Positions 1 through 64,000 of a stretch of 64,000 nucleotides of DNA are shown here, in pieces. The position numbers were made by a program, and so were the translations under genes. Source of the DNA: Nitrospirota bacterium (GTDB lineage: Bacteria > Nitrospirota > Thermodesulfovibrionia > Thermodesulfovibrionales > Dissulfurispiraceae); assembly GCA_963790025.1 (NCBI GenBank), contig CAWBMP010000002.1, positions 352,001 through 416,000 of the forward strand, read 5' to 3'. How positions within the stretch are numbered: the stretch's first letter is position 1; every line of letters begins with the position of its first letter. The notes under the pieces are model-generated. The model made no database searches, had not been told where the DNA came from, and saw only the letters and a program-made list of their open reading frames with translations.

Positions 1-444
1 GGCAACGCCGACCATATCGCCATCCTTCATAAGATATGACGGAATATCGACTTTCTTTCCGTTAACAGTAAAATGGCCGTGCCTTACCAATTGCCTCGAT
101 TCTCTCCGGTTAAGGGCAAAGCCCATTCTGTATACTACGTTATCAAGTCTTCTTTCCAATAACTGGAGCAACAGTTCGCCGGTAATACCCTTCAGCCTGG
201 AAGCCTTCTCAAAGTAGTTCCTGAACTGGTCTTCCATTATCCAGTATACTCTTCTGACTTTCTGTTTTTCCCTCAATTGCAGTCCATAATCGGAGAGTTT
301 CCCCCTGCCCTGGCCGTGCTGTCCGGGTGGGTATTTCCGACGCTCCACCCCACATTTCTCGGTAAAGCACCTTGTGCCCTTCAAGAAGAGTTTTTCTCCC
401 TCTCTTCTGCAAAGCCTGCACAATGGACCCGTGTATCTAGCCAT
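1..444 (-). CDS. rpsD: 30S ribosomal protein S4, Cys-containing (Zn-ribbon type); 3' end runs off the window
   Basis: Manual translation from ATG at 444: [26 protein letters not shown]...[14 protein letters not shown]; follows rpsK; absent from ORF track. Confidence 0.97.
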
Positions 445-831
445 TTATACTCTCCTCCTTTTCGGTGGCCTGCAACCATTATGAGGTACCGGCGTAACGT
501 CCTTTATAAGTGTTATTTCGAGGCCTGCTGCTTGCAGGGCCCTGATTGCAGTCTCTCTTCCGGCCCCGGGGCCTTTGACAAACACATCAACCTGCCTGAG
601 ACCGACTTCCATTGCCTTTTTAGCTGCCGTCTCGGATGCTATCTGAGCCGCAAAAGGCGTGCCCTTCCTCGATCCTTTGAATCCGAGGCTTCCCGCACTC
701 GACCACGCAATAACATTTCCCGTAGTATCGGTTATAGTGACGATAGTGTTGTTAAAAGTCGTCTGTATATGAGCAGTGCCGTTTGCAATATGCTTCTTGA
801 CTTTCTTGCCGACTCTTTTCTTCTGGGCCAT
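445..831 (-). CDS. rpsK: 30S ribosomal protein S11
   Basis: [32 protein letters not shown]. Confidence 0.99.
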
Positions 832-847
832 TATCTAAATGTCCTCC

Positions 848-1216
848 TTATGACTTTTTCCTGAGCACAAGCTTCCGCGGGCCACGACGTGTTCTCGCAT
901 TAGTCTTCGTCCTTTGCCCTCTCACCGGCAAGTGTGCACTATGCCTCATTCCCCTGTAAGATCCAATGTCGGCGAGCCTCTTGACATTCATGGCAATTTC
1001 GCGCCTGAGGTCGCCTTCGACTTTAAATTCCTTTTCTATCCTGCTCCTGATTTTAACGACATCAGCGTCCGTAAGGTCCTTGACCCTTGTGTTCGGATTC
1101 ACATTGATCTCGCTCAATATCTTAATCGACAAGGCCCTTCCAATACCAAATATCCGGGTAAGTCCAATCTCGACACGCTCATTTTTCGGCAGGTCAACGC
1201 CAGCAATTCTTGCCAT
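848..1216 (-). CDS. rpsM: 30S ribosomal protein S13
   Basis: [25 protein letters not shown]. Confidence 0.99.
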
Positions 1217-1243
1217 CCTCTACTCCTTTGTCGTCCATATATT

Positions 1244-1295
1244 TAGTGTCAAAGTATCAAAGTGTCAAAGACGTTGACTCTCCAACGCTAAAACT
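1244..1295. repeat. Octamer (AAGTGTCA-like) tandem units with a degenerate inverted arm
   Basis: tagtgtca aagtatca aagtgtca ... tgactctc in the rpmJ-rpsM spacer. Confidence 0.55.
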
Positions 1296-1305
1296 GATCA
1301 CTTTC

Positions 1306-1419
1306 TTATCCTTGCCTCTGTTTATGCCTGGGGTTTTCACAGAGGATCCTTACAACACCTTTTCTCTTAACAATCTTGCACTTGGAACATACCGGTTTTA
1401 CAGAAGGCTTTACCTTCAT
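1306..1419 (-). CDS. rpmJ: 50S ribosomal protein L36 (Zn-binding type)
   Basis: Manual translation [37 protein letters not shown]; below the ORF-track cutoff. Confidence 0.98.
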
Positions 1420-1438
1420 AATCAATCCCCCCAAAATT

Positions 1439-1514
1439 AAGTAAAAAGTGAGAAGTAAAAAGTAAAAAGTGAAAAATGATAAGTCTTTAACTTTTAACTT
1501 TTTACTTTTTACTT
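1439..1514. repeat. Heptamer-arm palindrome (AAGTAAA)n ... (TTTACTT)n
   Basis: aagtaaa aagtgag aagtaaa aagtaaa ... tttaact tttaact ttttact ttttact; overlaps the infA stop. Confidence 0.9.
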
Positions 1515-1727
1515 AAATCTATACGTAATACGGCCTTTGGTAAGGTCATAAGGGGAAAGCTCTATGGTAACTTTATCCCCCGGCAGAATCTTAATAAAAT
1601 GCATGCGCATCTTGCCGGATACGTATGCAAGTATAATCTGGCCGTTTTCGAGTGCAACCCGAAACATGGCATTAGGCAATGTTTCGACAATAGTCCCCTG
1701 CACTTCGATATTTTCTTCTTTAGCCAT
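1509..1727 (-). CDS. infA: Translation initiation factor IF-1
   Basis: [38 protein letters not shown]. Confidence 0.99.
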
Positions 1728-1754
1728 ATATAAGCTTATAATTATACCTGTCCG

Positions 1755-2504
1755 TCAAACTTTAGTCAAGATTACAGGGGCATTCCGTGTTATTGCAATA
1801 GTATGCTCATAGTGAGCGGATAACCGGCCATCAGCGGTAACTGCGGTCCAGCCGTCGTCCAGTATATTGACATCCGCAGTACCTGCATTAACCATAGGCT
1901 CTATTGCCAATGTCATCCCTGCCTTCAGCCGCGGGCCCACGCCGGGCGCCCCGAAGTTCGGCACTTGAGGGTCCTCATGCAGAGAGCGCCCGATTCCATG
2001 TCCAACGAACGCCCTTACTACAGAAAAACCATTGGACTCTACATACTGCTGAATAGCAGCCGAAATATCCGAAACCCTGTTTCCGGCTATTGCGCGCCCG
2101 ATACCTGCATAAAGGGCCTCTTCGGTCACCGACATCAGTTTACGTGTCTCAATTCCTACATCGCCAACCGGATACGTCATAGCTGCGTCCCCGTAAAACC
2201 CTTCAAGAATTACTCCTAAATCTATACTAATTATATCGCTATTTTTTAATTTGACGACGCTGGATGGTATACCATGCACCACCTGGTCATTTACCGATGT
2301 ACACGTGCTTGCCGGATATCCTCTGTATCCCTTAAATGCGGGAATTGCCTTCCGCTTTTTTATCTGGTCTGTTACGTATTCCTCTATGTCAGCTGTGGTT
2401 ATGTCCTCCGTTATAAAGGACTTGAGGTCGTTCAGAATTTCTGCTACGATACGACAAGCCGCTGCAATTTTTTCTATCTCTTTCTGTGACTTGACAATTA
2501 TCAC
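1755..2504 (-). CDS. map: Methionine aminopeptidase type I
   Basis: VVHGIP, GHGIG, HEDP, AIEPM, SAHYEHT. Confidence 0.98.
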   Translation of the reverse strand: MIIVKSQKEIEKIAAACRIVAEILNDLKSFITEDITTADIEEYVTDQIKKRKAIPAFKGYRGYPASTCTSVNDQVVHGIPSSVVKLKNSDIISIDLGVILEGFYGDAAMTYPVGDVGIETRKLMSVTEEALYAGIGRAIAGNRVSDISAAIQQYVESNGFSVVRAFVGHGIGRSLHEDPQVPNFGAPGVGPRLKAGMTLAIEPMVNAGTADVNILDDGWTAVTADGRLSAHYEHTIAITRNAPVILTKV

Positions 2505-2516
2505 GATGTAGTATTG

Positions 2517-3824
2517 TTAATCTCTTCTGCCCTTCATTTTTCCCTTCTTCAGAAAACCATCGTAAGACCTCGTAACCAGATGAGATTCTATCTGCGAGAC
2601 TGTATCGAGAGCAACGCCCACGGCAATCAACAGGGAAGTCCCGCCAAAGTAGAAGGGGACATTGAACCTCTTAATGAGCAGTTCAGGCATGACACAGACA
2701 ACAGCAAGATAAAATGCTCCAACAAAGGTCAGGCGTGTAAGGACCCGGTAGATGTATTCGGTTGTCTTCTGTCCCGGCCTGATACCGGGGATGAAGCCTC
2801 CATGCTTTTGCAGGTTTTCAGCGATGTCGACGGGATTGAATATCACCGCTGTATAAAAATAGCTGAAGAAGAAGATCATGCCGACATAGAGCAAGGTATA
2901 AACCGGGGTGCCGGGCGACAACTGCTTTGCAATGGCCTGGACCCATGGTACTGCAATGAACCCCGCGATCGTAGCCGGGAACATGATTATCGACGATGCA
3001 AAGATAGGGGGAATAACACCCGCCGTATTTACTTTTAAGGGAAGATGTGTACTCTGACCGCCGAAAACTTTCCTGCCGACAACCCTTTTTGCATACTGTA
3101 CCGGGATCTTCCTTTGGCCCCGCTCAATGTAGATGATGCCGCCAATGACCGCCACCATCAGTATCACAAGCAAAATGACAAAGAATATCGACAGTTCACC
3201 CGCCCTCACCAGGCTACCTGTGCTAAATACCGCATTAGGGAACCTTGCGGCTATACCGGCAAAAATAATAAGTGAGATACCGTTTCCTATACCTCTCTCA
3301 GTTATCTGTTCACCGAGCCACATTAGGAATGCCGTCCCGGAAGTAAGCGTGATCATGGTCAGGATCCTGAAGCCCCAACCAGGGTTCTGGATAAATTGCC
3401 CGCCGGCCATTCCTTCCAGACCTACCGCTATACCGAAGGACTGAATTGCGCCAATGACAACGGTGGCATATCTGGTATATTTGGTGATCCTTTTCCTGCC
3501 GGACTCCCCTTCTTTTGCAAGCTTGCCCAGAGCGGGTATGACCACTGTGAGGAGCTGAAAAATAATCGAAGCGCTGATATACGGCATTATTCCCAGCGCA
3601 AAAATTGTGACCCTCGACAGGGCGCCACCCGAGAACATATCGAAGAAGCCCATCATCGCCCCGCCCTTTTCAGTGAGGAACTTGCTGAGCGCCTCACTGT
3701 TGATGCCGGGTGTGGGAATATGAGCGCCGATTCTGTATACAGCCAACAGGCTGAGTGTAAACAGTACCCTGTTTTTTAATTCGGCAATTTTAAAAATATT
3801 CTGTATGCTGGCGAGCAAGCCCAA
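2517..3824 (-). CDS. secY: Preprotein translocase SecY
   Basis: IFALGIMPYISASII, GIGNGISLIIFAGI, FIPGIRPG. Confidence 0.99.
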   Translation of the reverse strand: MGLLASIQNIFKIAELKNRVLFTLSLLAVYRIGAHIPTPGINSEALSKFLTEKGGAMMGFFDMFSGGALSRVTIFALGIMPYISASIIFQLLTVVIPALGKLAKEGESGRKRITKYTRYATVVIGAIQSFGIAVGLEGMAGGQFIQNPGWGFRILTMITLTSGTAFLMWLGEQITERGIGNGISLIIFAGIAARFPNAVFSTGSLVRAGELSIFFVILLVILMVAVIGGIIYIERGQRKIPVQYAKRVVGRKVFGGQSTHLPLKVNTAGVIPPIFASSIIMFPATIAGFIAVPWVQAIAKQLSPGTPVYTLLYVGMIFFFSYFYTAVIFNPVDIAENLQKHGGFIPGIRPGQKTTEYIYRVLTRLTFVGAFYLAVVCVMPELLIKRFNVPFYFGGTSLLIAVGVALDTVSQIESHLVTRSYDGFLKKGKMKGRRD

Positions 3825-3826
3825 CG

Positions 3827-4270
3827 TTACAATACCTCGGGCTTTCCGCCGGCCGCATTGATCTTGGATACCGCGGAAGCGCTGAACGCGTGGGCCTTCA
3901 CAACAAGAGGCCTCGTAATGTTCCCCTCGCCGAGTATTTTAATGCCGTCTTTCATTTTTCTTACGATCCTGCGTTCGATCAGAATTTCTGGAGTTACAGT
4001 TTCAACGTCGGCAAGCTTATCAATATCACCCAGGTTAACGATGGCATATTCCTTCTTGAACGGCCTGTTCAGAAACCCTCTCTTGGGAAGTCTCCTCTGA
4101 AGCGGTGTCTGACCACCCTCGAATGCAGGCCCCTTTCCGGCACCGGAACGGGCCTTCTGCCCCTTGTGTCCCTTCGTAGAAGTCTTCCCGTGCCCGGAAC
4201 CCATTCCCCTGCCGATTCTCTTGGGCTTTTTCGTGCTGCCGGGAGCCGGTGTTAAATTCTCTATTCTCAT
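3827..4270 (-). CDS. rplO: 50S ribosomal protein L15
   Basis: [28 protein letters not shown]. Confidence 0.99.
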
Positions 4271-4273
4271 CGC

Positions 4274-4813
4274 TTAGCTTTTAACCTCCTGTTGGCTCTC
4301 TTCCTCTACAACAACTTCCCCTTCGGTCTTGCCCCTGAGCTTATTGACCACGTCAGGGTCCATCAGATGGCAGAGCCCGTCCAGCGTCGCTCTGACCGTA
4401 TTAAACGGGTTATGGCCGCCGAGCGATTTTGCAACAATATCGTGAATACCGGCAACTTCAAAGACTGCGCGGACTGCGCCGCCCGCAATAAGCCCCGTGC
4501 CTTTCGGCGCCGGATTCATAACTACCGCATTGGAACCGTACTTTCCAATAATCCTGTGGGTAATGGTGCCTTCTTTTAAGGCAAACCGCATAAGGCGTTT
4601 CTTGGCCTGCTCTACTGCTTTTCGTATTGCTTCAGGGACTTCAGAGGCCTTTCCCTTGCCGACGCCGACAATGCCGTCTCCGCTGCCGACAACAACAAGT
4701 GCGCTGAAGGAAAATCTCCTTCCTCCCTTAACAACCTTCGCAACCCTGTTTATATAGACTACCTTATCTTTTAAATTAAGCCCTTCAGCCTCGATCCTTT
4801 CGGTTCTCACCAT
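4274..4813 (-). CDS. rpsE: 30S ribosomal protein S5
   Basis: [21 protein letters not shown]. Confidence 0.99.
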
Positions 4814-4819
4814 ACCTCC

Positions 4820-5179
4820 TTAGAATTCCAGTCCGCCTTCGCGTGCACCATCAGCGAGGGCTTTCATACGGCCGTGATATATATAACCACCACGGTCAAA
4901 TACAACTTTTTTGACTCCCAGTTGGACTGCCCGCGACGCTATCATCAACCCCACGCGCTTAGCCATCCCGGCGTTACCCTTATGACCGCTTTCATTCCTC
5001 AACTCTTTATCAAGTGTGGAGGCGGCAATAAGCGTATGCCCTTTGCTGTCATCGATAATTTGTGCATATATATGGTTGAGACTCTTGTAAACACAGAGTC
5101 TCGGCCGCTCAACAGTACCGGACACTTTTTTTCTCAATCTCTTATGGCGTCTTTGCCTTGCCTCTTCTTTTACACTCAC
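4820..5179 (-). CDS. rplR: 50S ribosomal protein L18
   Basis: [19 protein letters not shown]. Confidence 0.99.
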
Positions 5180-5191
5180 AACATCCTCCCT

Positions 5192-5734
5192 CTACTTCTT
5201 TCCTGTTTTCCCGGCCTTCAATTTGATACGCTGGCCCACAAACCTGATTCCCTTTCCTTTATAGGCGTCCGGCGACCTCAGCTCTATTATATTGGCTGCA
5301 ACCTGACCCAGCAACTGCTTATCACTGCCGCTTAGTGTAAGGGTCGTCTGCTTCTCATCGATGGCGGCTTTAATTCCCTCGGGAAGCTGATACTCAACAG
5401 GATGAGAATACCCCAAAGTAAAACTGACCTTGCTCCCCTTCACCTGGGACCGGTACCCTATGCCGATTATTTCCAGGACCCTTGTGTACCCCTGCGAAAC
5501 ACCTGTTACCATATTGGATACAAGGCTTCTGGCAAGGCCGTGGAGCGCCCTGTACGACTTCGAATCGTTGTCCCTTTCGACGAGGACCTTGCCGTCGGAG
5601 ACGGCTATCTTTATGCCTTCGGGAAAGGTATACTTCAGTTCACCCTTAGGTCCTTTAACTTTAATGACATCCTGTTTTACCTGAACATCGATTCCCAGCG
5701 GAATATCTATAGGCTTTTTCCCGACTCGTGACAT
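5192..5734 (-). CDS. rplF: 50S ribosomal protein L6
   Basis: MSRVGKKPI, LGYSHP, YKGKGIR. Confidence 0.99.
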   Translation of the reverse strand: MSRVGKKPIDIPLGIDVQVKQDVIKVKGPKGELKYTFPEGIKIAVSDGKVLVERDNDSKSYRALHGLARSLVSNMVTGVSQGYTRVLEIIGIGYRSQVKGSKVSFTLGYSHPVEYQLPEGIKAAIDEKQTTLTLSGSDKQLLGQVAANIIELRSPDAYKGKGIRFVGQRIKLKAGKTGKK

Positions 5735-5747
5735 CTATCTCTCCTCC

Positions 5748-5836
5748 AAAAGCCTGAAGCTACGTGCTAAAAGCTAAGAGCTTTTTTAATATTCAGCTCT
5801 TAGCTATCGACTCTAAGCTCTCAGCTATTTTAGCTA
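5748..5836. repeat. Heptamer-arm palindrome (NNAGCTA)n ... (TAGCTNN)n
   Basis: gaagcta cgtgcta aaagcta agagctt ... cagctct tagctat ... aagctct cagctat; rpsH-rplF spacer. Confidence 0.8.
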
Positions 5837-6229
5837 CCAAACGTAACAGAGTACCTCACCACCAACACCTTCCCGACGGCATGTACTGTCGCTGAGAACA
5901 CCCTTCGATGTCGTAAGGACGGCAATCCCAACACCGTCCATGACCTTCGGTACCTCGTCCTTGCCCCTGTAAACTCTCCTGCCAGGCTTGCTGATTCTCT
6001 TCAAACCGCTGATGACCGGTCTGTTGTCAGTTGTATATTTAAGGGTCACACGAAGCATGCCCTGTTTTTTATCTTTTATTATTTTATATGATTTTATAAA
6101 GCCTTCTTCCTTTAAAATCTTTGCCAGTTCAACCTTCATCCTTGATGCAGGGATATCCACCTTTTCGTTCCTGATCAGGAGGGTATTTCTCATTCTGGTA
6201 AGCATGTCAGCAATTGGATCGGTCATCAT
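5834..6229 (-). CDS. rpsH: 30S ribosomal protein S8
   Basis: [31 protein letters not shown]; start trimmed to ATG 6229. Confidence 0.98.
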
Positions 6230-6239
6230 AACTGCACCC

Positions 6240-6425
6240 CTACCAGCTCGATTTTGTGACCCCGGGAATAAAACCCCTGAGGGCAAGTGTCCTGAAGCAT
6301 ATTCTGCAAAGTCCGAACTTCCTCATGTAGCCTCTCGGCCTTCCGCATGACTTGCACCGGTTATAGGTACGTACCTTAAACTTGGGCGCCCTGTTGGATT
6401 TTTCAATTAAACACGTTTTTGCCAC
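6240..6425 (-). CDS. rpsZ: 30S ribosomal protein S14, short Zn-binding type
   Basis: [10 protein letters not shown]...LCRICFR; GTG start after AGGAG. Confidence 0.97.
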
Positions 6426-6460
6426 CAAACTCCTCCTTTATGGGACTGCAAAACAATCCC

Positions 6461-7003
6461 TTATTTTCTGAAAGGGATGCCCATGTGCCTGAGTAATGAT
6501 CTGCATTCGGTATCGCTCTTAGCAGAAGTGCACATGGTTATATCAAGACCATGTACCATTTCGACTTTATCATAATTTATTTCAGGGAATATGTACTGCT
6601 CCTTCAAGCCGAAAGAGTAGTTCCCCCTTCCGTCAAAGGACTTCGTAGACAGCCCCCTGAAATCCCTGATCCTCGGCAGGGAAATATTGATCAGTCTGTC
6701 GAGGAATTCATACATACGTTCGCCCCTTAACGTCACCTTGCATCCGAGCGGAACGCCTTCCTTGAGTTTGAATCCTGCAATCGCCTTCTTCGATTTCGTG
6801 ACCAGCGGCTTCTGCCCGGTAATCACAGTAAGTTCCTTTTCGGCCGTATCAAGGAGCTTGATATTCTGAGTGGCTTCGCCCAGGGTGACATGGACAACAA
6901 TCTTCTGCAGCTTGGGGACCTGCATAATATTCTTATATGAAAATTCTTTCATAACCTCGGGAATAACTTCCTTCGTATATTTTTCCTTCAGACGCGGCGT
7001 CAT
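6461..7003 (-). CDS. rplE: 50S ribosomal protein L5
   Basis: [21 protein letters not shown]. Confidence 0.99.
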
Positions 7004-7005
7004 GA

Positions 7006-7323
7006 CTAATCAAGCACCTCCTTGCACTTCCTGCACGTCCTCAGCTTTTTGCCGTCATCGAGGACCGTATTGCCGATCCTGGTCGGCTTGCTGCATTTCG
7101 GACATAAAAACATTATATTTGAAATATGTATGGGCCCTTCCTTTTCGATGATACCGCCCTGTGCATATTTTTTATTGGGTTTTGTATGCCTTTTAATGAT
7201 ATTGACACCCTCAATTGTCACCCTTTCACTGACAGGAGAAACCGAAAGGACCCTTCCCTTCTTGCCTTTATTTTTTCCGGTCATCACCATGGCGGTGTCG
7301 CCTTTTTTTATTCCTAACCCCAC
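7006..7323 (-). CDS. rplX: 50S ribosomal protein L24
   Basis: KKGD...[11 protein letters not shown] motif, [14 protein letters not shown]. Confidence 0.98.
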
Positions 7324-7344
7324 TGTATCCTCCTTCTCAAAGAC

Positions 7345-7446
7345 AAGTAAAAAGTAAAAAGTTAAAGGATTAAAGAAAATATCATCTGTTCGCTTTTTTT
7401 CATTTGTTTTTACTTTTTACTTCTCACTTTTTACTTTTTACTTGCT
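7345..7446. repeat. Heptamer-arm palindrome (AAGTAAA)n ... (TTTACTT)n, inverted relative of 1439-1514
   Basis: aagtaaa aagtaaa aagttaa ... ttttact ttttact tctcact ttttact ttttact. Confidence 0.9.
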
Positions 7447-7447
7447 T

Positions 7448-7816
7448 TTATAACACCTCGGGAGCAAGCGATATGATCTTCATGAATTCCTTCCATCTCA
7501 GCTCTCGTGCAACGGGTCCGAAAATTCTCGTCCCAACAGGCTCCATCTGGGCGTTTAAAAGTACAACTGCGTTCTGGTCAAACCTTATGTATGAGCCATC
7601 AGGACGTCTGGTTTCCTTTTTAGTCCTCACCACAACAGCCTTGGACACAGCACCCTTTTTCACATTACCTTCGGGAATCGCTTCTTTAACGCTCACCACA
7701 ATAATGTCACCAAGCCGGGCATACCTTCTATTAGAACCCCCGAGGACTCTGATACACATTACTCTCTTGGCTCCCGAGTTGTCGGCTACCTCAAGGATGC
7801 TTAAATTCTGTATCAT
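7448..7816 (-). CDS. rplN: 50S ribosomal protein L14
   Basis: [19 protein letters not shown]. Confidence 0.99.
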
Positions 7817-8065
7817 TTACTTAACCTCGCCTTGAACTATTTTAATTACCTGCCAGCGTTTGTCTCCGCTCAGAGGTCTGCTTTCAACTATCTCGACCAT
7901 ATCGCCCTCTTTACACTTATTCTCCCCGTCGTGAGCTTTGAGCTTTGTAACCTTCTTGACGGTTTTCCTATAGAGAGGATGCTGAAACGTCCTGGTCACC
8001 GCCACCACAACGGTCTTATCCATCTTATCGCTGACTACTTTTCCAGTGTATGTCTTCTTAGGCAT
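7817..8065 (-). CDS. rpsQ: 30S ribosomal protein S17
   Basis: [20 protein letters not shown]. Confidence 0.99.
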
Positions 8066-8282
8066 TTATGGCGCCTCCTTTGCCGGTCCCCGCGTGAGGC
8101 TCCTTTTCCGTAATGACCGTCAGTATTTTCGCTATCTCCTTACGCACCGCGCGTACCCTCATATTACTCGGCAATTCGCCAGTCGCAAGCTTAAACCTGA
8201 GGTTGAACAGTTCCTTTCTCAAGTCCATCTCTTTCTGCTTCAATTCCTCTACTGACAACGCCCTTATTTCAGAAGATTTCAT
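8058..8282 (-). CDS. rpmC: 50S ribosomal protein L29
   Basis: [20 protein letters not shown]; operon position. Confidence 0.97.
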
Positions 8283-8698
8283 AACTCTGTTACCTCTCTT
8301 CTGACAAATTTCGTAGCGAAAGGCAGTTTCCTTGAGGCCAGCTTGAATGCCTCTTTTGCAATGTCTTCGGAAACCCCGGAAACCTCATACAATACTCTTC
8401 CAGGACTTACCACGGCAACCCAGTATTCGGGATTGCCCTTGCCTTTACCCATTCTGGTCTCAGCAGGCTTTTTCGTTATCGGCTTATCAGGGAAAACCCT
8501 TATCCACACCTTGCAGCCTTTCTTGGCATGGCGCGTTATGGCAACCCTGGCGGCCTCTATCTGGCGGCTGGAAATCCAGCCGGGCTCCATCGCTTTCATA
8601 CCGAATTCGCCGAAACTGACGTCCGAGCCCCGGTACGCCTTGCCGTTCATATTGCCTTTCATTAATTTCCTGAATTTAACTTTTTTTGGTGCCAGCAT
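8279..8698 (-). CDS. rplP: 50S ribosomal protein L16
   Basis: [24 protein letters not shown]. Confidence 0.99.
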
Positions 8699-8713
8699 AT
8701 ATTACTCTCCTAA

Positions 8714-9367
8714 TTATTCGCCTACCAGGGCCGCGGGCTTTTCGGCAAGTATATCGCCATGATACAGCCATACCTTTATACCGATTGCACCGAATGTCGT
8801 CCGTGCCTCTGCAAATCCATAATCTATATTTGCCCTGAAGGTGCTGAGAGGCACCCTGCCTTCCCTGTACCATTCCGTTCTTGCGATTTCAGCCCCGGCC
8901 AGCCTCCCCGAGCACTGCACCTTGATCCCCAGTGCACCGAATCTGACAGCCGACGCCACAGCACGCTTAAGCGCCCTTCTAAAGGCAACCCTCTTTTCCA
9001 GTTGCAATGCTATATTCTCCGACACAAGCTGAGCATCCACTTCCGGTTTCCTGATCTCTTTTATATCAATTGCAACCTGCTTCCCCGTGGCCTCTTCCAG
9101 TTCTTTCTTCAGCTTTTCGACTTCAGCGCCTTTTTTTCCGATAATGATACCCGGTCGGGCTGTATGTATAATAACTTTCAGCTTCTGTCCCGGCCGTTCT
9201 ATCTCCACCCTTGAGACACCGGCATGGAAAAGCTTTTTCTTTATCGACTTACGCACCTCTATATCTTCGAGGAGATACTTCGAGTATCCCTTCTTGAGAA
9301 ACCACCGGGATTCCCATGTCCTTATAATGCCCAGCCTGTTACCGATAGGATTTGTCTTCTGCCCCAA
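8714..9367 (-). CDS. rpsC: 30S ribosomal protein S3
   Basis: [31 protein letters not shown] start inferred. Confidence 0.98.
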
Positions 9368-9384
9368 ATCAACACCCCCCATCG

Positions 9385-9420
9385 AAGATTTGAAATTTGA
9401 TATTTAAAATTTGATATTTT
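9385..9420. repeat. One-armed heptamer run (GAWATTT)n
   Basis: aagattt gaaattt gatattt aaaattt gatattt in the rplV-rpsC spacer. Confidence 0.7.
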
Positions 9421-9424
9421 GGCA

Positions 9425-9760
9425 TTACTCCTCCGAAAGAATAATGGTTATGTGACAAGATCTCTTCTTGAGAACATTGGCCCTTCCCATAGACCTAGGT
9501 TCCATGCGTTTCATAAAGGAAGCACTATCGACAAAAGCCGTTTTTATTTTAAGTTTATCAATGTCTACCTGGGTATTTTTCTGTTCTGCGTTAGACATCG
9601 CCGATTTCAAGAGCTTTTCAACAGAGCGTGCCCCTCTGTATGGCATATATCTGAGTGAAAGCAGCGCCTCGGCCGCCCTTTTCCCCCTGATAAGATCCAC
9701 AACCCTTCTGGCTTTCCTGGCTGTAATTTTCGCATTTCGTAATATTGCTTTCGATACCAT
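9425..9760 (-). CDS. rplV: 50S ribosomal protein L22
   Basis: RKARRVVDLIRG, KLLKSA, HITI. Confidence 0.99.
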   Translation of the reverse strand: MVSKAILRNAKITARKARRVVDLIRGKRAAEALLSLRYMPYRGARSVEKLLKSAMSNAEQKNTQVDIDKLKIKTAFVDSASFMKRMEPRSMGRANVLKKRSCHITIILSEE

Positions 9761-9765
9761 ATCAA

Positions 9766-10056
9766 TTACCCTTTCCCCGCAGTAGCAGCCTTCGCAGAAG
9801 CGCCCGAGTGGCCCTTAAAAGTCCTCGTCGGTGAAAATTCGCCGAGCTTATGCCCAACCATGTTCTCAGTAACATAAACGGGGATGAACTTTTTCCCATT
9901 ATGAACGGCGAAGGTAAAACCCACAAACTCAGGCACAACAGTGGAACGTCTTGACCAGGTCTTGATCATCCTTTTTTCACCGGCGCCAGTCATCATCAAT
10001 ACTTTTTTTAACAGCTTTGGCTCAACAAACGGCCCTTTTTTTAAGGATCGTGGCAC
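9766..10056 (-). CDS. rpsS: 30S ribosomal protein S19
   Basis: [22 protein letters not shown]. Confidence 0.99.
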
Positions 10057-10077
10057 GTAATCCCTCCTCTTTAAAAC

Positions 10078-10154
10078 CAGGTTGAGGTTGAGGTTAAGTA
10101 AAAAGATGCTAACGTCTTTGCTTTTTTCTTAACCTCAGCCTTAACCTCGGCCTT
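10078..10154. repeat. Hexamer-arm palindrome (AGGTTG)n ... (YAACCT)n
   Basis: aggttg aggttg aggtta ... taacct cagcct taacct cggcct in the rplB-rpsS spacer. Confidence 0.85.
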
Positions 10155-10158
10155 GTCT

Positions 10159-10980
10159 CTATTTACCGCGTCTTTTTACGATTAACCTGTCAGTCCTTTT
10201 ATTGTTTCTTGTCTTTACGCCTTCCGGTTTGCCCCACGGTGAGCATGGCGGCCTGCCGCCGGACGATCTGCCTTCTCCGCCGCCGAGCGGATGATCATGC
10301 GGGTTCATAACAACTCCCCTCACATGAGGCCTTATCCCCAAATACCGCCTCCTGCCCGCTTTTCCATAAGAGATGTTTTCGTACTCCACATTTCCCACCT
10401 GGCCGACGGTCGCCATGCAAGAGGCCGCAACATACCGCGCCTCCCCCGAAGGCAGCTTTATATGGGCCAGCTGCCCCTCTTTGGCAACTAACTGCGCGGC
10501 AGCCCCTGCGCCTCTGACCAATTTTGCACCCTGGCCTGGATTAAGTTCAATATTATGGATCATGGTGCCGAGTGGTATTTCCTTTATCATTAATGCATTG
10601 CCCGGCTTGATTTCAGCATCCGACCCTGACATAACGGTATCTCCCACATTGAGCCCGACAGGCGCTAGGATGTAACGGTACTCACCGTCCCTATATTTCA
10701 ACAGGGCGATACGGGCAGATCTGTTGGGGTCATATTCAATCGTTGACACCGTCGCGGGAATGCCGGTCTTATTGCGGTTAAAATCAATAATCCTGTATTG
10801 CCGCTTATTGCCGCCTCCCTTCTGCCAGCTTGTCACCTCGCCGGTATTATTCCTGCCGCCGCTACTCTTGAGCGGTGACGTAAGCGGTTTATGAGGTTTA
10901 TCAGTAGTTACTTCACTGTAATCTGATGAACTCTGAAATCTTCTGCCGGGAGATGTCGGCTTAAACTTTCTTATTCCCAT
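10159..10980 (-). CDS. rplB: 50S ribosomal protein L2
   Basis: [30 protein letters not shown]. Confidence 0.99.
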
Positions 10981-11271
10981 TTACACACCCTCTATAAAGT
11001 CGAGTTTTTCACCCGGTTTCAACGTTATTATAGCTTTCTTCCTGTCGGACCTTCTGCCTGTCGACCTTCCGTACCGCTTCAGTTTTCCCCTGACATTTAT
11101 AGTTGCAACCTTTTCAACCTTGACTTTAAATATTTCCTCCACGGCCTGCCTTACTTCGTGTTTATTGGCCCTCGGATCGATTTCAACAAGAATCTTATTT
11201 TCCCTCTCCTTCATGTCCATGCCTTTTTCATTAAAAAGAGGTTTTTTTATAATGTCGTAAATTATCTTCAT
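10981..11271 (-). CDS. rplW: 50S ribosomal protein L23
   Basis: ANKHEVRQAVE.IFKVKV, KKAIITL. Confidence 0.98.
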   Translation of the reverse strand: MKIIYDIIKKPLFNEKGMDMKERENKILVEIDPRANKHEVRQAVEEIFKVKVEKVATINVRGKLKRYGRSTGRRSDRKKAIITLKPGEKLDFIEGV

Positions 11272-11945
11272 GACAGCTCCTTACCCCCTACCCCAGAAGG
11301 TCCTTGACTTTCCGGGGACCCCTGCAGTTTCGACAGTGCATCGGCAGTAAAAACAAGATTATCATATGCCGCCACCGCGTGGGCATTCAGATCAACTGCC
11401 CTGACAACATCAACACCGGGGATGTTCCTTGCCGAAATGACTACATTCTTATCGCTTTCCTGCAATACGATGAGCACTGTCTTATTGGACAAACCAAGAT
11501 TCTTGAGCACCTGTATCATTTCCTTTGTCTTCGGCTTCGCGAGGGACAATGAATCGAGCAACACCACCTCGCCGTCTGCCAGTTTCATAGTCAATGCCTT
11601 AAACAGGGCCACCTTTCTCATCTGTTTCGGAAGCTTTGACGAATAGTCCCTCGGTTGAGGGCCAAAAACTATGCCACCACCCCTAAACTGCGGGGCCCTT
11701 ATGCTCCCCTGCCTTGCCCTTCCCGTATGCTTCTGCTTATAGGGCTTCTTGCCGCCGCCGCTCACCATGCCCTTTGTCTTTGTCGCATGTGTACCCTGCC
11801 TCTGGTTAGCAAGGAAATTTACCACGGATGTGTGCACCACTGAGTCGGAGGCTTCACTGCCAAAAACCCGGCCCGTAAGGTTCATAGTCCCTTTTACGTT
11901 ATTATTAATGTCTTTTATTTCAATGGTTATGTTCTCTGGCTGCAT
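11268..11945 (-). CDS. rplD: 50S ribosomal protein L4
   Basis: RQGTHATK, KPYKQKHTGRARQGS, FGPQPR. Confidence 0.99.
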   Translation of the reverse strand: MQPENITIEIKDINNNVKGTMNLTGRVFGSEASDSVVHTSVVNFLANQRQGTHATKTKGMVSGGGKKPYKQKHTGRARQGSIRAPQFRGGGIVFGPQPRDYSSKLPKQMRKVALFKALTMKLADGEVVLLDSLSLAKPKTKEMIQVLKNLGLSNKTVLIVLQESDKNVVISARNIPGVDVVRAVDLNAHAVAAYDNLVFTADALSKLQGSPESQGPSGVGGKELS

Positions 11946-11946
11946 G

Positions 11947-12561
11947 TTATTTTCCCTTCCGAATCTCTATTATCGTGTTCGCAGACCCCGGAACCGCACC
12001 TTTTATAAGTAAAAGATTCTGCTCGGGACGGACATCAACAACGGTCATATTCTGAACGGTCACCCGGTCGCACCCCATATGCCCTGCCATCCTCATTCCC
12101 CTCCACACCCTTGAGGGGTAAGAGCTTCCACCGATTGAGCCCGGCGCTCTGTTGAACATGGAGCCGTGTGAACCCGGTCCGCCTTTGAAATTATGCCGCT
12201 TCATGACACCCTGGAACCCTTTGCCTTTCGAAATACCCGATACCGATACGACATCACCCTTGGCAAAACTTTCGGACTTTATCATATCGCCGACCTTGAG
12301 TCCGGACATCGGGAACTCCTTCAGTACTTTAAAAGCGGGCGTCCCGGCATTTTTAAAAACGCCAGCCATAGGCTTCCGCACATGCTTCGCCTTCCTCTCT
12401 TCGACAAACCCTACTTTAACAGCCTCATAGCCGTCTTTTTCAGGGGTCTTCACCTGCACAACGCAGCACGGCCCCGCTTCTACTACCGTAACCGGTACTA
12501 ATCTGCCATCTTCAGTAAATATCTGTGTCATTCCAAGTTTTTTGCCCAGTATTCCTGTCAT
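11947..12561 (-). CDS. rplC: 50S ribosomal protein L3
   Basis: [23 protein letters not shown]. Confidence 0.99.
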
Positions 12562-12863
12562 AGCTTTATCTCCACATCTACTCCTGAGGCAAGCTCAAGC
12601 TTCATCAGCGCATCCACAGTATCCGGTGTGGGGTCGTAAATATCGACCAGCCGCTTGTGCGTGCGGATCTCGAATTGCTCTCGCGACTTCTTGTCTACGT
12701 GAGGCGACCTCAAAACAGTATATTTGCTGACCTGTGTCGGTAAGGGCACCGGCCCCGCAACCCGGGCGCCTGTCCTTTGCGCAGTAACAACAATTTCCCT
12801 TACAGACTGGTCCAGCAGCCTGTGGTCGTATGCTTTCAGTTTTATTCTTATTTTTTGATTCAC
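12558..12863 (-). CDS. rpsJ: 30S ribosomal protein S10
   Basis: [27 protein letters not shown] start at 12863. Confidence 0.98.
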
Positions 12864-12867
12864 CGCA

Positions 12868-14067
<1,200 letters not shown>

Positions 14068-14082
14068 ATCTCCTCCTCCATT

Positions 14083-14195
14083 TCGCGTTCAGCGTGCTGC
14101 GTGCTTACGGCACCTACTGCTGGTTCAGCCTACAACGTCAAAAATATTAAATTTAATTTCATACGTACAACGCTGAATCCTGCACGCAGTATGTT
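14083..14195. repeat. Heptamer-arm imperfect palindrome (GCGTKCW)n ... inverse
   Basis: gcgttca gcgtgct gcgtgct ... aacgctg aatcctg cacgcag in the fusA-tuf spacer. Confidence 0.6.
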
Positions 14196-14198
14196 GTT

Positions 14199-16277
14199 CT
14201 AGTCGCCTTTTACTTTCGCTACTATGCCTTCCATAATATTCTTGGGCACTTCTTCATAGTTCGAAAATTGCATGGTATAAGTCGCTCTCCCCTGGGTCTT
14301 GGATCTGAGGTCCGTAGAATAACCGAACATGTCAGCCAGGGGTACCATCGCCTTTATCACCTGAGCGCCGGCCCTTTGTTCCATCGACTGGATTTTGCCG
14401 CGCCGTGAATTCAAATCCCCGATAACATCACCCATATACTCCTCGGGAGTAACTACCTCGACGCTCATGATGGGCTCTATTAAAACCAGTTGGGCCTTCT
14501 TTGCGCCATCTTTCAAGGCCATTGACCCTGCTATTTTAAAAGCCATTTCAGAGGAATCGACCTCATGGTACGATCCGTCAATCAGAGATACTTTTGCATC
14601 GACAAGAGGATAACCGGCCAGCACCCCGCCTACCATGGCCTCTTTCACTCCCTTTTCAACAGCAGGAATATATTCTCTTGGGATAGAGCCACCCACAATC
14701 TTGTTCTCAAATTCAAACCCCTTGCCGCGCTCAAGCGGAGCTATGTCGATCCATATATGCCCGTATTGGCCGCGGCCGCCAGACTGGCGTACAAACTTTC
14801 CTTCCACCCTCGCAGTACCTTTTATCGTTTCTTTATATGCCACCTGGGGTTTGCCAACATTGGCCCCGACTTTAAATTCTCTTAATAACCTGTCGACGAT
14901 TATTTCGAGATGGAGTTCGCCCATTCCGGATATGATGGTCTGGCCGGTTTCCTCATCGAATGAGACTCTGAATGAAGGATCTTCCTGGGCAAGCTTAGCC
15001 AGCGAGTGTGACAGCTTCTCCTGATCGGCCTTTGTCTTTGGTTCGATTGCAACGGATATAACAGGATCTGGAAACTCCATTTTTTCGAGGATGACAGGGT
15101 TGTTCTCATCGCACAGGGTATCGCCGGTCAGGGTGCTCTTCAATCCTACCACTGCCGCTATATCTCCAGCCACAACTTCCTTTATTTCCTCTCTTTTGTT
15201 GGCGTGCATCTTGACTAGCCTGCCGATTCTTTCCCTTACATCCTTGGTCGAATTATAGATATAGGAGCCTGCGCTTAGCACACCTGAATACACCCTTACA
15301 AACGTAAGCTGACCTACGAAGGGATCAGCCATTATCTTAAACGCCAGGGCGGAAAAAGGCTCGTCTTCGGATGCCTTCCTTGGTACCTCGGTGCCGTCGG
15401 ACGGCAGTTTTCCCATCATGGGGGGGACATCAAGAGGAGATGGAAGGTAATCGACAATTGCATCGAGCAGCAGTTGAACTCCCTTATTCTTAAAGGCAGA
15501 CCCGCACAGTACAGGGGTAAGTTTCAGCTCTATGGTACCTTTACGTAAGGCTTGCCTGATCTCTGTTGCAGATACTTCCTTTCCTGAAAGGTACTTATCC
15601 ATTATTTCTTCATCTACATCGGCAATTGATTCAATCATCTTTTCCCTGAACTCTTTCGCCTTTGGTAAAAGTTCGGCCGGGATCTCATCCTCGACATATT
15701 TTGCTCCGAGCGTTTCGTCATCGAAAAATAAGGCCTTCATTGTTACAAGGTCTATGGATCCTCTCAATTTATCTTCGCTGCCGATCGGTATTTGAACAGG
15801 GACCGGATTGGCGCCCAATCTTTGCACCATGCTGTCGACAGCCATAAAGAAATCGGCCCCCACTCTGTCCATTTTGTTCATGAAGGCAATCCTCGGCACG
15901 TTGTATTTATTGGCCTGTCTCCATACTGTCTCGGATTGGGGCTCAACTCCGGCAACGGCGTCGAACACAGCAACAGCACCATCAAGCACTCTGAGGGAAC
16001 GCTCGACTTCTATAGTGAAGTCAACGTGGCCGGGAGTATCAATAATATTAATGATGTGGTCTCTCCACAGGCACGTGGTAGCAGCCGAGGTTATGGTAAT
16101 GCCCCGCTCCTGCTCCTGGACCATCCAGTCCATTACGGCCGTACCTTCATGCACTTCACCTATCTTATAAGTAACACCTGTATAGAAAAGTATACGCTCC
16201 GTCGTTGTCGTCTTTCCGGCATCGATGTGCGCCATTATCCCGATATTACGCGTATTTTCTAAGGAAACTCTCGCCAC
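14199..16277 (-). CDS. fusA: Elongation factor G
   Basis: [33 protein letters not shown] start inferred after AAGGAG. Confidence 0.99.
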
Positions 16278-16291
16278 AGCCTGCAAACTCC

Positions 16292-16762
16292 TTACCACCG
16301 GTAATGGGCAAAGGCCCTGTTAGCCTCTGCCATCTTGTGAGTGTCTTCTTTTTTCTTTATGGAAGAGCCGGTGTTGTTGTATGCATCCAGCAATTCTCCG
16401 GCAACTCTTTCCCTCATCGTCTTTTCCTTGCGCAGCCGGGCATAACTTATCACCCAACGCAGGGCCAGAGCTATTTTCCTCTGGGGCCTGACCTCCATAG
16501 GTACCTGGTATGTCGCACCGCCAACCCTCCTCGGCTTTACTTCGAGAAGAGGCTTTACATTTTCTACAGCAGTCTTGAAAACTTTGAGCGGGTCCGACCC
16601 TGTCTTCTCTTTCAGGATATCGAATGCACCGTAACATATAGACTCGGCAGTGGACATTTTCCCATCCTTCAAGAGGACGGTCATGAACCTGGTCACCAGC
16701 TTGCTGCTGTATTTAGGGTCAGGGAGAATCTCTCTTTTTTCTGCTACTCTTCTTCTTGCCAT
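16292..16762 (-). CDS. rpsG: 30S ribosomal protein S7
   Basis: [26 protein letters not shown]. Confidence 0.99.
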
Positions 16763-16798
16763 GTATAGTGCTCCGGTTATGTTTAAATTTTGGTTTGG

Positions 16799-17170
16799 TT
16801 ACTTGGGTCTCTTAGCGCCGTATTTTGACCTGCCCTGGCGCCTGTCGGCCACACCTGCACAATCAAGCGCTCCCCTCAAAATATGATATCGCACGCCGGG
16901 AAGATCTTTGACCCTGCCGCCTCTGATCAGAACGATGGAATGCTCCTGAAGGTTGTGCCCCACGCCGGGAATATATGCTGTTACCTCCATCCCGTTTGTA
17001 AGCCTGACCCTCGCCACTTTCCTCAAGGCAGAGTTCGGCTTTTTAGGCGTGGTGGTATACACCCTTACGCACACTCCGCGCTTTTGCGGACAACTCTTAA
17101 GCGCAGGGCTCTTAGTCTTCCTCTCCACTTTCTTTCGTCCGTTCTTTACCAACTGTGCAATTGTAGGCAC
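16799..17170 (-). CDS. rpsL: 30S ribosomal protein S12
   Basis: [26 protein letters not shown] start after GGAGG. Confidence 0.99.
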
Positions 17171-17229
17171 TTTTCCTCCACACAATACAATTATTAATGA
17201 AAAGCTCCGGTTTGCCGGAAAACCCTAAA

Positions 17230-17258
17230 AGTGTACCAGAGACATCTTCTCTTGTCAA
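17230..17258 (-). promoter_or_regulatory. Sigma70-type promoter of the str superoperon
   Basis: TTGACA-17 nt-TACACT with extended TG on the minus strand. Confidence 0.8.
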
Positions 17259-17402
17259 GTTATCAGGCAAGACTGTAATGAAACCGTCCCGATACACCAG
17301 GAAAGAGAAATATAACATAATGGAATAAAAAAAATAAAGTAATTTTTATGATATACTTTTGCTAACTGCAGGAGAGAGTGTTTTGAGGCAAAAAAAGATA
17401 GA

Positions 17403-18056
17403 ATGGCCGACGCTAAAACCATAACCGATCTGCTATTTAAAAAGTACCCCGACGCCGGGATTGCACTTCATTTCCGGGGCCCTTTCGAGCTCCTTGTCGC
17501 AACTATCCTCTCCGCCCAATGTCCTGATATCAGAGTAAATAAGGTCACCGAAACGCTCTTTAAGCGATACCGCACGGCTGAACAATTTGCCCAGGCTGAC
17601 AGCAGGGACCTTGAGCGGGAGATCTCCAGCATAACTTATTTCCGGAGCAAGGCGAAGACAATAATCGACTGCTGCAAAAAACTGACGGAAGATTTCCATG
17701 GAAAAGTCCCGCAGGCCATGGATGAGCTTGTCAGCCTTCCAGGTGTCGGAAGAAAAACCGCTAATGTAATACTCGGGTGCGCCTTTGGACAGCAGGCTAT
17801 TCCTGTAGATACCCATGTGCTCAGGGTGACAGACCGGCTCGGGCTCTCTCATTCGACTAATCCCGACAAAATGGAACAGGAACTGATGCGGCAAATAGCG
17901 CCGGATTCATGGACACGTTTCAGCCTTGCCCTAATCCTGCACGGAAGGGAAACCTGCACTGCGAAGCGACCCCGTTGCTCCGTTTGCGTTTTATATTCCT
18001 TATGCGAGTGGCCCGAAAAAACAGTGTATAAAAAGAAAAACGATGCGTTTTCCTGA
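17403..18056 (+). CDS. nth: Endonuclease III
   Basis: LLVATILSAQ, LPGVGRKTANV HhH, VDTHV, C-x6-C-x2-C-x5-C. Confidence 0.97.
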   Translation: MADAKTITDLLFKKYPDAGIALHFRGPFELLVATILSAQCPDIRVNKVTETLFKRYRTAEQFAQADSRDLEREISSITYFRSKAKTIIDCCKKLTEDFHGKVPQAMDELVSLPGVGRKTANVILGCAFGQQAIPVDTHVLRVTDRLGLSHSTNPDKMEQELMRQIAPDSWTRFSLALILHGRETCTAKRPRCSVCVLYSLCEWPEKTVYKKKNDAFS

Positions 18057-18849
18057 ACTCTCCATTGAGGAAATCAGAGACCGATTAAATATGGACGGTC
18101 CATATTTAATCGGTAGTGAAATCCTGTTTTTTCCGGTAACCGGCTCAACAAACACGGCCGCCGCCGAACTAGCAGCAAAGGGACAGCGCGAAGGGACTGT
18201 TATCATTGCGGACAGCCAGACAGGAGGAAGAGGAAGACGCGGCAGGTCATGGGTATCTCCAGCCGGAAAGAACCTGTATTTAAGCATAATACTGCGGCCC
18301 TGCATGCCACCGAGGGATGCGTCAATACTTACGCTTATGTCGGCAGTTGCCTGTGCGTCAGCTTTACAAAAAATCTCTTCCGTTGCCGTATCTATCAAAT
18401 GGCCTAACGATTTAATGGTGGCGGATAAAAAATTGGGGGGCATCCTGACCGAGATGAAGACGGACACCGACCACATTGATTATGCAGTAATCGGGATAGG
18501 GATCAATATAAATCTCGATAGTTCCGATATGCCTGATGACATCAGGCATACGGCAACATCGGTCAGACTTCAGGCGGGACAACCCCAAACAAGGACGCAG
18601 TATGCGGTCGAAATAATAAAATCACTGGACTACTGGTATGCTATTCTTCTCAAATCCGGAAAGGGTCCGGTTATCGATTCCTGGCGGCGCCTGTCCTCCA
18701 CGATAGGCCATACCGTGACCGCCACGTCGGGAGAGGTCCAGGTCACGGGCCTTGCCGAGGACATTGATGCCGAAGGGGCACTTCTACTTAAGCTCGAAGA
18801 CAATTCCCTTGTAAAAATAAACGCCGGAGATGTTATTGTACTGAGGTAA
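18043..18849 (+). CDS. birA: Biotin-protein ligase (no HTH domain)
   Basis: QTGGRGRRGRSW, IKWPND, KLGGIL. Confidence 0.95.
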   Translation: MRFPELSIEEIRDRLNMDGPYLIGSEILFFPVTGSTNTAAAELAAKGQREGTVIIADSQTGGRGRRGRSWVSPAGKNLYLSIILRPCMPPRDASILTLMSAVACASALQKISSVAVSIKWPNDLMVADKKLGGILTEMKTDTDHIDYAVIGIGININLDSSDMPDDIRHTATSVRLQAGQPQTRTQYAVEIIKSLDYWYAILLKSGKGPVIDSWRRLSSTIGHTVTATSGEVQVTGLAEDIDAEGALLLKLEDNSLVKINAGDVIVLR

Positions 18850-18851
18850 AT

Positions 18852-19676
18852 ATGCTGATTGCTGTCGATATCGGAAATTCTACTATCGGGATCGCTCTAT
18901 ATGCCGATCCTTCAAAGAGTTCGTCTCTGAGCGTCGAAAAGGTACCCACTCACCCTGCCAGAACAGCGGGTTTTTATAAACTGCTTATGTCCCAGATGAT
19001 AAAAGAGGCACATTCCGGGAATATGCCCGCTTCGATTTCCGCTATTGTTTCTTCAGTTGTTCCGGCCAGAAGCACTGTAATAACCAAAGCCCTTGTCTCT
19101 TTATGCAAAAAGCAGCCAATTTATGTCAATGCCGGAATCAACAGCGGTCTCACATTTAACGTAAAGGAACCATTCAAACTCGGGGCCGACAGGATCGCAA
19201 ATGCAGTTGCCGGGGTGAGCCATAGCAAGGGCCGTCCTGCGGCAATTGTGGACTTCGGCACGGCAACCACTATTACGGTTGTAGGGACACGGCTCACTTT
19301 TTTAGGCGGCGCCATTTTCCCGGGCATCGATCTCATGCGAAAAGCACTACACTCCGAAACTGCTAAACTGCCTCTTGTCTCTACCGATGCCGGGGTCCCC
19401 GAAAAGTCGCAGACTTTTCGGAGTGCATCAAGGAGGACCGCTCTGGGGAAGGATACTGCCTCATCCATTATATCCGGCATTGTATACGGAACTGTGGGAG
19501 CGGTGGAGAAGCTGATAAAAATGATGGAGAAAGAGGTTGAATTTAAGTTACAATTAGTCCTGACAGGAGGGAACGCGTTGTTTATGTCCTCTTTTATAAA
19601 CAGGCCTTTTACTCTTCGTCCTAATCTTACATTTGAGGGACTGAGGCTGTTATATATAAAAACAGCAAATGAGTGA
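18852..19676 (+). CDS. coaX: Type III pantothenate kinase
   Basis: DIGNS, LGADR, VDFGTATT, LTGG. Confidence 0.95.
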   Translation: MLIAVDIGNSTIGIALYADPSKSSSLSVEKVPTHPARTAGFYKLLMSQMIKEAHSGNMPASISAIVSSVVPARSTVITKALVSLCKKQPIYVNAGINSGLTFNVKEPFKLGADRIANAVAGVSHSKGRPAAIVDFGTATTITVVGTRLTFLGGAIFPGIDLMRKALHSETAKLPLVSTDAGVPEKSQTFRSASRRTALGKDTASSIISGIVYGTVGAVEKLIKMMEKEVEFKLQLVLTGGNALFMSSFINRPFTLRPNLTFEGLRLLYIKTANE

Positions 19677-19736
19677 ATGAGCGTATGGGCAAATGGGTTT
19701 TACTCATTTACCCATATACCCATTTACCCATTTACC
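19665..19736. repeat. Octamer-arm palindrome (GCAAATGR)n ... (CCCATTTA)n
   Basis: gcaaatga gtgaatga gcgtatgg gcaaatgg ... ctcattta cccatata cccattta cccattta; overlaps the coaX stop. Confidence 0.85.
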
Positions 19737-19761
19737 ATCTTCGAGAAGGAGGATTATTATT

Positions 19762-20199
19762 GTGTTGACCCAAAAGATTCTTTTCCCTACCGATTTTTCC
19801 GAAGGGGCATTGCATGCCCTCCCATATGCAGCGGATATGGCAAAGACCTGCTGTGCAAAACTGTATATGATACACGTGATCTATGATGTCGCAACGGCAT
19901 CAGGGCTCTATGTACCTCATGTTTCCTTTGATCAGATGTATCTGGACCTCGAGAAAAGCGCCAAAAAGGAGCTCGAGAAATTCGGCTATGATGAACGGAA
20001 GGACATAAAGGATGTCGAATATGCGGTGCTGCGGGGAATTCCCTATGAGGAAATCCTGAAATTCGCCCAGGAAAAAAATATCAGCATTATTGTTATAGGA
20101 ACCCACGGCAGAAAGGGACTGGACCGTTTCTTATTCGGGAGCACGGCAGAAAAGGTGGTGCGTTATTCCGCATGCCCGGTCCTGACTGTCAGGGGGTAA
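19762..20199 (+). CDS. Universal stress protein
   Basis: ILFPTDFS, IVIGTHGRKG, FGSTAEKVVRYSACPVLTV; GTG after AGGAGG. Confidence 0.95.
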   Translation: MLTQKILFPTDFSEGALHALPYAADMAKTCCAKLYMIHVIYDVATASGLYVPHVSFDQMYLDLEKSAKKELEKFGYDERKDIKDVEYAVLRGIPYEEILKFAQEKNISIIVIGTHGRKGLDRFLFGSTAEKVVRYSACPVLTVRG

Positions 20200-20204
20200 G
20201 AAAA

Positions 20205-20299
20205 AAGGCAGAGGTAAGGGCAGAGGTAGAGAACTAAGAAAAGAAACTTCGTCTTTATCTTTACCTTTATCTGTACCTGTACTTCCACCTTTGCCTTTT
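20205..20299. repeat. Hexamer-arm palindrome (AGGYAR)n ... (TKTAYC)n
   Basis: aggcag aggtaa gggcag aggtag ... tttatc tttacc tttatc tgtacc ... tttgcc. Confidence 0.8.
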
Positions 20300-20307
20300 G
20301 AATTATC

Positions 20308-21438
20308 ATGATACGCACTAATGTCCTTGTTATTGGCGGCGGTCCTGCCGGGGCTACGGCTGCACGAATACTGGCGCGCAATAAGATCGAGACCACCCTT
20401 GTCGAACGTGATCTCTCCTATGCAAAACCATGCGGCGGCGGCATTCCATCTTCCGCCTTCGACGAGCTGGACATTCCCGAATGCACCATCAAAAAGAAGG
20501 TTAAAAAAATCAGCATCATATCTCCGAACGGTGAAAGGATCGATATAGATCTCTCCGGGGGATGCCTTTGCATGACCGAGAGAGGGGCGTTCGATGCACA
20601 GTTAAGAGACCTGGCAATTGTCCAGGGCGCTTCAGTCATAGAAGGCATGTTCAGCAGATTCGAGAAGACCGGCAGACCCATCATCTCGGTAATAACCCGA
20701 AAATCAACACGCGAGGAAGTGCGTGTCAAGGCAGACTATGTTATCGCAGCAGACGGGATAACGTCCAAAGTTGCTGCGTCGTTACAAGTGCCGGGGCCGC
20801 GGACCATTAATACTGTCAGCGCCCATATCAAACCCGCGGATTATGACGCTTGCGAGTTCTGGTTCGGGACCGAGCACGCATCGAATTTCTATTCCTGGGT
20901 TTTTCCCTCCGTGGGGTATGCTTCAATAGGCACCGGCAGTTCATCGCCGCGGACCCTTACTTCTTTTCTTGATACATTTGTCAGGAGAAGGTTCAACGCC
21001 CAACTGACTGAATTAAACAGACAAAAACTTCTCGGCAAACCCAGGGCTTTCAAGATGCCTGACTGGACCGGGACCCTGTTCAACAAAGAGAACGTCCTCT
21101 TTGCCGGCGATGCAGCGGGCATGGTAATGCCCGTAATCTACGAGGGAATATACTATGCCATGAAATCCGGCGAATTTGCGGCACTGGCTCTCATAGACGG
21201 AAGTCCTGACTCCTATAGAAAACTCTGGAACAGCAGGTTCCGTACGCAATTTCTACTCATGCGGACAATAAAACAGCATCTTTTCAGGGACAATGAAAAC
21301 ATAGAAAAATGGGTCGCGCTCCATAAGAGGCCCGACGTGCAGGAACTTGCGGTAAAGTTATGGCTCAACAAGAAAGACAGCAAAAGCGGCATCCTCAGGG
21401 CTTATATCAAGTTATTCAGCCATTTTTTTAAGTTCTGA
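20308..21438 (+). CDS. Geranylgeranyl reductase family FAD oxidoreductase
   Basis: GGGPAG, KPCGGGI, YSWVFP, GDAAG, EGIYYAM. Confidence 0.9.
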   Translation: MIRTNVLVIGGGPAGATAARILARNKIETTLVERDLSYAKPCGGGIPSSAFDELDIPECTIKKKVKKISIISPNGERIDIDLSGGCLCMTERGAFDAQLRDLAIVQGASVIEGMFSRFEKTGRPIISVITRKSTREEVRVKADYVIAADGITSKVAASLQVPGPRTINTVSAHIKPADYDACEFWFGTEHASNFYSWVFPSVGYASIGTGSSSPRTLTSFLDTFVRRRFNAQLTELNRQKLLGKPRAFKMPDWTGTLFNKENVLFAGDAAGMVMPVIYEGIYYAMKSGEFAALALIDGSPDSYRKLWNSRFRTQFLLMRTIKQHLFRDNENIEKWVALHKRPDVQELAVKLWLNKKDSKSGILRAYIKLFSHFFKF

Positions 21439-21453
21439 TTACCCGCTAAAACA

Positions 21454-22218
21454 ATGACTAAGAAGCATCTCGGACAAAATTTTCTTTTCGACCCTTCCAT
21501 CCTTCACAGGGTCGTTGAAAGCTCCGGCATTACCGGCGACGATACTGTAGTAGAGATAGGACCCGGTCACGGCAGCCTTACTGCGGTCCTTGCGAATATT
21601 GCCAAAAAAGTTATTGCAATAGAGCTTGATGATAGTCTCTACAGCAAACTCCGGGAAAGGTTCAGCGGCTCCGGCAACATCGTGCTCGTCCACGGCGATG
21701 CCCTCTCTTATGCCTATGAAACCCTGGGACCATTCAAGGTTGTGGCTAATATTCCTTATTATATTACGACCCCGATCATCTTCAGGCTCATGGAAACTGG
21801 AAAACGGCTCGCGTCCATGACACTGACGGTCCAGAAAGAAGTTGCGGAAAGAATAGTCGCCGGGCCGAATACAAGGGACTACGGCATCCTGTCGATAGCG
21901 GTCCAATATGCAGCAATCCCGAAAATGGAATTCATTATTTCTCGAGAAGCGTTCAGACCCGCTCCCAAAGTGGACTCCGCCGTAATACATCTGACAATGC
22001 GCGATACACCACAGGTTGCGGTTGAGGACGAAGCCTTTCTCTTCACCGTCATAAGGACCGCCTTTGGCCAGCGCAGAAAGACCCTTTCAAACGCCCTGAA
22101 ACCGCTCTCACCGGAAATCAGGGAAAAACTGACCCGCAGCGGTATCGATCCACGCAGAAGGGCGGAAACCCTCACCATAGAGGAGTTTGCAGCACTGGCG
22201 GACGCACTGAAAGAATAA
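21454..22218 (+). CDS. rsmA: 16S rRNA m6,2A dimethyltransferase
   Basis: KKHLGQNFL, EIGPGHG, ANIPYYI, FRPAPKVDS. Confidence 0.97.
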   Translation: MTKKHLGQNFLFDPSILHRVVESSGITGDDTVVEIGPGHGSLTAVLANIAKKVIAIELDDSLYSKLRERFSGSGNIVLVHGDALSYAYETLGPFKVVANIPYYITTPIIFRLMETGKRLASMTLTVQKEVAERIVAGPNTRDYGILSIAVQYAAIPKMEFIISREAFRPAPKVDSAVIHLTMRDTPQVAVEDEAFLFTVIRTAFGQRRKTLSNALKPLSPEIREKLTRSGIDPRRRAETLTIEEFAALADALKE

Positions 22219-22294
22219 CAATAATAACAAGTACTAAAATGTGGTATATTAGAAAACTGGCCTTGCACATATACCCTATTAGGAGTTGGAAGGG

Positions 22295-24055
22295 ATGGAC
22301 CCATCAAAAAGCAGAGTTTTAACTGTTCAGGACTTTTACCTGATAAGAAATATCATTACATATATCCTTAGACAAAATGGGTTTAAAGCTATAGATTCGG
22401 TCGGCAGTTGCCGGGAAGCGCTGAGCAAACTTGAGAGTGGAAACTATATCATGGTTGTGTCTGATTGGAACTCAAACATAGATGGCTTGGAGCTTCTGTA
22501 CACCATAAGGGAAAACCCGGAACTGAAAAACATTATATTCATAATGGTGACCACTGAAATCGACAAAAACAAGATAATGCAGGCAATGGAGCAGGGAGTT
22601 GATGGATATGTAGTGAAACCCTTTACAGCAGAGGCATTATGCCTTAGAATAGTCTCCGCTATAAAATCAAAGTATAAGGACCTGTACAAAAGCGTTCAAC
22701 AATCTGTAAGACAAAGTCGGGCGACATCCACAACCGATGATACCGGACCTTCAACGAAAGTATCGGAGACCACTCCAAAAGCGCCATTTTTTTCTGTCAG
22801 TAATTGGTCCACTGCGCCGTCTTATTTGCGTTCGAACCCCAAAATTTTTGTGGCGGGCAATACGGGCGCAATGATGGATATAATATCACCGCAGTTTGAC
22901 ATGATGAAGGAAACCAGTGATTTTGTATCGATCAACGACATGCTTTTAAATGCGAAAAATACTGCGAGGACAGCTAAAAAACAAACCGAAAATGCCTCAC
23001 AGATTGCAGCTGCAACCGGGGACATTGCTACAGCGTTAAACTTGTTGGATGCCCCGGCTGGTTCGCCGAAATCAATACAGGGATTAAAGGCAGTCAACAA
23101 GACTGCTGCTAAACTATCCGATATGATTGATACATTCAATAAAGATGCTGAAGATGTCATGAAAATGCTTAGTGGTATGGAGGGGATGGTAAGACAGGCC
23201 CATATTCACGAGATCAATGAAAGCATCAAAGATTCGTACGAACTGGAGATGCATCCGGAAACTGGCGCATTAAAGGATTCAAAAATCGGGCCCAACTCAA
23301 CAAAGGTTGCAGAAAAATTGGCGATGATCAGAAATGAATCAGAAAATGCCCGCGGTGCCCTCACGACCGCCGCAGAAAATGTTGCTCAGGTAATAGCAAA
23401 ACTGACTTCAACCGATCCTTCAACCAGTTCATCGCGCGAGTTATTTCATCAGTTAAGTTCAAGAATCGAAAATATTATTGATACGCTTGACAGCCAGATA
23501 GATAAATCCGGAACGCTTGCGCAAGGAATGGAAGAGGTTGCAACAGTGAAAAGTGAAGTGTCGGTTGTGAGTCCTGATAAAAAGGAAGCTGATACAGAAG
23601 TAAACAAGATAATAAATGAAGAACCTGGTCCTCGTGCCGGGGGAGAAACTAAAAGCAAGAGTGTTCCGGTGGCACTAAAGAAAATAATAGAGTATAGAAT
23701 ATTAATGATTGACCTTATCAAAAAAGATTTTCATATAAGCATAAAAAACCTTGAGGAAATGCTAAATGACAAGGCTGAATTCAGGCAGGAGCACCTGCCT
23801 GGACATCCTGCAAGCAGTATTTCCAAATGGCTTGATAAAAGAATAGAACAAAAGGATTATTATGATATAGATGTGTGTCATCAGATAGCAGACGCAGGGA
23901 ATGAACTGTATGAACAATCTGCAAAGGCCCTTGAAATGCAGGCAAAAGGAAATAGAAGAGAGGCCTTAAGTATGATGAAGAATATAAATGGTAAGGTAAA
24001 TATGATTGATACCCTTTTAAAGAAGCTTAAAGATGAATTGAAGAAAAAAATTTAG
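22295..24055 (+). CDS. CheY-like receiver fused to a degenerate MCP-like coiled coil and a CZB-like C-terminus
   Basis: N-terminal VVSDWN..DGLELL, MVT, YVVKPF; heptad-rich middle; HPASSISKWL near the C-terminus. Confidence 0.7.
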   Translation: MDPSKSRVLTVQDFYLIRNIITYILRQNGFKAIDSVGSCREALSKLESGNYIMVVSDWNSNIDGLELLYTIRENPELKNIIFIMVTTEIDKNKIMQAMEQGVDGYVVKPFTAEALCLRIVSAIKSKYKDLYKSVQQSVRQSRATSTTDDTGPSTKVSETTPKAPFFSVSNWSTAPSYLRSNPKIFVAGNTGAMMDIISPQFDMMKETSDFVSINDMLLNAKNTARTAKKQTENASQIAAATGDIATALNLLDAPAGSPKSIQGLKAVNKTAAKLSDMIDTFNKDAEDVMKMLSGMEGMVRQAHIHEINESIKDSYELEMHPETGALKDSKIGPNSTKVAEKLAMIRNESENARGALTTAAENVAQVIAKLTSTDPSTSSSRELFHQLSSRIENIIDTLDSQIDKSGTLAQGMEEVATVKSEVSVVSPDKKEADTEVNKIINEEPGPRAGGETKSKSVPVALKKIIEYRILMIDLIKKDFHISIKNLEEMLNDKAEFRQEHLPGHPASSISKWLDKRIEQKDYYDIDVCHQIADAGNELYEQSAKALEMQAKGNRREALSMMKNINGKVNMIDTLLKKLKDELKKKI

Positions 24056-24059
24056 CCCC

Positions 24060-24725
24060 TTACACCGGAGTCACAATGCCGTTGCTCATTTTCAGCTGGC
24101 GCCCGGTTTGCTTCGCGAGTTCGTTATTGTGAGTTACTATAATAAAAACCGTTCCTTTTTCCTGGTTAATCTTTTTGAAAAAATGAATCATTTCGGCCTC
24201 GGTCTCTTCGTCTAAATCTCCGGTGGGTTCATCGGCCAATACAATCCCTGGGCTGGTTACAAAGGCCCTTGCAATAGCAACTCTCCTCTGCTGGCCCCCA
24301 GAAAGCTGGGATGGATAGGACTTTATTTTATCACTCAGGCCGACAACATCACAGAGATACTTCGCGTAGCTGCCTGCGTCCTCGCCATGCATGCCGAAGG
24401 TCAGCGGGAGTACGATATTTTCGAAAACAGAAAGCGTGGGGATAAGACTCGCAAACTGGTAGATAAAACTGATCGTTTTACTCCTGAAATCCGAAAGAGC
24501 GTCGTCGCTCATAGACCAGATATCGTTTCCATTTATGATGACCGATCCTGAATCCGGTTTTGTAAGCCCCCCGATCAGACTCAGAAGTGTCGTTTTCCCG
24601 CTCCCGGAATGTCCAATTATAGATACCAACTCACCGGGACTCACCGTAAAGACCGCCTTATCTACAGCCGCGACTTTTTTCCCTGCAATCGTATACTTCT
24701 TGGTAACGTCCTTAATTTCTATCAT
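24060..24725 (-). CDS. ABC transporter ATP-binding protein (LolD/MacB-like)
   Basis: GHSGSGKTT, LSGGQQRRVAIAR, LADEPTGDLD. Confidence 0.95.
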   Translation of the reverse strand: MIEIKDVTKKYTIAGKKVAAVDKAVFTVSPGELVSIIGHSGSGKTTLLSLIGGLTKPDSGSVIINGNDIWSMSDDALSDFRSKTISFIYQFASLIPTLSVFENIVLPLTFGMHGEDAGSYAKYLCDVVGLSDKIKSYPSQLSGGQQRRVAIARAFVTSPGIVLADEPTGDLDEETEAEMIHFFKKINQEKGTVFIIVTHNNELAKQTGRQLKMSNGIVTPV

Positions 24726-25372
24726 TATTCCTTTCCAGTCTTTTCTATCTCTTTCATCAGCACTTCGGCTGCGCCGGTGTCGATGTCTTTTAAAGCCTCA
24801 TATTCCCGCATCGCAGCTTTCCTGTCTTTTACTTTCAGATACGTTATTCCAAGATTGAGTCGCGCCGTCACATAGCGAGGACGCAACTGCACGGCTTTCT
24901 TCAACACAGATATTTCTTCGCGGTCCCTGCCCAGTTTTCCGTATGCTATTCCAAGGTTATTGTATGCCACCGGATAGGCCGGCATATAATGTACCGCTTT
25001 TTTTAAGGCCGTCACTGCTTCGCCCGGCTGCCCTATCCGGTCATATGCCGTTCCCATTTTTAAATATACATACCCCTGTGCAGGTCTCAGCTTAGACACT
25101 TTTTTATAGGCATCGATCGCTTCGGGATATTGACCGTCACGTTCATATAAATCTGCCAGACGGAACCAGGCATCAGCGTCTTCGGGATGCTCTGCAGCAT
25201 TTTTCTTTGCATCGGAAAGAATCGTATCAACCGCATAAGGATTGAAAGCCGGTCCCTGATTTTTTTCAGCCGGTGTCTCTTCTTTTTTACAGGAATAAGA
25301 TAGTGCCGTTCCGAATAAAAACAGAAATAAAAGAGCAATGGCCGCTGCCCTGTTCAGTATACATTTTTTCAT
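24725..25372 (-). CDS. Exported TPR-repeat protein, possibly a lipoprotein
   Basis: Signal peptide ending ..LSYSC; TPR repeats (AWFRLA, AYNNLGIAY, ARLNLGITY). Confidence 0.85.
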   Translation of the reverse strand: MKKCILNRAAAIALLFLFLFGTALSYSCKKEETPAEKNQGPAFNPYAVDTILSDAKKNAAEHPEDADAWFRLADLYERDGQYPEAIDAYKKVSKLRPAQGYVYLKMGTAYDRIGQPGEAVTALKKAVHYMPAYPVAYNNLGIAYGKLGRDREEISVLKKAVQLRPRYVTARLNLGITYLKVKDRKAAMREYEALKDIDTGAAEVLMKEIEKTGKE

Positions 25373-25836
25373 CTCGTACCTCCGGACTCGGGGTAAAGCT
25401 CCAAAAGCCTCGCTTTCATCAGTCCAAAGGCGGCAGCGAAATCCACGGGATTGCCCCACTTCCCGGCTTCGGCGTCAGTCCTGAAGGCCGCTATGCTCCA
25501 TGACATCGGGGTATCAAATTTCTTGCTTCGGACATACCGGGCCTTCCTGCCGTCGATCCATGCGCCGCCCGCATAATCTTTCACATATACAGCCCGGATC
25601 GCGTTCTTCGATGTCCTGAAATGATAAAGCATATCCCCCAAATCGCAAAAAAACAATTTCCTGCCTTTTTCATCAATGACCTCGTTAGCAAATTTCGAGT
25701 TGCGGTCAACAGCCATCCCGCATTCATCGCAGTGTTTTCCCTCAGGTATCGCCACAGGTTGCGCATATACCACAGAAAAAAAACAGGCAAAAACTAAGAC
25801 ACAACCTATACCTGTACCTTTTATTCGTGATTTCAT
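25369..25836 (-). CDS. NosL-family copper chaperone-like protein
   Basis: CDECGM, FFCDLGDM, YVKDY, WIDG, TPM..IAAF. Confidence 0.9.
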   Translation of the reverse strand: MKSRIKGTGIGCVLVFACFFSVVYAQPVAIPEGKHCDECGMAVDRNSKFANEVIDEKGRKLFFCDLGDMLYHFRTSKNAIRAVYVKDYAGGAWIDGRKARYVRSKKFDTPMSWSIAAFRTDAEAGKWGNPVDFAAAFGLMKARLLELYPESGGTR

Positions 25837-25837
25837 T

Positions 25838-27046
25838 TCACTCTCCTCTACGTATGGCCTCATACGGCTCCATTCTGCTTGCTATCATCGCGGGCATCAG
25901 GGACGATAGGAGTCCAGTAATCACAGAAAAAAGCAGAGCGCCGGCCACCAATTCCGCAAGCACGACCGGGGGTGGCAAAAGATACGGTAATTTAAGACTG
26001 TTCAAGATAAAAGATTTGAATGTCAGCAGGATTGCCGAGCCTCCGATCAACCCGCATATGCCGCCTGCTATAGAAATGATAATCGCTTCCGCAATAATAA
26101 GCCCGAAAATATGCCTTTTCTTCGCCCCCATGGCCCTCAAGAGACCAATTTCACGCTGTCTCTCATTCACTATCATATAAAAAGCAAATCCCATCATAAG
26201 AAGCGCCAGCACCCACACAACGGCGCTTATAATAATTATGCCATTAAGAAGTCCGCTCAACTGTTTCCTCACTGTGTTCAATACTTCATCAGAGGCAATA
26301 GCCTTAACCCCATCAATGTCGTGGTCTATTCTGATAGCGACCCTGTCCGGAGCATCGTCACTTTGGACCTTGACCAGCACTGCCGATATTTTGTCTCTGC
26401 CTATGTCGATCGGCTGCATGGATCTGGTCTTCGAATTTGCAGCCATTGCATAGGCAGCATCCAGTGACATGAAAACCGTACGGTCAAAAAATTTCATTCC
26501 TGTAGGTTCCAGGGTGCCTGCTACAGTGAAAGGCGTCCCGTAAAATGGGATCGTATCTCCCACGATCACAGGCACGCTCCTGCCGGTTATAACCTCGCTG
26601 ACGCTCAAAGGCTTCTTCATATTTTTTTCAAGCCATGGGGCTATAGTAAAGTCCGTGAGAGGATCGAAAGCCACGAGAAAGACATCAACATTATAACAGC
26701 AGGTAAAGGAGGTCGGTTTAATAAAAAGCTGCGGGGTCGCCTCCTTAACACCATCAATATGCCTGACTTTGTCAAGCACGGACTTGTCCATATAAAAACT
26801 GGCCGGTTCGCCTGCAAGCAATGCCGAACGGGCCTCGGAGACATTTTTCTCAGGGACAACGAGGATGTCCGCGCCGAGCCGATACGTCCCGATCTTCAGT
26901 GCGTTCTGCATACTCGATATGAAGAGCGTCGCAGCAAATATGGTTCCGGTAACCACAGTCACCGCCAGGAGAAGCAGCAAGGTCCTGATAATTTTTCTGC
27001 TCAGATTTTTGACCGCAATCGAAAATATAGTTAATCGTGTCTTCAT
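25838..27046 (-). CDS. ABC permease, FtsX/MacB family
   Basis: RLGADILVVP, ERQREIGLLRAMGA, C-terminal TM helices; CC motif in the periplasmic part. Confidence 0.92.
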   Translation of the reverse strand: MKTRLTIFSIAVKNLSRKIIRTLLLLLAVTVVTGTIFAATLFISSMQNALKIGTYRLGADILVVPEKNVSEARSALLAGEPASFYMDKSVLDKVRHIDGVKEATPQLFIKPTSFTCCYNVDVFLVAFDPLTDFTIAPWLEKNMKKPLSVSEVITGRSVPVIVGDTIPFYGTPFTVAGTLEPTGMKFFDRTVFMSLDAAYAMAANSKTRSMQPIDIGRDKISAVLVKVQSDDAPDRVAIRIDHDIDGVKAIASDEVLNTVRKQLSGLLNGIIIISAVVWVLALLMMGFAFYMIVNERQREIGLLRAMGAKKRHIFGLIIAEAIIISIAGGICGLIGGSAILLTFKSFILNSLKLPYLLPPPVVLAELVAGALLFSVITGLLSSLMPAMIASRMEPYEAIRRGE

Positions 27047-27086
27047 AAAAAACCTTTACCGCCTCGCCCAATCTTAATTTATACAG

Positions 27087-27120
27087 AAAAAAGAGGGGCA
27101 TAAGTCATTATGCCCCTCTT
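27087..27120 (-). terminator. Intrinsic terminator after the beta-propeller gene
   Basis: 13-bp stem AAGAGGGGCATAA/TTATGCCCCTCTT followed by a U run on the minus strand. Confidence 0.85.
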
Positions 27121-27142
27121 CCGTAATAATTGTCCAATAAGA

Positions 27143-28270
27143 CTATTTACCAGGATTCCAGTCAATCTCCAGACCGCAAAGGAGCGGAGACCCCTTGTCG
27201 ACCTTGACCTCTATTCCATTGGCTTTGTGGCAGGAGGCGCATGCCGAAACCCTGCGCACAATATTGGCATTCCTTAAATCCATGACGTCGAGTGTGCTGT
27301 CATCGGCATATGTCCTGGAGGTAAGGAACGCATATTTCCCGTCCTTCGTAAATGCAAAGTCGTGCGGTCTGATATTATCAGGCAGGATAATCCTCTTTAT
27401 TATCTTATCGGTCTTTGTATCGATAACAATGATCTGGCTCTTATGCGTCCCCGGCTTCAGGCCTGGATCATACTCATTGGGAGCGCTGACCCACAGATAT
27501 TTACCGTCGGGCGTCATGCGCGTCTGGTGAATAAATGTCATCTCAGGGCTTTTTATCTCTTTTATCGGCTTTTTCGTCTTCCAATTATATACATAGACGA
27601 TACCTGTCGGCATATCGGTTATGTACGCCTTTTTATTATTTTTGGTCCACTGGATGCCGCATACCGCTTTACCCACCGGCATTTTATCCGCTGTTTTTAA
27701 CTTTTTGGCATCCCATACATATACATTGCCGTCAGCCATGTCTTCCAGATAGACCTTGCCGTCAGGACCTACAATAGCCCCGCAGAACTTTTCTCCAACG
27801 TGGAAGGGCCCTTCTTTTTTTCCTGATGCCATGTCAATTTTATAGACATCGCCGCTCAATGTGCCGGCAATCATTACTTTCTTCCCCTTCTCGGTGATAA
27901 GCGCCTGACCGTGCGTGCCGCCGGCCTTCTTGACCTCCTCAAAGCTCATTCCGGCAATCTTTCCTTCCATCTCCGAGCCGGCCTCGACAAGTACAATTCT
28001 GTCTTTTTCGACATCCATCGGAGGCTTCATGGTCCGCATATCGATAATAGCTACATGTCCGCCATGACCTGCGATATAGCCAACAGCATTGAAAGTGACA
28101 TTTTTTTCCGGCGTGATCACTTTGGCATCTATGGTATCACCGGGTGCGGTATAACATGATTCGCCACTCATATCGACGGCAGCAATGCCGTTCTTAGGAG
28201 CACTGCCAAACACTATAAGCCCTGCTATAACCATAGAACCTGCTACTAAAACCGCCAGTTTTTGCCTCAT
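27143..28270 (-). CDS. Exported YncE/YVTN-like beta-propeller with a C-terminal CxxCH motif
   Basis: Signal peptide; blade repeats (PDGKVY, TPDGKYLW, TKDGKYAF, VIDTKT); CASCH. Confidence 0.85.
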   Translation of the reverse strand: MRQKLAVLVAGSMVIAGLIVFGSAPKNGIAAVDMSGESCYTAPGDTIDAKVITPEKNVTFNAVGYIAGHGGHVAIIDMRTMKPPMDVEKDRIVLVEAGSEMEGKIAGMSFEEVKKAGGTHGQALITEKGKKVMIAGTLSGDVYKIDMASGKKEGPFHVGEKFCGAIVGPDGKVYLEDMADGNVYVWDAKKLKTADKMPVGKAVCGIQWTKNNKKAYITDMPTGIVYVYNWKTKKPIKEIKSPEMTFIHQTRMTPDGKYLWVSAPNEYDPGLKPGTHKSQIIVIDTKTDKIIKRIILPDNIRPHDFAFTKDGKYAFLTSRTYADDSTLDVMDLRNANIVRRVSACASCHKANGIEVKVDKGSPLLCGLEIDWNPGK

Positions 28271-28283
28271 GCTTCCCCCATTC

Positions 28284-28379
28284 TTATGTATTGTTTTCGT
28301 TTTTCTGCTGTACTGCACACGCCGAAGCCGCCGTGCTGCCCCCATAAGAACAGAGAACAGCCCTGAACACTTTACTCAT
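28284..28379 (-). CDS. Putative 31-aa small ORF at the head of the operon
   Basis: GGAGGTGA SD then MSKVFRAVLCSYGGSTAASACAVQQKNENNT*. Confidence 0.45.
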   Translation of the reverse strand: MSKVFRAVLCSYGGSTAASACAVQQKNENNT

Positions 28380-28406
28380 CTCACCTCCTTCCACTCTCCT
28401 GTAACT

Positions 28407-28435
28407 ATCTTAAAATATTAACTCTTTTGTGTCAA
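28407..28435 (-). promoter_or_regulatory. Sigma70-type promoter
   Basis: TTGACA-17 nt-TAAGAT on the minus strand. Confidence 0.7.
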
Positions 28436-28460
28436 GTATCTAGCAATTGATTGTAACTGG

Positions 28461-29027
28461 CTACTTATTAGCAGTGATAAAGTCGTTGACAGTAAAAATA
28501 TCGTATACCGGATACCCCAAAGCCTCAATGTTTTGTCTGCCGTTCTGTTCGCACCGGTCAACAAGCACAATGACGGCATCTATAATCAGACCGTATTCTC
28601 TGGACACTTTTATGGCCTTTATTGTAGAGCCTCCGGTGGTTACTACATCATCGATGACGATGACATGGTCTCCAGCCTTTACATTGCCTTCAATGGGCAA
28701 CCTCAATCCGTGCTCCTTCGGCTCTTTACGGATAACAAATGCCTGAATCGGCTCTTTAGAATAATACGAATGCATGGCAACTGCATAAGCTATCGGGTCG
28801 GCCCCCATTGTCAGCCCGCCTATGGCATCGGGAGACAGTTTCAGTTCTTTGATTTTTTCAAATACCAGCTTGCCTACGAGGTACATACCGTCAGGGGACT
28901 GCGTCGTTTTTTTCATGTTGAAATAAAAACTGCTTACCCCACCGGAAGTAAGTTTGAATACAGGTTCCATGCTGTACTGAAAGGAACGCTCCTTTATTAT
29001 CTCAATAAGGGTGTTTTTATCATTCAT
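28461..29027 (-). CDS. pyrE: Orotate phosphoribosyltransferase
   Basis: FKLTSG, GGLTMGADPI, IRKEPKEHG, VIDDVVTTGGS. Confidence 0.96.
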   Translation of the reverse strand: MNDKNTLIEIIKERSFQYSMEPVFKLTSGGVSSFYFNMKKTTQSPDGMYLVGKLVFEKIKELKLSPDAIGGLTMGADPIAYAVAMHSYYSKEPIQAFVIRKEPKEHGLRLPIEGNVKAGDHVIVIDDVVTTGGSTIKAIKVSREYGLIIDAVIVLVDRCEQNGRQNIEALGYPVYDIFTVNDFITANK

Positions 29028-29111
29028 AGCTTAAAAATGTAACAAAACAGATACATAAAAATCAAATAGATAAAGGTTGCATGTTTATTTATCATTTTGC
29101 TTTAATATTGC

Positions 29112-29792
29112 ATGCAGACTATGCCGGATGAAAAAACTTTTTCGCTATTAGCGGTATTACAGGAAGTTAACAACAGGGAATTCAGGAAGCGACTTGAAGA
29201 CTTTCCCGAGAAAATGCACTATTATGCGCTGGTGGCCAGTAGTATTATAGGGGCGGAAAATTCAAAAAGGATATCTGAGACCCCTTCCGGTGTCGCCGAG
29301 CAGAGCAAGGCGTTCGTATCGGACTTGCTGAATATGAAGCCGGTCGATGACGATGATGCTTTCAGGGAAATGCTCGAAGTCTACATCGTAAAAACGCTGG
29401 AGAGCGAGTTGAGGTTTTGCTGCTTAAACTGCAAGAATTTCGAGCAGTGCCTGGATGTAGAAAATCTTTCAGTCGGGCAGCTTTTTAAAAAACGCGTTCT
29501 CGGTGATGACACGACAAAGACAAGAATGGAAATATCACTCCTGGTCGAAGAAGCACTCCGGAATACTCCTTATATTAACTCTGACGACGGGCATCTCTTA
29601 TGCAGCAAATTCGAGCACCAGTACACGGCCTCGAATATAGGCGAAGTCTTCGGACGCTATGCGGCAATAGCAGCGGACCTTAAAGAGAAATTCGGCATCG
29701 ACTATATAGCGTTCCAGCAGCAGATACTGGAGATCAATACATCTTTCTTAAAAAATTACAGTGAGCAGGCAAGAAATGCACAAAGAACATAG
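29112..29792 (+). CDS. Hypothetical protein with a Cys cluster
   Basis: 226-aa ORF divergent from pyrE; CCLNCKNFEQC...C. Confidence 0.75.
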   Translation: MQTMPDEKTFSLLAVLQEVNNREFRKRLEDFPEKMHYYALVASSIIGAENSKRISETPSGVAEQSKAFVSDLLNMKPVDDDDAFREMLEVYIVKTLESELRFCCLNCKNFEQCLDVENLSVGQLFKKRVLGDDTTKTRMEISLLVEEALRNTPYINSDDGHLLCSKFEHQYTASNIGEVFGRYAAIAADLKEKFGIDYIAFQQQILEINTSFLKNYSEQARNAQRT

Positions 29793-29809
29793 GATGTACA
29801 TCCTATGTT

Positions 29810-31022
29810 CTACAGTCCCTTCTTTCTCCGGATCAAGTCATGCCTTCTGACTCCCTGCGGAACATTGATTCTGATAACACCTTCATTCCTTGCTGACATA
29901 ATAGCAACACCTTCGCCATCAAACATTGACTCAACAGAGAAATGTTGACCCTCAAGTCCCGGAGTAAGGTATTCTATATCGTCTCCTTTATCAAGCCTGT
30001 TCCTGAGGGCTATTTTTGCAGATCCTCCGTTCACTTCCACTACCACACCCACCAGTTCATGGCTCATACGGTAACTTTCACCATCAAAATTATAATCGGC
30101 ATCCGGCTGTTTTCCAAAAAACATGCCGGTCGTATATCCCCTGCTGCTGAACATGGAAAGTTCGTCCACCCAGCTTTTCCTGACACTATAATCCCCGCTT
30201 CCCCCGATTGAATCGATTGCTTCCCTGTAAACTTTCACCACACCGGCAACATAATTTATGCCTTTCATCCTGCCTTCTATTTTGAAACTGTCCACTCCAG
30301 CTCCCATGAGAAGATCAAGGTGCGGCAGCATGCAGAGGTCCTTTGAACTCATGAGATAGGTGCCCCGGCTGTCCTCTAAAACCGGGAAATATTCTCCGGG
30401 GCGCTTCTCCTCCAGCAAGGCATAGTTCCACCTGCAGGAATTAGTGCATTCGCCCCTGTTGGCTCCGCGGGATGCAAGGAAACTGCTGATATAACACCGA
30501 CCCGAATAGGATATGCAAATTGAGCCGTGGACAAAAACTTCAAGCTCGACTGAAACCTTTTCCCTGATTTCGCCTATTTCTTCCACAGTCAGTTCCCTGG
30601 AAAGCACAAGACGCTTTGCGCCGCAGTCCTCCCAGAACCGTGCAGCGGCACAATTTGTGATATTTGCCTGGGTGCTGATATGAAGAGGAATGGCCGGCGC
30701 GGTTTTTTTGAATAAAGCACAGATACCCGGGTCGGAAACAATAACAGCATCGGGGCGGAAATCCATAAGCTGTTCAATATGCTCCTCTATGGCAGGCAGA
30801 ATCTTTGTTGTGGGGGAAAATATTGACCGTTACATACACGCGAACACCTTTCTTCCGCGCATATGCAACGGCAGCGCGCACCTCCTCGCTGCCAAAATTC
30901 CCGGCTTTGCTTCTCAGGCTAAACCCGGAATCACCCAGGTATACCGCATCAGCCCCATAGTGAATTGCCGTCTTCATCTTCTCGAAATCTCCGGCAGGGG
31001 CGAGCAATTCAGGCTTTTTCAC
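29810..31022 (-). pseudogene. U32 family (TrhP/YegQ-like) gene split by a 1-nt insertion near 30800 (or a sequence error)
   Basis: [17 protein letters not shown] in one frame; HISTQAN, EVFVHGSICISYSGRC, NRGECTNSCR, FKIEGR in the next. Confidence 0.9.
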
Positions 31023-31482
31023 GGTATATTCGCTCCCTGCATATTTCAATGGCGTTCCGTGCGAGTTGGTCACACCGTTCATTCTCATAATGCCCGTTGT
31101 GTCCCTTGATCCACGTCCATTCAATTTCATGGGTCGCTGATGCATTAATAAGTCTCTCCCAGAGATCTCTGTTGAGAACGTCCTTCTTTTGAGAGTTTTT
31201 CCAGCTATTCTTTATCCATCCCCTGATCCATTCAGTCATGCCCTTTACTACATAATTCGAGTCGCTTATCACCCTGACCCTGCACGGTTTCTTAAGCACT
31301 TCAAGGGCGGTAATAACACCGAGCAGTTCCATTCTATTATTCGTTGTCATCGCCTCGCAGCCGGACAGCTCTTTTTCTTTTGCTCCTGCCCGCAAGATAG
31401 CACCGTATCCGCCGACGCCGGGATTTCCGCTGCAGGCGCCGTCAGCATAAATTTCGACAAAAGGCAATTTATCACTTTTCAT
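31009..31482 (-). CDS. rnhA: Ribonuclease HI
   Basis: [32 protein letters not shown]. Confidence 0.97.
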
Positions 31483-31689
31483 GCGTATATATTATAACTC
31501 AAAGGCCCCCTTGAGCCGCAAAACTCTATCTATTGTCTGATTGATAGTGACGTATAACCGCAAGAGGAATGTGATATACTGTATGAAGAGAATTTTGGCT
31601 TTTTCAGAACGCGATTATGCGGCAATGTCGTAGCGCGAACTGCGGCCCATCACGATTAATATGGAAAAACTGATTTAGGAGGATTGAAA

Positions 31690-32205
31690 ATGAAAACTAC
31701 GGGCAGGGTTCCCGGTCTCGTACTTCTGGCGATTATGTCATTGGCTTTGCTCGGCGGGTGCAGCACGATAGATATTTCGGACATCAGTGCTTATGACAAA
31801 TATTATACCGATTCAACCGCAGAGCGGACCAGAGGTATATCACCGAAGTTCGTTTTCTATGTGCCGTACAGACAATTCAAAATCTCCCAGTTTGCCACCG
31901 GTGACACAACCCCGATTCTCGATGCCCTGAAAACAGTTTTTGGCGAAGCTATTTCTTTCGAGAAATCAAATTCGACGTCCTATGTCGTTGATGTGAAGAG
32001 CGTTGAGGAATGGAAAGACGACGGGTTTACTGCGAAGAGCAGGATTGTTGCTGATTTCACAGCCAAAGGTAAAATAGAGGAACTCACTGTAGAGTACAAT
32101 ATGGAAGATAGGGGCCTTAGTCTCGAGAATGTTTACAAACTATACCGCGCTGCCGCCCTGGACCTGGCAAATCAGATAAAGAACCGGATGGGCCCGCAGC
32201 TGTAA
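31690..32205 (+). CDS. Hypothetical lipoprotein
   Basis: AGGAGG SD; lipobox-like LLGGC. Confidence 0.75.
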   Translation: MKTTGRVPGLVLLAIMSLALLGGCSTIDISDISAYDKYYTDSTAERTRGISPKFVFYVPYRQFKISQFATGDTTPILDALKTVFGEAISFEKSNSTSYVVDVKSVEEWKDDGFTAKSRIVADFTAKGKIEELTVEYNMEDRGLSLENVYKLYRAAALDLANQIKNRMGPQL

Positions 32206-32263
32206 TAGAGCAGAGCATATCGGCATTATCTTCTTTTCCCGCAGAGAAAAGGCTGAAAAATTT

Positions 32264-33499
32264 ATGCGAAGCAGTCTCAAAAGGTCAGATGATATAACTA
32301 CGTGGGCTTCAAGAGACGCGAAGCGCACCGTCTTCGAGGTGCTCGGCGCTATCAGTTTTTCTCACTTCCTGAACGACACTATCCAATCATTGATCCTTGC
32401 AATTTATCCGCTTCTCAAGGTCAAGTTCCAGCTAAGTTTCGCCCAGATCGGACTAATTACACTTAGCTACCAGCTCACAGCTTCTCTGCTCCAGCCTATG
32501 GTCGGATTCTACACCGACCATCATCCAAAACCGTATTCATTGGCCTTCGGAATGGGATGCACGCTGGTTGGTCTTCTGGTCCTGGGTGTTGCTCCGAACT
32601 ATGGCACGCTTCTCCTTGCTGCTGCGCTTGTGGGAACAGGATCGTCGATTTTCCACCCCGAGTCCTCGCGTGTTGCCCGCATGGCGTCGGGTGGACAGCA
32701 CGGGCTGGCACAGTCGATCTTCCAGGTCGGCGGAAATACGGGTACTGCAATGGGCCCCCTTATGGCCGCGTGGATAGTCATACCGCATGGGCAGGGCAGC
32801 GTTGCATGGTTCTCGCTCGTCGCTCTGATTGCTATCGCGGTGCTCTGGAAAGTGGGCGGCTGGTACAGGGACCGCCAGGCGCATGCAGTTCACAGCGCTA
32901 CCCGGAAGGAGCAGCACCCGGTTTTGCCGACCCGCACCGTCTTTCTGTCCATGCTTGTCCTGCTGGTTCTGATGTTCTCGAAGTTTTTTTACCTGGCGAG
33001 TCTCAGCAGCTATTATACATTTTACCTCATGCACCGGTTCCACCTGACCATCCGGTCTGCACAAGTGCATCTTTTCGTGTTCCTGTTCGCCGTTGCAGCG
33101 GGCACTCTTTTTGGCGGTCCTATCGGCGACCGCATCGGCAGAAAGCGCGTCATCTGGATATCGATCCTGGGCGCGGCGCCTTTCGCCCTGGCACTGCCTT
33201 ATGCAAATCTGGCGTGGACCGGCATCTTTTCTTTTGTTATTGGATTCATTCTCGCTTCTGCCTTCTCGGCCATCCTGGTGTTTGCGCAGGAACTAATTCC
33301 TGGTAAAGTGGGAACGGTCTCAGGCCTGTTCTTCGGCCTGGCTTTTGGTATGGCTGGAATCGGCGCCGCAGTAATAGGCAGACTCGCTGATCGGCATGGC
33401 ATTGAATTCGTATACCACGTGTGCTCCTATCTGCCCTTGCTCGGCATTTTTACCGCATTCTTACCTGACCTCAGACGCCGGTTTGCATCAGTGCAGTAG
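32264..33499 (+). CDS. MFS transporter, fosmidomycin-resistance (Fsr) family
   Basis: SHFLND, SIFHPESSR, AQSIFQVGGN, GGPIGDRIGRK. Confidence 0.9.
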   Translation: MRSSLKRSDDITTWASRDAKRTVFEVLGAISFSHFLNDTIQSLILAIYPLLKVKFQLSFAQIGLITLSYQLTASLLQPMVGFYTDHHPKPYSLAFGMGCTLVGLLVLGVAPNYGTLLLAAALVGTGSSIFHPESSRVARMASGGQHGLAQSIFQVGGNTGTAMGPLMAAWIVIPHGQGSVAWFSLVALIAIAVLWKVGGWYRDRQAHAVHSATRKEQHPVLPTRTVFLSMLVLLVLMFSKFFYLASLSSYYTFYLMHRFHLTIRSAQVHLFVFLFAVAAGTLFGGPIGDRIGRKRVIWISILGAAPFALALPYANLAWTGIFSFVIGFILASAFSAILVFAQELIPGKVGTVSGLFFGLAFGMAGIGAAVIGRLADRHGIEFVYHVCSYLPLLGIFTAFLPDLRRRFASVQ

Positions 33500-33765
33500 A
33501 AGACCTTGAGGAGGGAATCGAGATTATACGCGAAATTAAAAAAACGGAAAAGTCTTTTTCATCTGATGCCGTATGCTTCAAAATACATTGCGAATTACTT
33601 CTTCTAAAGCTTTCATTTTTTGAATTCCAATCTGGCAGGAAATGACCATAATGACCATTTCCCGCCGGATTTTGGAGAGCAAAATTTTTTTTCTTCCCGA
33701 GTTTTCAAAATATGATATACTGCTTCAGATATCAGCCGGCACTCTGCCACAAAAGGGAACGCAGC

Positions 33766-36447
33766 ATGTCAATCAAACATCTGGACGTTTTTTTTAATCC
33801 ACGAAGCGTTGCAGTTATTGGTGCCAGCGAGGACAAGAAAGCCATTGGATACCGTGTTCTTAGAAACCTGATTGGTAAGGGCTTCAAAGGGATTGTGTAT
33901 CCTGTTAACCCGCATACGGAGGGAGTGCAGGGTATTTTATCATACAAGAATATCAACGATATCCATAATCCTGTAGATTTAGCCATAGTTGCCTCTCATC
34001 CTGAAACCTTCTCTGACATACTGGATGAATGCGGACAGAAGAATGTGAAGGGCGTGATTATTTTATCGCTTGCCCTTGAGTCAGCAATCGAAGATCCCAA
34101 AACCCTCTATGCTCAAATCAAAGAGTTCTCCTCAAAATACGGTTACAGAATTTTGGGACCTAATTCACTTGGTTTTTTGAGGCCCGACATAAATCTGAAC
34201 GCCAGTCTTTTACCCAAGTCGCCGCCTAAAGGCAACATCGCCTTTATTTCACAAGGCAGCATTTTTGCGTCGGCATTTTTGGAACGCGCGATGAGCAAAA
34301 ATGTCGGGTTCAGTTATTTCATTTCATTGGGCGACAAACTGGATATCACTATTTCAGATCTCATCGATTTTCTGGGCAGTGATCCTCATACCAGAGCAAT
34401 AGTTCTCCATGTGCGGGAAATAAAGGATGGCAGAAGATTTATGACCGCAGCGCGAAGCTTTGCAAGTAGTAAGCCTATCGTAATTGTCAAGTCGGGCAAT
34501 CCGGACATTTCCTCCTCTGTTTCACTGACACATTCAGGCATTCTCGCCTCTGAAAACAAAATCTATGAGGCTGCTTTTAAACGGGCAGGAGCTGTACAGG
34601 TAGATGATATGGTTGACCTTTTATATATGATAGAGACCCTTGCAAAACAAGATCGCCCCAAAGGAAAACGCCTGGCCGTTATTTCAAATTCCATTGCGCC
34701 GGCTGACATGGCTGCTGACATGCTTTTGAAGCGTGGCGGAGAACTGGCTAAGCTGGGAAACCATGCGTGGAAGAGTAAAAGAAACAAACTTCCGATTACA
34801 AGACAAATTCAAAATCCAATGGATCTTGATCCGGATGCGGTACCTGCTGACTATATGGCGGCATTAAAAAACTGTTTAATGAATGAAGATGTCGATGGTA
34901 TCTTGTTGATCTATGTTCCGTTCTATGGCATAGATGCCAAAGATATCGCGGGAGCAATAGTTTCTGCCGCAATGACGAATCCACATGTCCCCATATTTAC
35001 AACATGGCTGGGGGGTGAAACGGTGCTCGATGCCATGCAATTTCTCAACAGTAAAAATATCCCAACCTATTTTACGCCGGAACAGGCGGTAAAATGTTTT
35101 ATGTATATGCACCAATATGGCAATAATTTGGAGCTTATGAGGGAGACCCCTGAGATTATTCTGAAGGATTTTATACCGGACATCGGACTGGCAGAGGAGA
35201 TTATCAGGGATGCTGCAAAGAGAGACAGACGATCACTTCATTTAGATGAAGTCACTGAAATACTTGAAGCATATGGCATCCCTGTAGCAAAGACATTAAG
35301 AATCTCAAGTGAAGAGGATGCCTTGCGGGAAGCTGAGAGGATCGGCTATCCGGTAGTTCTGAAAATAGATTTCGGGATCGTCTCTCACACACTCCCAAAA
35401 GAGGTTGTCCGTGCAAACCTGAAGGACGAACTCGAAGTCAGAGAGGCCTTTGCGTCTCTCAGAAAACTGACTTCACTTTTTGGGGATACCTGTGCAGATT
35501 TGATAATACAACCTATGATTATAGAACAAGGGTGTGAACTGGCTATCGGAGCAAAAAAAAGTTCGAATTTTGGCACGGTGATAGTATTCGGGATGGGAGG
35601 GGTATTCCGGGGTGCCTTGATGGATTATTCGATGGGGCTGCCGCCCCTTAATCAGACTGTTGCAAGACAAATAATGGAGGGCACCAAAATCTACCAATAT
35701 CTGAAAGGGCTGAATCTCTTTACGGCTTCTTTAAGACATCTTGAACAAGTATTGATCAGATTTTCTCAATTGATAGTCGACTTTCCCCAAATTGAAGAAA
35801 TTGATATTAACCCGTTCTCCCTAACAGAAGAAAGAGGCATTGTCCTGGCTGCAAGTATGTATATCGATCTGAAAATGCACAAGGAAGGCACGTGGAACAA
35901 AGGAGATCTTTTCCCCCCGCATCTTGCGATACCTCCCTATCCCTTTAAATATATGCGTGAACTATCGCTTAAGGATGGAACTGACATTCTCATACGACCT
36001 ATCCGCGGGGAAGATGAACCAGCAATGGGTCATTTTTTTGAATCACTGTCAGAAAAGTCAGTTGCTTACCGGTTTTGCCAGCTGCGCATTAATATGCCAC
36101 ATGAAAAGTTAGTCAGATTCTGTCAGATTGACTATGACCGCGATTTAGCTTTCATTGCGGTTCTTAAAGGGAACGAGAAAGAAATCATTGGAGATGTGAG
36201 GATGAACAAACTGCCTGACCTTGAAAGTGCGGAGCTTTCATTTGTGGTATCCGACCAATATCAGGGTAAAGGAGTTGGCAATGTGCTTATGGATTATTGC
36301 ATTGGAGTAGCCAGAGAAATTGGTTTGAAGTCAATTTGGATGGAAATTCTGAAAGACAATATCAGGATGATAAATTTTGGAGAGAAATATGGTTTCGAAC
36401 AGACATATGATGATGAAGATATGATAAAAGTGGCATTGCGGCTTTAA
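33766..36447 (+). CDS. Pat/YfiQ-type protein lysine acetyltransferase (acyl-CoA synthetase-like domains + C-terminal GNAT)
   Basis: PRSVAVIGAS, RILGPNSLG, GYPVVLK, EIDINP, IDYDRD, QGKGVG. Confidence 0.9.
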   Translation: MSIKHLDVFFNPRSVAVIGASEDKKAIGYRVLRNLIGKGFKGIVYPVNPHTEGVQGILSYKNINDIHNPVDLAIVASHPETFSDILDECGQKNVKGVIILSLALESAIEDPKTLYAQIKEFSSKYGYRILGPNSLGFLRPDINLNASLLPKSPPKGNIAFISQGSIFASAFLERAMSKNVGFSYFISLGDKLDITISDLIDFLGSDPHTRAIVLHVREIKDGRRFMTAARSFASSKPIVIVKSGNPDISSSVSLTHSGILASENKIYEAAFKRAGAVQVDDMVDLLYMIETLAKQDRPKGKRLAVISNSIAPADMAADMLLKRGGELAKLGNHAWKSKRNKLPITRQIQNPMDLDPDAVPADYMAALKNCLMNEDVDGILLIYVPFYGIDAKDIAGAIVSAAMTNPHVPIFTTWLGGETVLDAMQFLNSKNIPTYFTPEQAVKCFMYMHQYGNNLELMRETPEIILKDFIPDIGLAEEIIRDAAKRDRRSLHLDEVTEILEAYGIPVAKTLRISSEEDALREAERIGYPVVLKIDFGIVSHTLPKEVVRANLKDELEVREAFASLRKLTSLFGDTCADLIIQPMIIEQGCELAIGAKKSSNFGTVIVFGMGGVFRGALMDYSMGLPPLNQTVARQIMEGTKIYQYLKGLNLFTASLRHLEQVLIRFSQLIVDFPQIEEIDINPFSLTEERGIVLAASMYIDLKMHKEGTWNKGDLFPPHLAIPPYPFKYMRELSLKDGTDILIRPIRGEDEPAMGHFFESLSEKSVAYRFCQLRINMPHEKLVRFCQIDYDRDLAFIAVLKGNEKEIIGDVRMNKLPDLESAELSFVVSDQYQGKGVGNVLMDYCIGVAREIGLKSIWMEILKDNIRMINFGEKYGFEQTYDDEDMIKVALRL

Positions 36448-36807
36448 GTTAAGAATACCCCGGTCTCAAATAAATGCTTTCGTGGAGGAGAAGTTCTTCT
36501 TGATATAATATTCATGGCCGGGAAGTAAAATCCGGAAAACTACAGATTATTTAGTACTATTTGCTCTGCCACTCCTTGCCATGGCATCTGCCTTTGCCTT
36601 TCTCTACTTGTCAATTGTAAAACCAGCAAATCAGGTCGTAGCATTCGTCAATGCCTTTTCATCTGACGGAGGACTCTGTCGGAGGGAGAGCGTGCAGCAT
36701 TATCCTGAACCGTCTATAGGGTTTGCGCTCAAGTTCTGCAATAACCTCAGCACCCAACAAAAGGATTAGCGGGCCGCACGTGAATGGTTTCTTTTCCGTC
36801 TTGACCC

Positions 36808-37479
36808 TTACTTGACTTCTTCTTCGGGGTGTGTCATATGCCTTATCATTTTGCCAGCTGCAAGATAAATCGCCATCTCGGCAATATTGGTGGCATGGTC
36901 GGCGATACGCTCGAGATTCTGGGCCACAAAGCTTATTTTCATTGCCCTTGTTACTGTCGTTGGGTCCTTTACCATAAAAAGAATTAATTCATTTTGAACT
37001 TCATTCCTCAGATCATCGATTTCATCGTCTCTCATGATAACATCCATCGCCAATTTTTTGTCCCCTTTTACAAAGGCGTCAAGTGCGTCTCTTGTCATTC
37101 CCTGGGCAATCTCTCTCATTCTCGGGACATCGATATACGGTTTCAGCAGGGGCTCTTCATTGAGTTGAAGGGCCCTATGAGCAATATTGACTGCGAGATC
37201 ACCCATCCTTTCGAGGTCGGTGGTGATCTTCATTGCCGTTGTTATAAATCTCAAGTCGCTTGCCTTAGGCTGCATAAGTGCAATGAGGCGAATGCACTCC
37301 TCATCTATTTGGATATCAAACATGTTGATCTGATGATCTTTCTCGATTATACTTTGGGCGAGATCATTGTCCCTGTCGACGAGCGCCCTCACCGAATCCT
37401 TGATGGCATTTTCAACCATGGACCCCATCATAAGGACCTTTTCTTTAAGCCGCAGCAATTCCTCATCGAAAATGGACAT
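36808..37479 (-). CDS. phoU: Phosphate signalling protein PhoU
   Basis: QPKASDLR, DLERMGD, LERIADHATNIAE. Confidence 0.97.
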   Translation of the reverse strand: MSIFDEELLRLKEKVLMMGSMVENAIKDSVRALVDRDNDLAQSIIEKDHQINMFDIQIDEECIRLIALMQPKASDLRFITTAMKITTDLERMGDLAVNIAHRALQLNEEPLLKPYIDVPRMREIAQGMTRDALDAFVKGDKKLAMDVIMRDDEIDDLRNEVQNELILFMVKDPTTVTRAMKISFVAQNLERIADHATNIAEMAIYLAAGKMIRHMTHPEEEVK

Positions 37480-38243
37480 TATCCAAACCTCCCCGTAATA
37501 TAATCTTCCGTAAGCTTTTCAGACGGAGCAGTGAACATTTTATCGGTCCTGTCAAATTCAATCAGCTCTCCGAGCATCATAAACCCCGTCCAGTCGGATA
37601 TCCGGGCCGCCTGCTGCATATTGTGCGTTACGATTATTATTGTAACATTATTTTTCAACTGAACTATGAGCTCTTCTATCTTACTGGTTGAGATAGGATC
37701 CAGGGCGGAAGTCGGCTCATCGAAAAGAAGTACGTGCGGCTCAACCGCCAGCGCCCTGGCAATAACAAGCCGCTGCTGCTGTCCGCCCGATAAATCATAT
37801 GCGCTAACATTAAGTTTGTCCCTTACTTCATCCCAAAGGGCAGCATTTTTTAGGGCCTTTTCAACTCGTTCCGACAGTTCGGAACGATTAGTGACGCCCT
37901 TTAATTTAAGCCCGTACGCAATATTATCGAATATAGTCATCGGGAAGGGGGTAGGCTTCTGAAAGACCATGCCGATTCTGCTCCTCAGCTTGATGACATC
38001 GACGTCATTCGAAAGAATATTCTTTCCTTCGAAGACTATCTGTCCTTCGTATCTGTTCTTGGGATAAAGGTCATGCATACGGTTAAAACACCTGAGCAGA
38101 GTGGTTTTCCCGCAACCGGAAGGTCCGATCAAGGCAGTCACCCCCATTTTATGGGCGGACAGGCTGACCTGTTTTAATGAATGGATAGTACCCGAATAAT
38201 AAAAATTCAGCTCTTTTGCTTCTATTTCGACCATATCGGACAC
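37479..38243 (-). CDS. pstB: Phosphate ABC transporter ATPase (start uncertain)
   Basis: [38 protein letters not shown]. Confidence 0.97.
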
Positions 38244-39082
38244 TATTTGTACCTCCATTTAATAATGAGTCTGCCTGCAATGGTAATCAGGAGAATGAAC
38301 ACCGTTATGATAAAAGCGGCGCCCCATGCCTGCGTGTGCCATTCTTCATAGGGGCCCATTGCGTACTGGAATATTGAAGCAGTTAATGACGCGACCGACC
38401 CCCGCATGTCGGTGGAAAAGAACGAATTGTTAAACGAAGTAAAAAGCAGCGGGGCTGTCTCACCGGCGACCCTGGCAATAGAAAGCAATATTCCGGTGAA
38501 AATGCCTGTGGCAGCGCCTCTGTAAACAACATCTATTATTACCTTGTAGTATGGCGCTCCAAGCGCAAAGGCCGCCTCCCTCAGCGTCCAGGGCACAAGG
38601 GAAAGCATGTCTTCAGTCGTCCTCAAAACAACGGGGATCATGATAACCGCCAGGGCGACTGCTCCGGCCCAGCCGTTGAAATGCCCGACAGGCTTTACCA
38701 TTATTGCATAGATAAAAGTGCCTACTACTATGGAAGGTACGCTTACCATGATATCAGAAAGTATGCTTATGGACCGGGCTATCCTAGTTCCCCTTGCATA
38801 TTCGGCAAGAAATGTGCCTCCCAGAACACCTATGGGCACACCTATTAATGTAGCAAAGCTGGTTATCATCAACTGCCCTACGAAGGCATTGCGAAGACCG
38901 CCGCCGGCGACACCCACGGGAGTCGGATCATTAAGGAATAAGCTCGGAGTAAGGGCGCCTATGCCGTGCACGAGTACATCGCCGAGAATAAAGACAAGCC
39001 AGAACATTCCTGACAGGGCGGCAAGAGTGCTCAATGCGAGGGCAGCAAGGCTTTCGGCTTTTCTTTTCTGATCGATGTTCAT
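38243..39082 (-). CDS. pstA: Phosphate ABC transporter permease PstA
   Basis: [25 protein letters not shown]. Confidence 0.96.
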
Positions 39083-40020
39083 CGGGAATATCTTCTCTCA
39101 GCCTTGAGCAGGAAAAACTTTGCTATTGCAAGAACGATAAAACTCATTACGAAAAGGACAAGGGCCAGATAAAAAAGTGACGATAGATAGAGGTCTTTAT
39201 CGGCCTCGGTAAATTCATTGGCAAGCGTTACGGTAATGGTTGCAGCGGCATCAAAGAGCGACGTGGTAATCTGGTGATTATTTCCAAGGACAAAAGCCAC
39301 TGCCATAGTCTCGCCGAGCGCCCTGCCAAGGGATAGAACGACTCCTCCGTAAACACCGAGTTTTGAGTAAGGCAGTACAACGTTTTTCACAACCTCCCAT
39401 CTAGTTGCGCCGATGGCGTAAGCGGATTCCTTCACCACGGAAGGCGTCAAATTGAAAGAATCCCTTGAAATACTCGCAGTGAACGGTATAATCATAATGC
39501 TCAGGATGACACTCGCCGTCAGGATGTCGATGCCCATTGGGGTGCCGCTGAACAATATTCCGACTACGGGCAATGCGCCGAAGGTCTTCTGAAGAGCGGG
39601 TTCTATATACTTTGACATGATGGGGGCCAGTGTGAACAGCCCCCACATGCCGTAAATGATACTGGGTATTGCCGCCAGCAGTTCGATAGCGATCCCGATT
39701 GGTCCCTTCATGAAATTAGGAGCTATTTCAGTGACGAAAATAGCGATCCCGATAGCAAGCGGAATTGCAATTATGAGAGCGAGCACTGTTGTAACAAAAG
39801 TCCCGAAAATGGTAGTCGCAGCCCCGAAAGATTCTTTTACAGGGTCCCAATCGGTGGATTTCAGGAAATTTATGACGCCGAAATGGCCGATAGCCAGCGA
39901 CGATTCCCGTATAAGCACGTATAAAATGCCCAAAATCAAAAGAACTACCACTGAAGATGCTAATGCGGTGACAATAGAAAATGCGAAATCAGCAGAGTTC
40001 TTCTTATCAAGAATTGGCAA
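39079..40020 (-). CDS. pstC: Phosphate ABC transporter permease PstC
   Basis: ELLAAIPSIIYGMWG, GRALGETMAV. Confidence 0.96.
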   Translation of the reverse strand: MPILDKKNSADFAFSIVTALASSVVVLLILGILYVLIRESSLAIGHFGVINFLKSTDWDPVKESFGAATTIFGTFVTTVLALIIAIPLAIGIAIFVTEIAPNFMKGPIGIAIELLAAIPSIIYGMWGLFTLAPIMSKYIEPALQKTFGALPVVGILFSGTPMGIDILTASVILSIMIIPFTASISRDSFNLTPSVVKESAYAIGATRWEVVKNVVLPYSKLGVYGGVVLSLGRALGETMAVAFVLGNNHQITTSLFDAAATITVTLANEFTEADKDLYLSSLFYLALVLFVMSFIVLAIAKFFLLKAERRYSR

Positions 40021-40050
40021 ACAGCTTGCTCCTTTTTGAAGAAATTAATC

Positions 40051-40125
40051 AAATGTTGAACGTTAAATGTTGCCGAGCACTCAAAGCGCCTGTGATTAGC
40101 GTGTTGAGCGCTCGGCAACATTTAA
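40051..40125. repeat. Long hairpin with heptamer (RAAYGTT) units between pstS and pstC
   Basis: 16-bp perfect stem TTAAATGTTGCCGAGC (40063-40078)/GCTCGGCAACATTTAA (40110-40125). Confidence 0.8.
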
Positions 40126-40140
40126 TATCAAGAAGCAACT

Positions 40141-40178
40141 AAAAGGGTCAGGATATATAATACATGCCTGACCCTTTT
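40141..40178 (-). terminator. Hairpin after pstS (terminator or mRNA stabiliser)
   Basis: AAAAGGGTCAGG/CCTGACCCTTTT inverted repeat. Confidence 0.75.
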
Positions 40179-40191
40179 AATTCAATTAACT

Positions 40192-41202
40192 TTAATACAC
40201 GCCATACTCTTTCCAGTAGGCCCTGACCTTGTTCTTTAGGCCTTTGGGAAGCGGCACGTAAATCAGCTCTTTTGCTTTTGCATCCCCGTTCTTGAATGCC
40301 CAATCATAAAACTTAACGGCTTTCATAGCGCTTTCCTTTTTATCCTTGGCAAGCAGAATAAAGGTTGCGCCTGCGATTGGCCAGGAGTTCTTGCCAGGGG
40401 CATTAACGAGCCAGAGATCAAAGTCTTTTTTCGGATCGAAATTCGCTGAGGCAGCAGCATCTTCAAAGGCTTCGAAGCTCGGCTGGATAACTTTTCCTGC
40501 CGAATTTTTCAGCGCTGTATACGCCAGCTTGTTCTGTATTGCATAGGCAAATTCGACGTAGCCGATAGAATTCGGGGCCTGTTTTACATAGTTGGACACT
40601 CCCTCATTCCCCTTACCGCCTATACCGATTGGAAACTTTACAGATGTGCCTGCTCCAACTTTTGTTTTCCACGCAGGACACACATCGCTGAGATAATTGG
40701 TAAATATCGCGGTGGTACCGGAGCCGTCAGACCTATGGACAATGGAAATTTCACTGTGCGGCAATTGAACAGTCGGATTTAGGGACTTGATCTTTGCATC
40801 ATCCCAGAATTTTATCTCGCCAAGATATGCTTTGCATATGGAATCGGAGTCAAGTTTTAATTCGCCGGCTTTTAAGCCAGGCATGCTGACCACTAGAACG
40901 ACCCCTCCCATGACGGCAGGGAACTGGATCAAACCGTCTTTCTTGAGTTGTTCAGAGCTGAGAGGTGCATCGGATGCTCCGAAATCGACCGTCCGGGCTG
41001 AAATCTGCCTGATACCTCCGCCTGAGCCGATGGACTGGTAATTGATCCTGACGCCCGTAGCCTTCTGATAATCATAAGCCCAGGACTGATATACCGGGGC
41101 AGGGAATGATGCACCTGCGCCATTTATTATGTCCTCTGCATGCACCATGCTAAATGACAAGATACAAGCCACTGCTAAAATCAAACTTATTACTGATTTC
41201 AT
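40192..41202 (-). CDS. pstS: Phosphate-binding protein PstS
   Basis: GAGASFP, YQSIGSGGG, VDFGASD, RSDGSGTT, GNEGV. Confidence 0.97.
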   Translation of the reverse strand: MKSVISLILAVACILSFSMVHAEDIINGAGASFPAPVYQSWAYDYQKATGVRINYQSIGSGGGIRQISARTVDFGASDAPLSSEQLKKDGLIQFPAVMGGVVLVVSMPGLKAGELKLDSDSICKAYLGEIKFWDDAKIKSLNPTVQLPHSEISIVHRSDGSGTTAIFTNYLSDVCPAWKTKVGAGTSVKFPIGIGGKGNEGVSNYVKQAPNSIGYVEFAYAIQNKLAYTALKNSAGKVIQPSFEAFEDAAASANFDPKKDFDLWLVNAPGKNSWPIAGATFILLAKDKKESAMKAVKFYDWAFKNGDAKAKELIYVPLPKGLKNKVRAYWKEYGVY

Positions 41203-41240
41203 AGTTATTCCTCCTTTTGTTAGAGCAACTTGGTTATCAT

Positions 41241-41295
41241 AGCATAAGACTTTTTTGTTACGGGAATGTTACAGGAGAGTTAAAAATATATTACA
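41241..41295 (-). promoter_or_regulatory. Pho-box-like array plus -10, pstS
   Basis: Plus-strand hexamers gttacg/gttaca/gttaaa/attaca at 41257, 41268, 41279, 41290; TATGCT 10 nt downstream. Confidence 0.85.
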
Positions 41296-41396
41296 ATCAC
41301 CTCCCGTTATTCATTTTATTCATAAATACAACAGCTTGCTCCATGAGGTAGAGGGCTAAAGGCTAATGTCTAACGAGACGTGCGCCCTTTGTGGCC

Positions 41397-41585
41397 TTAA
41401 AAAAAAGGACATTTCTTATGCTGTTTACTCTTACAATATTCTTCGAGCTGAAACAGACTTGGCACATATGGTGCCTCGCCTGCCTGGCAAGTATATATAA
41501 GCCATTTGGTAAGATAGGGGCATTTCAGGCGCTTGGATTCAACTTTTACAAATCCGTCTTCCCTTCTTGCCGTGCCGCTTATCAT
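41397..41585 (-). CDS. 4-Cys microprotein, copy 1
   Basis: CPYL..C-x17-C-x7-CPFF; paralogous to 50929 and 51281. Confidence 0.7.
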   Translation of the reverse strand: MISGTARREDGFVKVESKRLKCPYLTKWLIYTCQAGEAPYVPSLFQLEEYCKSKQHKKCPFF

Positions 41586-41591
41586 GTGACG

Positions 41592-41846
41592 TTACCCCAT
41601 TCCGATTGCAGCGAGAATTGCCTTGTTAGTTACCATTTCTTTCACATAGTTCTCTATATTAACGAGAGCGGGATCATAGGTGATAACAAGGCTGCCGGTA
41701 ACCGGATTGGCACGGATATCTTTAATACCGTCAGGGACAGGAAGAGCCGACAATTCTTTCAATGTTGCAATAGAAAGTTTCCTGATTATCGGCACCTGCA
41801 ACCTGATGCGTCCAGGAACATGGTGTACCACCTTATAGTCGATCAT
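41592..41846 (-). CDS. Stand-alone HMA_2-domain protein
   Basis: HHVPGRIRL...GI..I.ANPVTGSLVITYD. Confidence 0.85.
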   Translation of the reverse strand: MIDYKVVHHVPGRIRLQVPIIRKLSIATLKELSALPVPDGIKDIRANPVTGSLVITYDPALVNIENYVKEMVTNKAILAAIGMG

Positions 41847-41872
41847 CCACGCACCCCTTGACTTTCTTATTC

Positions 41873-41928
41873 ATTAAATCATAACTATTCTTACAAAATG
41901 ATGAATTTGTTGTTACAACTTAATGACA
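41873..41928 (-). promoter_or_regulatory. Pho-box-like array
   Basis: cttaca/atgaat/gttaca/atgaca at 41890, 41901, 41912, 41923; TTTAAT 11 nt downstream. Confidence 0.65.
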
Positions 41929-42060
41929 TTTCAGCAGAGATACGCGATGCAAGGTGATAGGCCAAAGGTAAAAGGTCAAAGAATTTATAACAGCCTATCT
42001 ATAAATGGGTAGGCGGTGTATAGGCCTAACGGCCTGAACAATTCATTTTTCGATAATGCG

Positions 42061-43254
42061 TTACTGTGATTTAAGCAGGTGGGCTTTATCGGTAATTTCC
42101 CATGGCAGCCCTATATCCATCCTGCCGACGTGTCCATAAGCTGCAAGCTTCCTGTAGAAACCTCCTTTAATCGCTGAAGGGAGGCGTCTCAGCTGAAACT
42201 GCCTTACAATACCTGCAAGCCTGAAATCGAAGTTTTTATCAACCAGGTCGGCAATAACAGTATCGGACAGTCTGCCGGTGCCGAACGTCTCTACCTGAAT
42301 GCTCACCGGATGGGCAAGTCCTATCGAATAACTGAGCTGGATTTCGCACTCGTCAGCAAGACCGGCCGCAACCACATTCTTTGCGGCGTAACGCGCCGCA
42401 TATGCGCCGATCCGGTCAATTCTCATCGGGTCCTTGCCGCTGAGCGCTGCACCGCTGTGGCGAGAGTACTCCCCATATGTATCAATAGCATTCTTTCTCC
42501 CGGTAAGCCCCGAATGGATTGACGGGCCTCCGGTAATAAACTGGCCGTCGGGATTGACGAAAATCCTGGTATCCTTATCCGGCTTCACGGCCTCATCATG
42601 GAATACATTGTCGATAATGGCCTCCCGTACATCACTGGTTAACTGTTTCAGATCAGGACCTGTGCCCTTCCTCTGGCTCGCAATTACCGTTATGCTGTGT
42701 ATCCTGTGAGGACGACGGTCTTTGAACTCCACACCCACCTGGGTTTTGCCGTCCTGGGAAAGATACGGAAGTATCTTCTGAAGTCTCGCTGAAGTGAGCC
42801 GTCTTGCGAGTTTGTGCGCCAGCCATATTGGAAGCGGCATAAATGCGGGAGTTTGCTTACAGGCGAAACCAAAAACCGTAACCTGATTTTTTACCGGGAC
42901 ACTGTCTATTTCACTCTCCGTCATCTCCCGTTCATCAAAACAGCAATCCGGGTCGCGGGGCGATTCTTTGAGGCTTGTTAAAATACTGCACGTTTTCCCG
43001 TTGAATTCCTGCCGTTCATAGCCAATCTGGCTTATCACCTGGCGGGCTATATAGGGGAAGTCCACATAAGCATCTGAGGAGTATCTGGCCGCAATAAAGA
43101 GAATGGAAGTCGAGACGGCGCATTCTGCTATAACGCGCGAGTACGGGTCCTGCTGGAGAAAGTGGTCTACGATAGCATCGCTTATCTGGTCACATAGTTT
43201 ATCTGGGTGCCCCTCGGTCACAGATTCGGATGTAAACATGAAATCTTTTTTCAT
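42061..43254 (-). CDS. Divergent S-adenosylmethionine synthetase (MetK) paralogue
   Basis: FTSESVTEGHPDK, GLTGRK, SGKDP, AAYGH present; GAGDQG signature replaced by PVKNQV. Confidence 0.9.
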   Translation of the reverse strand: MKKDFMFTSESVTEGHPDKLCDQISDAIVDHFLQQDPYSRVIAECAVSTSILFIAARYSSDAYVDFPYIARQVISQIGYERQEFNGKTCSILTSLKESPRDPDCCFDEREMTESEIDSVPVKNQVTVFGFACKQTPAFMPLPIWLAHKLARRLTSARLQKILPYLSQDGKTQVGVEFKDRRPHRIHSITVIASQRKGTGPDLKQLTSDVREAIIDNVFHDEAVKPDKDTRIFVNPDGQFITGGPSIHSGLTGRKNAIDTYGEYSRHSGAALSGKDPMRIDRIGAYAARYAAKNVVAAGLADECEIQLSYSIGLAHPVSIQVETFGTGRLSDTVIADLVDKNFDFRLAGIVRQFQLRRLPSAIKGGFYRKLAAYGHVGRMDIGLPWEITDKAHLLKSQ

Positions 43255-46200
43255 ATCGCTTCACCTCGCATAGTTTTCTTTGTCGCTTCATTGACAACCA
43301 GAGGGAGTACCGCGCTTCCACCGATTACAAGGGCATCGGTAAGATTTATCATCGTAGTTCCGAGCAGTCCTCTTAGTCCGGGCACCGCTATTGTCAGGGC
43401 CTGCAGCGCAAAAGACCCCCCAAGGGCAACGTCCAGATATCTGTTCGCGGGCAGCCGCTCCTTGTCGAACATACTCAGTCTCTCAGAACGGCAGCTTATG
43501 GCATGCAGAAGCTGACTTGAGGTGAGACTCATAAAGGCCAGGGTCCCTGCCTGAGCTCCAGGACCGTACCGCATGACGCCATATCCGTAAGCTCCGAGCG
43601 CAGTCGCACTCATCATCGCAGATTCGAAACCGATCCTTTTAAAGTCACTGCTCATGATAATAGGATGGTTAGGATTACGCGGAGGCTTGCTTAGGACGTC
43701 GGGTTCAGGGAGTTCAAGTGCCAATGCGAGCCCGGGGAATATATCGGATATGAGGTTGATCCAGAGCAATTGCATCGCACTAAGCGGCTGTCCAAGACCG
43801 GCGGCAGTGGCGGTGAACATTACCATAATTTCGCTCAGGTTTGTCGACAGGATGAAGTGCAACGATTTTCTGATATTGTTATAAATGGTGCGTCCATGAC
43901 TTACCGCGATAATCATGGTCTCAAGATTGTCGTCTTCGAGCACAATATCCGCCACCTCACGAGCGACGTCTGTGCCGGTGTGGCCCATTGCAATTCCTAT
44001 GTCGGCTGCCTTGAGCGCAGGGCCGTCATTAATACCGTCACCGGTCATGGCGACAACTTTCCCTGTGCTCTGCAGGGCCTGCACAATTTGAAGCTTATGC
44101 GCCGGACTCACGCGGGAAAAGACATGGACCCGCCCGGCAAGCGCTTTCATGACATCGGGTTCAATATCCGTAAGGTGCGTCGAATCAAGAATTTCGAGTT
44201 GTTCTCCGTTGCTCAGGTCCAGCTCGTTTCCGATGGCATAGGCCGTCGGCGTCTGGTCCCCGGTTATCATAACTGTTTCTATGCCGGCTGAGTGGAAAAC
44301 GCCGATCAGTTCCTTGACCCCCCTTCTCGTAGGGTCTGCCATACCTACAAGACCGAGCCAGACGAAACCGCTGGTGATGTCGCAGGCACTGCTTCCGTTT
44401 TCTATATGTTGATACGCGATGCCGAGGATCCTGAGTGCTTCACCGGCCATTCGTTCATTTTCCGTTTCCATTGCGAGCCTGTCATCAACTGAAATCGGGA
44501 ACTTTTCGCCGTCCTTTATATACAAGTCGCACATTTCCAGCACTTCTGTAGGGCTGCCTTTCAGTGCTATGATCTTGCCCTCGGGGCCGAAGTCATGTTG
44601 GGTGGCCATATAATTGCGGTTTTCAGCACGGTAACATATTTTCAGTAACGGGTACATCTTTCTGATTTGAATGATGTCGACGCCTGCACAAATCGCCATA
44701 TGCATCAGGGCATTCTCGGTTGGTGATCCCCGCAGCACATATCTTCCTTCTCCATTTTCATAACAACTGCTTTCTGCAGGCGCCTCACCGGCATGTTCTT
44801 TTACGCTGATTTCAGATTCGTTGCATAGCACAGATATATGAATAAGCCTCATGAACTCGTCCGAGGCATAGGGGTTAACTGTCTCAACCCCGACCATAAA
44901 TTTGCCGTCCCTTGCCTTTATTCTCTTCATTCCTGTATAAATTGCAACAACCGACATCCTGTTCAATGTTATAGTGCCGGTCTTGTCCATACATATAGTT
45001 TGCACAGAGCCGAGAGTTTCGACTGCGTTGAGATGACGGATAAGGACTTTATGCCGTCTCATATTCCTGATTCCGAGAGCGAGGGTCGTGGTGGCAACGG
45101 TCGGCAGCCCTTCGGGGACCGCTGCTACAGCAAGAGAAATCGAGCTTTTAAGCATCTGGATGAAACCGTATCCCCTGAGCAGCCCTATAAGGAAAACAAC
45201 ACCGCAGACAGCCCCGCTGATCAACACAAGCTGTGTACCCATTTTCTTGAGCTGCCGCTCCATAGGTGTCTCGGGAGACTCCGCAGCTCCCACGAGTTCC
45301 TGTATTTTTCCTATCTCAGTAAACTTTCCTGTGGCCACGACCACTGCAAGGCCCTGTCCCCCCGTAACCAGGGTGCCCATATAGGCCATGTTGACCCTAT
45401 CAGCAAGCGGCACATTGTCTTCGTCTATGCTCTCTGTAGTCTTCACGACCGGCAGGCTCTCGCCGGTAAGCGCAGATTCATCGACGCTCAGATAGGTCGC
45501 TTCAATCAGCCTGCTGTCGGCGGCAATATAGCTGCCGGGCCTGAACACCAGCATATCGCCAACGACCACCTCCTCGGCAGGGATATCTTTAAAAATACCG
45601 TCCCTTATGACAAGCGAGGATGGCCTTACAAGACTTTTGAGCGAGTTAATGGTTTTTTCCGCCTGGCTCTCGGTGACATAGCCGATGACCGCATTGATGA
45701 CCACTACTCCGGCAATAACCACAGCATCAGCGACGCCGCCAGTCACTATCGAGAGACCGGCTGCAACACCCAGCAGGGCATTCGGGATCGAATTGAATTG
45801 ATCGATAAGAATACTGAATGCTGAACGTGGAACTGATTCAGGGAGCAAATTGGGGCCGAATTTCTTTAGTCTGGCTTGAGCGCTATCAGTTGAAAGACCG
45901 GCAGTTGCCGAGGAACCCAAACGCTTAAGGACTGCGGATGGTGCTTCGGTATGCCATGCCTCTACCGTCTGGTCTTCCGCGTGTTCAACAAGTCTTCTTA
46001 ATTTTCCCCTGCTTTTTACTGGGACAGAAGACCGGACAACATTGGCCTTGCCGCTTTCTACAACAGGGAAAGGGTACCCGGGCGCAGTCTCTGACTGAGT
46101 AACTGTATTTGCAGCCTGCTGAAAGTCGCCGCCTTGATATTCGCGGACGATATCATGAATAAGATGCGCTATGGCATGAGGGGTATTGAAGGAATTGAAA

Positions 46201-46364
46201 TAGACGAGAACACTGCCGGTCAATATGTTTATTGAGACGTCACTAATCCCCTCTAAGCCAGAAAGGCCTGATTCAAGGTGTTTTTTTAGAGATTCCGAAC
46301 GACGAAGCCCCTCTACCTTGTATCGGACCCTTCCCGGCACTGCCGCATGTACTGTCTCGACCAC
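43251..46364 (-). CDS. P-type ATPase (P2A, Ca2+-type motifs) with an N-terminal HMA_2 domain
   Basis: TGES, VAAVPEGLP, DKTGT, MITGD, GDGIND, M5 STNLSE, M6 WINLISD; N-terminal VPGRVR..NILTGSVLV. Confidence 0.93.
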   Translation of the reverse strand: MVETVHAAVPGRVRYKVEGLRRSESLKKHLESGLSGLEGISDVSINILTGSVLVYFNSFNTPHAIAHLIHDIVREYQGGDFQQAANTVTQSETAPGYPFPVVESGKANVVRSSVPVKSRGKLRRLVEHAEDQTVEAWHTEAPSAVLKRLGSSATAGLSTDSAQARLKKFGPNLLPESVPRSAFSILIDQFNSIPNALLGVAAGLSIVTGGVADAVVIAGVVVINAVIGYVTESQAEKTINSLKSLVRPSSLVIRDGIFKDIPAEEVVVGDMLVFRPGSYIAADSRLIEATYLSVDESALTGESLPVVKTTESIDEDNVPLADRVNMAYMGTLVTGGQGLAVVVATGKFTEIGKIQELVGAAESPETPMERQLKKMGTQLVLISGAVCGVVFLIGLLRGYGFIQMLKSSISLAVAAVPEGLPTVATTTLALGIRNMRRHKVLIRHLNAVETLGSVQTICMDKTGTITLNRMSVVAIYTGMKRIKARDGKFMVGVETVNPYASDEFMRLIHISVLCNESEISVKEHAGEAPAESSCYENGEGRYVLRGSPTENALMHMAICAGVDIIQIRKMYPLLKICYRAENRNYMATQHDFGPEGKIIALKGSPTEVLEMCDLYIKDGEKFPISVDDRLAMETENERMAGEALRILGIAYQHIENGSSACDITSGFVWLGLVGMADPTRRGVKELIGVFHSAGIETVMITGDQTPTAYAIGNELDLSNGEQLEILDSTHLTDIEPDVMKALAGRVHVFSRVSPAHKLQIVQALQSTGKVVAMTGDGINDGPALKAADIGIAMGHTGTDVAREVADIVLEDDNLETMIIAVSHGRTIYNNIRKSLHFILSTNLSEIMVMFTATAAGLGQPLSAMQLLWINLISDIFPGLALALELPEPDVLSKPPRNPNHPIIMSSDFKRIGFESAMMSATALGAYGYGVMRYGPGAQAGTLAFMSLTSSQLLHAISCRSERLSMFDKERLPANRYLDVALGGSFALQALTIAVPGLRGLLGTTMINLTDALVIGGSAVLPLVVNEATKKTMRGEAI

Positions 46365-46370
46365 GTAACT

Positions 46371-47039
46371 TTATTCTTCCCTTTTCGTTTTATGCTTTGT
46401 AGAAATTTCAGCCGGCCCGCTGGAAGAGGGTCCTGATGCAGACGAACGCGGCAGCGCGGAGCCGGCAATTTCCTTAACTCCGGAAACGACGCCGACCAGC
46501 ATGTCCTTTACAGCTCGCACTGCCGTATTCCCGATCGAGCCCGCGGCCTCTATTGCCCCGCCAACAGCGACAGTAGCGGCCTCTTCGACATTCCCACCTA
46601 CTTCTTTCGTAGCTTCAATTACACCGTCAACGGCCCTTCTCGCTACGAGTGCCACATCGGCACCGACTTCGGCAGCCCCCTTGACAGCGCCCTTAACGGT
46701 CTGCTCGGCAACTTTCATAACATCCCCGCCAACATCGCTGACGCCCATTACGATGCCCTTGGCAACGCTTTTGGTGCTCAGGATTAAGCCTGTGCCGACC
46801 TCTTCCGTAGCCTGAATTGCACCTTTTACCACATCTGCGGTAATAGTAACACCTTCATTAGCCACAGATGCAGTCGCTTTCAGGGTATTCGATACAGTAT
46901 TTCTGACAAGACTCACGATTTCCGCCTCGATTTCGTTTATCCCCTTCAGACTGCTTACAATCCCCTCTTTCACCTTTGTTCCGGCTGCGCCAATATATGC
47001 AGCCCCCTCTGAACCGACCTTCCCTTCGCTCTTAGCCAT
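46371..47039 (-). CDS. Ala/Val/Gly-rich protein with 22-residue amphipathic repeats
   Basis: GGAGG SD before ATG 47039; six or more tandem 22-mers. Confidence 0.85.
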   Translation of the reverse strand: MAKSEGKVGSEGAAYIGAAGTKVKEGIVSSLKGINEIEAEIVSLVRNTVSNTLKATASVANEGVTITADVVKGAIQATEEVGTGLILSTKSVAKGIVMGVSDVGGDVMKVAEQTVKGAVKGAAEVGADVALVARRAVDGVIEATKEVGGNVEEAATVAVGGAIEAAGSIGNTAVRAVKDMLVGVVSGVKEIAGSALPRSSASGPSSSGPAEISTKHKTKREE

Positions 47040-47123
47040 GATAATGCCCTCCATTTTTACACCTTTTAATTGTGTTGTTTTTAGCGTGCCGTAAAGTAGC
47101 GGCGTCACGGCGCATAGCTGCCG

Positions 47124-47609
47124 CTACTTTCTCTCCTCATCAGCGGCAGCAGGCAATGATTTCAGAAATACGTTTAATGCATACCAGAAGGCGGTATACC
47201 ACGCAGGAGCTGCAAAGTTTCCACTTGCAATTTCGTAAACACCGAACCCGACAAGAGTAACGAAAGCAACTCCGGGTACATCCACTTCGTTACCGGTAAA
47301 TTTTTTCACTTTTTTATCAAAGCCACTGAAAGCATTGACAATATTGGCGGACAGAGCTGTGGTCCGTGGCCCTTTTTTGAGCTTGAAAAGTGCCTTTCCC
47401 TCGGCAAATGCTGCAATGGCCTTTAAATCAGCAGTATGTATAAATAACAGACTGCCTGTCAGGGCATTTGCATGGACCTGCTCAACTCCCTCAAATTGCG
47501 CAAAGTGATCCTGCAAAGCAGAGAAGTAGGCGGCATCTCCTTTCCTTCCAGGCACTTTTACCCTGAATCTTCCAGGCGTTGCGTGGCTCAAAATGGCTTC
47601 AGGTATCAT
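47124..47609 (-). CDS. HMA_2-domain protein with a hydrophobic C-terminal segment
   Basis: HATPGRFRV...ANALTGSLLF; APAWYTAFWYA. Confidence 0.85.
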   Translation of the reverse strand: MIPEAILSHATPGRFRVKVPGRKGDAAYFSALQDHFAQFEGVEQVHANALTGSLLFIHTADLKAIAAFAEGKALFKLKKGPRTTALSANIVNAFSGFDKKVKKFTGNEVDVPGVAFVTLVGFGVYEIASGNFAAPAWYTAFWYALNVFLKSLPAAADEERK

Positions 47610-47896
47610 TAAGCTCCTGTTTTGTCCTCGGGGTTAATGCCGGTTGTTTCAGTATGAGATTCTGCCATTTCAGCCTTTACCTCCGCAACGATATCTTCCA
47701 TCATTTCCCCTGCTTCCGCGAAAGTCTCTCTGCTTTTTTCATAGAGTATAAGGCCGCCCTTTATTGCAGCTTTTGCAATCGGTTTTACGACTCCTGCAAT
47801 CGCAGGAATCACCTGCGGGGCAAATAGGGCCGCGCCAATACCTATAGCCAATCCTGTAAGGATATTACCTTTTAACCCATTTTCAAATAGTGCCAT
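47609..47896 (-). CDS. DUF5132-like protein
   Basis: GLAIGIGAALFAP..KPIAKAAIKGG..YEK..AEAGE..EDIVAE. Confidence 0.85.
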   Translation of the reverse strand: MALFENGLKGNILTGLAIGIGAALFAPQVIPAIAGVVKPIAKAAIKGGLILYEKSRETFAEAGEMMEDIVAEVKAEMAESHTETTGINPEDKTGA

Positions 47897-48063
47897 GGTT
47901 TCCTCCTTGTCGGTCTTTAAGTAAAGTGTATATTAATATGGGTTCAAAGTAAATGTAACCCAAACTTTTCATTACTTGCCTACTTTCAAGACAGGTAATC
48001 AGGAGACAGTTAAAGAATTCTTCACTGTTAAAACCTTTGCTGTGACATGTTAAAACCTTTGTC

Positions 48064-48091
48064 TTGACACTCTTCATTTTTCGGCTATACT
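48064..48091 (+). promoter_or_regulatory. Sigma70-type promoter
   Basis: TTGACA-16 nt-TATACT. Confidence 0.65.
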
Positions 48092-48093
48092 TT

Positions 48094-48125
48094 AATTGGA
48101 GCGTATATAAATTGGAGCGTATATA
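48094..48125 (+). repeat. Exact 16-bp tandem duplication
   Basis: AATTGGAGCGTATATA x2. Confidence 0.9.
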
Positions 48126-48144
48126 AAAAGGGAGGTGCATCGCT

Positions 48145-48306
48145 ATGCCTATTGAAGTGAGCGTCACAGAACGGGAACTGCTGAAGAAGATCCTCAATTC
48201 GTATCTTTCAGAGCTGAGACTTGAGATCGTCGAAACGAAACACGACAAATCGTCCCTCCATGAAGAAGAGAACCTCGTAAGAGGGCTGCTGCAAAAGGTA
48301 TCCTAA
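48145..48306 (+). CDS. 53-aa helical hypothetical protein (not in the ORF track)
   Basis: GGGAGGTG SD; MPIEVSVTERELLKKILNSYLSELRLEIVETKHDKSSLHEEENLVRGLLQKVS*. Confidence 0.8.
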   Translation: MPIEVSVTERELLKKILNSYLSELRLEIVETKHDKSSLHEEENLVRGLLQKVS

Positions 48307-48328
48307 CTGTTGTTATGCCTTGTTCCCC

Positions 48329-48370
48329 GCCGAAGCTACCCGCTCCACCCGGGTGGCTTCGGTCGATTTT
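48329..48370 (+). terminator. Intrinsic terminator
   Basis: CCGAAGCTACCC/GGGTGGCTTCGG stem with a short T tail. Confidence 0.65.
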
Positions 48371-48387
48371 AACAGCGTAATAGATTA

Positions 48388-48443
48388 TGTAACTTAAAAT
48401 TAATATTTCTGTAAAACTGCTTTAACCCTCTATCCTTTAAACT
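48388..48443 (+). promoter_or_regulatory. Pho-box-like array plus -10, olsB/olsA-like operon
   Basis: tgtaac/attaat/tgtaaa/tttaac at 48388, 48399, 48410, 48421; TAAACT 11 nt downstream. Confidence 0.75.
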
Positions 48444-48583
48444 ATACAAATTCACATCGTGACATCAGAAATAATGAATATCCAATTTTACTATGTTACC
48501 AAGCACTTAAAGCGTATATGGATAATGTATTGAGTGTCCTGCGACATGCAGCATTCAACATTTCCCATAGAGGAGGTGCATTT

Positions 48584-49378
48584 ATGGAACACACTCAATG
48601 TACGGTTCTGAGCATGCGCAACGGTAATTTTATTGTGAAACTTGCTGAATACCATGAGGAACTGGTTAAAGCACTCAGACTGCGTTTTGATGTATTCAAT
48701 AGAGAATTGAACGAGGGTCTTGACAGCTCTTATATGACCGGGATGGACCGGGACAGTTACGATGACTATTGCGACCATCTTATTGTAATCGATACAAGAT
48801 GTAACAAGGTTGTAGGCACCTATCGCCTCCTCCTTGGTTCGGTCGCAGAAAGCAATATCGGCTATTATTCGGAGGGTGAATTCGACATGACCGGCATCAA
48901 GGCTATAGGTGGAGAGAAACTTGAACTCGGCCGATCCTGCGTCCACAGTGATTACAGGAATGCAGGTGTCATCAACCTGCTTTGGGCCGGCATAGCGCGG
49001 TACGTGGAAATGTACGATGTACGCCATTTATTCGGCTGCGGCAGCCTGCACACCGATGACCCTGTTGAAGTAAGCATGGTATACTTTTATATGAACACGT
49101 TTCACCGCTCGGGCGCCGAATTTACGGTGTACCCCATGAAAAAGCTGCGCGGGGTCGGCTTATGCCCTATTGTGGACCAGAAAACCGCGTTCGATAAACT
49201 TCCCCCGCTTATTAAGGGATACCTGCGGCTCGGAGCACTTATATGCGGAGAGCCGGCCTACGACGACGTATTCGGCACTACCGATCTCTATCTGCTACTG
49301 GAAACCGAAAAGTTGATCTCCCGGTATAAAAGGAGGTTTTTCCAGGAGCCAAACGAGACGTTATGCCGGGCATCGTAA
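48584..49378 (+). CDS. GNAT N-acyltransferase, OlsB-like (amino-lipid synthesis)
   Basis: LRFDVF, D.YDDYCDHL, VVGTYRL, YSEGEFD, ELGRSCV, PPLIKGYLRLGA. Confidence 0.85.
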   Translation: MEHTQCTVLSMRNGNFIVKLAEYHEELVKALRLRFDVFNRELNEGLDSSYMTGMDRDSYDDYCDHLIVIDTRCNKVVGTYRLLLGSVAESNIGYYSEGEFDMTGIKAIGGEKLELGRSCVHSDYRNAGVINLLWAGIARYVEMYDVRHLFGCGSLHTDDPVEVSMVYFYMNTFHRSGAEFTVYPMKKLRGVGLCPIVDQKTAFDKLPPLIKGYLRLGALICGEPAYDDVFGTTDLYLLLETEKLISRYKRRFFQEPNETLCRAS

Positions 49379-50157
49379 AAATCCGAAAATTATTTCTCCT
49401 TCTTATAGTTAGCCTTTTCGTTTTTGTCTGTGGTATCCTGATCAAAGTCTTTCCCCTTGAACAGGGTCGAAAATTGAGTCTTCAGACACGCTTCATGCGG
49501 TTATGGGCACGGTCCGGCTGTTTCATCCTCGGCATCAATATTGCCTCCACCGGCTCATATAGAGCTGACGATGTTTTTTTTATCGTGAGCAATCATTGCA
49601 GCTATATCGATATACTTATTATCGGCAGTCTGATTCCATCCGTATTCGTTTCAAAAAGTGATGTGGCCTCATGGATATTCCTTGGGAGGATGGTAAAACT
49701 TGCCGGGACCATTTTTGTCAACCGGGAATCCAAAACAGCTTCGGTCAGAGCAATGGAGGCCATTAAGGAGCGACTTGCAAACGGCATCAATGTTGTGGTT
49801 TTTCCTGAAGGTACCACCAATAACGGACTTGCTATCAGAGATTTCAAGAGCACCTTTTTCAAGGCGCCCATCGACAGTAACGTGCCTGTTTTGCCTGTGA
49901 GCATTATTTATTCGCACATAGATCGAACTCCCGTGACACCCGGCACAATAGACGCCGTCGCCTGGCACTCAGACATGGAGTTTCTTTCTCATTTTTGGAA
50001 CCTTCTCGGTATCGGGAGGATTGACGCGCGTATTCATTTCAGTCCGCCCCTCTACCATTTTACCGAAAACAGAAAAATACTTTCTTCTTTTGTCTTTGAG
50101 AAAGTCAGAGATGGAATAGAAATTGGAAGATGTTTTAGAGAAGAAGATACTTGTTGA
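49363..50157 (+). CDS. PlsC/OlsA-like lysolipid acyltransferase
   Basis: NHCSYID (HX4D), FVSK, FPEGT; overlaps the upstream GNAT gene. Confidence 0.88.
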   Translation: MPGIVKIRKLFLLLIVSLFVFVCGILIKVFPLEQGRKLSLQTRFMRLWARSGCFILGINIASTGSYRADDVFFIVSNHCSYIDILIIGSLIPSVFVSKSDVASWIFLGRMVKLAGTIFVNRESKTASVRAMEAIKERLANGINVVVFPEGTTNNGLAIRDFKSTFFKAPIDSNVPVLPVSIIYSHIDRTPVTPGTIDAVAWHSDMEFLSHFWNLLGIGRIDARIHFSPPLYHFTENRKILSSFVFEKVRDGIEIGRCFREEDTC

Positions 50158-50206
50158 ATGGGACAATTAGCCTGGCGGCAAGAAAGCGGCTGCGTTCGCG
50201 GCAGTT

Positions 50207-50578
50207 TTATATCAGGACAGCTAATATTGAGAGGGCCGAACCTTCCAATGCCTGCTGGACAAAGGCACCCAAAACCGCCCTGCCCACGATATGACCGGCT
50301 GTTTTAGCTGCTCCATGAATATACTGATCAGTGGTTGCCGCCTTTGTCGTATCGAAATAACCTTTTCTCTGCAATATATTGATAATATCGTTGTGGCCGG
50401 TCATTTTGGGGTTATAGTTTACCAGAAGACTACCGGTAGTAAGGTTAATATCGATTGTCGCAATACCCTGCAGCTGACTTAATGTCTTTTTTAACTCGTT
50501 AGCCACGTTTTCGTTCTTTTTTATTACAGGGCTTTTTATTCTGAGTCTTCCAGGCACATTATGAATGTAATAGCTCAC
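50207..50578 (-). CDS. HMA_2-domain protein
   Basis: HNVPGRLRI...INLTTGSLLVNY; AGGAGGAG SD. Confidence 0.85.
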   Translation of the reverse strand: MSYYIHNVPGRLRIKSPVIKKNENVANELKKTLSQLQGIATIDINLTTGSLLVNYNPKMTGHNDIINILQRKGYFDTTKAATTDQYIHGAAKTAGHIVGRAVLGAFVQQALEGSALSILAVLI

Positions 50579-50873
50579 TATCTCCTCCCTTCATGTCAAT
50601 TTTCGTGAATGTTTTACAATCTGGATATCCCGAACACCTGAACCGCAATATTTTTTCTTCCCTTTTATATAAATGCATCATTCTTCCGCAAACCGGGCAC
50701 AGAGGCCTGTTTTTTACTTCAAATCTTACGGCACCGGCGCTAAACTGCCTGCCGCATATAAGACATAGGAACCTCTGTTTTCCCTGCCACGTCTTACCAT
50801 ATTTATACACGGCATCCAACTTGCAGTGCGGGCATTTAGTTGTAAAGCTTTGTGTCACCGCATCTGCTGTCAT
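50559..50873 (-). CDS. Double zinc-ribbon protein (IS1 InsA-like ribbon + topoisomerase C4-like finger)
   Basis: CPHC..KYG...GKQRFLCLIC; CPVCG.MM..RFRCSGYPDC. Confidence 0.75.
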   Translation of the reverse strand: MTADAVTQSFTTKCPHCKLDAVYKYGKTWQGKQRFLCLICGRQFSAGAVRFEVKNRPLCPVCGRMMHLYKREEKILRFRCSGYPDCKTFTKIDMKGGDSELLHS

Positions 50874-50894
50874 GTAATATTTAATCAAATTATG

Positions 50895-50933
50895 GTTACA
50901 CGACTATGACAGTTTTGTTACTTTTGTGTTAAA
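50895..50933 (-). promoter_or_regulatory. Pho-box-like array
   Basis: gttaca/atgaca/gttact/gttaaa at 50895, 50906, 50917, 50928. Confidence 0.8.
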
Positions 50934-51144
50934 TCTCGGCACACCGGGAAAACTCGGATAGCTTGCCATCCCAAGCAGGCTGCAATGCGCAAAAATAAAT
51001 CGAACACGCTTCATGATGACGGCCCATGCATACTTTAATATTGACATCTCTCATGTCTTTAATAAGTCTGTCCGCCGCATAGCAGTGAGCACCTTCAGAG
51101 GTCCCCTTAAGGTAAGGGCACATTATAAGACTTTGCATATTCAT
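50929..51144 (-). CDS. 4-Cys microprotein, copy 2
   Basis: GGAGG SD; CPYL..C-x17-C-x7-CSIY. Confidence 0.75.
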   Translation of the reverse strand: MNMQSLIMCPYLKGTSEGAHCYAADRLIKDMRDVNIKVCMGRHHEACSIYFCALQPAWDGKLSEFSRCAEI

Positions 51145-51165
51145 AATACCCTCCATACCATAGAT

Positions 51166-51221
51166 AGAATAGCAGTTGAATTGTTACAAGAATATTAAAA
51201 TAATGTTACATTCTTGTAACA
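51166..51221 (-). promoter_or_regulatory. Pho-box-like array plus -10
   Basis: gttaca/attaaa/gttaca/gtaaca at 51183, 51194, 51205, 51216; TATTCT 11 nt downstream. Confidence 0.75.
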
Positions 51222-51280
51222 AAGAATTAATCGGTTCTGGGTCATAGAAAAATTATATTTTAACTCGGGGCACATACTCT

Positions 51281-51487
51281 TTATCTACTTCGCAAGGTCC
51301 TGGCAAGGAAAATTGGACAATTATCATAATTCTCGTTATCGCAATGACCTGCCCTTCTGTTTGTATCGATTACCATTCGTGAAAGAGAGGCTGCACAAAT
51401 ACCGCTCTCGTCATTGCAATACGGACAGTTATGCTCCTCACGTATAACGGCATAAATAGCTTCGCTCCTGGTTGCACACGTGTCCAT
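51281..51487 (-). CDS. 4-Cys microprotein, copy 3
   Basis: AGGGGG SD; CPYC..C-x17-C-x7-CPIF. Confidence 0.75.
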   Translation of the reverse strand: MDTCATRSEAIYAVIREEHNCPYCNDESGICAASLSRMVIDTNRRAGHCDNENYDNCPIFLARTLRSR

Positions 51488-51498
51488 ATAAGTGCCCC

Positions 51499-52728
51499 CT
51501 AGGCGAATCGCCCCTTTATAGCATCGATAATTCTGTAACGCAACGACCAGAAACCGTTTTCGGGACATGGGAACAGCATCGAATCTTTGCCGATACTATA
51601 CCGGTTACCCCTCCATACAACAGTATTGCTGACAATCGGTACAGACCATATGAGCCCGATAACAAGGTCTTTAATCGGGGAGAGCAAATAAAGAAAAGGG
51701 TTATCCATTTCGGTTTCCGTCTTTCTGCCAATATAAAAGTCGCCTGCCACTTTAAGGAGGGAGGTGAGAATCGCAAAGGTCACCGTCAATTTGGAGCACT
51801 CCCAGAATACGATCGGTAACGATGACATGAACACAGGATTCCCAACTAATTCGAATATATATCTCACCCCTCCGATCTTCCACCTGATCTTACCCCATCT
51901 TGTGTGGCGGTTAAGGAATCGACTCATTCCCCAGTATTCATTCACGTTTTGCACCATGTACCTGGACAGCACCACTTTTTTGCCGCTTTTATGCATTCTT
52001 TCACCGATAACATAATCCTCGGCAAGAATATCTTTTACCGATCTGAGCCCGCCGATTGCTTCCAAATCCTTTTTTTTCATCAGCATGGACTTTCCTACCA
52101 CACAGGGCATTTTCAAAAATTTATCAAGAAAACACACGCTTCCCATAATAAAAGAATTAAGGTGGAGGTTTTCAAATACGGAACCCAGCGAACGGCCGCC
52201 GACACCTTTTATAATATTGCTTACTAATCCGACTTCATGGCCTGTTTCCGGCTGGCTGATATGACTGGTTATCTCCGTAAGATAATTTGAGTCAACCATT
52301 ACATTGCTGTCGCTGATAAGAATATACTCATACTTTGAAGCCTTGTAAGCTGGAAGAAGATTATTGACCTTGGGATTGAGGCCTATAGAGGAATCTTTTA
52401 CAATAATGGTGATGTCCTTGTCCTGGTTTTTTTCCTGTATTTTTTGTGCTATTTTGTATGCAGGATCATTATGGCTCTGAAGAGAGAATATAATCTCATA
52501 TTCAGGATAGTCCTGTGCGCAAAAGCTCAGGAGATTGTCAAATAGATTATCATCCAGGCCCTTAAGCGGCTTAAGTATCGAAATTGGAGGAAAAAGTCGG
52601 GGAAGGGCCCGTTGCCCTTCCCCGCAGTTACAGGGAGTGGAAAGATATGAGCGTACTGCCCATATTTGGAAGCCGTAAGCGACGAGACCTAAAAAAGTAA
52701 CAAATGCGAAGAACCAGAATATACCCAT
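51499..52728 (-). CDS. Ceramide glucosyltransferase/HpnI-like glycosyltransferase (GT21/GT2)
   Basis: N-terminal TM, PISILKPLKG, GLNPKVNNL, ISDSN, LAEDY, RxxRW. Confidence 0.88.
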   Translation of the reverse strand: MGIFWFFAFVTFLGLVAYGFQIWAVRSYLSTPCNCGEGQRALPRLFPPISILKPLKGLDDNLFDNLLSFCAQDYPEYEIIFSLQSHNDPAYKIAQKIQEKNQDKDITIIVKDSSIGLNPKVNNLLPAYKASKYEYILISDSNVMVDSNYLTEITSHISQPETGHEVGLVSNIIKGVGGRSLGSVFENLHLNSFIMGSVCFLDKFLKMPCVVGKSMLMKKKDLEAIGGLRSVKDILAEDYVIGERMHKSGKKVVLSRYMVQNVNEYWGMSRFLNRHTRWGKIRWKIGGVRYIFELVGNPVFMSSLPIVFWECSKLTVTFAILTSLLKVAGDFYIGRKTETEMDNPFLYLLSPIKDLVIGLIWSVPIVSNTVVWRGNRYSIGKDSMLFPCPENGFWSLRYRIIDAIKGRFA

Positions 52729-52750
52729 ACTTCCACCTCCTTTGAAGCAC

Positions 52751-53440
52751 TTAGTTTCTGAAAAGGGTAATTGCCACCCCTTTATTATGTTTGATGCATT
52801 GTTTCACTGCTGCCGTATCTTTCTCGCAATTGAGAAGTGTCTTCCATGAATACAGGTGACGCGCCTTGTGAAAATCGCTATTGGCGAGATAAGGATACTT
52901 TTTAAGGCTTATTACATTAAAAACATCGTCCCTGTTTGCCACTTCCCATGCATCGATGTATTTGGCATATTTTTCCCTGTTGTTCCAGAGGAAAAGCGTG
53001 TCCTTGCTCATGTCCGACATATAATGCGGGTGGCAGGCCACTATCAGCGCATCCTGCTCCTTTGCCTCGGAAAATATTTTTTCGTAGTTCCAGGAGGCAG
53101 AAATAAAATCTTTTATATCAATTAGCAGCATATGGGCCGATTTGTCGGATGACAGATGGTTTTTGCTGATTTCAACTCCTGGGATCACCAGCATCCCGTA
53201 CTTGTCCCATGCCCTTTCAGCTTCCTCTTTGACATGTTCCATATACTCGTCGAAATTGTCTTCTCTCACTGTAAGATTGAAGCGATGGGCAAACTTTCCG
53301 ATCGAGTTGACTTCACTTACTACATGGTCCGTAATTGCGATAACATCGAACCCTGCCTGTCCAAAAAGGTCGACGGTCCGTTTTAACTCTACTGAACCGT
53401 CGGAGTAGGTGGTGTGTATATGGAAATCGCATAAAAGCAT
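52751..53440 (-). CDS. PHP-domain metallophosphoesterase
   Basis: DFHIHTTYSDG, AITDH, PGVE, CHP, NSDFH. Confidence 0.9.
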   Translation of the reverse strand: MLLCDFHIHTTYSDGSVELKRTVDLFGQAGFDVIAITDHVVSEVNSIGKFAHRFNLTVREDNFDEYMEHVKEEAERAWDKYGMLVIPGVEISKNHLSSDKSAHMLLIDIKDFISASWNYEKIFSEAKEQDALIVACHPHYMSDMSKDTLFLWNNREKYAKYIDAWEVANRDDVFNVISLKKYPYLANSDFHKARHLYSWKTLLNCEKDTAAVKQCIKHNKGVAITLFRN

Positions 53441-53447
53441 CACATAC

Positions 53448-53513
53448 ATACTATTATTTATTCGGTTACAGGATTATTAAGGGCTTATTAAGATTGTGTT
53501 ACGTTATGTTACG
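53448..53513 (-). promoter_or_regulatory. Pho-box-like array plus -10
   Basis: gttaca/attaag/attaag/gttacg at 53465, 53476, 53487, 53498; TAGTAT 11 nt downstream. Confidence 0.8.
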
Positions 53514-53534
53514 AAAATATGGGATGGGCTTTTC

Positions 53535-54776
53535 TTACGATCTGCTTTTTATTATATATGCGTAATACGCCGCGGCATTAGTAGGCTTGCGTTCCATTGT
53601 GTCGAAATCGACCCTGTACAGGCCAAACCTGGCATCGAGACCTTGCAGCCATTCGTAGTTATCTATAAGCGTCCAGTAGAAATAGCCCCTTACGTCGATA
53701 CCGTCCTTAATGCTTTTCTCAAGCGCATCCACATGCCTGCTCATGTATTTTATTTTTTTCTGGCCGTCATGGGTTGCGATACCGTTCTCCGTGATAATCA
53801 GCGGCACTTTAAGCCTTGACGCATATCGCAGGACTTTCTCAAGGCCGCGCGGATGTACTTCCCATCCCATGTCGGTCAGCCCATATCCGTCTATATCCAT
53901 GTGCCTCAGTTCAATACCCATCTTTTTAAACGGGTTAAACCGAATATGCACCCGCGTATAATAGTTGACACCAAAAAAATCCAGTTTGTTTTGTATGGGG
54001 ACCTGAATTGTTATTTCCTTTGTAAAGGGGAACTTTATGCGGACCGTGCCGGTTAAAAAGGCATCAAGCAGCGAGTGGTTGTAAAAATACTTGGCGATTT
54101 TTACAAGAAGCCTGTCAAGCGGGTTGTACCGTTTCCAGGACGCCAGGGCCGCCATATTATGAGCTACGCTTACCATCGCGGTACTTCCATTGTCCTTTGC
54201 CAGTTCATGAATAATGTCGTAAGACCTTCCGTGGCAGATAAGAATGTTTTGCAGTGCCTTTACGGCAAGCAGGGGATCACGAATGCCAGGCGGCACGCAG
54301 CCTTCGAGATATCCGCCAAGCAAGAGCACATAGGGTTCGTTAAATGTTATCCAGTACCGTACCCCCTTGAGCGTTGTTACCACTTTTTGGGCAAATCTTA
54401 AAAATTTCTCGACTGAAGCATCCTCATGCCACGGATATTTTTTGATGAACCACAAAGGATGGGTAAAGTGATGGATTGTGACCATCGGTTCGATATTGTT
54501 CTGTATAAGAATATCGATTATCTCCTGGTAATGGGCCAGCGATGCATCGTCCCAGACGTTTTCTCTCGGCTGGATCCTGCTCCACTCCACGGAAAAACGG
54601 TAGGAGTTGACACCAAGGTCTTTGAGCAGGTTCAGGTCTTCTTTGTAAAGTGTATAATGACTGGTGACATTAGGTTTTTCGGCAAGAATTGCGTCCCATG
54701 ATGTCCAGTCTGCGTGTGGAGAACCTTCAAGTTGAAAGGCAGATGTAGCTACGCCCCAGAGAAATCCTTTATTCAT
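53535..54776 (-). CDS. Glycoside hydrolase family 1 (beta-glucosidase-like)
   Basis: FLWGVATSAFQLEG, YRFSVEWSRI, TFNEP, ITENG, DNYEW. Confidence 0.95.
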   Translation of the reverse strand: MNKGFLWGVATSAFQLEGSPHADWTSWDAILAEKPNVTSHYTLYKEDLNLLKDLGVNSYRFSVEWSRIQPRENVWDDASLAHYQEIIDILIQNNIEPMVTIHHFTHPLWFIKKYPWHEDASVEKFLRFAQKVVTTLKGVRYWITFNEPYVLLLGGYLEGCVPPGIRDPLLAVKALQNILICHGRSYDIIHELAKDNGSTAMVSVAHNMAALASWKRYNPLDRLLVKIAKYFYNHSLLDAFLTGTVRIKFPFTKEITIQVPIQNKLDFFGVNYYTRVHIRFNPFKKMGIELRHMDIDGYGLTDMGWEVHPRGLEKVLRYASRLKVPLIITENGIATHDGQKKIKYMSRHVDALEKSIKDGIDVRGYFYWTLIDNYEWLQGLDARFGLYRVDFDTMERKPTNAAAYYAYIIKSRS

Positions 54777-54939
54777 CAAAACCGTTTCAGTCCCGCCAAT
54801 CCCATCTTAATCGTACAGCCATAACAGACATCTCCTTTAAACGCGCTCATACTCCCGTACTCATCAGCCGTGCTGACAAGTTGCCAGGCCATCACTAACT
54901 GCTTGTTTGTCTTCAACTATTTAAAATCATTGACGCCGA

Positions 54940-54995
54940 AGTATACAATAACTAATGTTACAGAAATATGACAAAGGTATGAAGCCTCAGTAACC
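54940..54995 (-). promoter_or_regulatory. Pho-box-like array plus -10
   Basis: gttaca/atgaca/atgaag/gtaacc at 54957, 54968, 54979, 54990; TATACT 11 nt downstream. Confidence 0.75.
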
Positions 54996-55031
54996 CGCCA
55001 TAAGTAAGCAACACGCAGCAGCCTCTTTTTG

Positions 55032-57254
55032 CTACCTGTTATTTCTGCGGAACATGTCGGAGAGAACGAAAAACCGCCTGTCGATAACTATTTGTTCGAG
55101 GCTTACAGGCGTTTTCTGCATCCAGTTGGGGTACGATCCAGTAATACCAGGAATATTCTGCTGGTCCAGCGTACCGATGACATCATCAAGACTTACCGCG
55201 ACCAGTTTGCACGGGGTGCATGCCAAGTATTCATAGATGCACAGGCACAGTTCGGGAGACATGGCAGGCATAGTTTGAATGTCACTGGAAACAATGCCGC
55301 ACGATTTAAGGGCATCGAGAACAAGTGCCCGGTCACGCTCCCTGTCATTAAGAAGCCGCTGCATCACCTCACCATCACTGTATATGTTCAGCTGTTTTTT
55401 TGCCTCGATATCCCGGCCTGACCAGAAGCCGTAAACTGTCGGCAGGTCGTGGGTCGTTATGGCGCAGAATGCCAAGGCAGGATACCGGTCAGGGGGTTTA
55501 AATGAAGGGTCCGGATAATTCCTTTCAAAATAAAAAAGCCGGCAGGAAAGCATCCGGAACCTTTGCAGCGCCTCATGAACGTTTCCTCCCACAGTGCCCA
55601 GGTCCTCTCCAATTACCATCGTCCTGTTTCGCACGCTCTCAAGCGCAATGATTCTAAGAAGGTCTTCATGGGGATAAGTCACATACGCACCTTTTTCAGC
55701 GGGCATGCCCCTGGGTATCCAGAAAAGCCTGAACAGCCCCAGGGCATGGTCAATTCTCAGTGCGCCGTTGTATTTCATGTTCTTTCTCATGATCTGGATG
55801 AAATAATCATAGCCGGCTTCTTTGAGTTTTCCGGGAATTATTGGAGGGAAACTCCAGTTTTGTCCGTTAGGGTTGAAATCATCGGGCGGGGCGCCGACAT
55901 CTATTTCACCGGCGGTAAGACCCTGGTATTTCCACGCATCGCTTCCACCGCCTATTGAGCCGATGGCGAGGTCGTGGTAGATCCCGATAGGCATTCGCAA
56001 ACTAAAAACCAGTTCCGCAGCTTCTTTGTGTTGTTCATCTATAAGCCACTGCACGTATTTATGGAAAAGCAACTCTTTCTCATTTGACACCCTGAACTCC
56101 CGAACGGCCTCGCTTTGCGGACTGAGCAATTCCTTTGGCCAAGCCTGCCACTTATAGGTCCCATGCATATCATTCATATGCTCCCATAAGGCTGAATACA
56201 GTGCATACGACTCAAGGGCCTCTCCCTCTTCTGCGATGTACTTTCTGAATGCGCCACCGCGGGGCGTGTTATTTTGATACGCGGCATGATAGAAAAAATC
56301 AAATGCATTTTTTAGGATGCTCTTTTTAAAAAAGGCAATTTTCTCATATTCGATCAGGTCGCCATCTATTAAGTCGCCAAGCTCCTTTTTAAAGGCATCG
56401 GAATTTATCATTTCCTGTGCCGGTCCGGATGCTTTGACTTCCGCTATTGAATCCATGTCGAGATAAATGAAATTCTTATAAAACCTGCTGATTGGTGAGT
56501 AGGGGCTCACTCCGTAAGGCTTTACATCGGGAATGGCATGCAGCGGGTTTATGCCCACGAAGCCGCCTTTTAGCTCTGCAGCTAACCTGAGAATGGTTTT
56601 AAGGTCGGTAAAATCGCCTATGCCCCAGTTTCTGGATGACCTCAGCGAATAGAGATTAATGGACAACCCCCAGGTCTTGCCGTACTCAAGTTCCGGGGGC
56701 ATATAGCAGGTATCAGGGGCAATAATGATCCGGCATGTCTTCTGCAACACAGCGGTTTCGCCGGGAAAAATTTTTTCGGCATGACTACATATGACTGTTG
56801 CCGAGTAATATCCGATATCTCTGCGTCCTTTATCGGTAATTTCCAGCTTCACGTACCTTGTACCGTCAATTACCTGCCGGTCTTTAACCGGCAGGCCCTC
56901 TCCTGCAAATGTCACCGCTTCCCGCTGACCTCGCTCATTCACAAGGGAATAAGAAAGAGTCAGCCGGTGTTCTTCAACATCATTTACAGGAACATAAACA
57001 GCAATAGTAAAAGGCTGGGCATTGACCGAAAGCACTTTCACGGGTTCGATAAAACTGGACCACGGCTTTCGACGCTCCTCGTCAAGGGCTGCAGCCAGGC
57101 TCCCGGCTGAATCCACATCTATTTGCATAGCCCTAAGGATGGATTTTTTTGTATCTATGGAAGCAACATGCCTGTTGCCGAAAATATCCCAGTACTCCGG
57201 GATAATTCCACAGAGGTCCGACAATTGATTAATTAATTCATCATAATCTGGCAT
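55032..57254 (-). CDS. malQ: 4-alpha-glucanotransferase (GH77)
   Basis: WGIGDF, SPYSP, YHDLAIG, GAPPD, RIDH, GEDLG, THDLP. Confidence 0.95.
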   Translation of the reverse strand: MPDYDELINQLSDLCGIIPEYWDIFGNRHVASIDTKKSILRAMQIDVDSAGSLAAALDEERRKPWSSFIEPVKVLSVNAQPFTIAVYVPVNDVEEHRLTLSYSLVNERGQREAVTFAGEGLPVKDRQVIDGTRYVKLEITDKGRRDIGYYSATVICSHAEKIFPGETAVLQKTCRIIIAPDTCYMPPELEYGKTWGLSINLYSLRSSRNWGIGDFTDLKTILRLAAELKGGFVGINPLHAIPDVKPYGVSPYSPISRFYKNFIYLDMDSIAEVKASGPAQEMINSDAFKKELGDLIDGDLIEYEKIAFFKKSILKNAFDFFYHAAYQNNTPRGGAFRKYIAEEGEALESYALYSALWEHMNDMHGTYKWQAWPKELLSPQSEAVREFRVSNEKELLFHKYVQWLIDEQHKEAAELVFSLRMPIGIYHDLAIGSIGGGSDAWKYQGLTAGEIDVGAPPDDFNPNGQNWSFPPIIPGKLKEAGYDYFIQIMRKNMKYNGALRIDHALGLFRLFWIPRGMPAEKGAYVTYPHEDLLRIIALESVRNRTMVIGEDLGTVGGNVHEALQRFRMLSCRLFYFERNYPDPSFKPPDRYPALAFCAITTHDLPTVYGFWSGRDIEAKKQLNIYSDGEVMQRLLNDRERDRALVLDALKSCGIVSSDIQTMPAMSPELCLCIYEYLACTPCKLVAVSLDDVIGTLDQQNIPGITGSYPNWMQKTPVSLEQIVIDRRFFVLSDMFRRNNR

Positions 57255-57365
57255 AAGGACCGGGCACTGCCATTTAATTATACGCTAAAAAGAGCATTTT
57301 GTCTTGAATCATACGCTCCGTATAACGTATTATTAATTTTATCTTAACTATTGCCGGAGGGTTGA

Positions 57366-58772
57366 TTGAGCAATGCAGTAAGAGTACGATTTGCACCGAG
57401 TCCTACGGGGCATTTGCATATCGGCGGCGCCAGGACCGCCCTGTTCAACTGGCTGTTTGCCAGGCATTACAAAGGCACGTTTATCCTCAGGATCGAGGAT
57501 ACCGATACAAGCCGCTCCACGGATGAGTATATAGAGGCTATTATAAAGGGCATGGAGTGGCTGGGACTCGACTGGGACGAGGGTCCGTACCGGCAAACAG
57601 CCCGGTTCGAAGTATACCGGAACTATATCGACAGGCTGCTGAAAGAAGGCAAGGCGTATTATTGTTACTGCACCCCCGAAGAACTGGAGCAGAGGAGGCA
57701 GGAAGCTCTGGCCCAGGGCAGGACGCCCAAGTACGATAACAGATGCCGCTACCTGAAAGAGCCTGTCCCCGGCAGGACCCCGGCTGTACGGTTCATGATG
57801 CCCCAGGAGGGACGGACTGCAGTAAATGACCTTATAAAAGGGATAATCGAATTTGAAAACAATATTCTTGAAGATATGGTTATTCTGCGTTCGGATGGGA
57901 CCCCTACCTATAATTTTGTTGTGGTTGTCGATGATATAGACATGAGGATAACTCACGTCATCAGGGGCGATGATCATTTGAACAATACACCGAAACAGAT
58001 ACACATTTACAAGGCGTTCGGATGGGAAGTTCCGGAATTTGCCCACTTGCCTATGATCCTCGGCTCCGACAAGGCGAGATTGAGCAAGCGTCACGGTGCA
58101 ACATCTGTGATGGCCTACAAAGACATGGGCTATCTCCCCGATGCACTGGTCAATTATTTGGTGCGGCTTGGATGGGCTTACGGCGACCAGGAAGTATTTA
58201 CGAGGGAAGAACTGGTCGACTTTTTCTCCCTTGAGAGCGTGGGCAAATCTGCGGCGGTCTTCAATCCCGAAAAACTGCTTTGGCTCAACAGCCAGTATAT
58301 CAACGGACCGGCGGCTAAAGATCTTCCGGAGGCAGTGATCCCCTTTCTGATAAAGGATGGGACCATTTCCGAAGCGCGGCAGCTTGACAAGCAATGGCTG
58401 TCAAAGGCCGTTTTGTCGCTGAAAGAAAGGTCCCGCACACTGGTCGAACTCGCCCATTCATTGCGTTATTATATCCTTGACGACATTGAAATCGATCCCA
58501 AGGCCAGAGACAAATTTCTGAAACCCGAACATATAGGCCATCTTTCGGAACTGCATGCGTTGCTTTCGGATATCACTGACTTCACCTCAGAGGAAATTGA
58601 AAAAACATTCATATCGCTCGCGGAAAGGCATGAGTTGAAACTCGGAGCCATTGCCCAGCCTGCACGCGTTGCAATAACAGGGTCTACTGCAAGCCCCGGC
58701 ATATTCGAGGTCATGGAACTCGTCGGGAAAGAAAAAATATTGAAGAGATTATCCGGAGTAATCGGAGGCTGA
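57366..58772 (+). CDS. gltX: Glutamate--tRNA ligase
   Basis: RFAPSPTG, HIGG, RIEDTD, LSKR. Confidence 0.97.
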   Translation: MSNAVRVRFAPSPTGHLHIGGARTALFNWLFARHYKGTFILRIEDTDTSRSTDEYIEAIIKGMEWLGLDWDEGPYRQTARFEVYRNYIDRLLKEGKAYYCYCTPEELEQRRQEALAQGRTPKYDNRCRYLKEPVPGRTPAVRFMMPQEGRTAVNDLIKGIIEFENNILEDMVILRSDGTPTYNFVVVVDDIDMRITHVIRGDDHLNNTPKQIHIYKAFGWEVPEFAHLPMILGSDKARLSKRHGATSVMAYKDMGYLPDALVNYLVRLGWAYGDQEVFTREELVDFFSLESVGKSAAVFNPEKLLWLNSQYINGPAAKDLPEAVIPFLIKDGTISEARQLDKQWLSKAVLSLKERSRTLVELAHSLRYYILDDIEIDPKARDKFLKPEHIGHLSELHALLSDITDFTSEEIEKTFISLAERHELKLGAIAQPARVAITGSTASPGIFEVMELVGKEKILKRLSGVIGG

Positions 58773-58776
58773 TGCA

Positions 58777-58947
58777 ATGCCTGTAGCTAAAGAACTGGTC
58801 AATTTTCTCGCCTGCCAGAAATGCAAAGGCGATCTTATTCTCACAGAAAAAGGAGATGGCATTACATGCATGCACTGCATGCTCACGTATCCAATCAGGG
58901 ATGACATACCGATCATGGTCATTGAAGAAACGACGCCGGTAAAGTAG
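58777..58947 (+). CDS. Trm112/YcaR-family protein (not in the ORF track)
   Basis: LACQKCKGDL...C..C..YPIRDDIPIM. Confidence 0.9.
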   Translation: MPVAKELVNFLACQKCKGDLILTEKGDGITCMHCMLTYPIRDDIPIMVIEETTPVK

Positions 58948-58961
58948 GAAGACAGAAAAAA

Positions 58962-59022
58962 ATAGTCAGTAAGCAGCAAAGAAAAACAGAAGAAGAAATA
59001 CTTGCTGCTTGCTACTGGCTAC
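58962..59022. repeat. Heptamer-arm palindrome
   Basis: tagtcag taagcag caa ... cttgctg cttgcta ctggcta. Confidence 0.7.
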
Positions 59023-59053
59023 CAAATTGTGTGGTAATGCTATAATAACGCTC

Positions 59054-60424
59054 ATGGGAACGTGGAGCCACATTGAGGAACGCCTGGAGAGCAAGAAGAA
59101 TGATTTCCGTTCCTATGATTTTAGCCAGACGGAAAGCGATGCGCTGGCGGCTTTTTTTGATCTGGCCCAGGAATTTGACGGCATTGAGGACTTTTACTCG
59201 CTCTGCACTGCCATTCCCAAGGCCTTCTTCGGGCTGGAATCCAGACTCTATCTTATAGAACCGAAAATGAACGGTTTGGCGCTTGTCGCCAAAACCGAAG
59301 AGGACGGACCAGACCTGCAGACGGCGCCTCCCTCTTTCATACAACCGGGAGAACGCCCGTATCACACCGGCAACGCTAGTCTAGTGCTGACGATACGAGG
59401 GAAGAAATACCTTATTGACCAACTCCCTTTTAACGTTACGGACAACGTTTTGGGACTGCTGGAAATTTATCCCGACAGGAGTATCGACGCACACCTTGAA
59501 TTGTTTTTCGAAAAATATGCCAACAGGATCGGTTTTAATTTTCACAACCGTTTTGTAGTCGAGAAAAATATAGAACACCTCAAGTTTATCAAGTCGCTCG
59601 TTGCCGATATTGAGCATAACGTTATCGTTCCCAACATCGTTTATAAACTTTTCCTGAGGCGGCTCAAGGGAAAGATTGAGAAGAACGTCGAGATAGAACA
59701 TCTGCTCGAAAGCATGGATATCGATAAAACATGCGATAAGGCGCATTTGCAGCTTACTCTCGCTGAACTTATGGATGTTAACCATGGTTTGACCGAAGAG
59801 TTGGAAAATATTGAAAAACATTACAAGAATATGAGCCTGTTTCTGGAGACTCTTTTGCGCAGAAGCCATTTCGAGCAGGGCAAGCTTACCTTGCGCACGA
59901 CACCCTGCAATATAAGACAGGATGTAGTTCTGCCCCAGGTTGAGCGTTTCGCAGACAGGTTCAGGGAAATGGGAATCGCTATTGACGATAAGTTCGGTGG
60001 CATCCCCGACAAAGAGGTCATAAGCGTTGTGGATGTCGGGCTTGTGGCCCAGGTATATGCCAACCTTTTTTCCAATGCACTTAAATATACTCAGGAGGTC
60101 GTGACCATATCCGACGAGAAAAAAAAATATATAGCCTACGGTCGGGAAATTATAAAAGATTATTTCGGGTCCGGCAAGGATGGGGTTAAATATAACGTAT
60201 TCAGCACGGGGCCGCACATCGATCCGGATGAACGGGAAAAGATCTTTGAGGAGGGGTTTCGGGGTTCCAACGCCGTTAACAAGCCCGGCACCGGACACGG
60301 CCTTGCATTTGTAAAAAATGCCGTTGAGATACACGGAGGCGTGGTCGGCTATGAGGCCACCCAATACGGCAACAATTTCTATTTTATCATTCCTAAAGAC
60401 AGCAGCAACAGGGCCGGCCAATAA
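59054..60424 (+). CDS. Cytoplasmic sensor histidine kinase
   Basis: DIEHN H-box-like, NLFSNALKY, STGP.I, IFEEGFR, GTGHGLA. Confidence 0.85.
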   Translation: MGTWSHIEERLESKKNDFRSYDFSQTESDALAAFFDLAQEFDGIEDFYSLCTAIPKAFFGLESRLYLIEPKMNGLALVAKTEEDGPDLQTAPPSFIQPGERPYHTGNASLVLTIRGKKYLIDQLPFNVTDNVLGLLEIYPDRSIDAHLELFFEKYANRIGFNFHNRFVVEKNIEHLKFIKSLVADIEHNVIVPNIVYKLFLRRLKGKIEKNVEIEHLLESMDIDKTCDKAHLQLTLAELMDVNHGLTEELENIEKHYKNMSLFLETLLRRSHFEQGKLTLRTTPCNIRQDVVLPQVERFADRFREMGIAIDDKFGGIPDKEVISVVDVGLVAQVYANLFSNALKYTQEVVTISDEKKKYIAYGREIIKDYFGSGKDGVKYNVFSTGPHIDPDEREKIFEEGFRGSNAVNKPGTGHGLAFVKNAVEIHGGVVGYEATQYGNNFYFIIPKDSSNRAGQ

Positions 60425-60462
60425 ATGAGGGTAGGATTCAGACTGACCGCCCCTGTCAAGCG

Positions 60463-60798
60463 TTAAGGCATCGTGATAGCAATGTCATAGGTGCCTACCC
60501 CTACTCTGTCGGCAATTCCTTTTTGCCATAATATCTCCATCACCTTTACACGGGAGCTTTTTGGAACCATAAGAATAAGCTTGGTACCAGGCTGGGCCAG
60601 GTCCTTCCATTTCTCGGCTTTTTCCCGCGTTATACTGTTTTCAGTCTCAACTTCAACGACGGCAAGAAGGAGTCCGTGATTTGACAGGGTCAGGTCAGGG
60701 TCTCCACCGGGATTGACCTTTATTTCACTGTATTCCTTCCTGAACCTGTGTTTCAAATGGTTGATAATTAAATTGTGTACAAGGTGCTCGTTATCCAT
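60463..60798 (-). CDS. Hypothetical protein with a PD-(D/E)xK-like motif
   Basis: DPDL...VVEVET. Confidence 0.65.
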   Translation of the reverse strand: MDNEHLVHNLIINHLKHRFRKEYSEIKVNPGGDPDLTLSNHGLLLAVVEVETENSITREKAEKWKDLAQPGTKLILMVPKSSRVKVMEILWQKGIADRVGVGTYDIAITMP

Positions 60799-60800
60799 TT

Positions 60801-61256
60801 TTAGTCTTTTCCCTTCGTAATGTCGTTTTGTTTTTGTTTTTTAGTAAAATCCACTTTGATGACATTGCCAGAGGGTGCGGAAGGGCCCTTGGTGTCGACT
60901 GAACTCTCGATACGGAGGTCCTGAGTCTTACCTGACACGGGTGACACAATGAATTGTGCACCGAGTTCGGGAGAATAGATGGCAGAGATATCATCTAACG
61001 GAATAAAACATTTCTGGGGAGAGGTGCCGAAGACAAGAGTGCCTGTAATACCGTATTCATCCCACTGGAAGTTCATCCTGGAGTTAAGTACAAGGATAAT
61101 ACCGTTTTCTTTTTCCTCCGCGGTAAAGCCACGGTTCCCGAGGACAGCATGCTCGGAATACCTGACTAGCATGAATACTCTGCCTGCGAGATTCAACAAT
61201 TCATAAAAAACATGTTTTTTCAGGCCGTTCACACTAGCCGCTGTCTCCGGGTTCAT
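60801..61256 (-). CDS. SspB-like ClpXP adaptor
   Basis: GITGTLVFG..CFIP..ISAIY and a C-terminal NVIKVDF tail. Confidence 0.65.
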   Translation of the reverse strand: MNPETAASVNGLKKHVFYELLNLAGRVFMLVRYSEHAVLGNRGFTAEEKENGIILVLNSRMNFQWDEYGITGTLVFGTSPQKCFIPLDDISAIYSPELGAQFIVSPVSGKTQDLRIESSVDTKGPSAPSGNVIKVDFTKKQKQNDITKGKD

Positions 61257-61310
61257 TACCGCCCCCCTCACTTCACATACCAACCGATAAAAGTATATCA
61301 TAATAAGGCC

Positions 61311-62222
61311 GTGAAAATTCCACCTTTCAGTGATGCTCATATGCATTTCATGCTTGAAGGAAAGCCGTTTACTGCCTTTGAGTTTTCAGGCATAAAAGAC
61401 GCTTATCTCAGTTGCGGGATTTTCTCTTTGAGCGATATGGGACACCAAAGCGGCATAGGCCTGCAGGCAAAGGCGCTTTTCAACTCTGACCCCAAAGGCA
61501 TAAAGGTCAAATCGGCCGGATATGCCATTTACAAGAAAGGGACCTATGGGTCCTTCCTCGGAAAAGGGGTTTCGGACACTTCAGAGATTAAGAGGGCCGT
61601 GGGTGAAATCGCGGACGCGGGCGCCGATTTTCTTAAAGTAATTAATTCCGGAATTGTTTCAGCAAAAGGACGAGGACTGGTAACCGAAGGAGGATTTTCT
61701 CCGGAGGAATTAAGGGTGCTTAACGAAGCCGGCAGGTCAAGAAATCTCAATATGGTCTGCCACGCCAATTCCGATGCGGCGGTGCAAAAAGCCCTTAGTG
61801 CCGGAGCGGTTTCGATTGAGCACGGCTATTTCGTGTCTTATGATACACTGGACAGAATGGCAGCAGAGAACATTGAATGGATACCGACAATATTTGCGCT
61901 CCTCAATCTTGCCGTACTATTTCCGGCTGCTGAACGGGCGCATATAGAAAAGATCGTTGAAGAACATCTTCTGTCAGTCAGTTATGCCGCCTCAGTCGGT
62001 GTGCCATTGCGTATAGGCACCGACAGCGGCTCGAAAGGGGTAGCGCATGGCAGTTCGTTTATTAATGAACTGGAATTATTCAGAAAAGCGGGATTGACTC
62101 CGCAGCAGATTCTTTCCGCAGCGTGCATGGATGAGAGTGAAATTGCGAAGGGCAATTTCATAGAAGTGACCAAGGACTTTAAGCTCAGTGCAGTATATAA
62201 AGAGGGAAAACAAATCATATAG
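61311..62222 (+). CDS. Amidohydrolase family protein
   Basis: DAHMH, GADFLKV, CHAN, SIEHG, GTDSG. Confidence 0.88.
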   Translation: MKIPPFSDAHMHFMLEGKPFTAFEFSGIKDAYLSCGIFSLSDMGHQSGIGLQAKALFNSDPKGIKVKSAGYAIYKKGTYGSFLGKGVSDTSEIKRAVGEIADAGADFLKVINSGIVSAKGRGLVTEGGFSPEELRVLNEAGRSRNLNMVCHANSDAAVQKALSAGAVSIEHGYFVSYDTLDRMAAENIEWIPTIFALLNLAVLFPAAERAHIEKIVEEHLLSVSYAASVGVPLRIGTDSGSKGVAHGSSFINELELFRKAGLTPQQILSAACMDESEIAKGNFIEVTKDFKLSAVYKEGKQII

Positions 62223-62270
62223 ATAGACTTCCCCTATTTAATTTGAAGGCGTCCGGGATCCTTTTTCAAA

Positions 62271-63062
62271 TCAATTGTGAGAGCGCAGATACATGATAAC
62301 CAGGCCTATCAGGAGCATGGAAAGGCTCAGGACCTGCCCCATAGTAAATATGCCTAAAACGTAACCGAGCTGCACATCCGGCTCCCTGAAGAACTCTACA
62401 AAAAATCTGAAGGCCCCATACAACACAACGAAGAGAGAGGCCAGCACCCCGCTTTTATAATTCTTCCTCCGCAAGGTCCATAACACAGTGAATAGTACCA
62501 CTCCCTCGAGAAAGAACTCGTAAAGCTGCGAGGGGTGGCGGGGATCAGGCCCCCCGGAGGGGAATACCATTGCCCAGGGCACATCGCTCACCCTGCCGTA
62601 CAACTCTCCGTTTATGAAATTGCCCAGTCTTCCAAGACCGAGCCCGATAGGAGCAGTAACAATAACAAGGTCTGCGGTGTGCCAGAAATCAAGCCTCAAT
62701 CTTTTGCAGAACAGGAATCCCGCGATAATGCTCCCGATAAGCCCGCCGTGGAAAGACATTCCCCCGTGCCATACGGCAAACGTTTCCAGGGGATGCTGCA
62801 GGTAAAAAGAAAGATTGTAAAATACTACATAGCCCAATCTGGCGCCCAGCAAAAGACCGAGGATGATATATGAATAGAGGGAATCTATATCCTGCGGCTC
62901 GAAAGCCCTGAAGGTCGTATGCGGCGAAGTGTCGTTTTTGATTTGATACTTAACAAGAAGATATGATGATGCAAACCCGACCAGATACATCATCCCGTAC
63001 CACCTGACAGCAAACGGTCCTACTCTTACAATTTCCGGGTTGATAACAGGATATGGGACCAC
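62271..63062 (-). CDS. lgt: Prolipoprotein diacylglyceryl transferase
   Basis: RWYG, GARLGY, GGMSFHGG, GRLGNFINGEL, RHPSQLYE. Confidence 0.98.
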   Translation of the reverse strand: MVPYPVINPEIVRVGPFAVRWYGMMYLVGFASSYLLVKYQIKNDTSPHTTFRAFEPQDIDSLYSYIILGLLLGARLGYVVFYNLSFYLQHPLETFAVWHGGMSFHGGLIGSIIAGFLFCKRLRLDFWHTADLVIVTAPIGLGLGRLGNFINGELYGRVSDVPWAMVFPSGGPDPRHPSQLYEFFLEGVVLFTVLWTLRRKNYKSGVLASLFVVLYGAFRFFVEFFREPDVQLGYVLGIFTMGQVLSLSMLLIGLVIMYLRSHN

Positions 63063-63097
63063 AAGTGAGCCTCCTCAAGTTAAACTGTTATCATACA

Positions 63098-64000
63098 TTA
63101 TCTTGCCCTCAAATTCACATATTTAGCACTATAGATGCCGTCTATCTTTTGCAATGCCTTAATTATATTGCCGCTTACAGGGTCATCTATATTTAGAATC
63201 ATTATGGATTCACCACCTGCCCGGGCACGGACTTTTCTGCCTACCTGCATCATGGATATATTAATGTTTTCTTTACTCAATAGCGTTGCAACTTGAGCAA
63301 CCATGCCGGGTCTGTCTATGTGAGGCAGAAACAGCATATGCTCCGCAGGCTCGATACTTGTGTAGTAGCCGTTAATTCCAAGTATTCTTGGGATGTCCCT
63401 GCCTATAACGGTCCCTGTCGTCCTGTTTGTTTCTTTATCAGTAGTTAGGACCACTTTTAATAAGCCCGTGTAACTTTCAGAATCTGTTGACGTCGATTTC
63501 TTAAAATGCAGTCCGCTTTTTTGGGCTAAACTGGGAGCGTTCACATAATTGACGCCTTCAACGCTGCACTCCAGGACCCCTTTAGTGACCGCTACCATCA
63601 ATGGAGATATTTCCATCCCTGCCAGTTCGCCGCAGGCGACTATTTCTATTTCCTGCGCTGCGCCGGCTGTAACTTGCCTCACGAGAGACCCAAGGTTTTC
63701 GGCAAGTGCCATATAATGCCTGACCGGTTCGAGTGTTTCAGGCTTCAGAAATGGAATATTAACGGCGCTTCTGGCCGGCAGTCCCTGCGCAATATCACGA
63801 ATCTGCTCGGCAACATCAACGGCAACATTGACCTGGGCTTCTTCTGTGCTGGCCCCCAGGTGCGGCGTAAGGACAACTTTATCCCCCAGCTTTAAAAGTG
63901 GAGACCCTTCGACCGGTTCTTTGTCGAAAACATCTATAGCAGCCATTTCAACCTGGCCGTTCAGTATTGCGTCGGCAAGGTCGGTTTCGTTAATTATTCC
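63098..64000 (-). CDS. serA: D-3-phosphoglycerate dehydrogenase, C-terminal part (5' end outside the window)
   Basis: AAIDVF..EP, TPHLGASTEEAQ, VNYVNA, DRPG ACT domain. Confidence 0.93.
   Translation of the reverse strand, partial: GIINETDLADAILNGQVEMAAIDVFDKEPVEGSPLLKLGDKVVLTPHLGASTEEAQVNVAVDVAEQIRDIAQGLPARSAVNIPFLKPETLEPVRHYMALAENLGSLVRQVTAGAAQEIEIVACGELAGMEISPLMVAVTKGVLECSVEGVNYVNAPSLAQKSGLHFKKSTSTDSESYTGLLKVVLTTDKETNRTTGTVIGRDIPRILGINGYYTSIEPAEHMLFLPHIDRPGMVAQVATLLSKENINISMMQVGRKVRARAGGESIMILNIDDPVSGNIIKALQKIDGIYSAKYVNLRAR

Follow-up and report, generated by a model that had tools for sequence, protein, structure and literature searches.

An 11-bp-periodic Pho-box-like array at each of seven promoters predicts a phosphate-starvation regulon beside pstSCAB-phoU in a Nitrospirota bacterium

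The window analyzed here, a stretch of 64,000 nucleotides from an uncultured Nitrospirota bacterium known from assembled environmental DNA only, raises the question of what a phosphate uptake operon shares with the mostly hypothetical genes beside it. A sequence-only reading had proposed that seven arrays, each made of four hexamers spaced 11 bp apart and oriented with its gene, wire a 14-kb accessory island into one phosphate-starvation regulon. By reading both strands with the proximal hexamer as anchor, we recovered all seven arrays, each with four hexamers at an exact 11-bp period and each pointing the same way as the respective downstream gene. (In the earlier reading, minus-strand positions denoted the low end of the proximal hexamer, and 48388, on the plus strand, the start of the distal hexamer.) We conclude, with a probability of about 0.88, that the arrays are Pho boxes, i.e., predicted binding sites of a phosphorylated PhoB-type regulator at the -35 position, which would switch on seven transcription units under phosphate shortage.

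Array 1 (41257-41295, minus strand; 41.6 bits with the matrix described below), with TATGCT 10 nt downstream, is the predicted promoter of pstSCAB-phoU (36808-41202, minus strand). In this operon, pstS (40192-41202) and phoU (36808-37479) are supported by the Pfam families PBP_like_2 and PhoU, and pstC, pstA, and pstB were assigned from position and size only. Array 2 (41890-41928, minus strand; 28.2 bits; TTTAAT 11 nt downstream) precedes the minus-strand genes for an 84-aa HMA_2/CoBaHMA protein (41592-41846; Pfam HMA_2, 35.4 bits for a cut-off of 30) and a 62-aa Cys-rich microprotein (41397-41585), both of which are kept in relatives with 57 to 84% identity according to tblastn. On the plus strand, array 3 (48388-48426; 32.4 bits; TAAACT 11 nt downstream) lies before the genes for an N-acyltransferase (48518-49378; Pfam Acetyltransf_5) and an O-acyltransferase (49363-50157; Pfam Acyltransferase). 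The best NCBIfam matches of the former are OlsB models, at 182 and 173 bits, below the equivalog cut-offs of 320 and 350, and those of the latter are OlsA models, at 156 and 119 bits, below the equivalog cut-off of 300. The most suitable names for these proteins are OlsB-like and OlsA-like aminolipid acyltransferase.

Arrays 4 to 7 and their genes are on the minus strand. Array 4 (50895-50933; 38.1 bits; TAAATA at 11 nt) would drive the gene of a 109-aa Zn-ribbon protein (50559-50888), which overlaps that of a 123-aa HMA_2/HMA protein with a hydrophobic C-terminal tail (50207-50578; Pfam HMA_2, 55.8 bits for a cut-off of 30). In Pfam and NCBIfam, the only matches of the Zn-ribbon protein are to N-terminal zinc-binding domains of the IS1 type. 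Array 5 (51183-51221; 42.3 bits, the best score in the genome; TATTCT 11 nt downstream) has a single gene behind it, encoding the 75-aa Cys-rich microprotein 2 (50929-51156). Array 6 (53465-53503; 34.4 bits; TAGTAT 11 nt downstream) heads the genes for a PHP phosphoesterase (52751-53449; Pfam PHP, 36.9 bits), closest to PDB 2anu (TM0559; E value, 9e-63), and a GT21 glycosyltransferase (51499-52728), whose best NCBIfam match is HpnI (237 bits, below the cut-off of 310). Array 7 (54957-54995; 23.3 bits; TATACT 11 nt downstream) is followed by an 11-codon remnant and then by a GH1 glycosidase gene (53535-54779). The enzymatic roles of the PHP, GT21, and GH1 proteins are putative. No Pfam family matched the 62-aa Cys-rich protein, microprotein 2, or a 245-aa repeat protein encoded in the operon without an array that is discussed below.

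The 28 units of the seven arrays yield the consensus (T/C)(G/T)T(A/C)A(C/T)A, in which T at position 3 and A at position 5 are invariant (28/28 each), position 2 is G in 19 units, and position 4 is C in only 5. Information is confined to the hexamer and the following A, with 0.07 to 0.39 bit at the nearly empty spacer positions. Given that the hexamers are A/T-rich and that the intergenic DNA is as well (GC, 0.417), the arrays might be chance products of such DNA, or else copies of a small repeated element. The latter idea is contradicted by the spacers and flanks, which show no relationship from one array to the next, information being limited to the hexamer positions. The former was addressed with a matrix that was trained on the seven arrays and then run over the 3.45-Mb genome, counting peaks above 18 bits. 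There were 23 such peaks in the genome, versus a mean of 0.3 (maximum, 1) in 10 order-3 Markov genomes. The intergenic-like DNA (371,583 bases), which makes up 10.8% of the genome, contains 19 of the 23, versus a mean of 0.15 (maximum, 2) in 20 dinucleotide-preserving shuffles of the same DNA. The motif is thus far rarer in shuffled AT-rich intergenic sequence than in the real one, and these controls refute a chance origin. As the arrays are also conserved at orthologous promoters (see below), we regard an origin by chance or repeat copying as having a negligible probability.

Within the window, scores above 10 bits occur only at the seven arrays and at the opposite-strand reading of the microprotein 2 array. 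The matrix ranks sites on which it was trained, which is mitigated by leave-one-out ranks (2, 2, 3, 9, 11, 20, and 24 among all genome peaks) and by 15 nontraining sites. The genome scan that had been suggested for the motif proved positive, with nontraining matches before phnH-phnI-phnJ (29.8 bits), phnF(GntR/UTRA)-phnD (23.5 bits), and a phospholipase-C-type gene for a 714-aa PF04185 phosphoesterase (28.4 bits). Others precede a TonB-dependent receptor gene with ExbB, a gene for an 814-aa PHP_C+GT4 fusion, and serA-lgt, and a weak site precedes proS-ppx. Matches were also found before genes with no known phosphate tie, for a bactofilin, a STAS protein, a DksA/TraR-type protein, and SerA.

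The regulator itself had been reported as missing from the 64-kb window, in agreement with our finding that the best PhoB match adjoins the best PhoR/PnpS match about 200 kb away (G000:C2:148763-150706). The phoB-like regulator (C2:150008-150706) scores 269 bits against PhoB, below the curated equivalog cut-off of 296.2, and equally, with 271 bits, against YycF; the phoR-like kinase scores 296 bits against PhoR (cut-off, 334.2) and 364 bits against PnpS (cut-off, 400). No array lies before the phoB-like gene, which directly follows aroB. The genome encodes only four full-length OmpR-type regulators, and the three others have neighboring kinases as well. A different member of this family, responding to an envelope, cation, or osmotic signal, might therefore bind the arrays, with pst and phn merely included in its regulon. 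The scores of the PhoB candidate (below the cut-off for PhoB and equal for YycF), the use of 11-bp direct repeats by all OmpR-family regulators, and targets such as the CoBaHMA proteins, bactofilin, and serA, for which no part in phosphate metabolism is known, are compatible with such a regulator. In contrast, the best-scoring and most conserved sites are those at pstS, phnF-phnD, phnHIJ, and the PF04185 phosphoesterase gene, i.e., the textbook Pho core, and the hexamer agrees with the experimentally defined PhoB box of Desulfovibrio vulgaris, as given in the consulted part of that report (PMC3333781). We thus consider control by another OmpR-family regulator unlikely. The matches at the phn and PF04185 genes, together with conservation, support the proposed phosphate-starvation regulon beside pstSCAB-phoU, and PhoB binding and induction by phosphate limitation are predicted for the seven units.

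The position of the arrays relative to the promoter also bears on their function. The six -10-like hexamers listed in the sequence-only reading were confirmed, starting 10 nt after the proximal hexamer at pstS and 11 nt after it at the other five. Counting both sets of sites, a -10-like hexamer is present at an offset of 10 to 11 nt in 5/7 training and 8/15 nontraining sites, and any other offset is represented by at most 3 sites. This geometry, which the matrix does not encode, and the 11-bp repeats both support the notion of PhoB/OmpR-type boxes in place of the -35 element. Alternatively, the main function of PhoB-bound arrays might be that of operators through which transcription is repressed or fine-tuned. 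In line with this possibility, the microprotein 2 array can also be read on the plus strand (25.3 bits), and the distal unit of the Zn-ribbon array extends into the preceding gene, overlapping the stop codon of microprotein 2. Conversely, a fixed gap of 10 to 11 nt to the -10 hexamer without a recognizable -35 is how PhoB-activated promoters are laid out, and pstS and phn share this geometry. To our knowledge, pstS and phn are activated in every studied system. A primarily operator-type function is accordingly very improbable. The GH1 array is the weakest of the seven, with two strong proximal units and two distal units of -1.2 and 3.4 bits.

The arrays are largely preserved in related genomes, where the DNA flanking them is just 70 to 83% identical; as the relatives share ancestry, the following counts are not independent of one another. 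The pstS array is kept in position and orientation in 8/8 relatives, and in all seven further genera of the order pstS has a correctly oriented array of 25 to 41 bits. The array of the 84-aa HMA_2 gene is also found in 8/8 relatives, that of microprotein 2 in 9/9 (one weak), that of the PHP gene in all 8 relatives holding the genes, and that of the Zn-ribbon gene in 7/9. The olsB-like array exceeds 25 bits in 6 of 9 relatives, is weak in 2 that have no olsB match, and is absent from 1. At six loci from other genera, an array like array 4 is located approximately 370 bp upstream of a gene of the 123-aa HMA_2 type. In one same-genus genome, G008, an array matching array 7 heads the genes for a 76-aa Cys microprotein and an EAL-CBS-GGDEF protein, followed by GH1.

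This conservation qualifies the description of the locus as an accessory island. The gene cluster has matches in 9/9 same-genus genomes and partly across the family, so it is not accessory at the genus level. It has a GC content of 0.42 to 0.53, versus 0.47 for the genome, and no integrase or full transposase was found among the genes scanned with Pfam and NCBIfam. We therefore rejected a genomic island. The term holds over a longer range only, as the distribution of HMA_2 genes is patchy within the order, where just 15 of 61 genomes contain them.

The notion that the whole 14-kb stretch is wired by the arrays must be restricted as well. The largest operon in the range (42061-47896, minus strand; five genes) has no array, and therefore "wired" applies to the seven transcription units and not to all 14 kb. 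This operon encodes a DUF5132 protein (47609-47896), a 161-aa HMA_2 protein (47124-47609; Pfam HMA_2, 47.4 bits for a cut-off of 30), the 245-aa amphipathic repeat protein (46371-47108), a P2A-like P-type ATPase with an N-terminal HMA_2 domain (43251-46364; 43.0 bits for a cut-off of 30), and a paralog of MetK with altered motifs, devoid of GAGDQG (42061-43254). No array oriented with the DUF5132-to-metK operon was found in this genome or its genus. Compared with this genome, all 8 relatives examined have the block at 42069-47995 in the opposite orientation. Three further genera, belonging to two families, have an array directly before the genes for the repeat protein, the ATPase, and the MetK-like protein. 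It is possible, if doubtful, that these genes represent a phosphate-starvation-controlled module conserved in Nitrospirota and Proteobacteria, comprising CoBaHMA with DUF5132 and amphipathic-repeat partners, a CoBaHMA-headed calcium-type P-ATPase, and a MetK-like protein. If so, the marker domain of calcyanin, known from carbonate-forming cyanobacteria, would act in a phosphate-linked process, in which an anionic lipid, polyphosphate, or a store of cations set free during phosphorus scavenging could be handled.

We propose the following scheme for the seven units. Four head-to-tail 11-bp units would accommodate two dimers along the same face of the DNA helix. Phosphorylated PhoB would occupy the array 10 to 11 nt upstream of the -10 hexamer and, because the array takes the -35 position, would recruit sigma-70 RNA polymerase when phosphate is short, so that the seven units would be switched on together. 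pstSCAB-phoU would provide high-affinity uptake, and the olsB/olsA-like genes would give rise to an ornithine-type aminolipid. The PHP and GT21 proteins most likely remove phospholipid head groups and then synthesize glycolipids; gene order and the PHP_C+GT4 fusion encoded elsewhere in the genome are the basis of this PlcP-like reading of the PHP protein. The GH1 glycosidase and, alone in its unit, microprotein 2 would be produced as well, along with two CoBaHMA (HMA_2) units, one with the Zn-ribbon protein and one with the Cys-rich microprotein.

The PhoB-type switch itself is ordinary and of a known kind, and its value is that of an annotation tool. Our literature search, in which a review of microbial arsenite oxidation was the one paper to contain both terms, found no described Pho box in Nitrospirota, a phylum with few cultured members, for which the arrays provide a testable regulon. 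They assign phosphate limitation as a growth condition to the CoBaHMA/HMA_2 proteins, a Cys-rich microprotein family, and the Zn-ribbon protein, and likewise to the PHP phosphoesterase-GT21 pair and the cytoplasmic GH1. They also predict that aminolipids and glycolipids replace phospholipids in anaerobic sediment bacteria, which bears on phosphorus-free lipids as environmental markers, a subject treated in the consulted parts of two reports (PMC5193443, PMC11181052).

The arrays resemble characterized Pho boxes to various degrees. In Escherichia coli, the phoBR operon is autoregulated, whereas no box precedes phoB here. The Pho boxes of E. coli pstS and phoA are likewise 11-bp direct repeats that replace the -35 approximately 10 nt upstream of the -10, strong PhoB promoters have two boxes and hence four repeats as here, and pst and phn are core targets in both organisms. 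The sequence differs, with hexamers of the type TGTAAC/TTTAAC/CTTAAT versus TGTCAT and a C at position 4 in 5/28 units; the E. coli consensus is quoted as CTGTCAT plus a 4-bp spacer in the accessible sections of PMC3333781. According to the same sections, the box of D. vulgaris PhoB (DVU1083), defined by DAP-chip, is a short direct repeat of (c/t)GT(n)AC, which is the same hexamer as in our arrays, and the targets include pstSCA, phoU, and HD/EAL phosphodiesterase genes. The latter are reminiscent of the EAL-CBS-GGDEF gene behind an array in G008, next to GH77. D. vulgaris belongs to another phylum, and its PhoB binding was shown by experiment, whereas ours is predicted; those sections describe neither four-unit arrays nor lipid and CoBaHMA targets. 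The cyanobacterial SphR box, given as PyTTAAPyPy(T/A) repeats with 3-nt gaps in the portion of PMC4195498 at hand, also comes from a different phylum. It has the same 11-bp period, with several repeats upstream of the -10, and its YTTAAY core recurs unchanged in our TTTAAC/CTTAAT units, but G is more common at position 2 in our arrays (19/28 units).

The lipid genes have counterparts in established lipid-remodeling operons, in which PlcP and a glycosyltransferase (Agt/Pgt) are encoded behind Pho boxes, as outlined in the consulted text of PMC4796936. Phosphorus-free lipids are produced elsewhere under phosphate stress (PMC5193443, in the part consulted), and glycosyl-diacylglycerols are the products of GT21 enzymes (Pgt) when phosphate is lacking (PMC8231724). 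The gene order is the same, a phosphoesterase gene directly upstream of a lipid-type glycosyltransferase gene behind a Pho box, but the phosphoesterase here has a PHP fold closest to TM0559/PDB 2anu and is probably not of the PlcP type. As for the CoBaHMA genes, the available text on Microcystis (bioRxiv 10.1101/2024.07.07.602159) places CoBaHMA (Pfam HMA_2, PF19991) and DUF5132 next to calcyanin (ccyA), with no mention in that text of a link to phosphate regulation, and a basic patch of CoBaHMA has been proposed to meet anionic lipids (bioRxiv 10.64898/2025.12.07.689555, in the part available). Both loci have the same pair, a membrane-hairpin CoBaHMA protein and DUF5132, beside a transporter gene, which encodes a Ca/H exchanger in Microcystis and a P2A-like ATPase in the Nitrospirota bacterium.

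The seven arrays proposed in the sequence-only reading are confirmed. Re-anchored on the hexamer proximal to the gene, each is a series of four hexamers that recur exactly every 11 bp, is oriented with the gene downstream and lies where that reading placed it. The 28 units share the consensus (T/C)(G/T)T(A/C)A(C/T) followed by A, in which the third base (T) and the fifth (A) are invariant; the remaining four spacer positions hold 0.07 to 0.39 bit. Because the information is confined to the units and the spacers are nearly empty, the arrays represent aligned binding-site units rather than copies of one repeated element. PhoB dimers bind 11-bp direct repeats head-to-tail and activate transcription through contact with sigma-70.

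The genes behind the arrays, assigned to families by Pfam and NCBIfam scans, form seven transcription units. The first is pstSCAB-phoU, and the second encodes an 84-aa HMA_2 protein and a 62-aa Cys-rich protein. The third codes for OlsB-like and OlsA-like acyltransferases, names that reflect the best NCBIfam hits, which fall under the equivalog cut-offs. In the fourth, a Zn-ribbon gene overlaps that of a 123-aa HMA_2 protein with a hydrophobic tail. The fifth encodes microprotein 2, a 75-aa Cys-rich paralog of the 62-aa protein, the sixth a PHP phosphoesterase with a GT21 glycosyltransferase, and the seventh GH1. The Cys-rich microproteins make up a family of 58 to 76 residues, several of which start with a CP(Y/H)L-type motif, and they occur repeatedly behind Pho-box arrays (window 41397-41585 and 50929-51156; extracted loci L031, 10995-11469, and L032, 7190-7420). 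A protein-atlas search with microprotein 2 returned Nitrospirota clusters only, none of them named.

We built a unit matrix from the 28 units, summed it over four units and scanned both strands. Eight peaks exceeded 10 bits in the 64-kb window, namely the seven arrays, of which the GH1 array, whose two distal units are poor, scores lowest, and an opposite-strand reading of the microprotein-2 array. The latter array (window 51182-51225) scores 25.3 bits on the opposite strand as well, owing to the near mirror symmetry between TGTAACA and TGTTACA; no credible gene was seen downstream of it in that direction. The pstS arrays of several relatives likewise score on the opposite strand.

The arrays are far more frequent than expected by chance. 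The 3.45-Mb genome contains 23 peaks above 18 bits and 20 above 22 bits, compared with a mean of 0.3 and with none, respectively, in ten order-3 Markov genomes. When each array was left out of the matrix in turn, the seven ranked 2, 2, 3, 9, 11, 20 and 24 among all genome peaks. The sequence-only reading had named, as one outcome that would count against it, that the motif might be equally common in shuffled or AT-rich intergenic DNA. After ORFs of at least 120 aa had been masked, 1,233 intergenic-like segments remained (371,583 bases, GC 0.417); they contain 19 peaks above 18 bits, as against 0.15 on average (maximum 2) in 20 dinucleotide-preserving shuffles, showing that the motif is not a property of such DNA.

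The promoter geometry provides a separate line of evidence, since the matrix stops five bases past the proximal hexamer and the -10 element is therefore an independent feature. Of the six -10-like hexamers that had been noted, the one at pstS stands 10 nt and the other five 11 nt past the proximal hexamer, and TAAATA occupies the 11-nt position in the Zn-ribbon promoter. If a -10-like hexamer must have A as its second and T as its sixth base and match TATAAT in four or more of its six bases, one is found at 10 or 11 nt in 5/7 training sites and in 8/15 other sites of the genome, and each remaining offset between 0 and 29 occurs at most three times per set. This spacing is the arrangement of activator sites that substitute for a -35 element.

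Apart from the training sites and the reverse reading, fifteen genome peaks remain; the genes behind 13 of them were translated and scanned against Pfam. The sequence-only reading had suggested a matrix scan for known Pho genes, and the phn operons and a phosphoesterase gene supply such hits. Arrays precede phnF (GntR/UTRA) with phnD, phnH-phnI-phnJ, and the gene of a 714-aa secreted PF04185 phosphoesterase, a family that includes phospholipase C and acid phosphatase, so that the same motif stands at pst, at phn and at a phosphoesterase gene. Plausible phosphate or envelope genes are a TonB-dependent receptor with ExbB, a glycosyltransferase-like/cytidylyltransferase/transketolase set, and proS-ppx, the last behind a weak site. 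To the same group belongs a further target, where an 18.2-bit array outside the window (G000:C2:132017, on the window's own contig; L020, 362-4044) heads the gene of an 814-aa PHP_C+GT4 fusion, followed by that of a radical-SAM protein. This fusion parallels the separate PHP and GT21 genes of the window. Other targets have no known tie to phosphate: a DksA/TraR protein with APS-kinase-like and isochorismatase proteins, a bactofilin, a STAS protein, and serA (3-phosphoglycerate dehydrogenase)-lgt. The serA-lgt array, 812 bases past the window end (G000:C2:416812, L009), scores 31.8 bits and has a -10 element at 10 nt; serA is an unexpected Pho target.

The cluster had been called accessory, a description that does not hold within the genus. 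In a DNA search with window 40100-57300, 9/9 same-genus genomes matched at 72-84% identity, with partial matches across the family. We extracted the cluster from nine genomes, seven of them in the same genus and two in other genera, mapped genes by tblastn and arrays by matrix, and counted an array if it exceeded 12 bits, lay upstream of the orthologue and was oriented with it. Arrays precede pstS, the 84-aa HMA_2 gene and PHP in 8/8 relatives each, microprotein 2 in 9/9 (one weak) and the Zn-ribbon gene in 7/9. At olsB the array is strong in six of nine relatives, weak in two, both of which lack an olsB match, and missing from one; near GH77 it ranges from absent to 29 bits. A correctly oriented array of 25-41 bits also lies upstream of pstS in all seven additional genomes examined, which are drawn from other genera within the order. 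As the relatives share ancestry, these counts represent a footprint and not a statistical test.

Some assignments in the window also need correction. The seventh array does precede GH1, but in a same-genus relative (G008) it first heads the genes of a 76-aa Cys-rich microprotein and a 616-aa EAL-CBS-GGDEF protein, which lie between array and GH1 (L032, 5297-7420). In the genome of the window, a deletion leaves only an 11-codon remnant of the EAL-CBS-GGDEF protein in this interval (54779-54957). The view that the arrays wire the whole cluster is valid for the seven transcription units, but not for the operon of DUF5132, a 161-aa HMA_2 protein, a 245-aa protein, a P2A-like P-type ATPase with an N-terminal HMA_2 domain, and a metK-like gene (42061-47896). 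No array above 10 bits is oriented with this operon in the window, and in an alignment of nine of its upstream regions, conservation is confined to the core promoter and a single (A/T)GTAAT hexamer. Compared with all eight relatives examined, block 42069-47995 lies inverted. In those genomes the DUF5132-to-metK block is divergent from the 84-aa HMA_2 gene, and the array in their shared intergenic region points to the latter. Before the 245-aa gene itself there is no array in this genus (best scores -5 to -21 bits). In genomes of other genera, arrays directly precede the 245-aa/ATPase/metK-like genes, at 29.5 (G014), 18.8 (G060), 26.6 (G071) and 20.6 bits (G059).

At the inversion breakpoint, a 53-aa ORF (window 48145-48306, plus strand) has a ribosome-binding site and a hairpin-plus-T-run terminator, and similar DNA occurs elsewhere in two relatives (G007:C5 and G005:C8, 78-79% identity); it has no Pfam match. 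A 121-aa ORF on the minus strand (47883-48248) was rejected as a gene in view of these opposite-strand signals and because conservation with the relatives stops at 47995. Amphipathic segments with abundant V, G, A, K and E recur along the 245-aa protein (46371-47108), a build reminiscent of surface-coating proteins. No family matched this protein, which is 61% identical to its Nitrosospira counterpart.

HMA_2 corresponds to the CoBaHMA domain, first described in calcyanin, and the neighbors of ccyA in Microcystis include DUF5132 and a CoBaHMA membrane-hairpin protein (bioRxiv 10.1101/2024.07.07.602159). According to one proposal, the basic patch of the domain contacts anionic lipids (bioRxiv 10.64898/2025.12.07.689555). 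HMA_2 genes were found in 15/61 genomes sampled from the order. Of the 30 loci returned, we dropped that of the window (L143) and scanned the other 29 (91,945 bases). Peaks above 16 bits, some 40 altogether, are present in 19 of these loci, which belong to 12 of the 14 other genomes. By comparison, the whole genome of the window has 23 peaks above 18 bits; its two HMA_2 loci outside the window have no peak above 16 bits.

The closest public relatives of the ATPase are in Nitrospirota/Dissulfurispiraceae assemblies (77-87% identity), and ATPases with a CoBaHMA head at about 50% identity occur in Nitrosospira, Sedimenticolaceae, Competibacteraceae and other gammaproteobacterial assemblies. At the loci outside Nitrospirota, the metK-like gene directly follows the ATPase gene in 6/7, and DUF5132 is nearby in 6/7. 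Cluster-linked MetK-like proteins of both phyla lack the GAGDQG motif and have a changed GGGxFSGKD stretch (loci L055-L062). GAGDQG is kept in a solved MetK and in the other metK copy of the genome (C2:720137-721267), which is 44% identical to the cluster copy (42061-43254). The cluster protein may not be an ordinary SAM synthetase. The matrix, which was built on another taxon, gave four-unit peaks of 27.4 and 18.5 bits beside DUF5132 at two of the seven proteobacterial loci. Two more have candidate two-unit Pho-like boxes. The genes downstream of the proteobacterial boxes are small ORFs with no assigned family, and we regard these putative boxes as a lead only. In the two gammaproteobacterial loci with a four-unit array beside DUF5132 (L057, 13203-16310; L060, 14952-18018), the array is followed by genes for a 42-aa membrane peptide, a glycine-zipper-like 85-90-aa protein and a CitMHS-type transporter. 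The HMA_2-locus arrays, the two-phylum ATPase cluster and the altered metK together are the basis for a tentative, rather doubtful proposal that CoBaHMA, DUF5132, ATPase and MetK-like genes form one phosphate-linked module.

The genome encodes only four full-length OmpR-type regulators. The best PhoB match (269 bits, cut-off 296.2) adjoins the best PhoR match at C2:148763-150706, about 200 kb from the window. The kinase scores 296 bits against PhoR (cut-off 334.2) and 364 against PnpS (cut-off 400), and the regulator scores equally against YycF. Given these scores under the curated cut-offs and the equal YycF score, we call the pair phoB/phoR-like. Upstream of the phoB-like gene, which directly follows aroB, there is no array (best four-unit score -20 bits). 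The sequencing runs listed as containing window 48300-55100 were two DNA runs, with shares of 0.36 and 0.10, and no RNA run. With the corrections described, our data support the interpretation of the arrays as predicted PhoB-type sites of a phosphate-starvation regulon. A phoB-like regulator would bind the seven arrays and phosphate limitation would induce the seven units; the cell would then take up phosphate and replace phospholipids with aminolipids and glycolipids, and the CoBaHMA and Cys-rich proteins would probably act in the same response.

A full-text search for both "Pho box" and "Nitrospir" returned one review, on microbial arsenite oxidation. The closest known system to the PHP-GT21 pair is the PlcP-glycosyltransferase operon with its Pho box (PMC4796936), and when phosphate is lacking, GT21 enzymes of the Pgt type synthesize glycosyl-diacylglycerols (PMC8231724). 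The closest match of the PHP protein is the uncharacterized TM0559 (PDB 2anu, E 9e-63), and the PHP-GT4 fusion behind another array supports a coupled PHP/glycosyltransferase role, the activity itself being presumed. As for the boxes, the Escherichia coli consensus is CTGTCAT with a 4-bp spacer, and that of Desulfovibrio vulgaris PhoB (DVU1083), defined by DAP-chip, is (c/t)GT(n)AC (PMC3333781), while the cyanobacterial SphR box reads PyTTAAPyPy(T/A) with 3-nt gaps (PMC4195498). The array units fit the D. vulgaris and the cyanobacterial boxes alike, and the window arrays represent a further case of a known kind of regulatory system.

Follow-up and report, generated by a model that had tools for sequence, protein, structure and literature searches.

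A CoBaHMA-fused P2-type ATPase and a divergent MetK paralogue at the heart of a conserved accessory module

The locus at positions 41397..47896 of the analysed window, a stretch of 64,000 nucleotides from a Nitrospirota bacterium (GCA_963790025.1 CAWBMP010000002.1:352001-416000), represents one copy of an accessory module that is spread over many phyla yet unstudied. Its invariant heart is a CoBaHMA-fused P2-type pump with SERCA-like Ca2+ ligands, whose gene is directly followed downstream by that of MetK2, a divergent paralogue of methionine adenosyltransferase. The usual partners are a single-helix DUF5132 protein with a GxxxG motif and a CoBaHMA membrane-hairpin protein, while a 22-residue helical-repeat protein, extra small CoBaHMA proteins, a zinc-ribbon protein and 4-Cys microproteins are lineage-specific additions. 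The genes for the DUF5132 protein, the CoBaHMA (HMA_2) membrane protein, the helical-repeat protein, the pump and MetK2 make up the core of the locus, which is conserved as a unit.

Conservation and organization of the locus

A comparison of 84 related loci, which represent at least six phyla, documents the co-occurrence of pump and MetK2 in 82 of them, and both genes are located on the same strand within 400 nt in 81. Full-length relatives of the CoBaHMA pump have MetK2 directly 3' in 17 of 18 loci; conversely, the pump lies directly 5' in 65 of the 66 loci retrieved with MetK2 as bait (at least 54% identity), and the single exception (L118) lacks upstream DNA. The junction of the two genes often consists of overlapping stop and start codons. 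None of the 58 ordinary P2A-pump loci and none of the 14 canonical-MetK loci that served as controls contained the partners. The preliminary description of this DNA had postulated a conserved system and named a lack of synteny as its refutation, which is clearly contradicted by these counts. According to the record titles, the carriers belong to Nitrospirota, Desulfobacterota, Binatia, Myxococcota, Roseiflexus, Nitrosospira, Gammaproteobacteria and Cyanobacteria, the latter including Chlorogloeopsis fritschii PCC 6912, a Fischerella, Tolypothrix, Nostoc, Rivularia and Crocosphaera. We found no published description of the module. The earlier view that its composition is undescribed thus appears to hold for the whole, but not for two of its aspects, because the ferrosome architecture and the association of CoBaHMA and DUF5132 genes with a Ca2+ transporter in the vicinity of ccyA are in print.

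Seven minus-strand ORFs (47609-47896, 47124-47609, 46371-47108, 43251-46364, 42061-43254, 41592-41846 and 41397-41585) with their Pfam domains and tight junctions had been proposed, and ORF calls, Pfam searches and sequence reading bear all of them out. The DUF5132 gene overlaps the CoBaHMA-hairpin gene in a TAATG at 47609, by coordinates the repeat gene ends 6 nt before the pump gene, and the latter has a 4-nt ATGA overlap with MetK2 (43251-43254). The last two genes, for an 84-aa HMA_2 protein and the microprotein Cys62, are likewise 6 nt apart, but they are set apart from MetK2 by 214 nt that contain a conserved promoter of their own, so that the seven genes form two transcription units. 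Comparison by blastn with four close relatives (L004, L006, L009 and L019) revealed a 5.9-kb inversion of the core operon: the segment 42069..47995 aligns in reverse, whereas the flanks 41000-41936 and 48384-49000 align forward. The five-gene core thus came to share the orientation of the last two genes only secondarily; in 10 relatives the 84-aa CoBaHMA gene is divergent from the DUF5132 gene. The short junctions of the co-oriented gene row are real, while the common orientation of all seven genes is a by-product of the inversion. The system also extends beyond these genes to 50207-51568, where a third small HMA_2 protein, the zinc-ribbon protein and two further 4-Cys paralogues are encoded.

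The cluster is part of a phosphate-starvation island: pstSCAB-phoU flanks it on one side and olsBA, a PHP phosphoesterase gene and a GT21 glycosyltransferase gene on the other, and the genes clustered at 36.8-41.2 kb and at 48.5-53.5 kb are phosphate-linked. Pho-box-like arrays, scored with an in-house scheme that was set after inspection of the pstS promoter of the window, are present at five island promoters (pstS, olsB, Cys75, Znrib109 and PHP) and recur in relatives. Two further promoters, both on the minus strand, are each conserved in an alignment of 9 genomes. That of the 84-aa CoBaHMA/Cys62 unit (41878..41927) is Pho-box-like, with GTCATT, GTAACA, TTCATC and GTAAGA hexamers in an 11-bp phase followed by TATGAT; it conforms in part to the phased direct-repeat array directly upstream of a -10 element that is expected of Pho regulon members, arrays were called in 8 relatives, and the ancestral array now lies beside the 84-aa gene because the inversion left it there. 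The promoter region of the core operon (47930..47983) comprises GTAGGCAAGTAATGAAAAG (47965-47983), a -35-like TTACAT (47953-47958), 17 nt and a -10-like TAATAT (47930-47935); in the window the scan passed no array at the core operon, and the nearest full one (olsB) is located about 490 nt upstream. The proposed link to the Pst system is accordingly real at the level of the neighbourhood, as both the pst genes and the arrays document. Other lineages have PstS, an alkaline phosphatase/phytase or a PhoU-domain gene as neighbours, but phosphate genes flank the module in part of the lineages only: PstS is nearby in 13 of the 84 loci and an OlsA homologue in 11, of which 10 are from Nitrospirota. 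No ppk, ppx or CHAD gene was seen among the scanned ORFs, and no iron-homeostasis gene among the genes scanned at 32-62 kb.

The pump and MetK2

The pump gene (43251..46364, minus strand) encodes a P2-type, Ca2+-like P-type ATPase of 1037 aa, classified by Pfam, PDB and NCBIfam comparisons and by ion-site conservation. An N-terminal CoBaHMA domain (1 to ~80, HAAVPGRVRYK) is connected by a variable basic linker to a SERCA/SPCA/LMCA1-like body; Pfam detects HMA_2 at residues 5-63 together with Cation_ATPase_N, E1-E2_ATPase and Cation_ATPase_C. In the PDB, its closest relatives are Ca2+ pumps, with SPCA1 (5e-138), LMCA1 (2e-133) and SERCA (1e-119) as best matches. The motifs TGES (300), PEGL (417), DKTGT (460) and GDGIND (775) are present, and a motif scan of the pump sequence retrieved neither CPC/CPH nor D[YF]SCA nor HNxxT. 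Conservation of the ion site was counted over 73 orthologues, in which D460 and TGE are invariant and DKTGT and TGES intact. The M4 PEGL Glu (E418) is found in 72 of them, and the M5 Asn/Glu (N842, E845), the M6 Asn/Asp (N870, D874) and S/T873 in all 73; the equivalent residues of SERCA (M4 PEGL Glu, M5 Asn/Glu and M6 Asn/Thr(Ser)/Asp) are Ca2+ ligands. The CoBaHMA signature is retained as well (His in 69/73, R12 and R14 in 73/73). The earlier assignment to the Ca2+-type (P2A) rather than the P1B pumps is thus corroborated by the motifs, the PDB matches and the conserved ligands.

LMCA1, SPCA1 and SERCA are the closest sequence relatives with known structure and share the M4, M5 and M6 ligands, but the pump differs from them in about 135 additional N-terminal residues (CoBaHMA and linker), in M8 and in its equivalog scores. 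The M8 position, presumably corresponding to the site-I Glu E908 of SERCA and aligned with it by eye, is Gln in 62 and Glu in 8 of the 73 orthologues. The scores are below both NCBIfam Ca2+-ATPase cut-offs, with 606 versus 798 bits for TIGR01522 (PMR1-type) and 520 versus 703 for TIGR01116 (SERCA-type). Due to the predominant Gln in M8 and these low scores, the transported ion is not certain.

MetK2 (42061..43254, minus strand; 397 aa) contains three S-AdoMet synthetase domains (Pfam), matches the best methionine adenosyltransferase in the PDB with 1e-101 and scores 385 bits against the metK equivalog TIGR01034 (cut-off 309), compared with 595 for the canonical copy of the genome, which adjoins AhcY. 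Both MetK forms also coexist in 4 of 5 other carriers. In a quick tree, the 34 MetK2 sequences are separated from 11 canonical ones with an SH-aLRT of 100, and the clade exhibits 72% mean column identity across three phyla. With canonical MetK (E. coli b2942; PDB 1FUG/1RG9 family; TIGR01034) it shares the three-domain fold, GHPDK, K165, K245, K265 and D271, but it differs in E55, Q98, D238 and GAGDQG, all of them replaced, in an extended gating loop and in an insertion of 7-8 residues ahead of the FY motif.

Residue counts in the same 34 and 11 sequences pinpoint these differences. E55, Q98 and D238 are present in 11/11 canonical proteins; in MetK2, E55 is replaced by R (27), H (6) or K (1) and D238 by H in 34/34, while Q98 is lost and its position variable. 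The MetK motifs GAGDQG and HGGGAFSGKD are affected too, with loss of the glycines G115, G117 and G120 in the former and substitutions in the glycine loop of the latter (G258 to S in 33/34, G260 to A/S). On the other hand, E8, H14, D16, K245, K265 and D271 are kept in 34/34 and K165 in 31/34, and K269 is R in 34/34. The adenine contacts T227 and R229 have changed to D/E and P, respectively, and the stacking residue F230 is kept in only 16/34, which weakens the case for an ATP-based reaction. In human MAT2A, E70, Q113 and D258, the equivalents of E55, Q98 and D238, are reported to hold methionine, and a tripolyphosphatase activity independent of SAM formation is described (PMC6850014). The retained triphosphate and metal residues together with the replaced methionine ligands suggest that the earlier term triphosphate-handling enzyme is more apt than SAM synthetase; without the methionine pocket, MetK2 therefore probably has a role as yet undescribed.

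The small partner proteins

The first gene of the core operon (47609..47896, minus strand) is preceded by the Shine-Dalgarno sequence AAGGAGG and encodes a DUF5132 protein of 95 aa (PF17195, E 1.4e-17, 63.9 bits versus a cut-off of 25). Judging from hydropathy and sequence, a single hydrophobic helix near the N-terminus spans residues 12-37, contains GLAIG as GxxxG motif and is followed by an amphipathic helix. It was matched by tblastn in 60 of the 84 loci, and in two cyanobacterial loci (L102 and L097) it is fused to the hairpin part of the HMA_2 protein.

Four proteins of the window exceed the gathering score of PF19991 (35-56 bits versus 30), which has seven hits across the genome. Apart from the pump, these are, all on the minus strand, the 161-aa hairpin protein (47124..47609; 2.5e-12, model positions 11-153), with HATPGRFRVK in its N-terminal domain, a C-terminal hydrophobic hairpin and no Cys; the soluble 84-aa protein (41592..41846; 1.3e-08, HHVPGRIRLQ), whose gene shares the separate transcription unit with Cys62; and the free-standing 123-aa protein of the accessory unit (50207..50578; 6.5e-15, HNVPGRLRIK), with a hydrophobic C-terminus. 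The latter has tblastn matches in 48 of the 84 loci, some of which possibly correspond to the CoBaHMA domain of the pump itself. All four copies have H..PGRxRx(K/Q) and lack Cys, in agreement with the reported hallmarks of CoBaHMA, namely a conserved His ahead of strand 1, conservation of basic residues and the absence of CxxC (PMC8890360). As related by citing papers, a regulatory role has been proposed for the family, possibly via anionic lipids (Gaschignard et al. 2024, doi 10.1002/prot.26668).

The start codon of the helical-repeat gene is most likely ATG 47039, which follows GGAGGG, and not GTG 47108, so that the gene is preceded by an 84-nt spacer and encodes 222 aa (46371..47039, minus strand). 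Autocorrelation reveals about seven units with a period of 22 residues, and the AF2 model (pLDDT 62.5) predicts eight helices of ~20 residues; the tail is Ser/Pro/Lys-rich and disordered. An alignment of 20 orthologues was established, no family was found in Pfam, NCBIfam or Atlas, and the Foldseek matches at E <= 0.001 are designed helical repeats only. The suggested apolipoprotein-like coat is no more than an analogy; the model is a helical-repeat solenoid. Among the 84 loci, the repeat protein is absent from 14/14 cyanobacterial and 9/10 gammaproteobacterial ones.

Cys62 (41397..41585, minus strand; 62 aa, CPYL..C..C..CP) is covered by an alignment of 40 sequences. It has no Pfam match, and its fold prediction yielded no usable model (pLDDT 48). 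Its paralogues, also on the minus strand, are Cys75 (50929..51156; 75 aa), located behind the array at 51183-51231, and a 95-aa ORF (51281..51568), for which relatives suggest a start near 51487. A tblastn search of the 84 loci with these queries returned matches in Nitrospirota only. Znrib109 (50559..50888, minus strand; 109 aa) combines IS1/InsA-type and Top1-type C4 ribbons (Pfam, NCBIfam); its gene is present in 23 of the 84 loci, usually immediately upstream of the 123-aa CoBaHMA gene.

Possible functions of the module

Divalent-cation handling tied to phosphate or polyphosphate metabolism is the best reading of the module, and we give it an even chance of being right. The pump would export Ca2+, or a similar divalent cation, from the cytoplasm, and the basic face of CoBaHMA (His, then RxRxK) may bind an anionic partner such as an acidic lipid or polyphosphate and thereby target or gate the pump, with the DUF5132 and hairpin proteins as putative membrane partners. 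MetK2, presumably no longer making SAM, could bind or hydrolyse tripolyphosphate, short polyphosphate or nucleoside triphosphate; its Mg2+/triphosphate catalytic residues are kept, while the methionine pocket and, in part, the adenine pocket have been rebuilt. From export by the pump and triphosphate handling by MetK2, we propose that the module couples phosphate mobilisation under phosphate limitation to the disposal or sequestration of the divalent counter-ion.

The preliminary description had speculated about a cation/polyphosphate storage body or a membrane-remodelling complex. In this vein, the module might alternatively build or maintain a Ca-rich storage body inside the cell, consisting of amorphous Ca-carbonate or Ca-polyphosphate within a membrane compartment, which we regard as rather unlikely. 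The pump would load the lumen, and the membrane would be shaped or marked by the DUF5132 and CoBaHMA-hairpin proteins, with the repeat protein serving as scaffold or coat and MetK2 handling polyphosphate or tripolyphosphate. This role is suggested by analogy to the fez ferrosome clusters, which encode the P1B-6 ATPase FezB, FezC and FezA and are described as combining a P-type ATPase, small soluble and two-TM proteins with N-terminal RxR(xR), FezC being annotated as HMA, and small hydrophobic GxxxG proteins, with a patchy distribution mainly in anaerobes and induction when the stored nutrient is scarce (Grant et al., bioRxiv 10.1101/2020.01.10.902569). The module fits this account, with FezC compared by description: RxR(xR) occurs on the pump and on soluble and two-TM small proteins (GRxRx(K/Q) in four CoBaHMA copies), and GxxxG in DUF5132 (GLAIG). 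However, FezB is reported to have D[YF]SCA/HNxxT, which the pump lacks, being P2-type with Ca2+-type ligands; fez genes have iron-gene neighbours instead of phosphate-gene neighbours; MetK2 and the repeat protein are extra here; and the ferrosome is an organelle, whereas our module is known from genes alone.

The second analogy is the ccyA (calcyanin) neighbourhood of Microcystis aeruginosa PCC 7806 with its candidates for the formation of intracellular amorphous Ca-carbonate (iACC). In that region, ccyA and a Ca2+/H+ exchanger gene are bordered by DUF5132 and CoBaHMA genes, which are expressed together with ccyA (Bruley et al., bioRxiv 10.1101/2024.07.07.602159). Single-TM DUF5132 and CoBaHMA proteins, one with a C-terminal helical hairpin, are thus clustered with a Ca2+ transporter in both cases, but the described transporter is an exchanger and the marker calcyanin, in contrast to the P-type pump here, and the neighbours as given in that preprint comprise no CoBaHMA-fused P-type pump, MetK paralogue or 22-mer repeat protein. 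The module is present in C. fritschii PCC 6912 and a Fischerella; C. fritschii strains are reported to have Ca- and P-rich inclusions, PCC 9212 forms iACC (PMC8890360), and the iACC determinants outside cyanobacteria are described as unknown (PMC11773610). Against a storage body, no inclusion is known from the host organism or most carriers, the iACC strains listed by these sources do not include most of the cyanobacterial carriers (Tolypothrix, Nostoc, Rivularia, Crocosphaera and others), a P-type Ca2+ pump is stated to be absent from the iACC-forming magnetotactic genomes of one study (PMC11773610), and the candidate scaffold is missing from all cyanobacterial and nearly all gammaproteobacterial loci.

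It is improbable, in our view, that MetK2 acts as an adenosyltransferase on another, anionic or non-amino acceptor and supplies a SAM-like or adenosylated metabolite for the pump system or for phosphorus-free lipid synthesis. The triphosphate residues are kept, and in every member basic residues take the place of the two acidic ones that bind the amino group of methionine, a pattern that resembles a switch of substrate more than decay; moreover, the clade is clearly constrained, lipid-remodelling genes (olsBA, GT21) adjoin the module here, and the score above the metK cut-off would allow adenosyltransferase activity to persist. The altered adenine contacts (T227, R229, F230) nevertheless argue against it, as does the near restriction of the lipid neighbours to Nitrospirota, compared with a universal link to the pump.

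Still more doubtful is a conventional Ca2+ efflux pump regulated by the small proteins, accompanied by a second, genuine SAM synthetase isozyme that merely resides in the same operon. Ca2+ efflux is a common role of P2A pumps, and MetK2 exceeds the equivalog cut-off, but its methionine ligands are replaced in 34/34, the same genomes contain a canonical MetK, and adjacency in 81/82 loci across phyla is not expected of a housekeeping isozyme. Finally, a chance juxtaposition of unrelated genes has a negligible probability: promoter-like and terminator-like scans were not above chance (17 versus 14.8 and 12 versus 9.9) and alone give no operon evidence, but the overlapping junctions and the synteny in 82 of 84 loci from at least six phyla, with the partners in none of the 58 P2A-pump and 14 canonical-MetK control loci, reject it.

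Organization and distribution of the gene cluster

The gene cluster at 41397-47896 is a real and strongly conserved module. The preliminary description had proposed seven minus-strand genes as an undescribed system, and open reading frames together with Pfam matches recovered all of them as described. They encode a DUF5132 protein (95 aa), a full-length HMA_2 protein (161 aa), a repeat protein without family that is rich in Gly, Ala, Val, Glu and Lys, a P-type ATPase (1037 aa; HMA_2 at residues 5-63, followed by Cation_ATPase_N, E1-E2_ATPase and Cation_ATPase_C), the methionine-adenosyltransferase paralogue MetK2 (397 aa; 42061-43254) with all three S-adenosylmethionine synthetase domains, a small HMA_2 protein (84 aa) and a four-cysteine protein (62 aa, Cys62) without Pfam family. 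The tight junctions are also present (TAATG at 47609, 6 nt ahead of the pump, ATGA at 43251-43254), and a spacing of 6 nt separates the 84-aa HMA_2 gene from the Cys62 gene. Two details are corrected here: the most likely start codon of the repeat gene is the ATG at 47039, which is preceded by GGAGGG and matches the orthologues, and the 84-aa HMA_2 gene is preceded by a 214-nt spacer. Related genes of the system extend to 50207-51568, where a third small HMA_2 protein, a zinc-ribbon protein and two more four-cysteine paralogues are encoded. The source genome (3.45 Mb, 98.8% complete), in which the window occupies 352001-416000 of contig 2, contains seven HMA_2 matches, four of them inside the window. 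A permissive Rfam search of 40000-54000 returned two weak matches only, which lie far under the gathering scores, so that no riboswitch was assigned in this interval, and generic promoter and terminator scans of the region were not above chance.

The co-orientation of the seven genes is real, but they do not represent a single unit. The five-gene core (42069-47995) is inverted in comparison with four close relatives, both flanks being collinear, and in the relatives the genes for the 84-aa HMA_2 protein and Cys62 are divergent from the DUF5132 gene. The core operon retains its own conserved promoter-like region (TTACAT, 17 nt, TAATAT at 47930-47958) with an upstream element at 47965-47983. The promoter of the 84-aa HMA_2 and Cys62 genes, located at 41878-41927 in the window and kept in nine genomes, consists of the hexamers GTCAyw, GTAACA, TTCATC and GTAAGA at 11-bp phase, followed by TATGAT. 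The shared orientation of the seven genes is therefore accidental, and they belong to two units. A search for inverted repeats as a cause of the inversion yielded short, imperfect pairs only, none of them at the breakpoints. The right breakpoint carries a 392-bp insert (47996-48387) that is single-copy in the genome and absent from the four relatives. This insert harbors a plus-strand ORF of 53 aa (48145-48306) without NCBIfam family, preceded by a near-consensus promoter-like site (TTGACA, 16 nt, TATACT) at 48064-48091.

The synteny of the module was investigated with two baits. The pump, searched with one genome per species, returned 76 loci, and its nearest relatives are Nitrospirota MAGs, one of them titled Dissulfurispiraceae. 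It was matched at full length including the N-terminal domain in 18 loci, 11 from Nitrospirota (65-87% identity) and seven from other lineages (48-54%; Nitrosospira, Sedimenticolaceae, Competibacteraceae, other Gammaproteobacteria and one Desulfobacterales). A MetK-like gene is located directly 3' of the pump in 17 of these 18 loci, L017 being the exception, and ten Nitrospirota loci exhibit the identical order DUF5132, 161-aa HMA_2, repeat protein, pump and MetK2. As a control, 58 loci of ordinary P2A pumps (35-41% identity, without N-terminal match) carry none of the partners. The second bait, an alignment of 11 MetK2 proteins (A1), returned 80 loci, 66 at ≥54% identity and 14 at ≤48%. The pump is directly upstream in all 66 high-identity loci except for L118, where no upstream DNA is present, and no cluster gene occurs in any of the 14 low-identity loci, which represent the canonical MetK. 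Both genes are present in 82 of 84 related loci, in 81 of them on one strand and at most 400 nt apart; the gap in L112 amounts to 471 nt. The preliminary observation is confirmed.

According to the record titles, from which taxon groups were assigned by hand, the carriers comprise Nitrospirota, Binatia, Myxococcota, Roseiflexus, Nitrosospira (including the cultured Nsp14), Chromatiaceae and other Gammaproteobacteria, many Desulfobacterota (Desulfomonile, Syntrophobacteraceae, Syntrophus, Desulfobacteraceae, Geobacteraceae) and 14 Cyanobacteria, including Tolypothrix, Nostoc, Chlorogloeopsis fritschii PCC 6912, Fischerella thermalis PCC 7521, Crocosphaera and Rivularia. The partners were counted by tblastn, because ORF clustering of the neighbours undercounted genes in GC-rich loci, and the counts are lower bounds, since many contigs are short. 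DUF5132 is present in at least 60 and the repeat protein in at least 39 of the 84 loci. The latter was detected by tblastn in none of the 14 cyanobacterial and one of the ten gammaproteobacterial loci, and four-cysteine proteins were found in Nitrospirota loci only. MetK2 (64-80% identity) occurs in 17 of 121 sampled genomes of the phylum, the source genome included, and within this sample in four of the seven other members of its family. The module is accordingly accessory, with a patchy distribution.

Five gammaproteobacterial loci (L013-L016, L018) share another accessory set. Zn_peptidase_2 immediately precedes the pump, MetK2 is followed by a PHA_gran_rgn protein, and the set further includes EcsC, NUDIX and a permease of the CitMHS family accompanied by a tandem Usp protein.

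The pump and its small partners

The best solved relatives of the pump are SPCA1 (5e-138), LMCA1 of Listeria (2e-133) and SERCA (about 1e-119), and PMR1-type and SERCA-type Ca2+ pumps occupy the top ranks in NCBIfam, both under cut-off. The initial assignment to the Ca2+ type rather than to P1B pumps is supported by 73 orthologues, in which the ligands Glu of the M4 PEGL motif, Asn and Glu of M5, and Asn, Ser/Thr and Asp of M6 are essentially invariant, and by the absence of P1B motifs from the pump of the window. The M8 position, aligned by eye to the Glu of SERCA, is occupied by Gln in 62 and by Glu in eight of the 73 orthologues. We conclude that the protein is a Ca2+-type P2 pump of a distinct subfamily, and infer Ca2+ as the pumped ion.

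Residues 1 to about 80 of the pump form its CoBaHMA domain, which is followed by a variable basic linker. The Pfam family HMA_2 is reported to correspond to the CoBaHMA family (bioRxiv 10.1101/2024.07.07.602159, citing Gaschignard et al. 2024), whose described signature includes a conserved His ahead of strand 1, conserved basic residues and no CxxC (PMC8890360). All four copies in the window exhibit the motif H..PGRxRx(K/Q) without cysteine, and in the 73 pumps the His is present in 69 and R12 and R14 in all.

The 161-aa protein combines a CoBaHMA domain with a hydrophobic hairpin. DUF5132 has one hydrophobic helix at residues 12-37 with GLAIG, followed by an amphipathic helix, and fits the published description of the DUF5132 protein encoded next to ccyA in Microcystis (bioRxiv 10.1101/2024.07.07.602159). 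In two of five cyanobacterial loci scanned (L102, L097), DUF5132 is fused with the hairpin part of the HMA_2 model in one protein of 190 aa, and this gene fusion argues that the two proteins act together. The repeat protein has a period of 22 residues and is predicted to form eight helices of about 20 residues (pLDDT 62.5). It has no family in Pfam, NCBIfam or Atlas, the latter providing unnamed clusters only, and a fold search with this model retrieved designed helical-repeat proteins and no natural relative; the earlier designation "apolipoprotein-like" is hence an analogy and does not reflect a relationship. The pattern CP(Y/H)x..C..C..C(P/S) is common to the three Cys proteins, which are paralogues of one another; the predicted fold of Cys62 has a pLDDT of 48.

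Further CoBaHMA-type proteins were observed at three sites. A second locus of the source genome (contig 4, 1484000-1500000) encodes a 106-aa HMA_2 protein, followed by a protein with a MgtC/SapB C-terminal domain; an 892-aa P-type ATPase and a PTS EIIA-2 domain protein are also neighbours. A Desulfobacteraceae MAG harbors beside the module a 730-aa P-type ATPase with CoBaHMA-like N-terminus and without PEGL (L124:389-2581, minus strand), and a Syntrophobacteraceae MAG a second CoBaHMA-fused pump with PEGL directly after MetK2 (L138:7034-10009, plus strand).

Divergence of MetK2

The genome encodes a second MetK, 47% identical to MetK2, with the classical motifs GAGDQG, GGPxGDxGLTGRK and HGGGxFSGKD; the gene beside it is presumably AhcY-like, as recognised by eye. 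Both forms were present in four of five other carriers searched, the fifth being a MAG. The MetK2 sequences group in a single clade (SH-aLRT 100) that is separate from the canonical enzymes in a quick tree with 45 rows.

Residues were compared between 34 MetK2 and 11 canonical sequences, with E. coli numbering from the K-12 gene. MetK2 retains E8, H14, D16, K245, K265 and D271 in all 34 sequences and K165 in 31, and K269 is uniformly replaced by R. E55 is changed to R (27), H (6) or K (1), D238 to H in 34 of 34, and Q98 is variable; the human MAT2A equivalents of these three residues (human D258 in the case of D238) are reported to bind the amino and carboxyl groups of methionine (PMC6850014). 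The GAGDQG glycines are missing, and the D118 position is occupied by N (19), H (6), D (5) or Q (3). T227 is replaced by D/E and R229 by P, and F230 is retained in only 16 of 34; in MAT2A, Ser247, Arg249 and Phe250 are described as touching adenine (PMC6850014). The gating loop is longer, and there are 7-8 extra residues ahead of the FY motif. The methionine site thus appears to have turned from acidic to basic, with the triphosphate chemistry seemingly retained, which suggests that the probable substrate of MetK2 is tripolyphosphate, short polyphosphate or an NTP, unless the enzyme adenosylates another acceptor of anionic nature. The tripolyphosphatase activity of MAT2A is reported to be independent of SAM formation (PMC6850014).

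With 385 bits, MetK2 exceeds the cut-off of the metK equivalog model (309). Current annotation rules would hence name it 'methionine adenosyltransferase', and members of the clade are probably listed as ordinary enzymes of this type in public genomes. MetK2 thus appears to be a clear example of neofunctionalisation, hidden in annotation, in an enzyme that ranks among the most conserved known. Nothing relevant on MetK paralogues was found among the literature matches listed.

Phosphate neighbourhood and comparison with storage organelles

The module is neighboured by pstSCAB-phoU, OlsB/OlsA-like ornithine-lipid genes, an HpnI-like GT21 and a PHP phosphoesterase. Pho-box-like arrays were scored with a scheme of our own, set on the pstS promoter of the window (KTAACA-like hexamers, three of four at exact 11-bp phase). 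The window contains ten hits at six places, compared with a mean of 3.15 and a maximum of 7 in 20 shuffles. Five of the six places are intergenic, and arrays lie ahead of pstS (41256-41305), olsB (48388-48427), the zinc-ribbon gene (50894-50933), the gene of the four-cysteine protein Cys75 (51183-51231) and the PHP phosphoesterase gene (53464-53502). Across the 84 loci, arrays occur at most 300 nt upstream of genes for PstS (16), the zinc-ribbon protein (15), Cys75 (11), the 84-aa CoBaHMA protein (8), OlsB (7), a 123-aa CoBaHMA protein (7), DUF5132 (5) and the repeat protein (5). The genes around the module fit a phosphate-starvation island, and phosphate genes beside the module were also found elsewhere, namely PstS (L107), alkaline phosphatase with phytase/GDPD (L117) and a PhoU-domain kinase (L016). 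Three points count against a phosphate link: no array passes our scan in the core operon of the window, the scoring scheme is our own, and most loci show no phosphate gene within reach. Our preferred reading, held at about even odds, connects divalent-cation (Ca2+-type) pumping with the metabolism of phosphate or polyphosphate, and MetK2 would be an enzyme that handles triphosphate or polyphosphate.

The preliminary description also envisaged a storage body, and we consider an organelle unlikely. Ferrosome clusters are reported to combine a P1B-6 ATPase, which carries an RxR(xR) motif at its N-terminus, with small GxxxG proteins and with small proteins, either soluble or two-TM, that share the RxR(xR) motif, among them FezC annotated as HMA; the genes of these clusters are required for organelle formation (bioRxiv 10.1101/2020.01.10.902569). 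The module has a similar architecture with a Ca2+-type pump. No fez-type pump was found by motif among the related loci. In Microcystis, DUF5132 and CoBaHMA genes are described as flanking ccyA and a Ca2+/H+ exchanger and as co-expressed with ccyA (bioRxiv 10.1101/2024.07.07.602159), and how inclusions of Ca-carbonate and Ca-phosphate arise at the molecular level in cells other than Cyanobacteria has been called unknown (PMC11773610). It is a long shot that the module would be the kit of an unrecognised calcium store (a Ca-polyphosphate or Ca-carbonate body), equivalent for calcium to what the ferrosome is for iron, which gene transfer would have distributed among at least six phyla and also to Cyanobacteria from lineages with Ca-rich inclusions, with the former SAM synthetase as a tripolyphosphate- or polyphosphate-processing enzyme tied to the pump.

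CoBaHMA and DUF5132 have so far been discussed only as ccyA neighbours; here they are closely grouped with a Ca2+-type pump in a portable module that occurs in many phyla and offers a concrete gene set to delete and localise. A literature search, with the CoBaHMA family paper and bioRxiv supplements outside its scope, found no publication on the pairing of pump and MetK2, and this strict pairing of pump and enzyme would be a new type of partnership for P2-type ATPases.

Three further units of the window were recorded. The OlsB-like N-acyltransferase and OlsA-like acyltransferase for ornithine-lipid synthesis (48518-50157, plus strand) have their best NCBIfam matches under cut-off, and both the pair and its array are kept in relatives. 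The minus-strand unit at 51499-53502, comprising the PHP-domain phosphoesterase (52751-53449), the HpnI-like GT21 glycosyltransferase (51499-52728) and the array ahead of them, may be a part of the phosphate island that serves phosphorus-free glycolipids or the modification of hopanoids. A 911-aa fusion protein (33712-36447, plus strand) combines CoA-binding, succinyl-CoA-ligase-like and ATP-grasp domains with a GNAT domain at the C-terminus, and the order of its domains is similar to that of Pat-type protein acetyltransferases.

Follow-up and report, generated by a model that had tools for sequence, protein, structure and literature searches.

MetK (EC 2.5.1.6) is generally treated as a one-function family, and annotation pipelines consequently name every member 'methionine adenosyltransferase'. 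A review, in its accessible part, calls MetK an evolutionarily unique family (PMC1282579). The ligand contacts of the E. coli enzyme (EcMAT, mature numbering) are described in the available text of two articles. Asp238 and Glu55* bind the amino group of methionine, Gln98* and Lys269* its carboxylate, and Asp163 and Asp238 the hydroxyls of the ribose, while the acid is proposed to be His14 and Phe230 stacks on the adenine (PMC3853416, PMC1282579). Ser99* is a further adenosine contact besides Asp163, Phe230 and Asp238. For human MATa2, the accessible text names Glu23, His29, Lys181, Lys265, Lys285, Lys289 and Asp291 as 'involved in the catalysis' (PMC6850014). Archaeal-type MATs such as TkMAT from Thermococcus kodakarensis provide a precedent for other carboxylate-binding residues on this fold, since according to the text at hand they bind the methionine carboxylate by His/Asn and not by Gln/Lys (PMC3853416). 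A literature search for mutational data that relate MetK residues to tripolyphosphatase activity returned nothing usable.

A second set of described genes is relevant here. CoBaHMA, which is Pfam HMA_2, and DUF5132 genes surround the calcyanin gene ccyA in the iACC-forming Microcystis aeruginosa PCC 7806, where the available preprint text lists two DUF5132 proteins and two CoBaHMA proteins, one of a single domain and one with a DUF454-like helical hairpin (bioRxiv 10.1101/2024.07.07.602159). The part of that text dealing with the ccyA neighbourhood contains no mention of a MetK-like gene or of a P-type ATPase. Beyond this, main texts on DUF5132, CoBaHMA, MetK paralogues and iACC, searched without their supplements, do not mention a MetK-like gene together with CoBaHMA pumps, and neither do the accessible parts of PMC8890360 and PMC11773610.

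The locus analyzed here lies in the window, a stretch of 64,000 nucleotides from a Nitrospirota bacterium, and comprises the following features:

36808..41202, minus strand: pstS-pstC-pstA-pstB-phoU high-affinity phosphate uptake operon, directly downstream
41592..41846, minus strand: 84-aa single-domain CoBaHMA (HMA_2) protein, 214 bp downstream of the MetK-like stop
42061..43254, minus strand: HR-type MetK-like protein (P0001), 397 aa, assigned by Pfam, TIGR01034, alignment to E. coli MetK and an AlphaFold2 model
43251..46364, minus strand: P-type ATPase of P2 type (Ca2+-ATPase-like), 1037 aa; CoBaHMA/HMA_2 domain at the N-terminus (about residues 5-63)
46371..47108, minus strand: 245-aa Gly/Ala/Val-rich repeat protein of no known family
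47124..47609, minus strand: 161-aa protein with HMA_2 (CoBaHMA) over residues 8-146 and a hydrophobic C-terminal part
47609..47896, minus strand: 95-aa DUF5132 protein, first gene of the co-directional run
50207-50578, minus strand: 123-aa CoBaHMA protein, part of an accessory pair (50207..50888)
50559-50888, minus strand: 109-aa four-Cys zinc-ribbon protein, the other member of this pair

The locus and the ccyA neighbourhood, as far as the latter is described in the available text, have the same set of small proteins around a Ca2+ transporter, which is putative at our locus. They differ in the transporter itself, a CAX Ca2+/H+ exchanger next to ccyA and a CoBaHMA-fused P2-type ATPase next to the MetK-like gene. 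The best solved relatives of the window pump are human SPCA1 (8iww, 465 bits), Listeria LMCA1 (6zhf, 449 bits) and SERCA1a (404 bits), to which its residues 134-1034 align. It shares with P2A Ca2+-ATPases the motifs DKTGT, TGES, PEGL and GDGxND and the invariant acidic and amide residues of TM4-6, but adds an N-terminal CoBaHMA domain plus linker of about 135 aa, and it scores below the NCBIfam cutoffs of every named Ca-ATPase equivalog (PMR1 type, 606 vs 798 bits). To our knowledge, neither SPCA1 nor LMCA1 nor SERCA1a has a soluble MetK-fold partner.

The MetK-like gene occupies a minus-strand frame that begins with ATG and runs through 397 codons with no internal stop. The first-pass annotation had described it as full length and as overlapping the stop codon of the ATPase gene, and indeed an ATGA at 43254-43251 joins the ATPase stop to the MetK-like start; a Shine-Dalgarno-like GAGGTGA lies just 5' of this start. 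A scan of 41100-48600 for promoters and terminators gave counts no higher than in shuffled sequence. The protein contains all three MAT domains (S-AdoMet_synt N, M and C; PF00438, PF02772 and PF02773 with E-values of 5e-36, 5.7e-35 and 4.3e-55), and its three-domain fold is also evident from the AlphaFold2 model (pLDDT 94.0, pTM 0.92) and from Foldseek, where the top PDB matches were all MATs (TM 0.87-0.96, rmsd 1.4-3.3 A). Canonical MetK from E. coli and L. plantarum (7r3b) has the same fold with TM 0.89-0.96. As had been anticipated, automated annotation calls the gene metK: the NCBIfam metK equivalog TIGR01034 gives the protein 385.3 bits, above its cutoff of 309.4, and the source names of close relatives are all 'methionine adenosyltransferase' or 'S-adenosylmethionine synthetase'. 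The 64-kb window holds no canonical metK.

We compared the active site with that of E. coli K-12 MetK (NC_000913.3; numbering counts Met1) in a MAFFT alignment, in which the two proteins are 44% identical. Residues kept, given as E. coli = MetK-like, are H15=H16, D17=D18, E43=E44, D164=D168, K166=K170, F231=F239, R245/K246=R253/K254, K266=K274 and D272=D280. The complete triphosphate/Mg2+/K+ set (His14, Asp16, Glu42, Arg244, Lys245, Lys265 and Asp271 in mature numbering), that is the His/Asp/Glu/Arg/Lys/Lys/Asp pattern of canonical MetK, is therefore present, the assignment of single residues to magnesium, potassium or phosphate being in part our assumption. The dimer-interface-type motifs GLTGRK and SGKD are common to both proteins, and the catalytic residues named in the accessible text on human MATa2 are all kept, except that the equivalent of Lys289 is Arg.

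The methionine side, on the contrary, is rebuilt. E56 is R57 (GGEI to AARY), D239 is H247 (GDCG to IHSG), K270 is R278 (KVDR to RIDR), and Q99 is S98 in the MAFFT alignment or Glu in the register of the first-pass annotation, with no Gln in either. In mature E. coli numbering, the L-methionine contacts Glu55*, Gln98*, Asp238 and Lys269* have become R57, S98, H247 and R278. The loss of all four ligands and the conversion of the GAGDQG signature to PVKNQV had both been noticed by eye, and the alignment confirms them, including D119 to N123. Further changes are S100 to P99, I103 to P102, a Gly-rich loop that reads HSGAALSGKD instead of HGGGAFSGKD, and LPSAIKG, a family-specific insertion of seven residues before the AAYGH motif; compared with canonical MetK, the gating-loop region is longer. 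On the adenosine side, D168 and F239 are kept next to the altered positions S100 (P), D239 (H) and GAGDQG (PVKNQV). Unlike what is expected of a pseudoenzyme, the substitutions spare the metal and triphosphate residues and fall on the substrate side only.

These features extend far beyond the window. R57, N123, H247 and R278 are found in 120/120 of the nearest database relatives (73-100% identity), and F239, D168 and K170 in 119-120 of these. Among 74 family members, position 239 is His and position 270 is Arg without exception, whereas the accessible text on archaeal MATs reports an Asp kept for ribose O3' and the methionine amino group (PMC3853416). Position 56 is Arg in 81% and His in 14%, so that the new pocket residues R57, H247 and R278 are basic and 81-100% conserved. 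In an alignment of 45 diverse members (A4; mean column identity 59%), no variation is seen at D18, H247, G249, T251-K254 and S272-K274, and H16, E44, D168, R278 and D280 are conserved to 90% or more. The adenosine contacts are less uniform across the 74 members: only 64% have Lys at position 166 and 41% Phe at position 231, S100 is mostly Pro, D119 is Asn, His, Asp or Glu, and H15 is Asn in four members (L035, L037, L038 and L052) and His in the other rows viewed. The earlier statement that the ATP site is intact consequently stands for the window protein and its close clade, but not for the family as a whole.

It had also been proposed that a tree should show whether the substitutions define a clade. 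On a tree built without the five trait columns the family forms one clade with moderate support (SH-aLRT 78), and the His and Arg at positions 239 and 270 define it in about seven phyla. Carriers are found in Nitrospirota, Thermodesulfobacteriota, Cyanobacteriota, Acidobacteriota and Binatota as well as in Alpha- and Gammaproteobacteria, methanotrophs included, and a cyanobacterial member shares 71% identity with the window protein. Cultured carriers include Methylocystis sp. L43 and Chlorogloeopsis fritschii PCC 6912, in which locus L012 lies on the complete chromosome NZ_CP170746.1. TIGR01034 separates the family (260-402 bits, 14/14) from canonical MetK (584-667 bits, 8/8), and five of the 14 family members score under the cutoff of 309.4. 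Judged by this pattern of conservation, the residue changes are not drift, and the proteins appear as a distinct conserved family with a charge-reversed methionine half that is misnamed in many genomes.

The gene neighbourhood is equally conserved. At 61/61 evaluable family loci the MetK-like gene lies directly behind a P2-type CoBaHMA-ATPase gene for a protein of about 1000 aa on the same strand. Of these, 56 of 63 were recovered by an automatic rule (P-type ATPase immediately upstream, same strand) and five by inspection (L032, L049, L054, L064 and L065); the remaining two, L053 and L060, hold no upstream DNA and are not evaluable. The exact 4-base overlap of the two genes occurs in 23/56 loci. 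Pairwise identities of the pumps and of the MetK-like proteins are strongly correlated (r=0.91, 29 loci; 0/2000 permutations as high). Co-occurrence with the HMA_2-ATPase and DUF5132 had been suggested as a check, and DUF5132 is present in 46/63 loci, or in 33/37 of those whose flanks extend for 5 kb or more upstream and 3 kb or more downstream; small CoBaHMA proteins are present in 45/63 and 30/37, respectively. None of 13 canonical metK loci adjoins such a pump, and DUF5132 and small CoBaHMA proteins are each found in 0/13.

The neighbouring pump itself looks active and P2-type. DKTGT and GDGxND are present in all 49 pumps compared, PEGL in 48 and TGES in 45, and 48 of the 49 N-termini carry the CoBaHMA motif. 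E418, N842, E845, N870 and D874 are invariant across 30 pumps; we take these residues to be the cation-binding site by analogy to SERCA. The ion transported by the CoBaHMA-ATPase is probably Ca2+.

Longer forms were searched for among relatives, and a full-length natural fusion of pump and MetK-like protein was not found. Three chimeras, P0391 (947 aa), P0392 from Richelia (790 aa) and P0436 (1090 aa), were considered as natural fusions and rejected, as their listing shows no ATPase C-terminal membrane domain; two of them also have no MetK N-terminal domain. They therefore look like deletions, as does L049 (Richelia), where an in-frame deletion joins remnants of both proteins. In L032, L064 and L065, seemingly long open reading frames result from frames that overlap in GC-rich DNA and not from fusions, and L054 and L063 carry frameshifts in both the pump and the MetK-like gene. 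Searches of PLSDB by tblastn and blastn found no pump-MetK-like cassette on plasmids among the matches listed, which were canonical metK only; one further record, in the 60-80% identity band, fell outside these. A complex prediction with two MetK-like copies and pump residues 1-136, run without controls, gave a score of 0.00 and is evidence neither for nor against an interaction.

What might such a protein do? Given that its substitutions are clade-defining and conserved, that its gene is linked to the pump and DUF5132, that its triphosphate and metal residues are kept and that its new pocket is cationic, the view already taken in the first-pass annotation, that the protein is repurposed rather than decaying, is well founded. 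With the methionine residues lost, the triphosphate site kept and the same pump upstream in several phyla, the metK-named gene behind a Ca-pump-like gene most likely encodes a repurposed enzyme. More specifically, we give about an even chance to a neofunctionalised MetK-fold protein that no longer makes SAM, and that binds and hydrolyses (poly)phosphate at the pump. With the part of the active site that handles Mg2+, K+ and triphosphate retained, Mg-ATP, PPPi or a similar triphosphate would still be bound and probably cleaved. The methionine/ribose half would have been rebuilt as a cationic pocket formed by R57, K122, H247 and R278 that would accommodate an anion, most plausibly a phosphate-type ligand. 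The translation of the MetK-like protein would be coupled to that of the P2-type, Ca2+-ATPase-like pump with its CoBaHMA N-terminus, and the protein may act as the cytoplasmic partner of this pump in a module of DUF5132, CoBaHMA membrane protein, pump and MetK-like protein, where hydrolysis of triphosphate or (poly)phosphate would link the sequestration of a cation, probably Ca2+, to phosphate handling.

The retention of H15, F239, D168 and K170 would also fit continued adenosyl transfer. In this case ATP would be used, PPPi released and an anionic nucleophile held in the R57/H247/R278 pocket, yielding a 5'-substituted adenosine other than SAM, which we consider possible, if rather unlikely. 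The acid His H16, the stacking F239, the ribose ligand D168 and K170 are present in 119-120 of the 120 close relatives, H16 remains at least 90% conserved in the 45 diverse members, and a His that serves C5'-O cleavage, as its role is given in the accessible text of PMC3853416, is not obviously needed by a pure triphosphatase. Also, three new basic residues conserved at 81-100% are what a specific co-substrate site would call for. However, the adenosine contacts erode family-wide at F231, K166, S100 and D119, H15 is Asn in four members, and D239, which is a ribose O3' ligand as well, is gone in 74/74. No neighbouring gene suggests use of an adenosylated product, the conserved partners being a cation pump and small membrane proteins. 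This erosion fits an enzyme that handles the triphosphate only, and it would equally fit a non-catalytic ligand sensor. The protein might then be a slowly catalytic or inactive regulatory subunit, a MetK-derived sensor of a phosphate-rich ligand (ATP, PPPi, PPi or polyP) that gates or tethers the CoBaHMA-ATPase. Strict gene adjacency with apparent translational coupling in 61/61 evaluable loci, co-evolution of both proteins (r=0.91), a 7-residue insertion before AAYGH that could be a docking surface, and the variation of several substrate-side residues across the family all point in this direction. Pseudoenzymes, though, usually lose metal and catalytic residues, whereas this family keeps D18, R253, K254 and K274 without exception, and conservation of H16, E44, R278 and D280 reaches 90% or more across phyla; moreover, the long forms look like deletions and not like full-length pump-MetK-like fusions. 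We regard a regulatory subunit as unlikely.

An ordinary, though divergent, SAM synthetase that binds methionine by other residues, as archaeal MATs do in part, would explain why the TIGR01034 equivalog cutoff is passed (385 vs 309 bits), and the His/Asn that replace Gln/Lys at the methionine carboxylate in the available account of archaeal MATs (PMC3853416) show that such exchanges occur. But here both acidic ligands of the methionine amino group have become basic, a reversal of charge, at a site where, according to the same account, Asp238 is kept even in an archaeal MAT (PMC3853416). TIGR01034 scores lie 180-400 bits under those of canonical MetKs, and the gene travels with the pump as a cassette over about seven phyla, which is unlike a housekeeping metK; the 13 canonical loci recovered show none of the pump, DUF5132 and CoBaHMA context. 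We consider SAM synthesis by this protein very improbable. Broken relatives, namely the frameshifts of L054 and L063 in both genes and the in-frame deletion of L049, could suggest that the gene is a metK in decay or the product of faulty assembly or annotation. Yet the window frame is intact and full length, its fold is predicted with high confidence and the new residues are invariant in 120 relatives at 73-100% identity. Where decay is seen it affects pump and partner together, as expected of one functional unit, and we consider this explanation extremely improbable.

Returning to (poly)phosphate hydrolysis at the pump, a more far-reaching version, which we hold to be decidedly doubtful, would make the MetK-like protein the cytoplasmic phosphate-chemistry enzyme of an undescribed, widespread cation-sequestration system. 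By means of the old triphosphate site and the new cationic pocket, tripolyphosphate, pyrophosphate or polyphosphate would be made or trimmed at a CoBaHMA-tagged Ca2+ pump, and the pumped Ca2+ might be immobilised, or held in an amorphous state, in inclusions of Ca-(poly)phosphate or carbonate. If true, the MetK scaffold would have acquired a new reaction, and P-type ATPases their first known soluble enzyme partner. In any case, the family bears on whether the MetK scaffold supports non-SAM chemistry, and metabolic reconstructions that count such a gene as metK may be wrong. The pairing with the pump furthermore offers a handle on the ion transported by the uncharacterised CoBaHMA-ATPase family and on the roles of CoBaHMA and DUF5132 proteins beside Ca transporters in carbonate-forming cyanobacteria.

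Other genes of the locus are found less regularly. The 245-aa repeat protein, for which an Atlas search returned unnamed clusters only, occurs in 21/63 related loci, in the rows viewed from Nitrospirota, Thermodesulfobacteriota, 'Deltaproteobacteria' and Binatia and, in L018, from Pseudomonadota. The zinc-ribbon protein is present in 12/63 loci and, in the rows viewed, usually lies beside the 123-aa CoBaHMA protein. In favour of (poly)phosphate hydrolysis at the pump, genes of the pst system are found no more than 10 kb away both in the window and in 6/63 family loci, in differing arrangements and with some of the six loci related to one another, compared with 0/13 canonical loci. Single family loci hold further transport genes that count towards the same reading: a Na/Ca exchanger gene follows directly 3' in L051, L024 holds MgtC and a second P-ATPase, and L071 holds MgtE.

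P0001, the MetK-like protein of the window, is encoded among the following genes.

Genes in and around the MetK-like module (coordinates, strand, product)
47609-47896, minus, DUF5132 protein, first in window order
47124-47609, minus, CoBaHMA/HMA_2 protein with a hydrophobic tail
46371-47108, minus, 245-aa Gly/Ala/Val-rich repeat protein without Pfam or NCBIfam family
43251-46364, minus, P-type ATPase (1037 aa) with N-terminal HMA_2 domain, directly before the MetK-like gene
42061..43254, minus, MetK-like gene (P0001), single ORF with ATG start, 397 aa
41592-41846, minus, 84-aa HMA_2 protein, after the MetK-like gene
36808-41202, minus, pstSCAB-phoU, after the 84-aa HMA_2 protein
48518-49378, plus, OlsB-like gene (best NCBIfam match OlsB, 182 bits; cutoff 320)
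49363-50157, plus, OlsA-like gene (best NCBIfam match OlsA, 156 bits; cutoff 300)
50207-50888, minus, 123-aa CoBaHMA protein overlapping a 109-aa zinc-ribbon protein
51499-52728, minus, family-21 glycosyltransferase, HpnI-like (237 bits; cutoff 310)
52751-53449, minus, PHP-domain metallohydrolase

P0001 contains all three MAT domains end to end (Pfam), and among solved structures its sequence is closest to the L. plantarum MAT 7r3b (344 bits). An AlphaFold2 model, for which 45 family members served as input, reached a mean pLDDT of 94.0 and a pTM of 0.92. Its weakest part was residues 241-270 (confidence 77-87), which form the loops lining the active site in MATs. Top Foldseek matches were exclusively MATs (TM 0.87-0.96). 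Given the model confidence and these matches, the predicted MAT fold of P0001 is not in doubt.

We aligned P0001 with E. coli MetK (from NC_000913.3; numbering counts Met1), to which it is 44% identical. H15, D17, K18, E43, D164, K166, F231, R245, K246, K266 and D272 are retained. Replacements affect G55-E56 (A-R), Q99-S100 (S-P), I103 (P), G116-A-G-D-Q-G121 (P-V-K-N-Q-V), D239 (H), G254 (E), the H-G-G-G-A-F motif (H-S-G-A-A-L), K270-V (R-I) and S274 (I), and ahead of the AAYGH motif P0001 has seven inserted residues (LPSAIKG). The first-pass annotation had described a MetK paralogue with substituted methionine ligands and an intact triphosphate site, and the alignment bears out every residue it listed; at Q99 neither register offers a Gln, although the exact register is ambiguous. 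The assignment of retained residues to Mg2+, K+ or particular phosphates we presume from the E. coli structural literature. According to passages in PMC3853416 and PMC1282579, His14 of EcMAT has been proposed as the acid, Phe230 stacks against adenine, Asp163 and Asp238 bind the ribose hydroxyls, Asp238 and Glu55∗ the methionine amino group, Gln98∗ and Lys269∗ its carboxylate, and Ile102∗ contacts its side chain; an archaeal MAT too has the Asp238 equivalent. Human MAT catalysis is described in a passage of PMC6850014 as involving Glu23, His29, Lys181, Lys265, Lys285, Lys289 and Asp291.

We examined the 120 closest database proteins (73-100% identical to P0001). R57, N123, H247 and R278, which occupy the E. 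coli E56, D119, D239 and K270 sites, occur in 120/120 of them, as do H16, D18, E44, D168, K254, K274 and D280. K170 and F239 are found in 119/120, and position 98 is variable (L85, S20, M6, A3). Source names, where given, were Nitrospirota, Thermodesulfovibrionales and Dissulfurispiraceae MAGs, with one row labeled 'wastewater metagenome'. Judged on sequence, the substitutions in P0001 are not drift.

We then compared 74 family members, i.e., MetK-like proteins in which His replaces D239 and Arg replaces K270 (His/Arg type), with 82 canonical sequences, which were selected by E56, D239 and K270 and are 100% at those three by construction. Canonical-invariant sites altered in the family are G55, E56 (R 81%, H 14%), Q99, S100, I103, G116, G118 (R/K 53%), D119 (N 49%, H 15%, D 14%), G121, K166 (K 64%), Q189, H190, F231 (F 41%), D239 (H 100%), G254, G259, G261, K270 (R 100%), V271 and S274; all remaining ones are kept. 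The family has conserved the part of the MetK active site that handles triphosphate and Mg/K, and the former place of methionine and ribose is taken by three to four newly acquired basic residues. Methionine-specific features are lost or variable, and outside the close clade adenosine-specific ones are too. In four loci from Syntrophobacteraceae-type MAGs (L035, L037, L038, L052) the GHPD His is Asn and D164 is Glu, which suggests that not all family members share the same chemistry.

Among 1.84 billion cluster representatives searched, 18,380 came up as MetK relatives, and in the best 150 of these the His/Arg set was distinct from those showing canonical E/D/K residues. FastTree placed 18 His/Arg sequences and two variants (SHH, DNR) in one clade of a 106-row full-length tree (local support 99). 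Scanning one genome per GTDB species with the peptide patterns GHPDKLCD and LSGK[DG]PxR[IV]D yielded at least 597 loci, and the best 80 comprise 63 of His/Arg type, 13 canonical MetK, 2 fragments and 2 without ORF match. Neither set, the 150 representatives or the 80 loci, is a random sample; each consists of the closest matches to the query. That the substitutions define a clade, as the first reading had put up for checking, held when the five trait columns were removed: in a quick IQ-TREE search (LG+G4, 124 rows) the 74 His/Arg sequences and the SHH variant grouped as a single clade (SH-aLRT 78), to which the DNR variant is sister. Six of the representatives lie outside this clade and are non-canonical at 56/239/270 (P0173, P0268, P0224, P0156, P0193 and P0240, with QSQ, TSR, NYK, EKK, EEK and K-K); they may represent further, rare divergent MetK-fold lineages.

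By record title and NCBI lineage, with taxon labels as deposited, carriers belong to Thermodesulfobacteriota (18), Pseudomonadota (13; alpha and gamma, Methylococcaceae and Methylocystis among them), Cyanobacteriota (8, including Chlorogloeopsis fritschii PCC 6912, Rivularia and Crocosphaera) and Nitrospirota (7), with single or few in Acidobacteriota, Binatota and 'Deltaproteobacteria' MAGs. P0001 is 71% identical to the Chlorogloeopsis protein and 44-50% to any canonical MetK, and this far greater closeness argues that the His/Arg-type gene has moved between phyla.

A same-strand P-type ATPase of ~1000-1070 aa lies immediately upstream of the MetK-like gene in 56/63 family loci by an automatic rule, and 23 of those 56 have the exact 4-base overlap; the ATGA overlap reported for the window is real. 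Coordinates revealed the same adjacency in L032, L049, L054, L064 and L065, and in L053 and L060 the locus DNA begins inside the MetK-like gene, so that the pump is adjacent in 61/61 evaluable loci. None of the 13 canonical metK loci has an adjacent pump (in one, L070, a P-type ATPase-like ORF lies at a distance of 3 kb). DUF5132 proteins were found in 46/63 family loci (33/37 with adequate flanks) and small CoBaHMA proteins in 45/63 (30/37), each at 0/13 canonical loci. The suspected co-occurrence of the clade with the HMA_2-ATPase and DUF5132 is therefore seen.

In Pfam, the CoBaHMA domain is modeled as HMA_2 (passage in bioRxiv 10.1101/2024.07.07.602159). The paper defining CoBaHMA (Gaschignard et al., 2024) proposes, according to texts that cite it, a regulatory role involving anionic partners, e.g., lipids. 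The CoBaHMA H..GR.R signature is present at the N-terminus of 48/49 full-length pumps, the exception being cut by a contig end. Of ten pumps scanned, Pfam HMA_2 matched six with E-values no higher than 1e-4 (the window's, L012, L018, L024, L033, L051) and left L022, L040, L067 and L071 unmatched. The 49 pumps contain DKTGT (49/49), GDGxND (49/49), PEGL (48/49) and TGES (45/49). E418, N842, E845, N870 and D874, which we take to be the Ca2+-binding positions of SERCA, are invariant in 30 aligned pumps. Of the solved pumps, SPCA1 (465 bits) comes closest, followed by Listeria LMCA1 (449) and SERCA1a (404); against the NCBIfam Ca-ATPase equivalogs the window pump scored below every cutoff. Pairwise identities of pump and MetK-like protein correlate across 29 loci (r=0.91; 0/2000 permutations as high), which shows in sequence terms that the partners co-diverged, i.e., were co-inherited; since shared ancestry contributes, the correlation does not speak for contact.

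We consider it very probable that the MetK-like protein is not a SAM synthetase and is functionally coupled to the pump. On the simplest reading it would be made stoichiometrically with, and work at, a Ca2+-type pump, would still bind triphosphate (ATP or PPPi) and very likely hydrolyze it, as MetK does with PPPi (reaction scheme in PMC3853416), and the rebuilt pocket would accept an anion. To such a triphosphate/(poly)phosphate mechanism we assign about an even chance. Adenosyl transfer to an anionic acceptor, for which the His, Phe, Asp and Lys retained in the clade of P0001 speak, appears rather unlikely, the adenosine-specific features being variable elsewhere in the family. We regard a ligand-sensing regulatory subunit as improbable. 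A divergent true MAT is very improbable. P0001 scores 385.3 bits with the NCBIfam metK equivalog TIGR01034 (cutoff 309.4), and this HMM cleanly separates 8/8 canonical proteins (584-667 bits) from 14/14 family members (260-402). Decay or an artefact is hardly credible for an uninterrupted frame conserved among its relatives. In the literature searched, we found no description of the His/Arg family.

In the window and in 6/63 family loci (L005, L008, L011, L017, L047, L056), pst phosphate-uptake genes are found no more than 10 kb from the MetK-like gene; their orientations and lineages differ, and the count at canonical loci is 0/13. The overlapping OlsB-like/OlsA-like pair flanks the module divergently, is placed between it and phosphate genes of the pstSCAB-phoU type, lacks conservation elsewhere (seen at 1 and 0 related loci), and probably serves in aminolipid (phosphorus-free lipid) synthesis. 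OlsB/OlsA enzymes make phosphorus-free ornithine lipids. The glycosyltransferase and metallohydrolase genes beyond it possibly contribute further membrane-lipid remodeling. In other phyla, divalent-cation genes adjoin the module: a Na/Ca exchanger gene directly follows the MetK-like gene (L051 11289-12419, Ca. Methylumidiphilus), and MgtC and a second P-type ATPase (L024 3991-5253 and 11503-14244, Rivularia) or MgtE (L071 12219-13232, Methylocystis) lie by the module. Passages of bioRxiv 10.1101/2024.07.07.602159 describe in Microcystis PCC 7806 a Ca2+/H+ exchanger and calcyanin (ccyA), the marker of intracellular amorphous Ca-carbonate, ringed by two DUF5132 proteins, one CoBaHMA-hairpin protein and one CoBaHMA protein, with several genes of this neighborhood co-expressed. 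C. fritschii PCC 6912 has both ccyA and the module. Together, this gene context hints at a link of the module to divalent-cation and phosphate handling.

The 245-aa repeat protein, whose gene separates that of the CoBaHMA membrane protein from the pump gene, occurs in 21/63 family loci; its Atlas neighbors are unnamed clusters from Thermodesulfobacteriota and Nitrospirota. The zinc-ribbon protein (four Cys pairs, N-terminus like IS1/IS1595 transposases) occurs in 12/63, as a rule next to the 123-aa CoBaHMA protein and in convergent orientation to the MetK-like gene. Single ORFs in L049 (8303-10957, Richelia MAG), P0391, P0392 and P0436 join a pump missing its C-terminal membrane domain and a MetK-like segment, which is N-terminally truncated in L049 and two of the other three. 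Their makeup points to in-frame deletions, with both genes decaying jointly, more than to functional fusions. In L054 and L063, from long-read MAG contigs, pump and MetK-like gene are each split into several ORFs; frameshift errors may be the cause, or the unit as a whole may have become a pseudogene.
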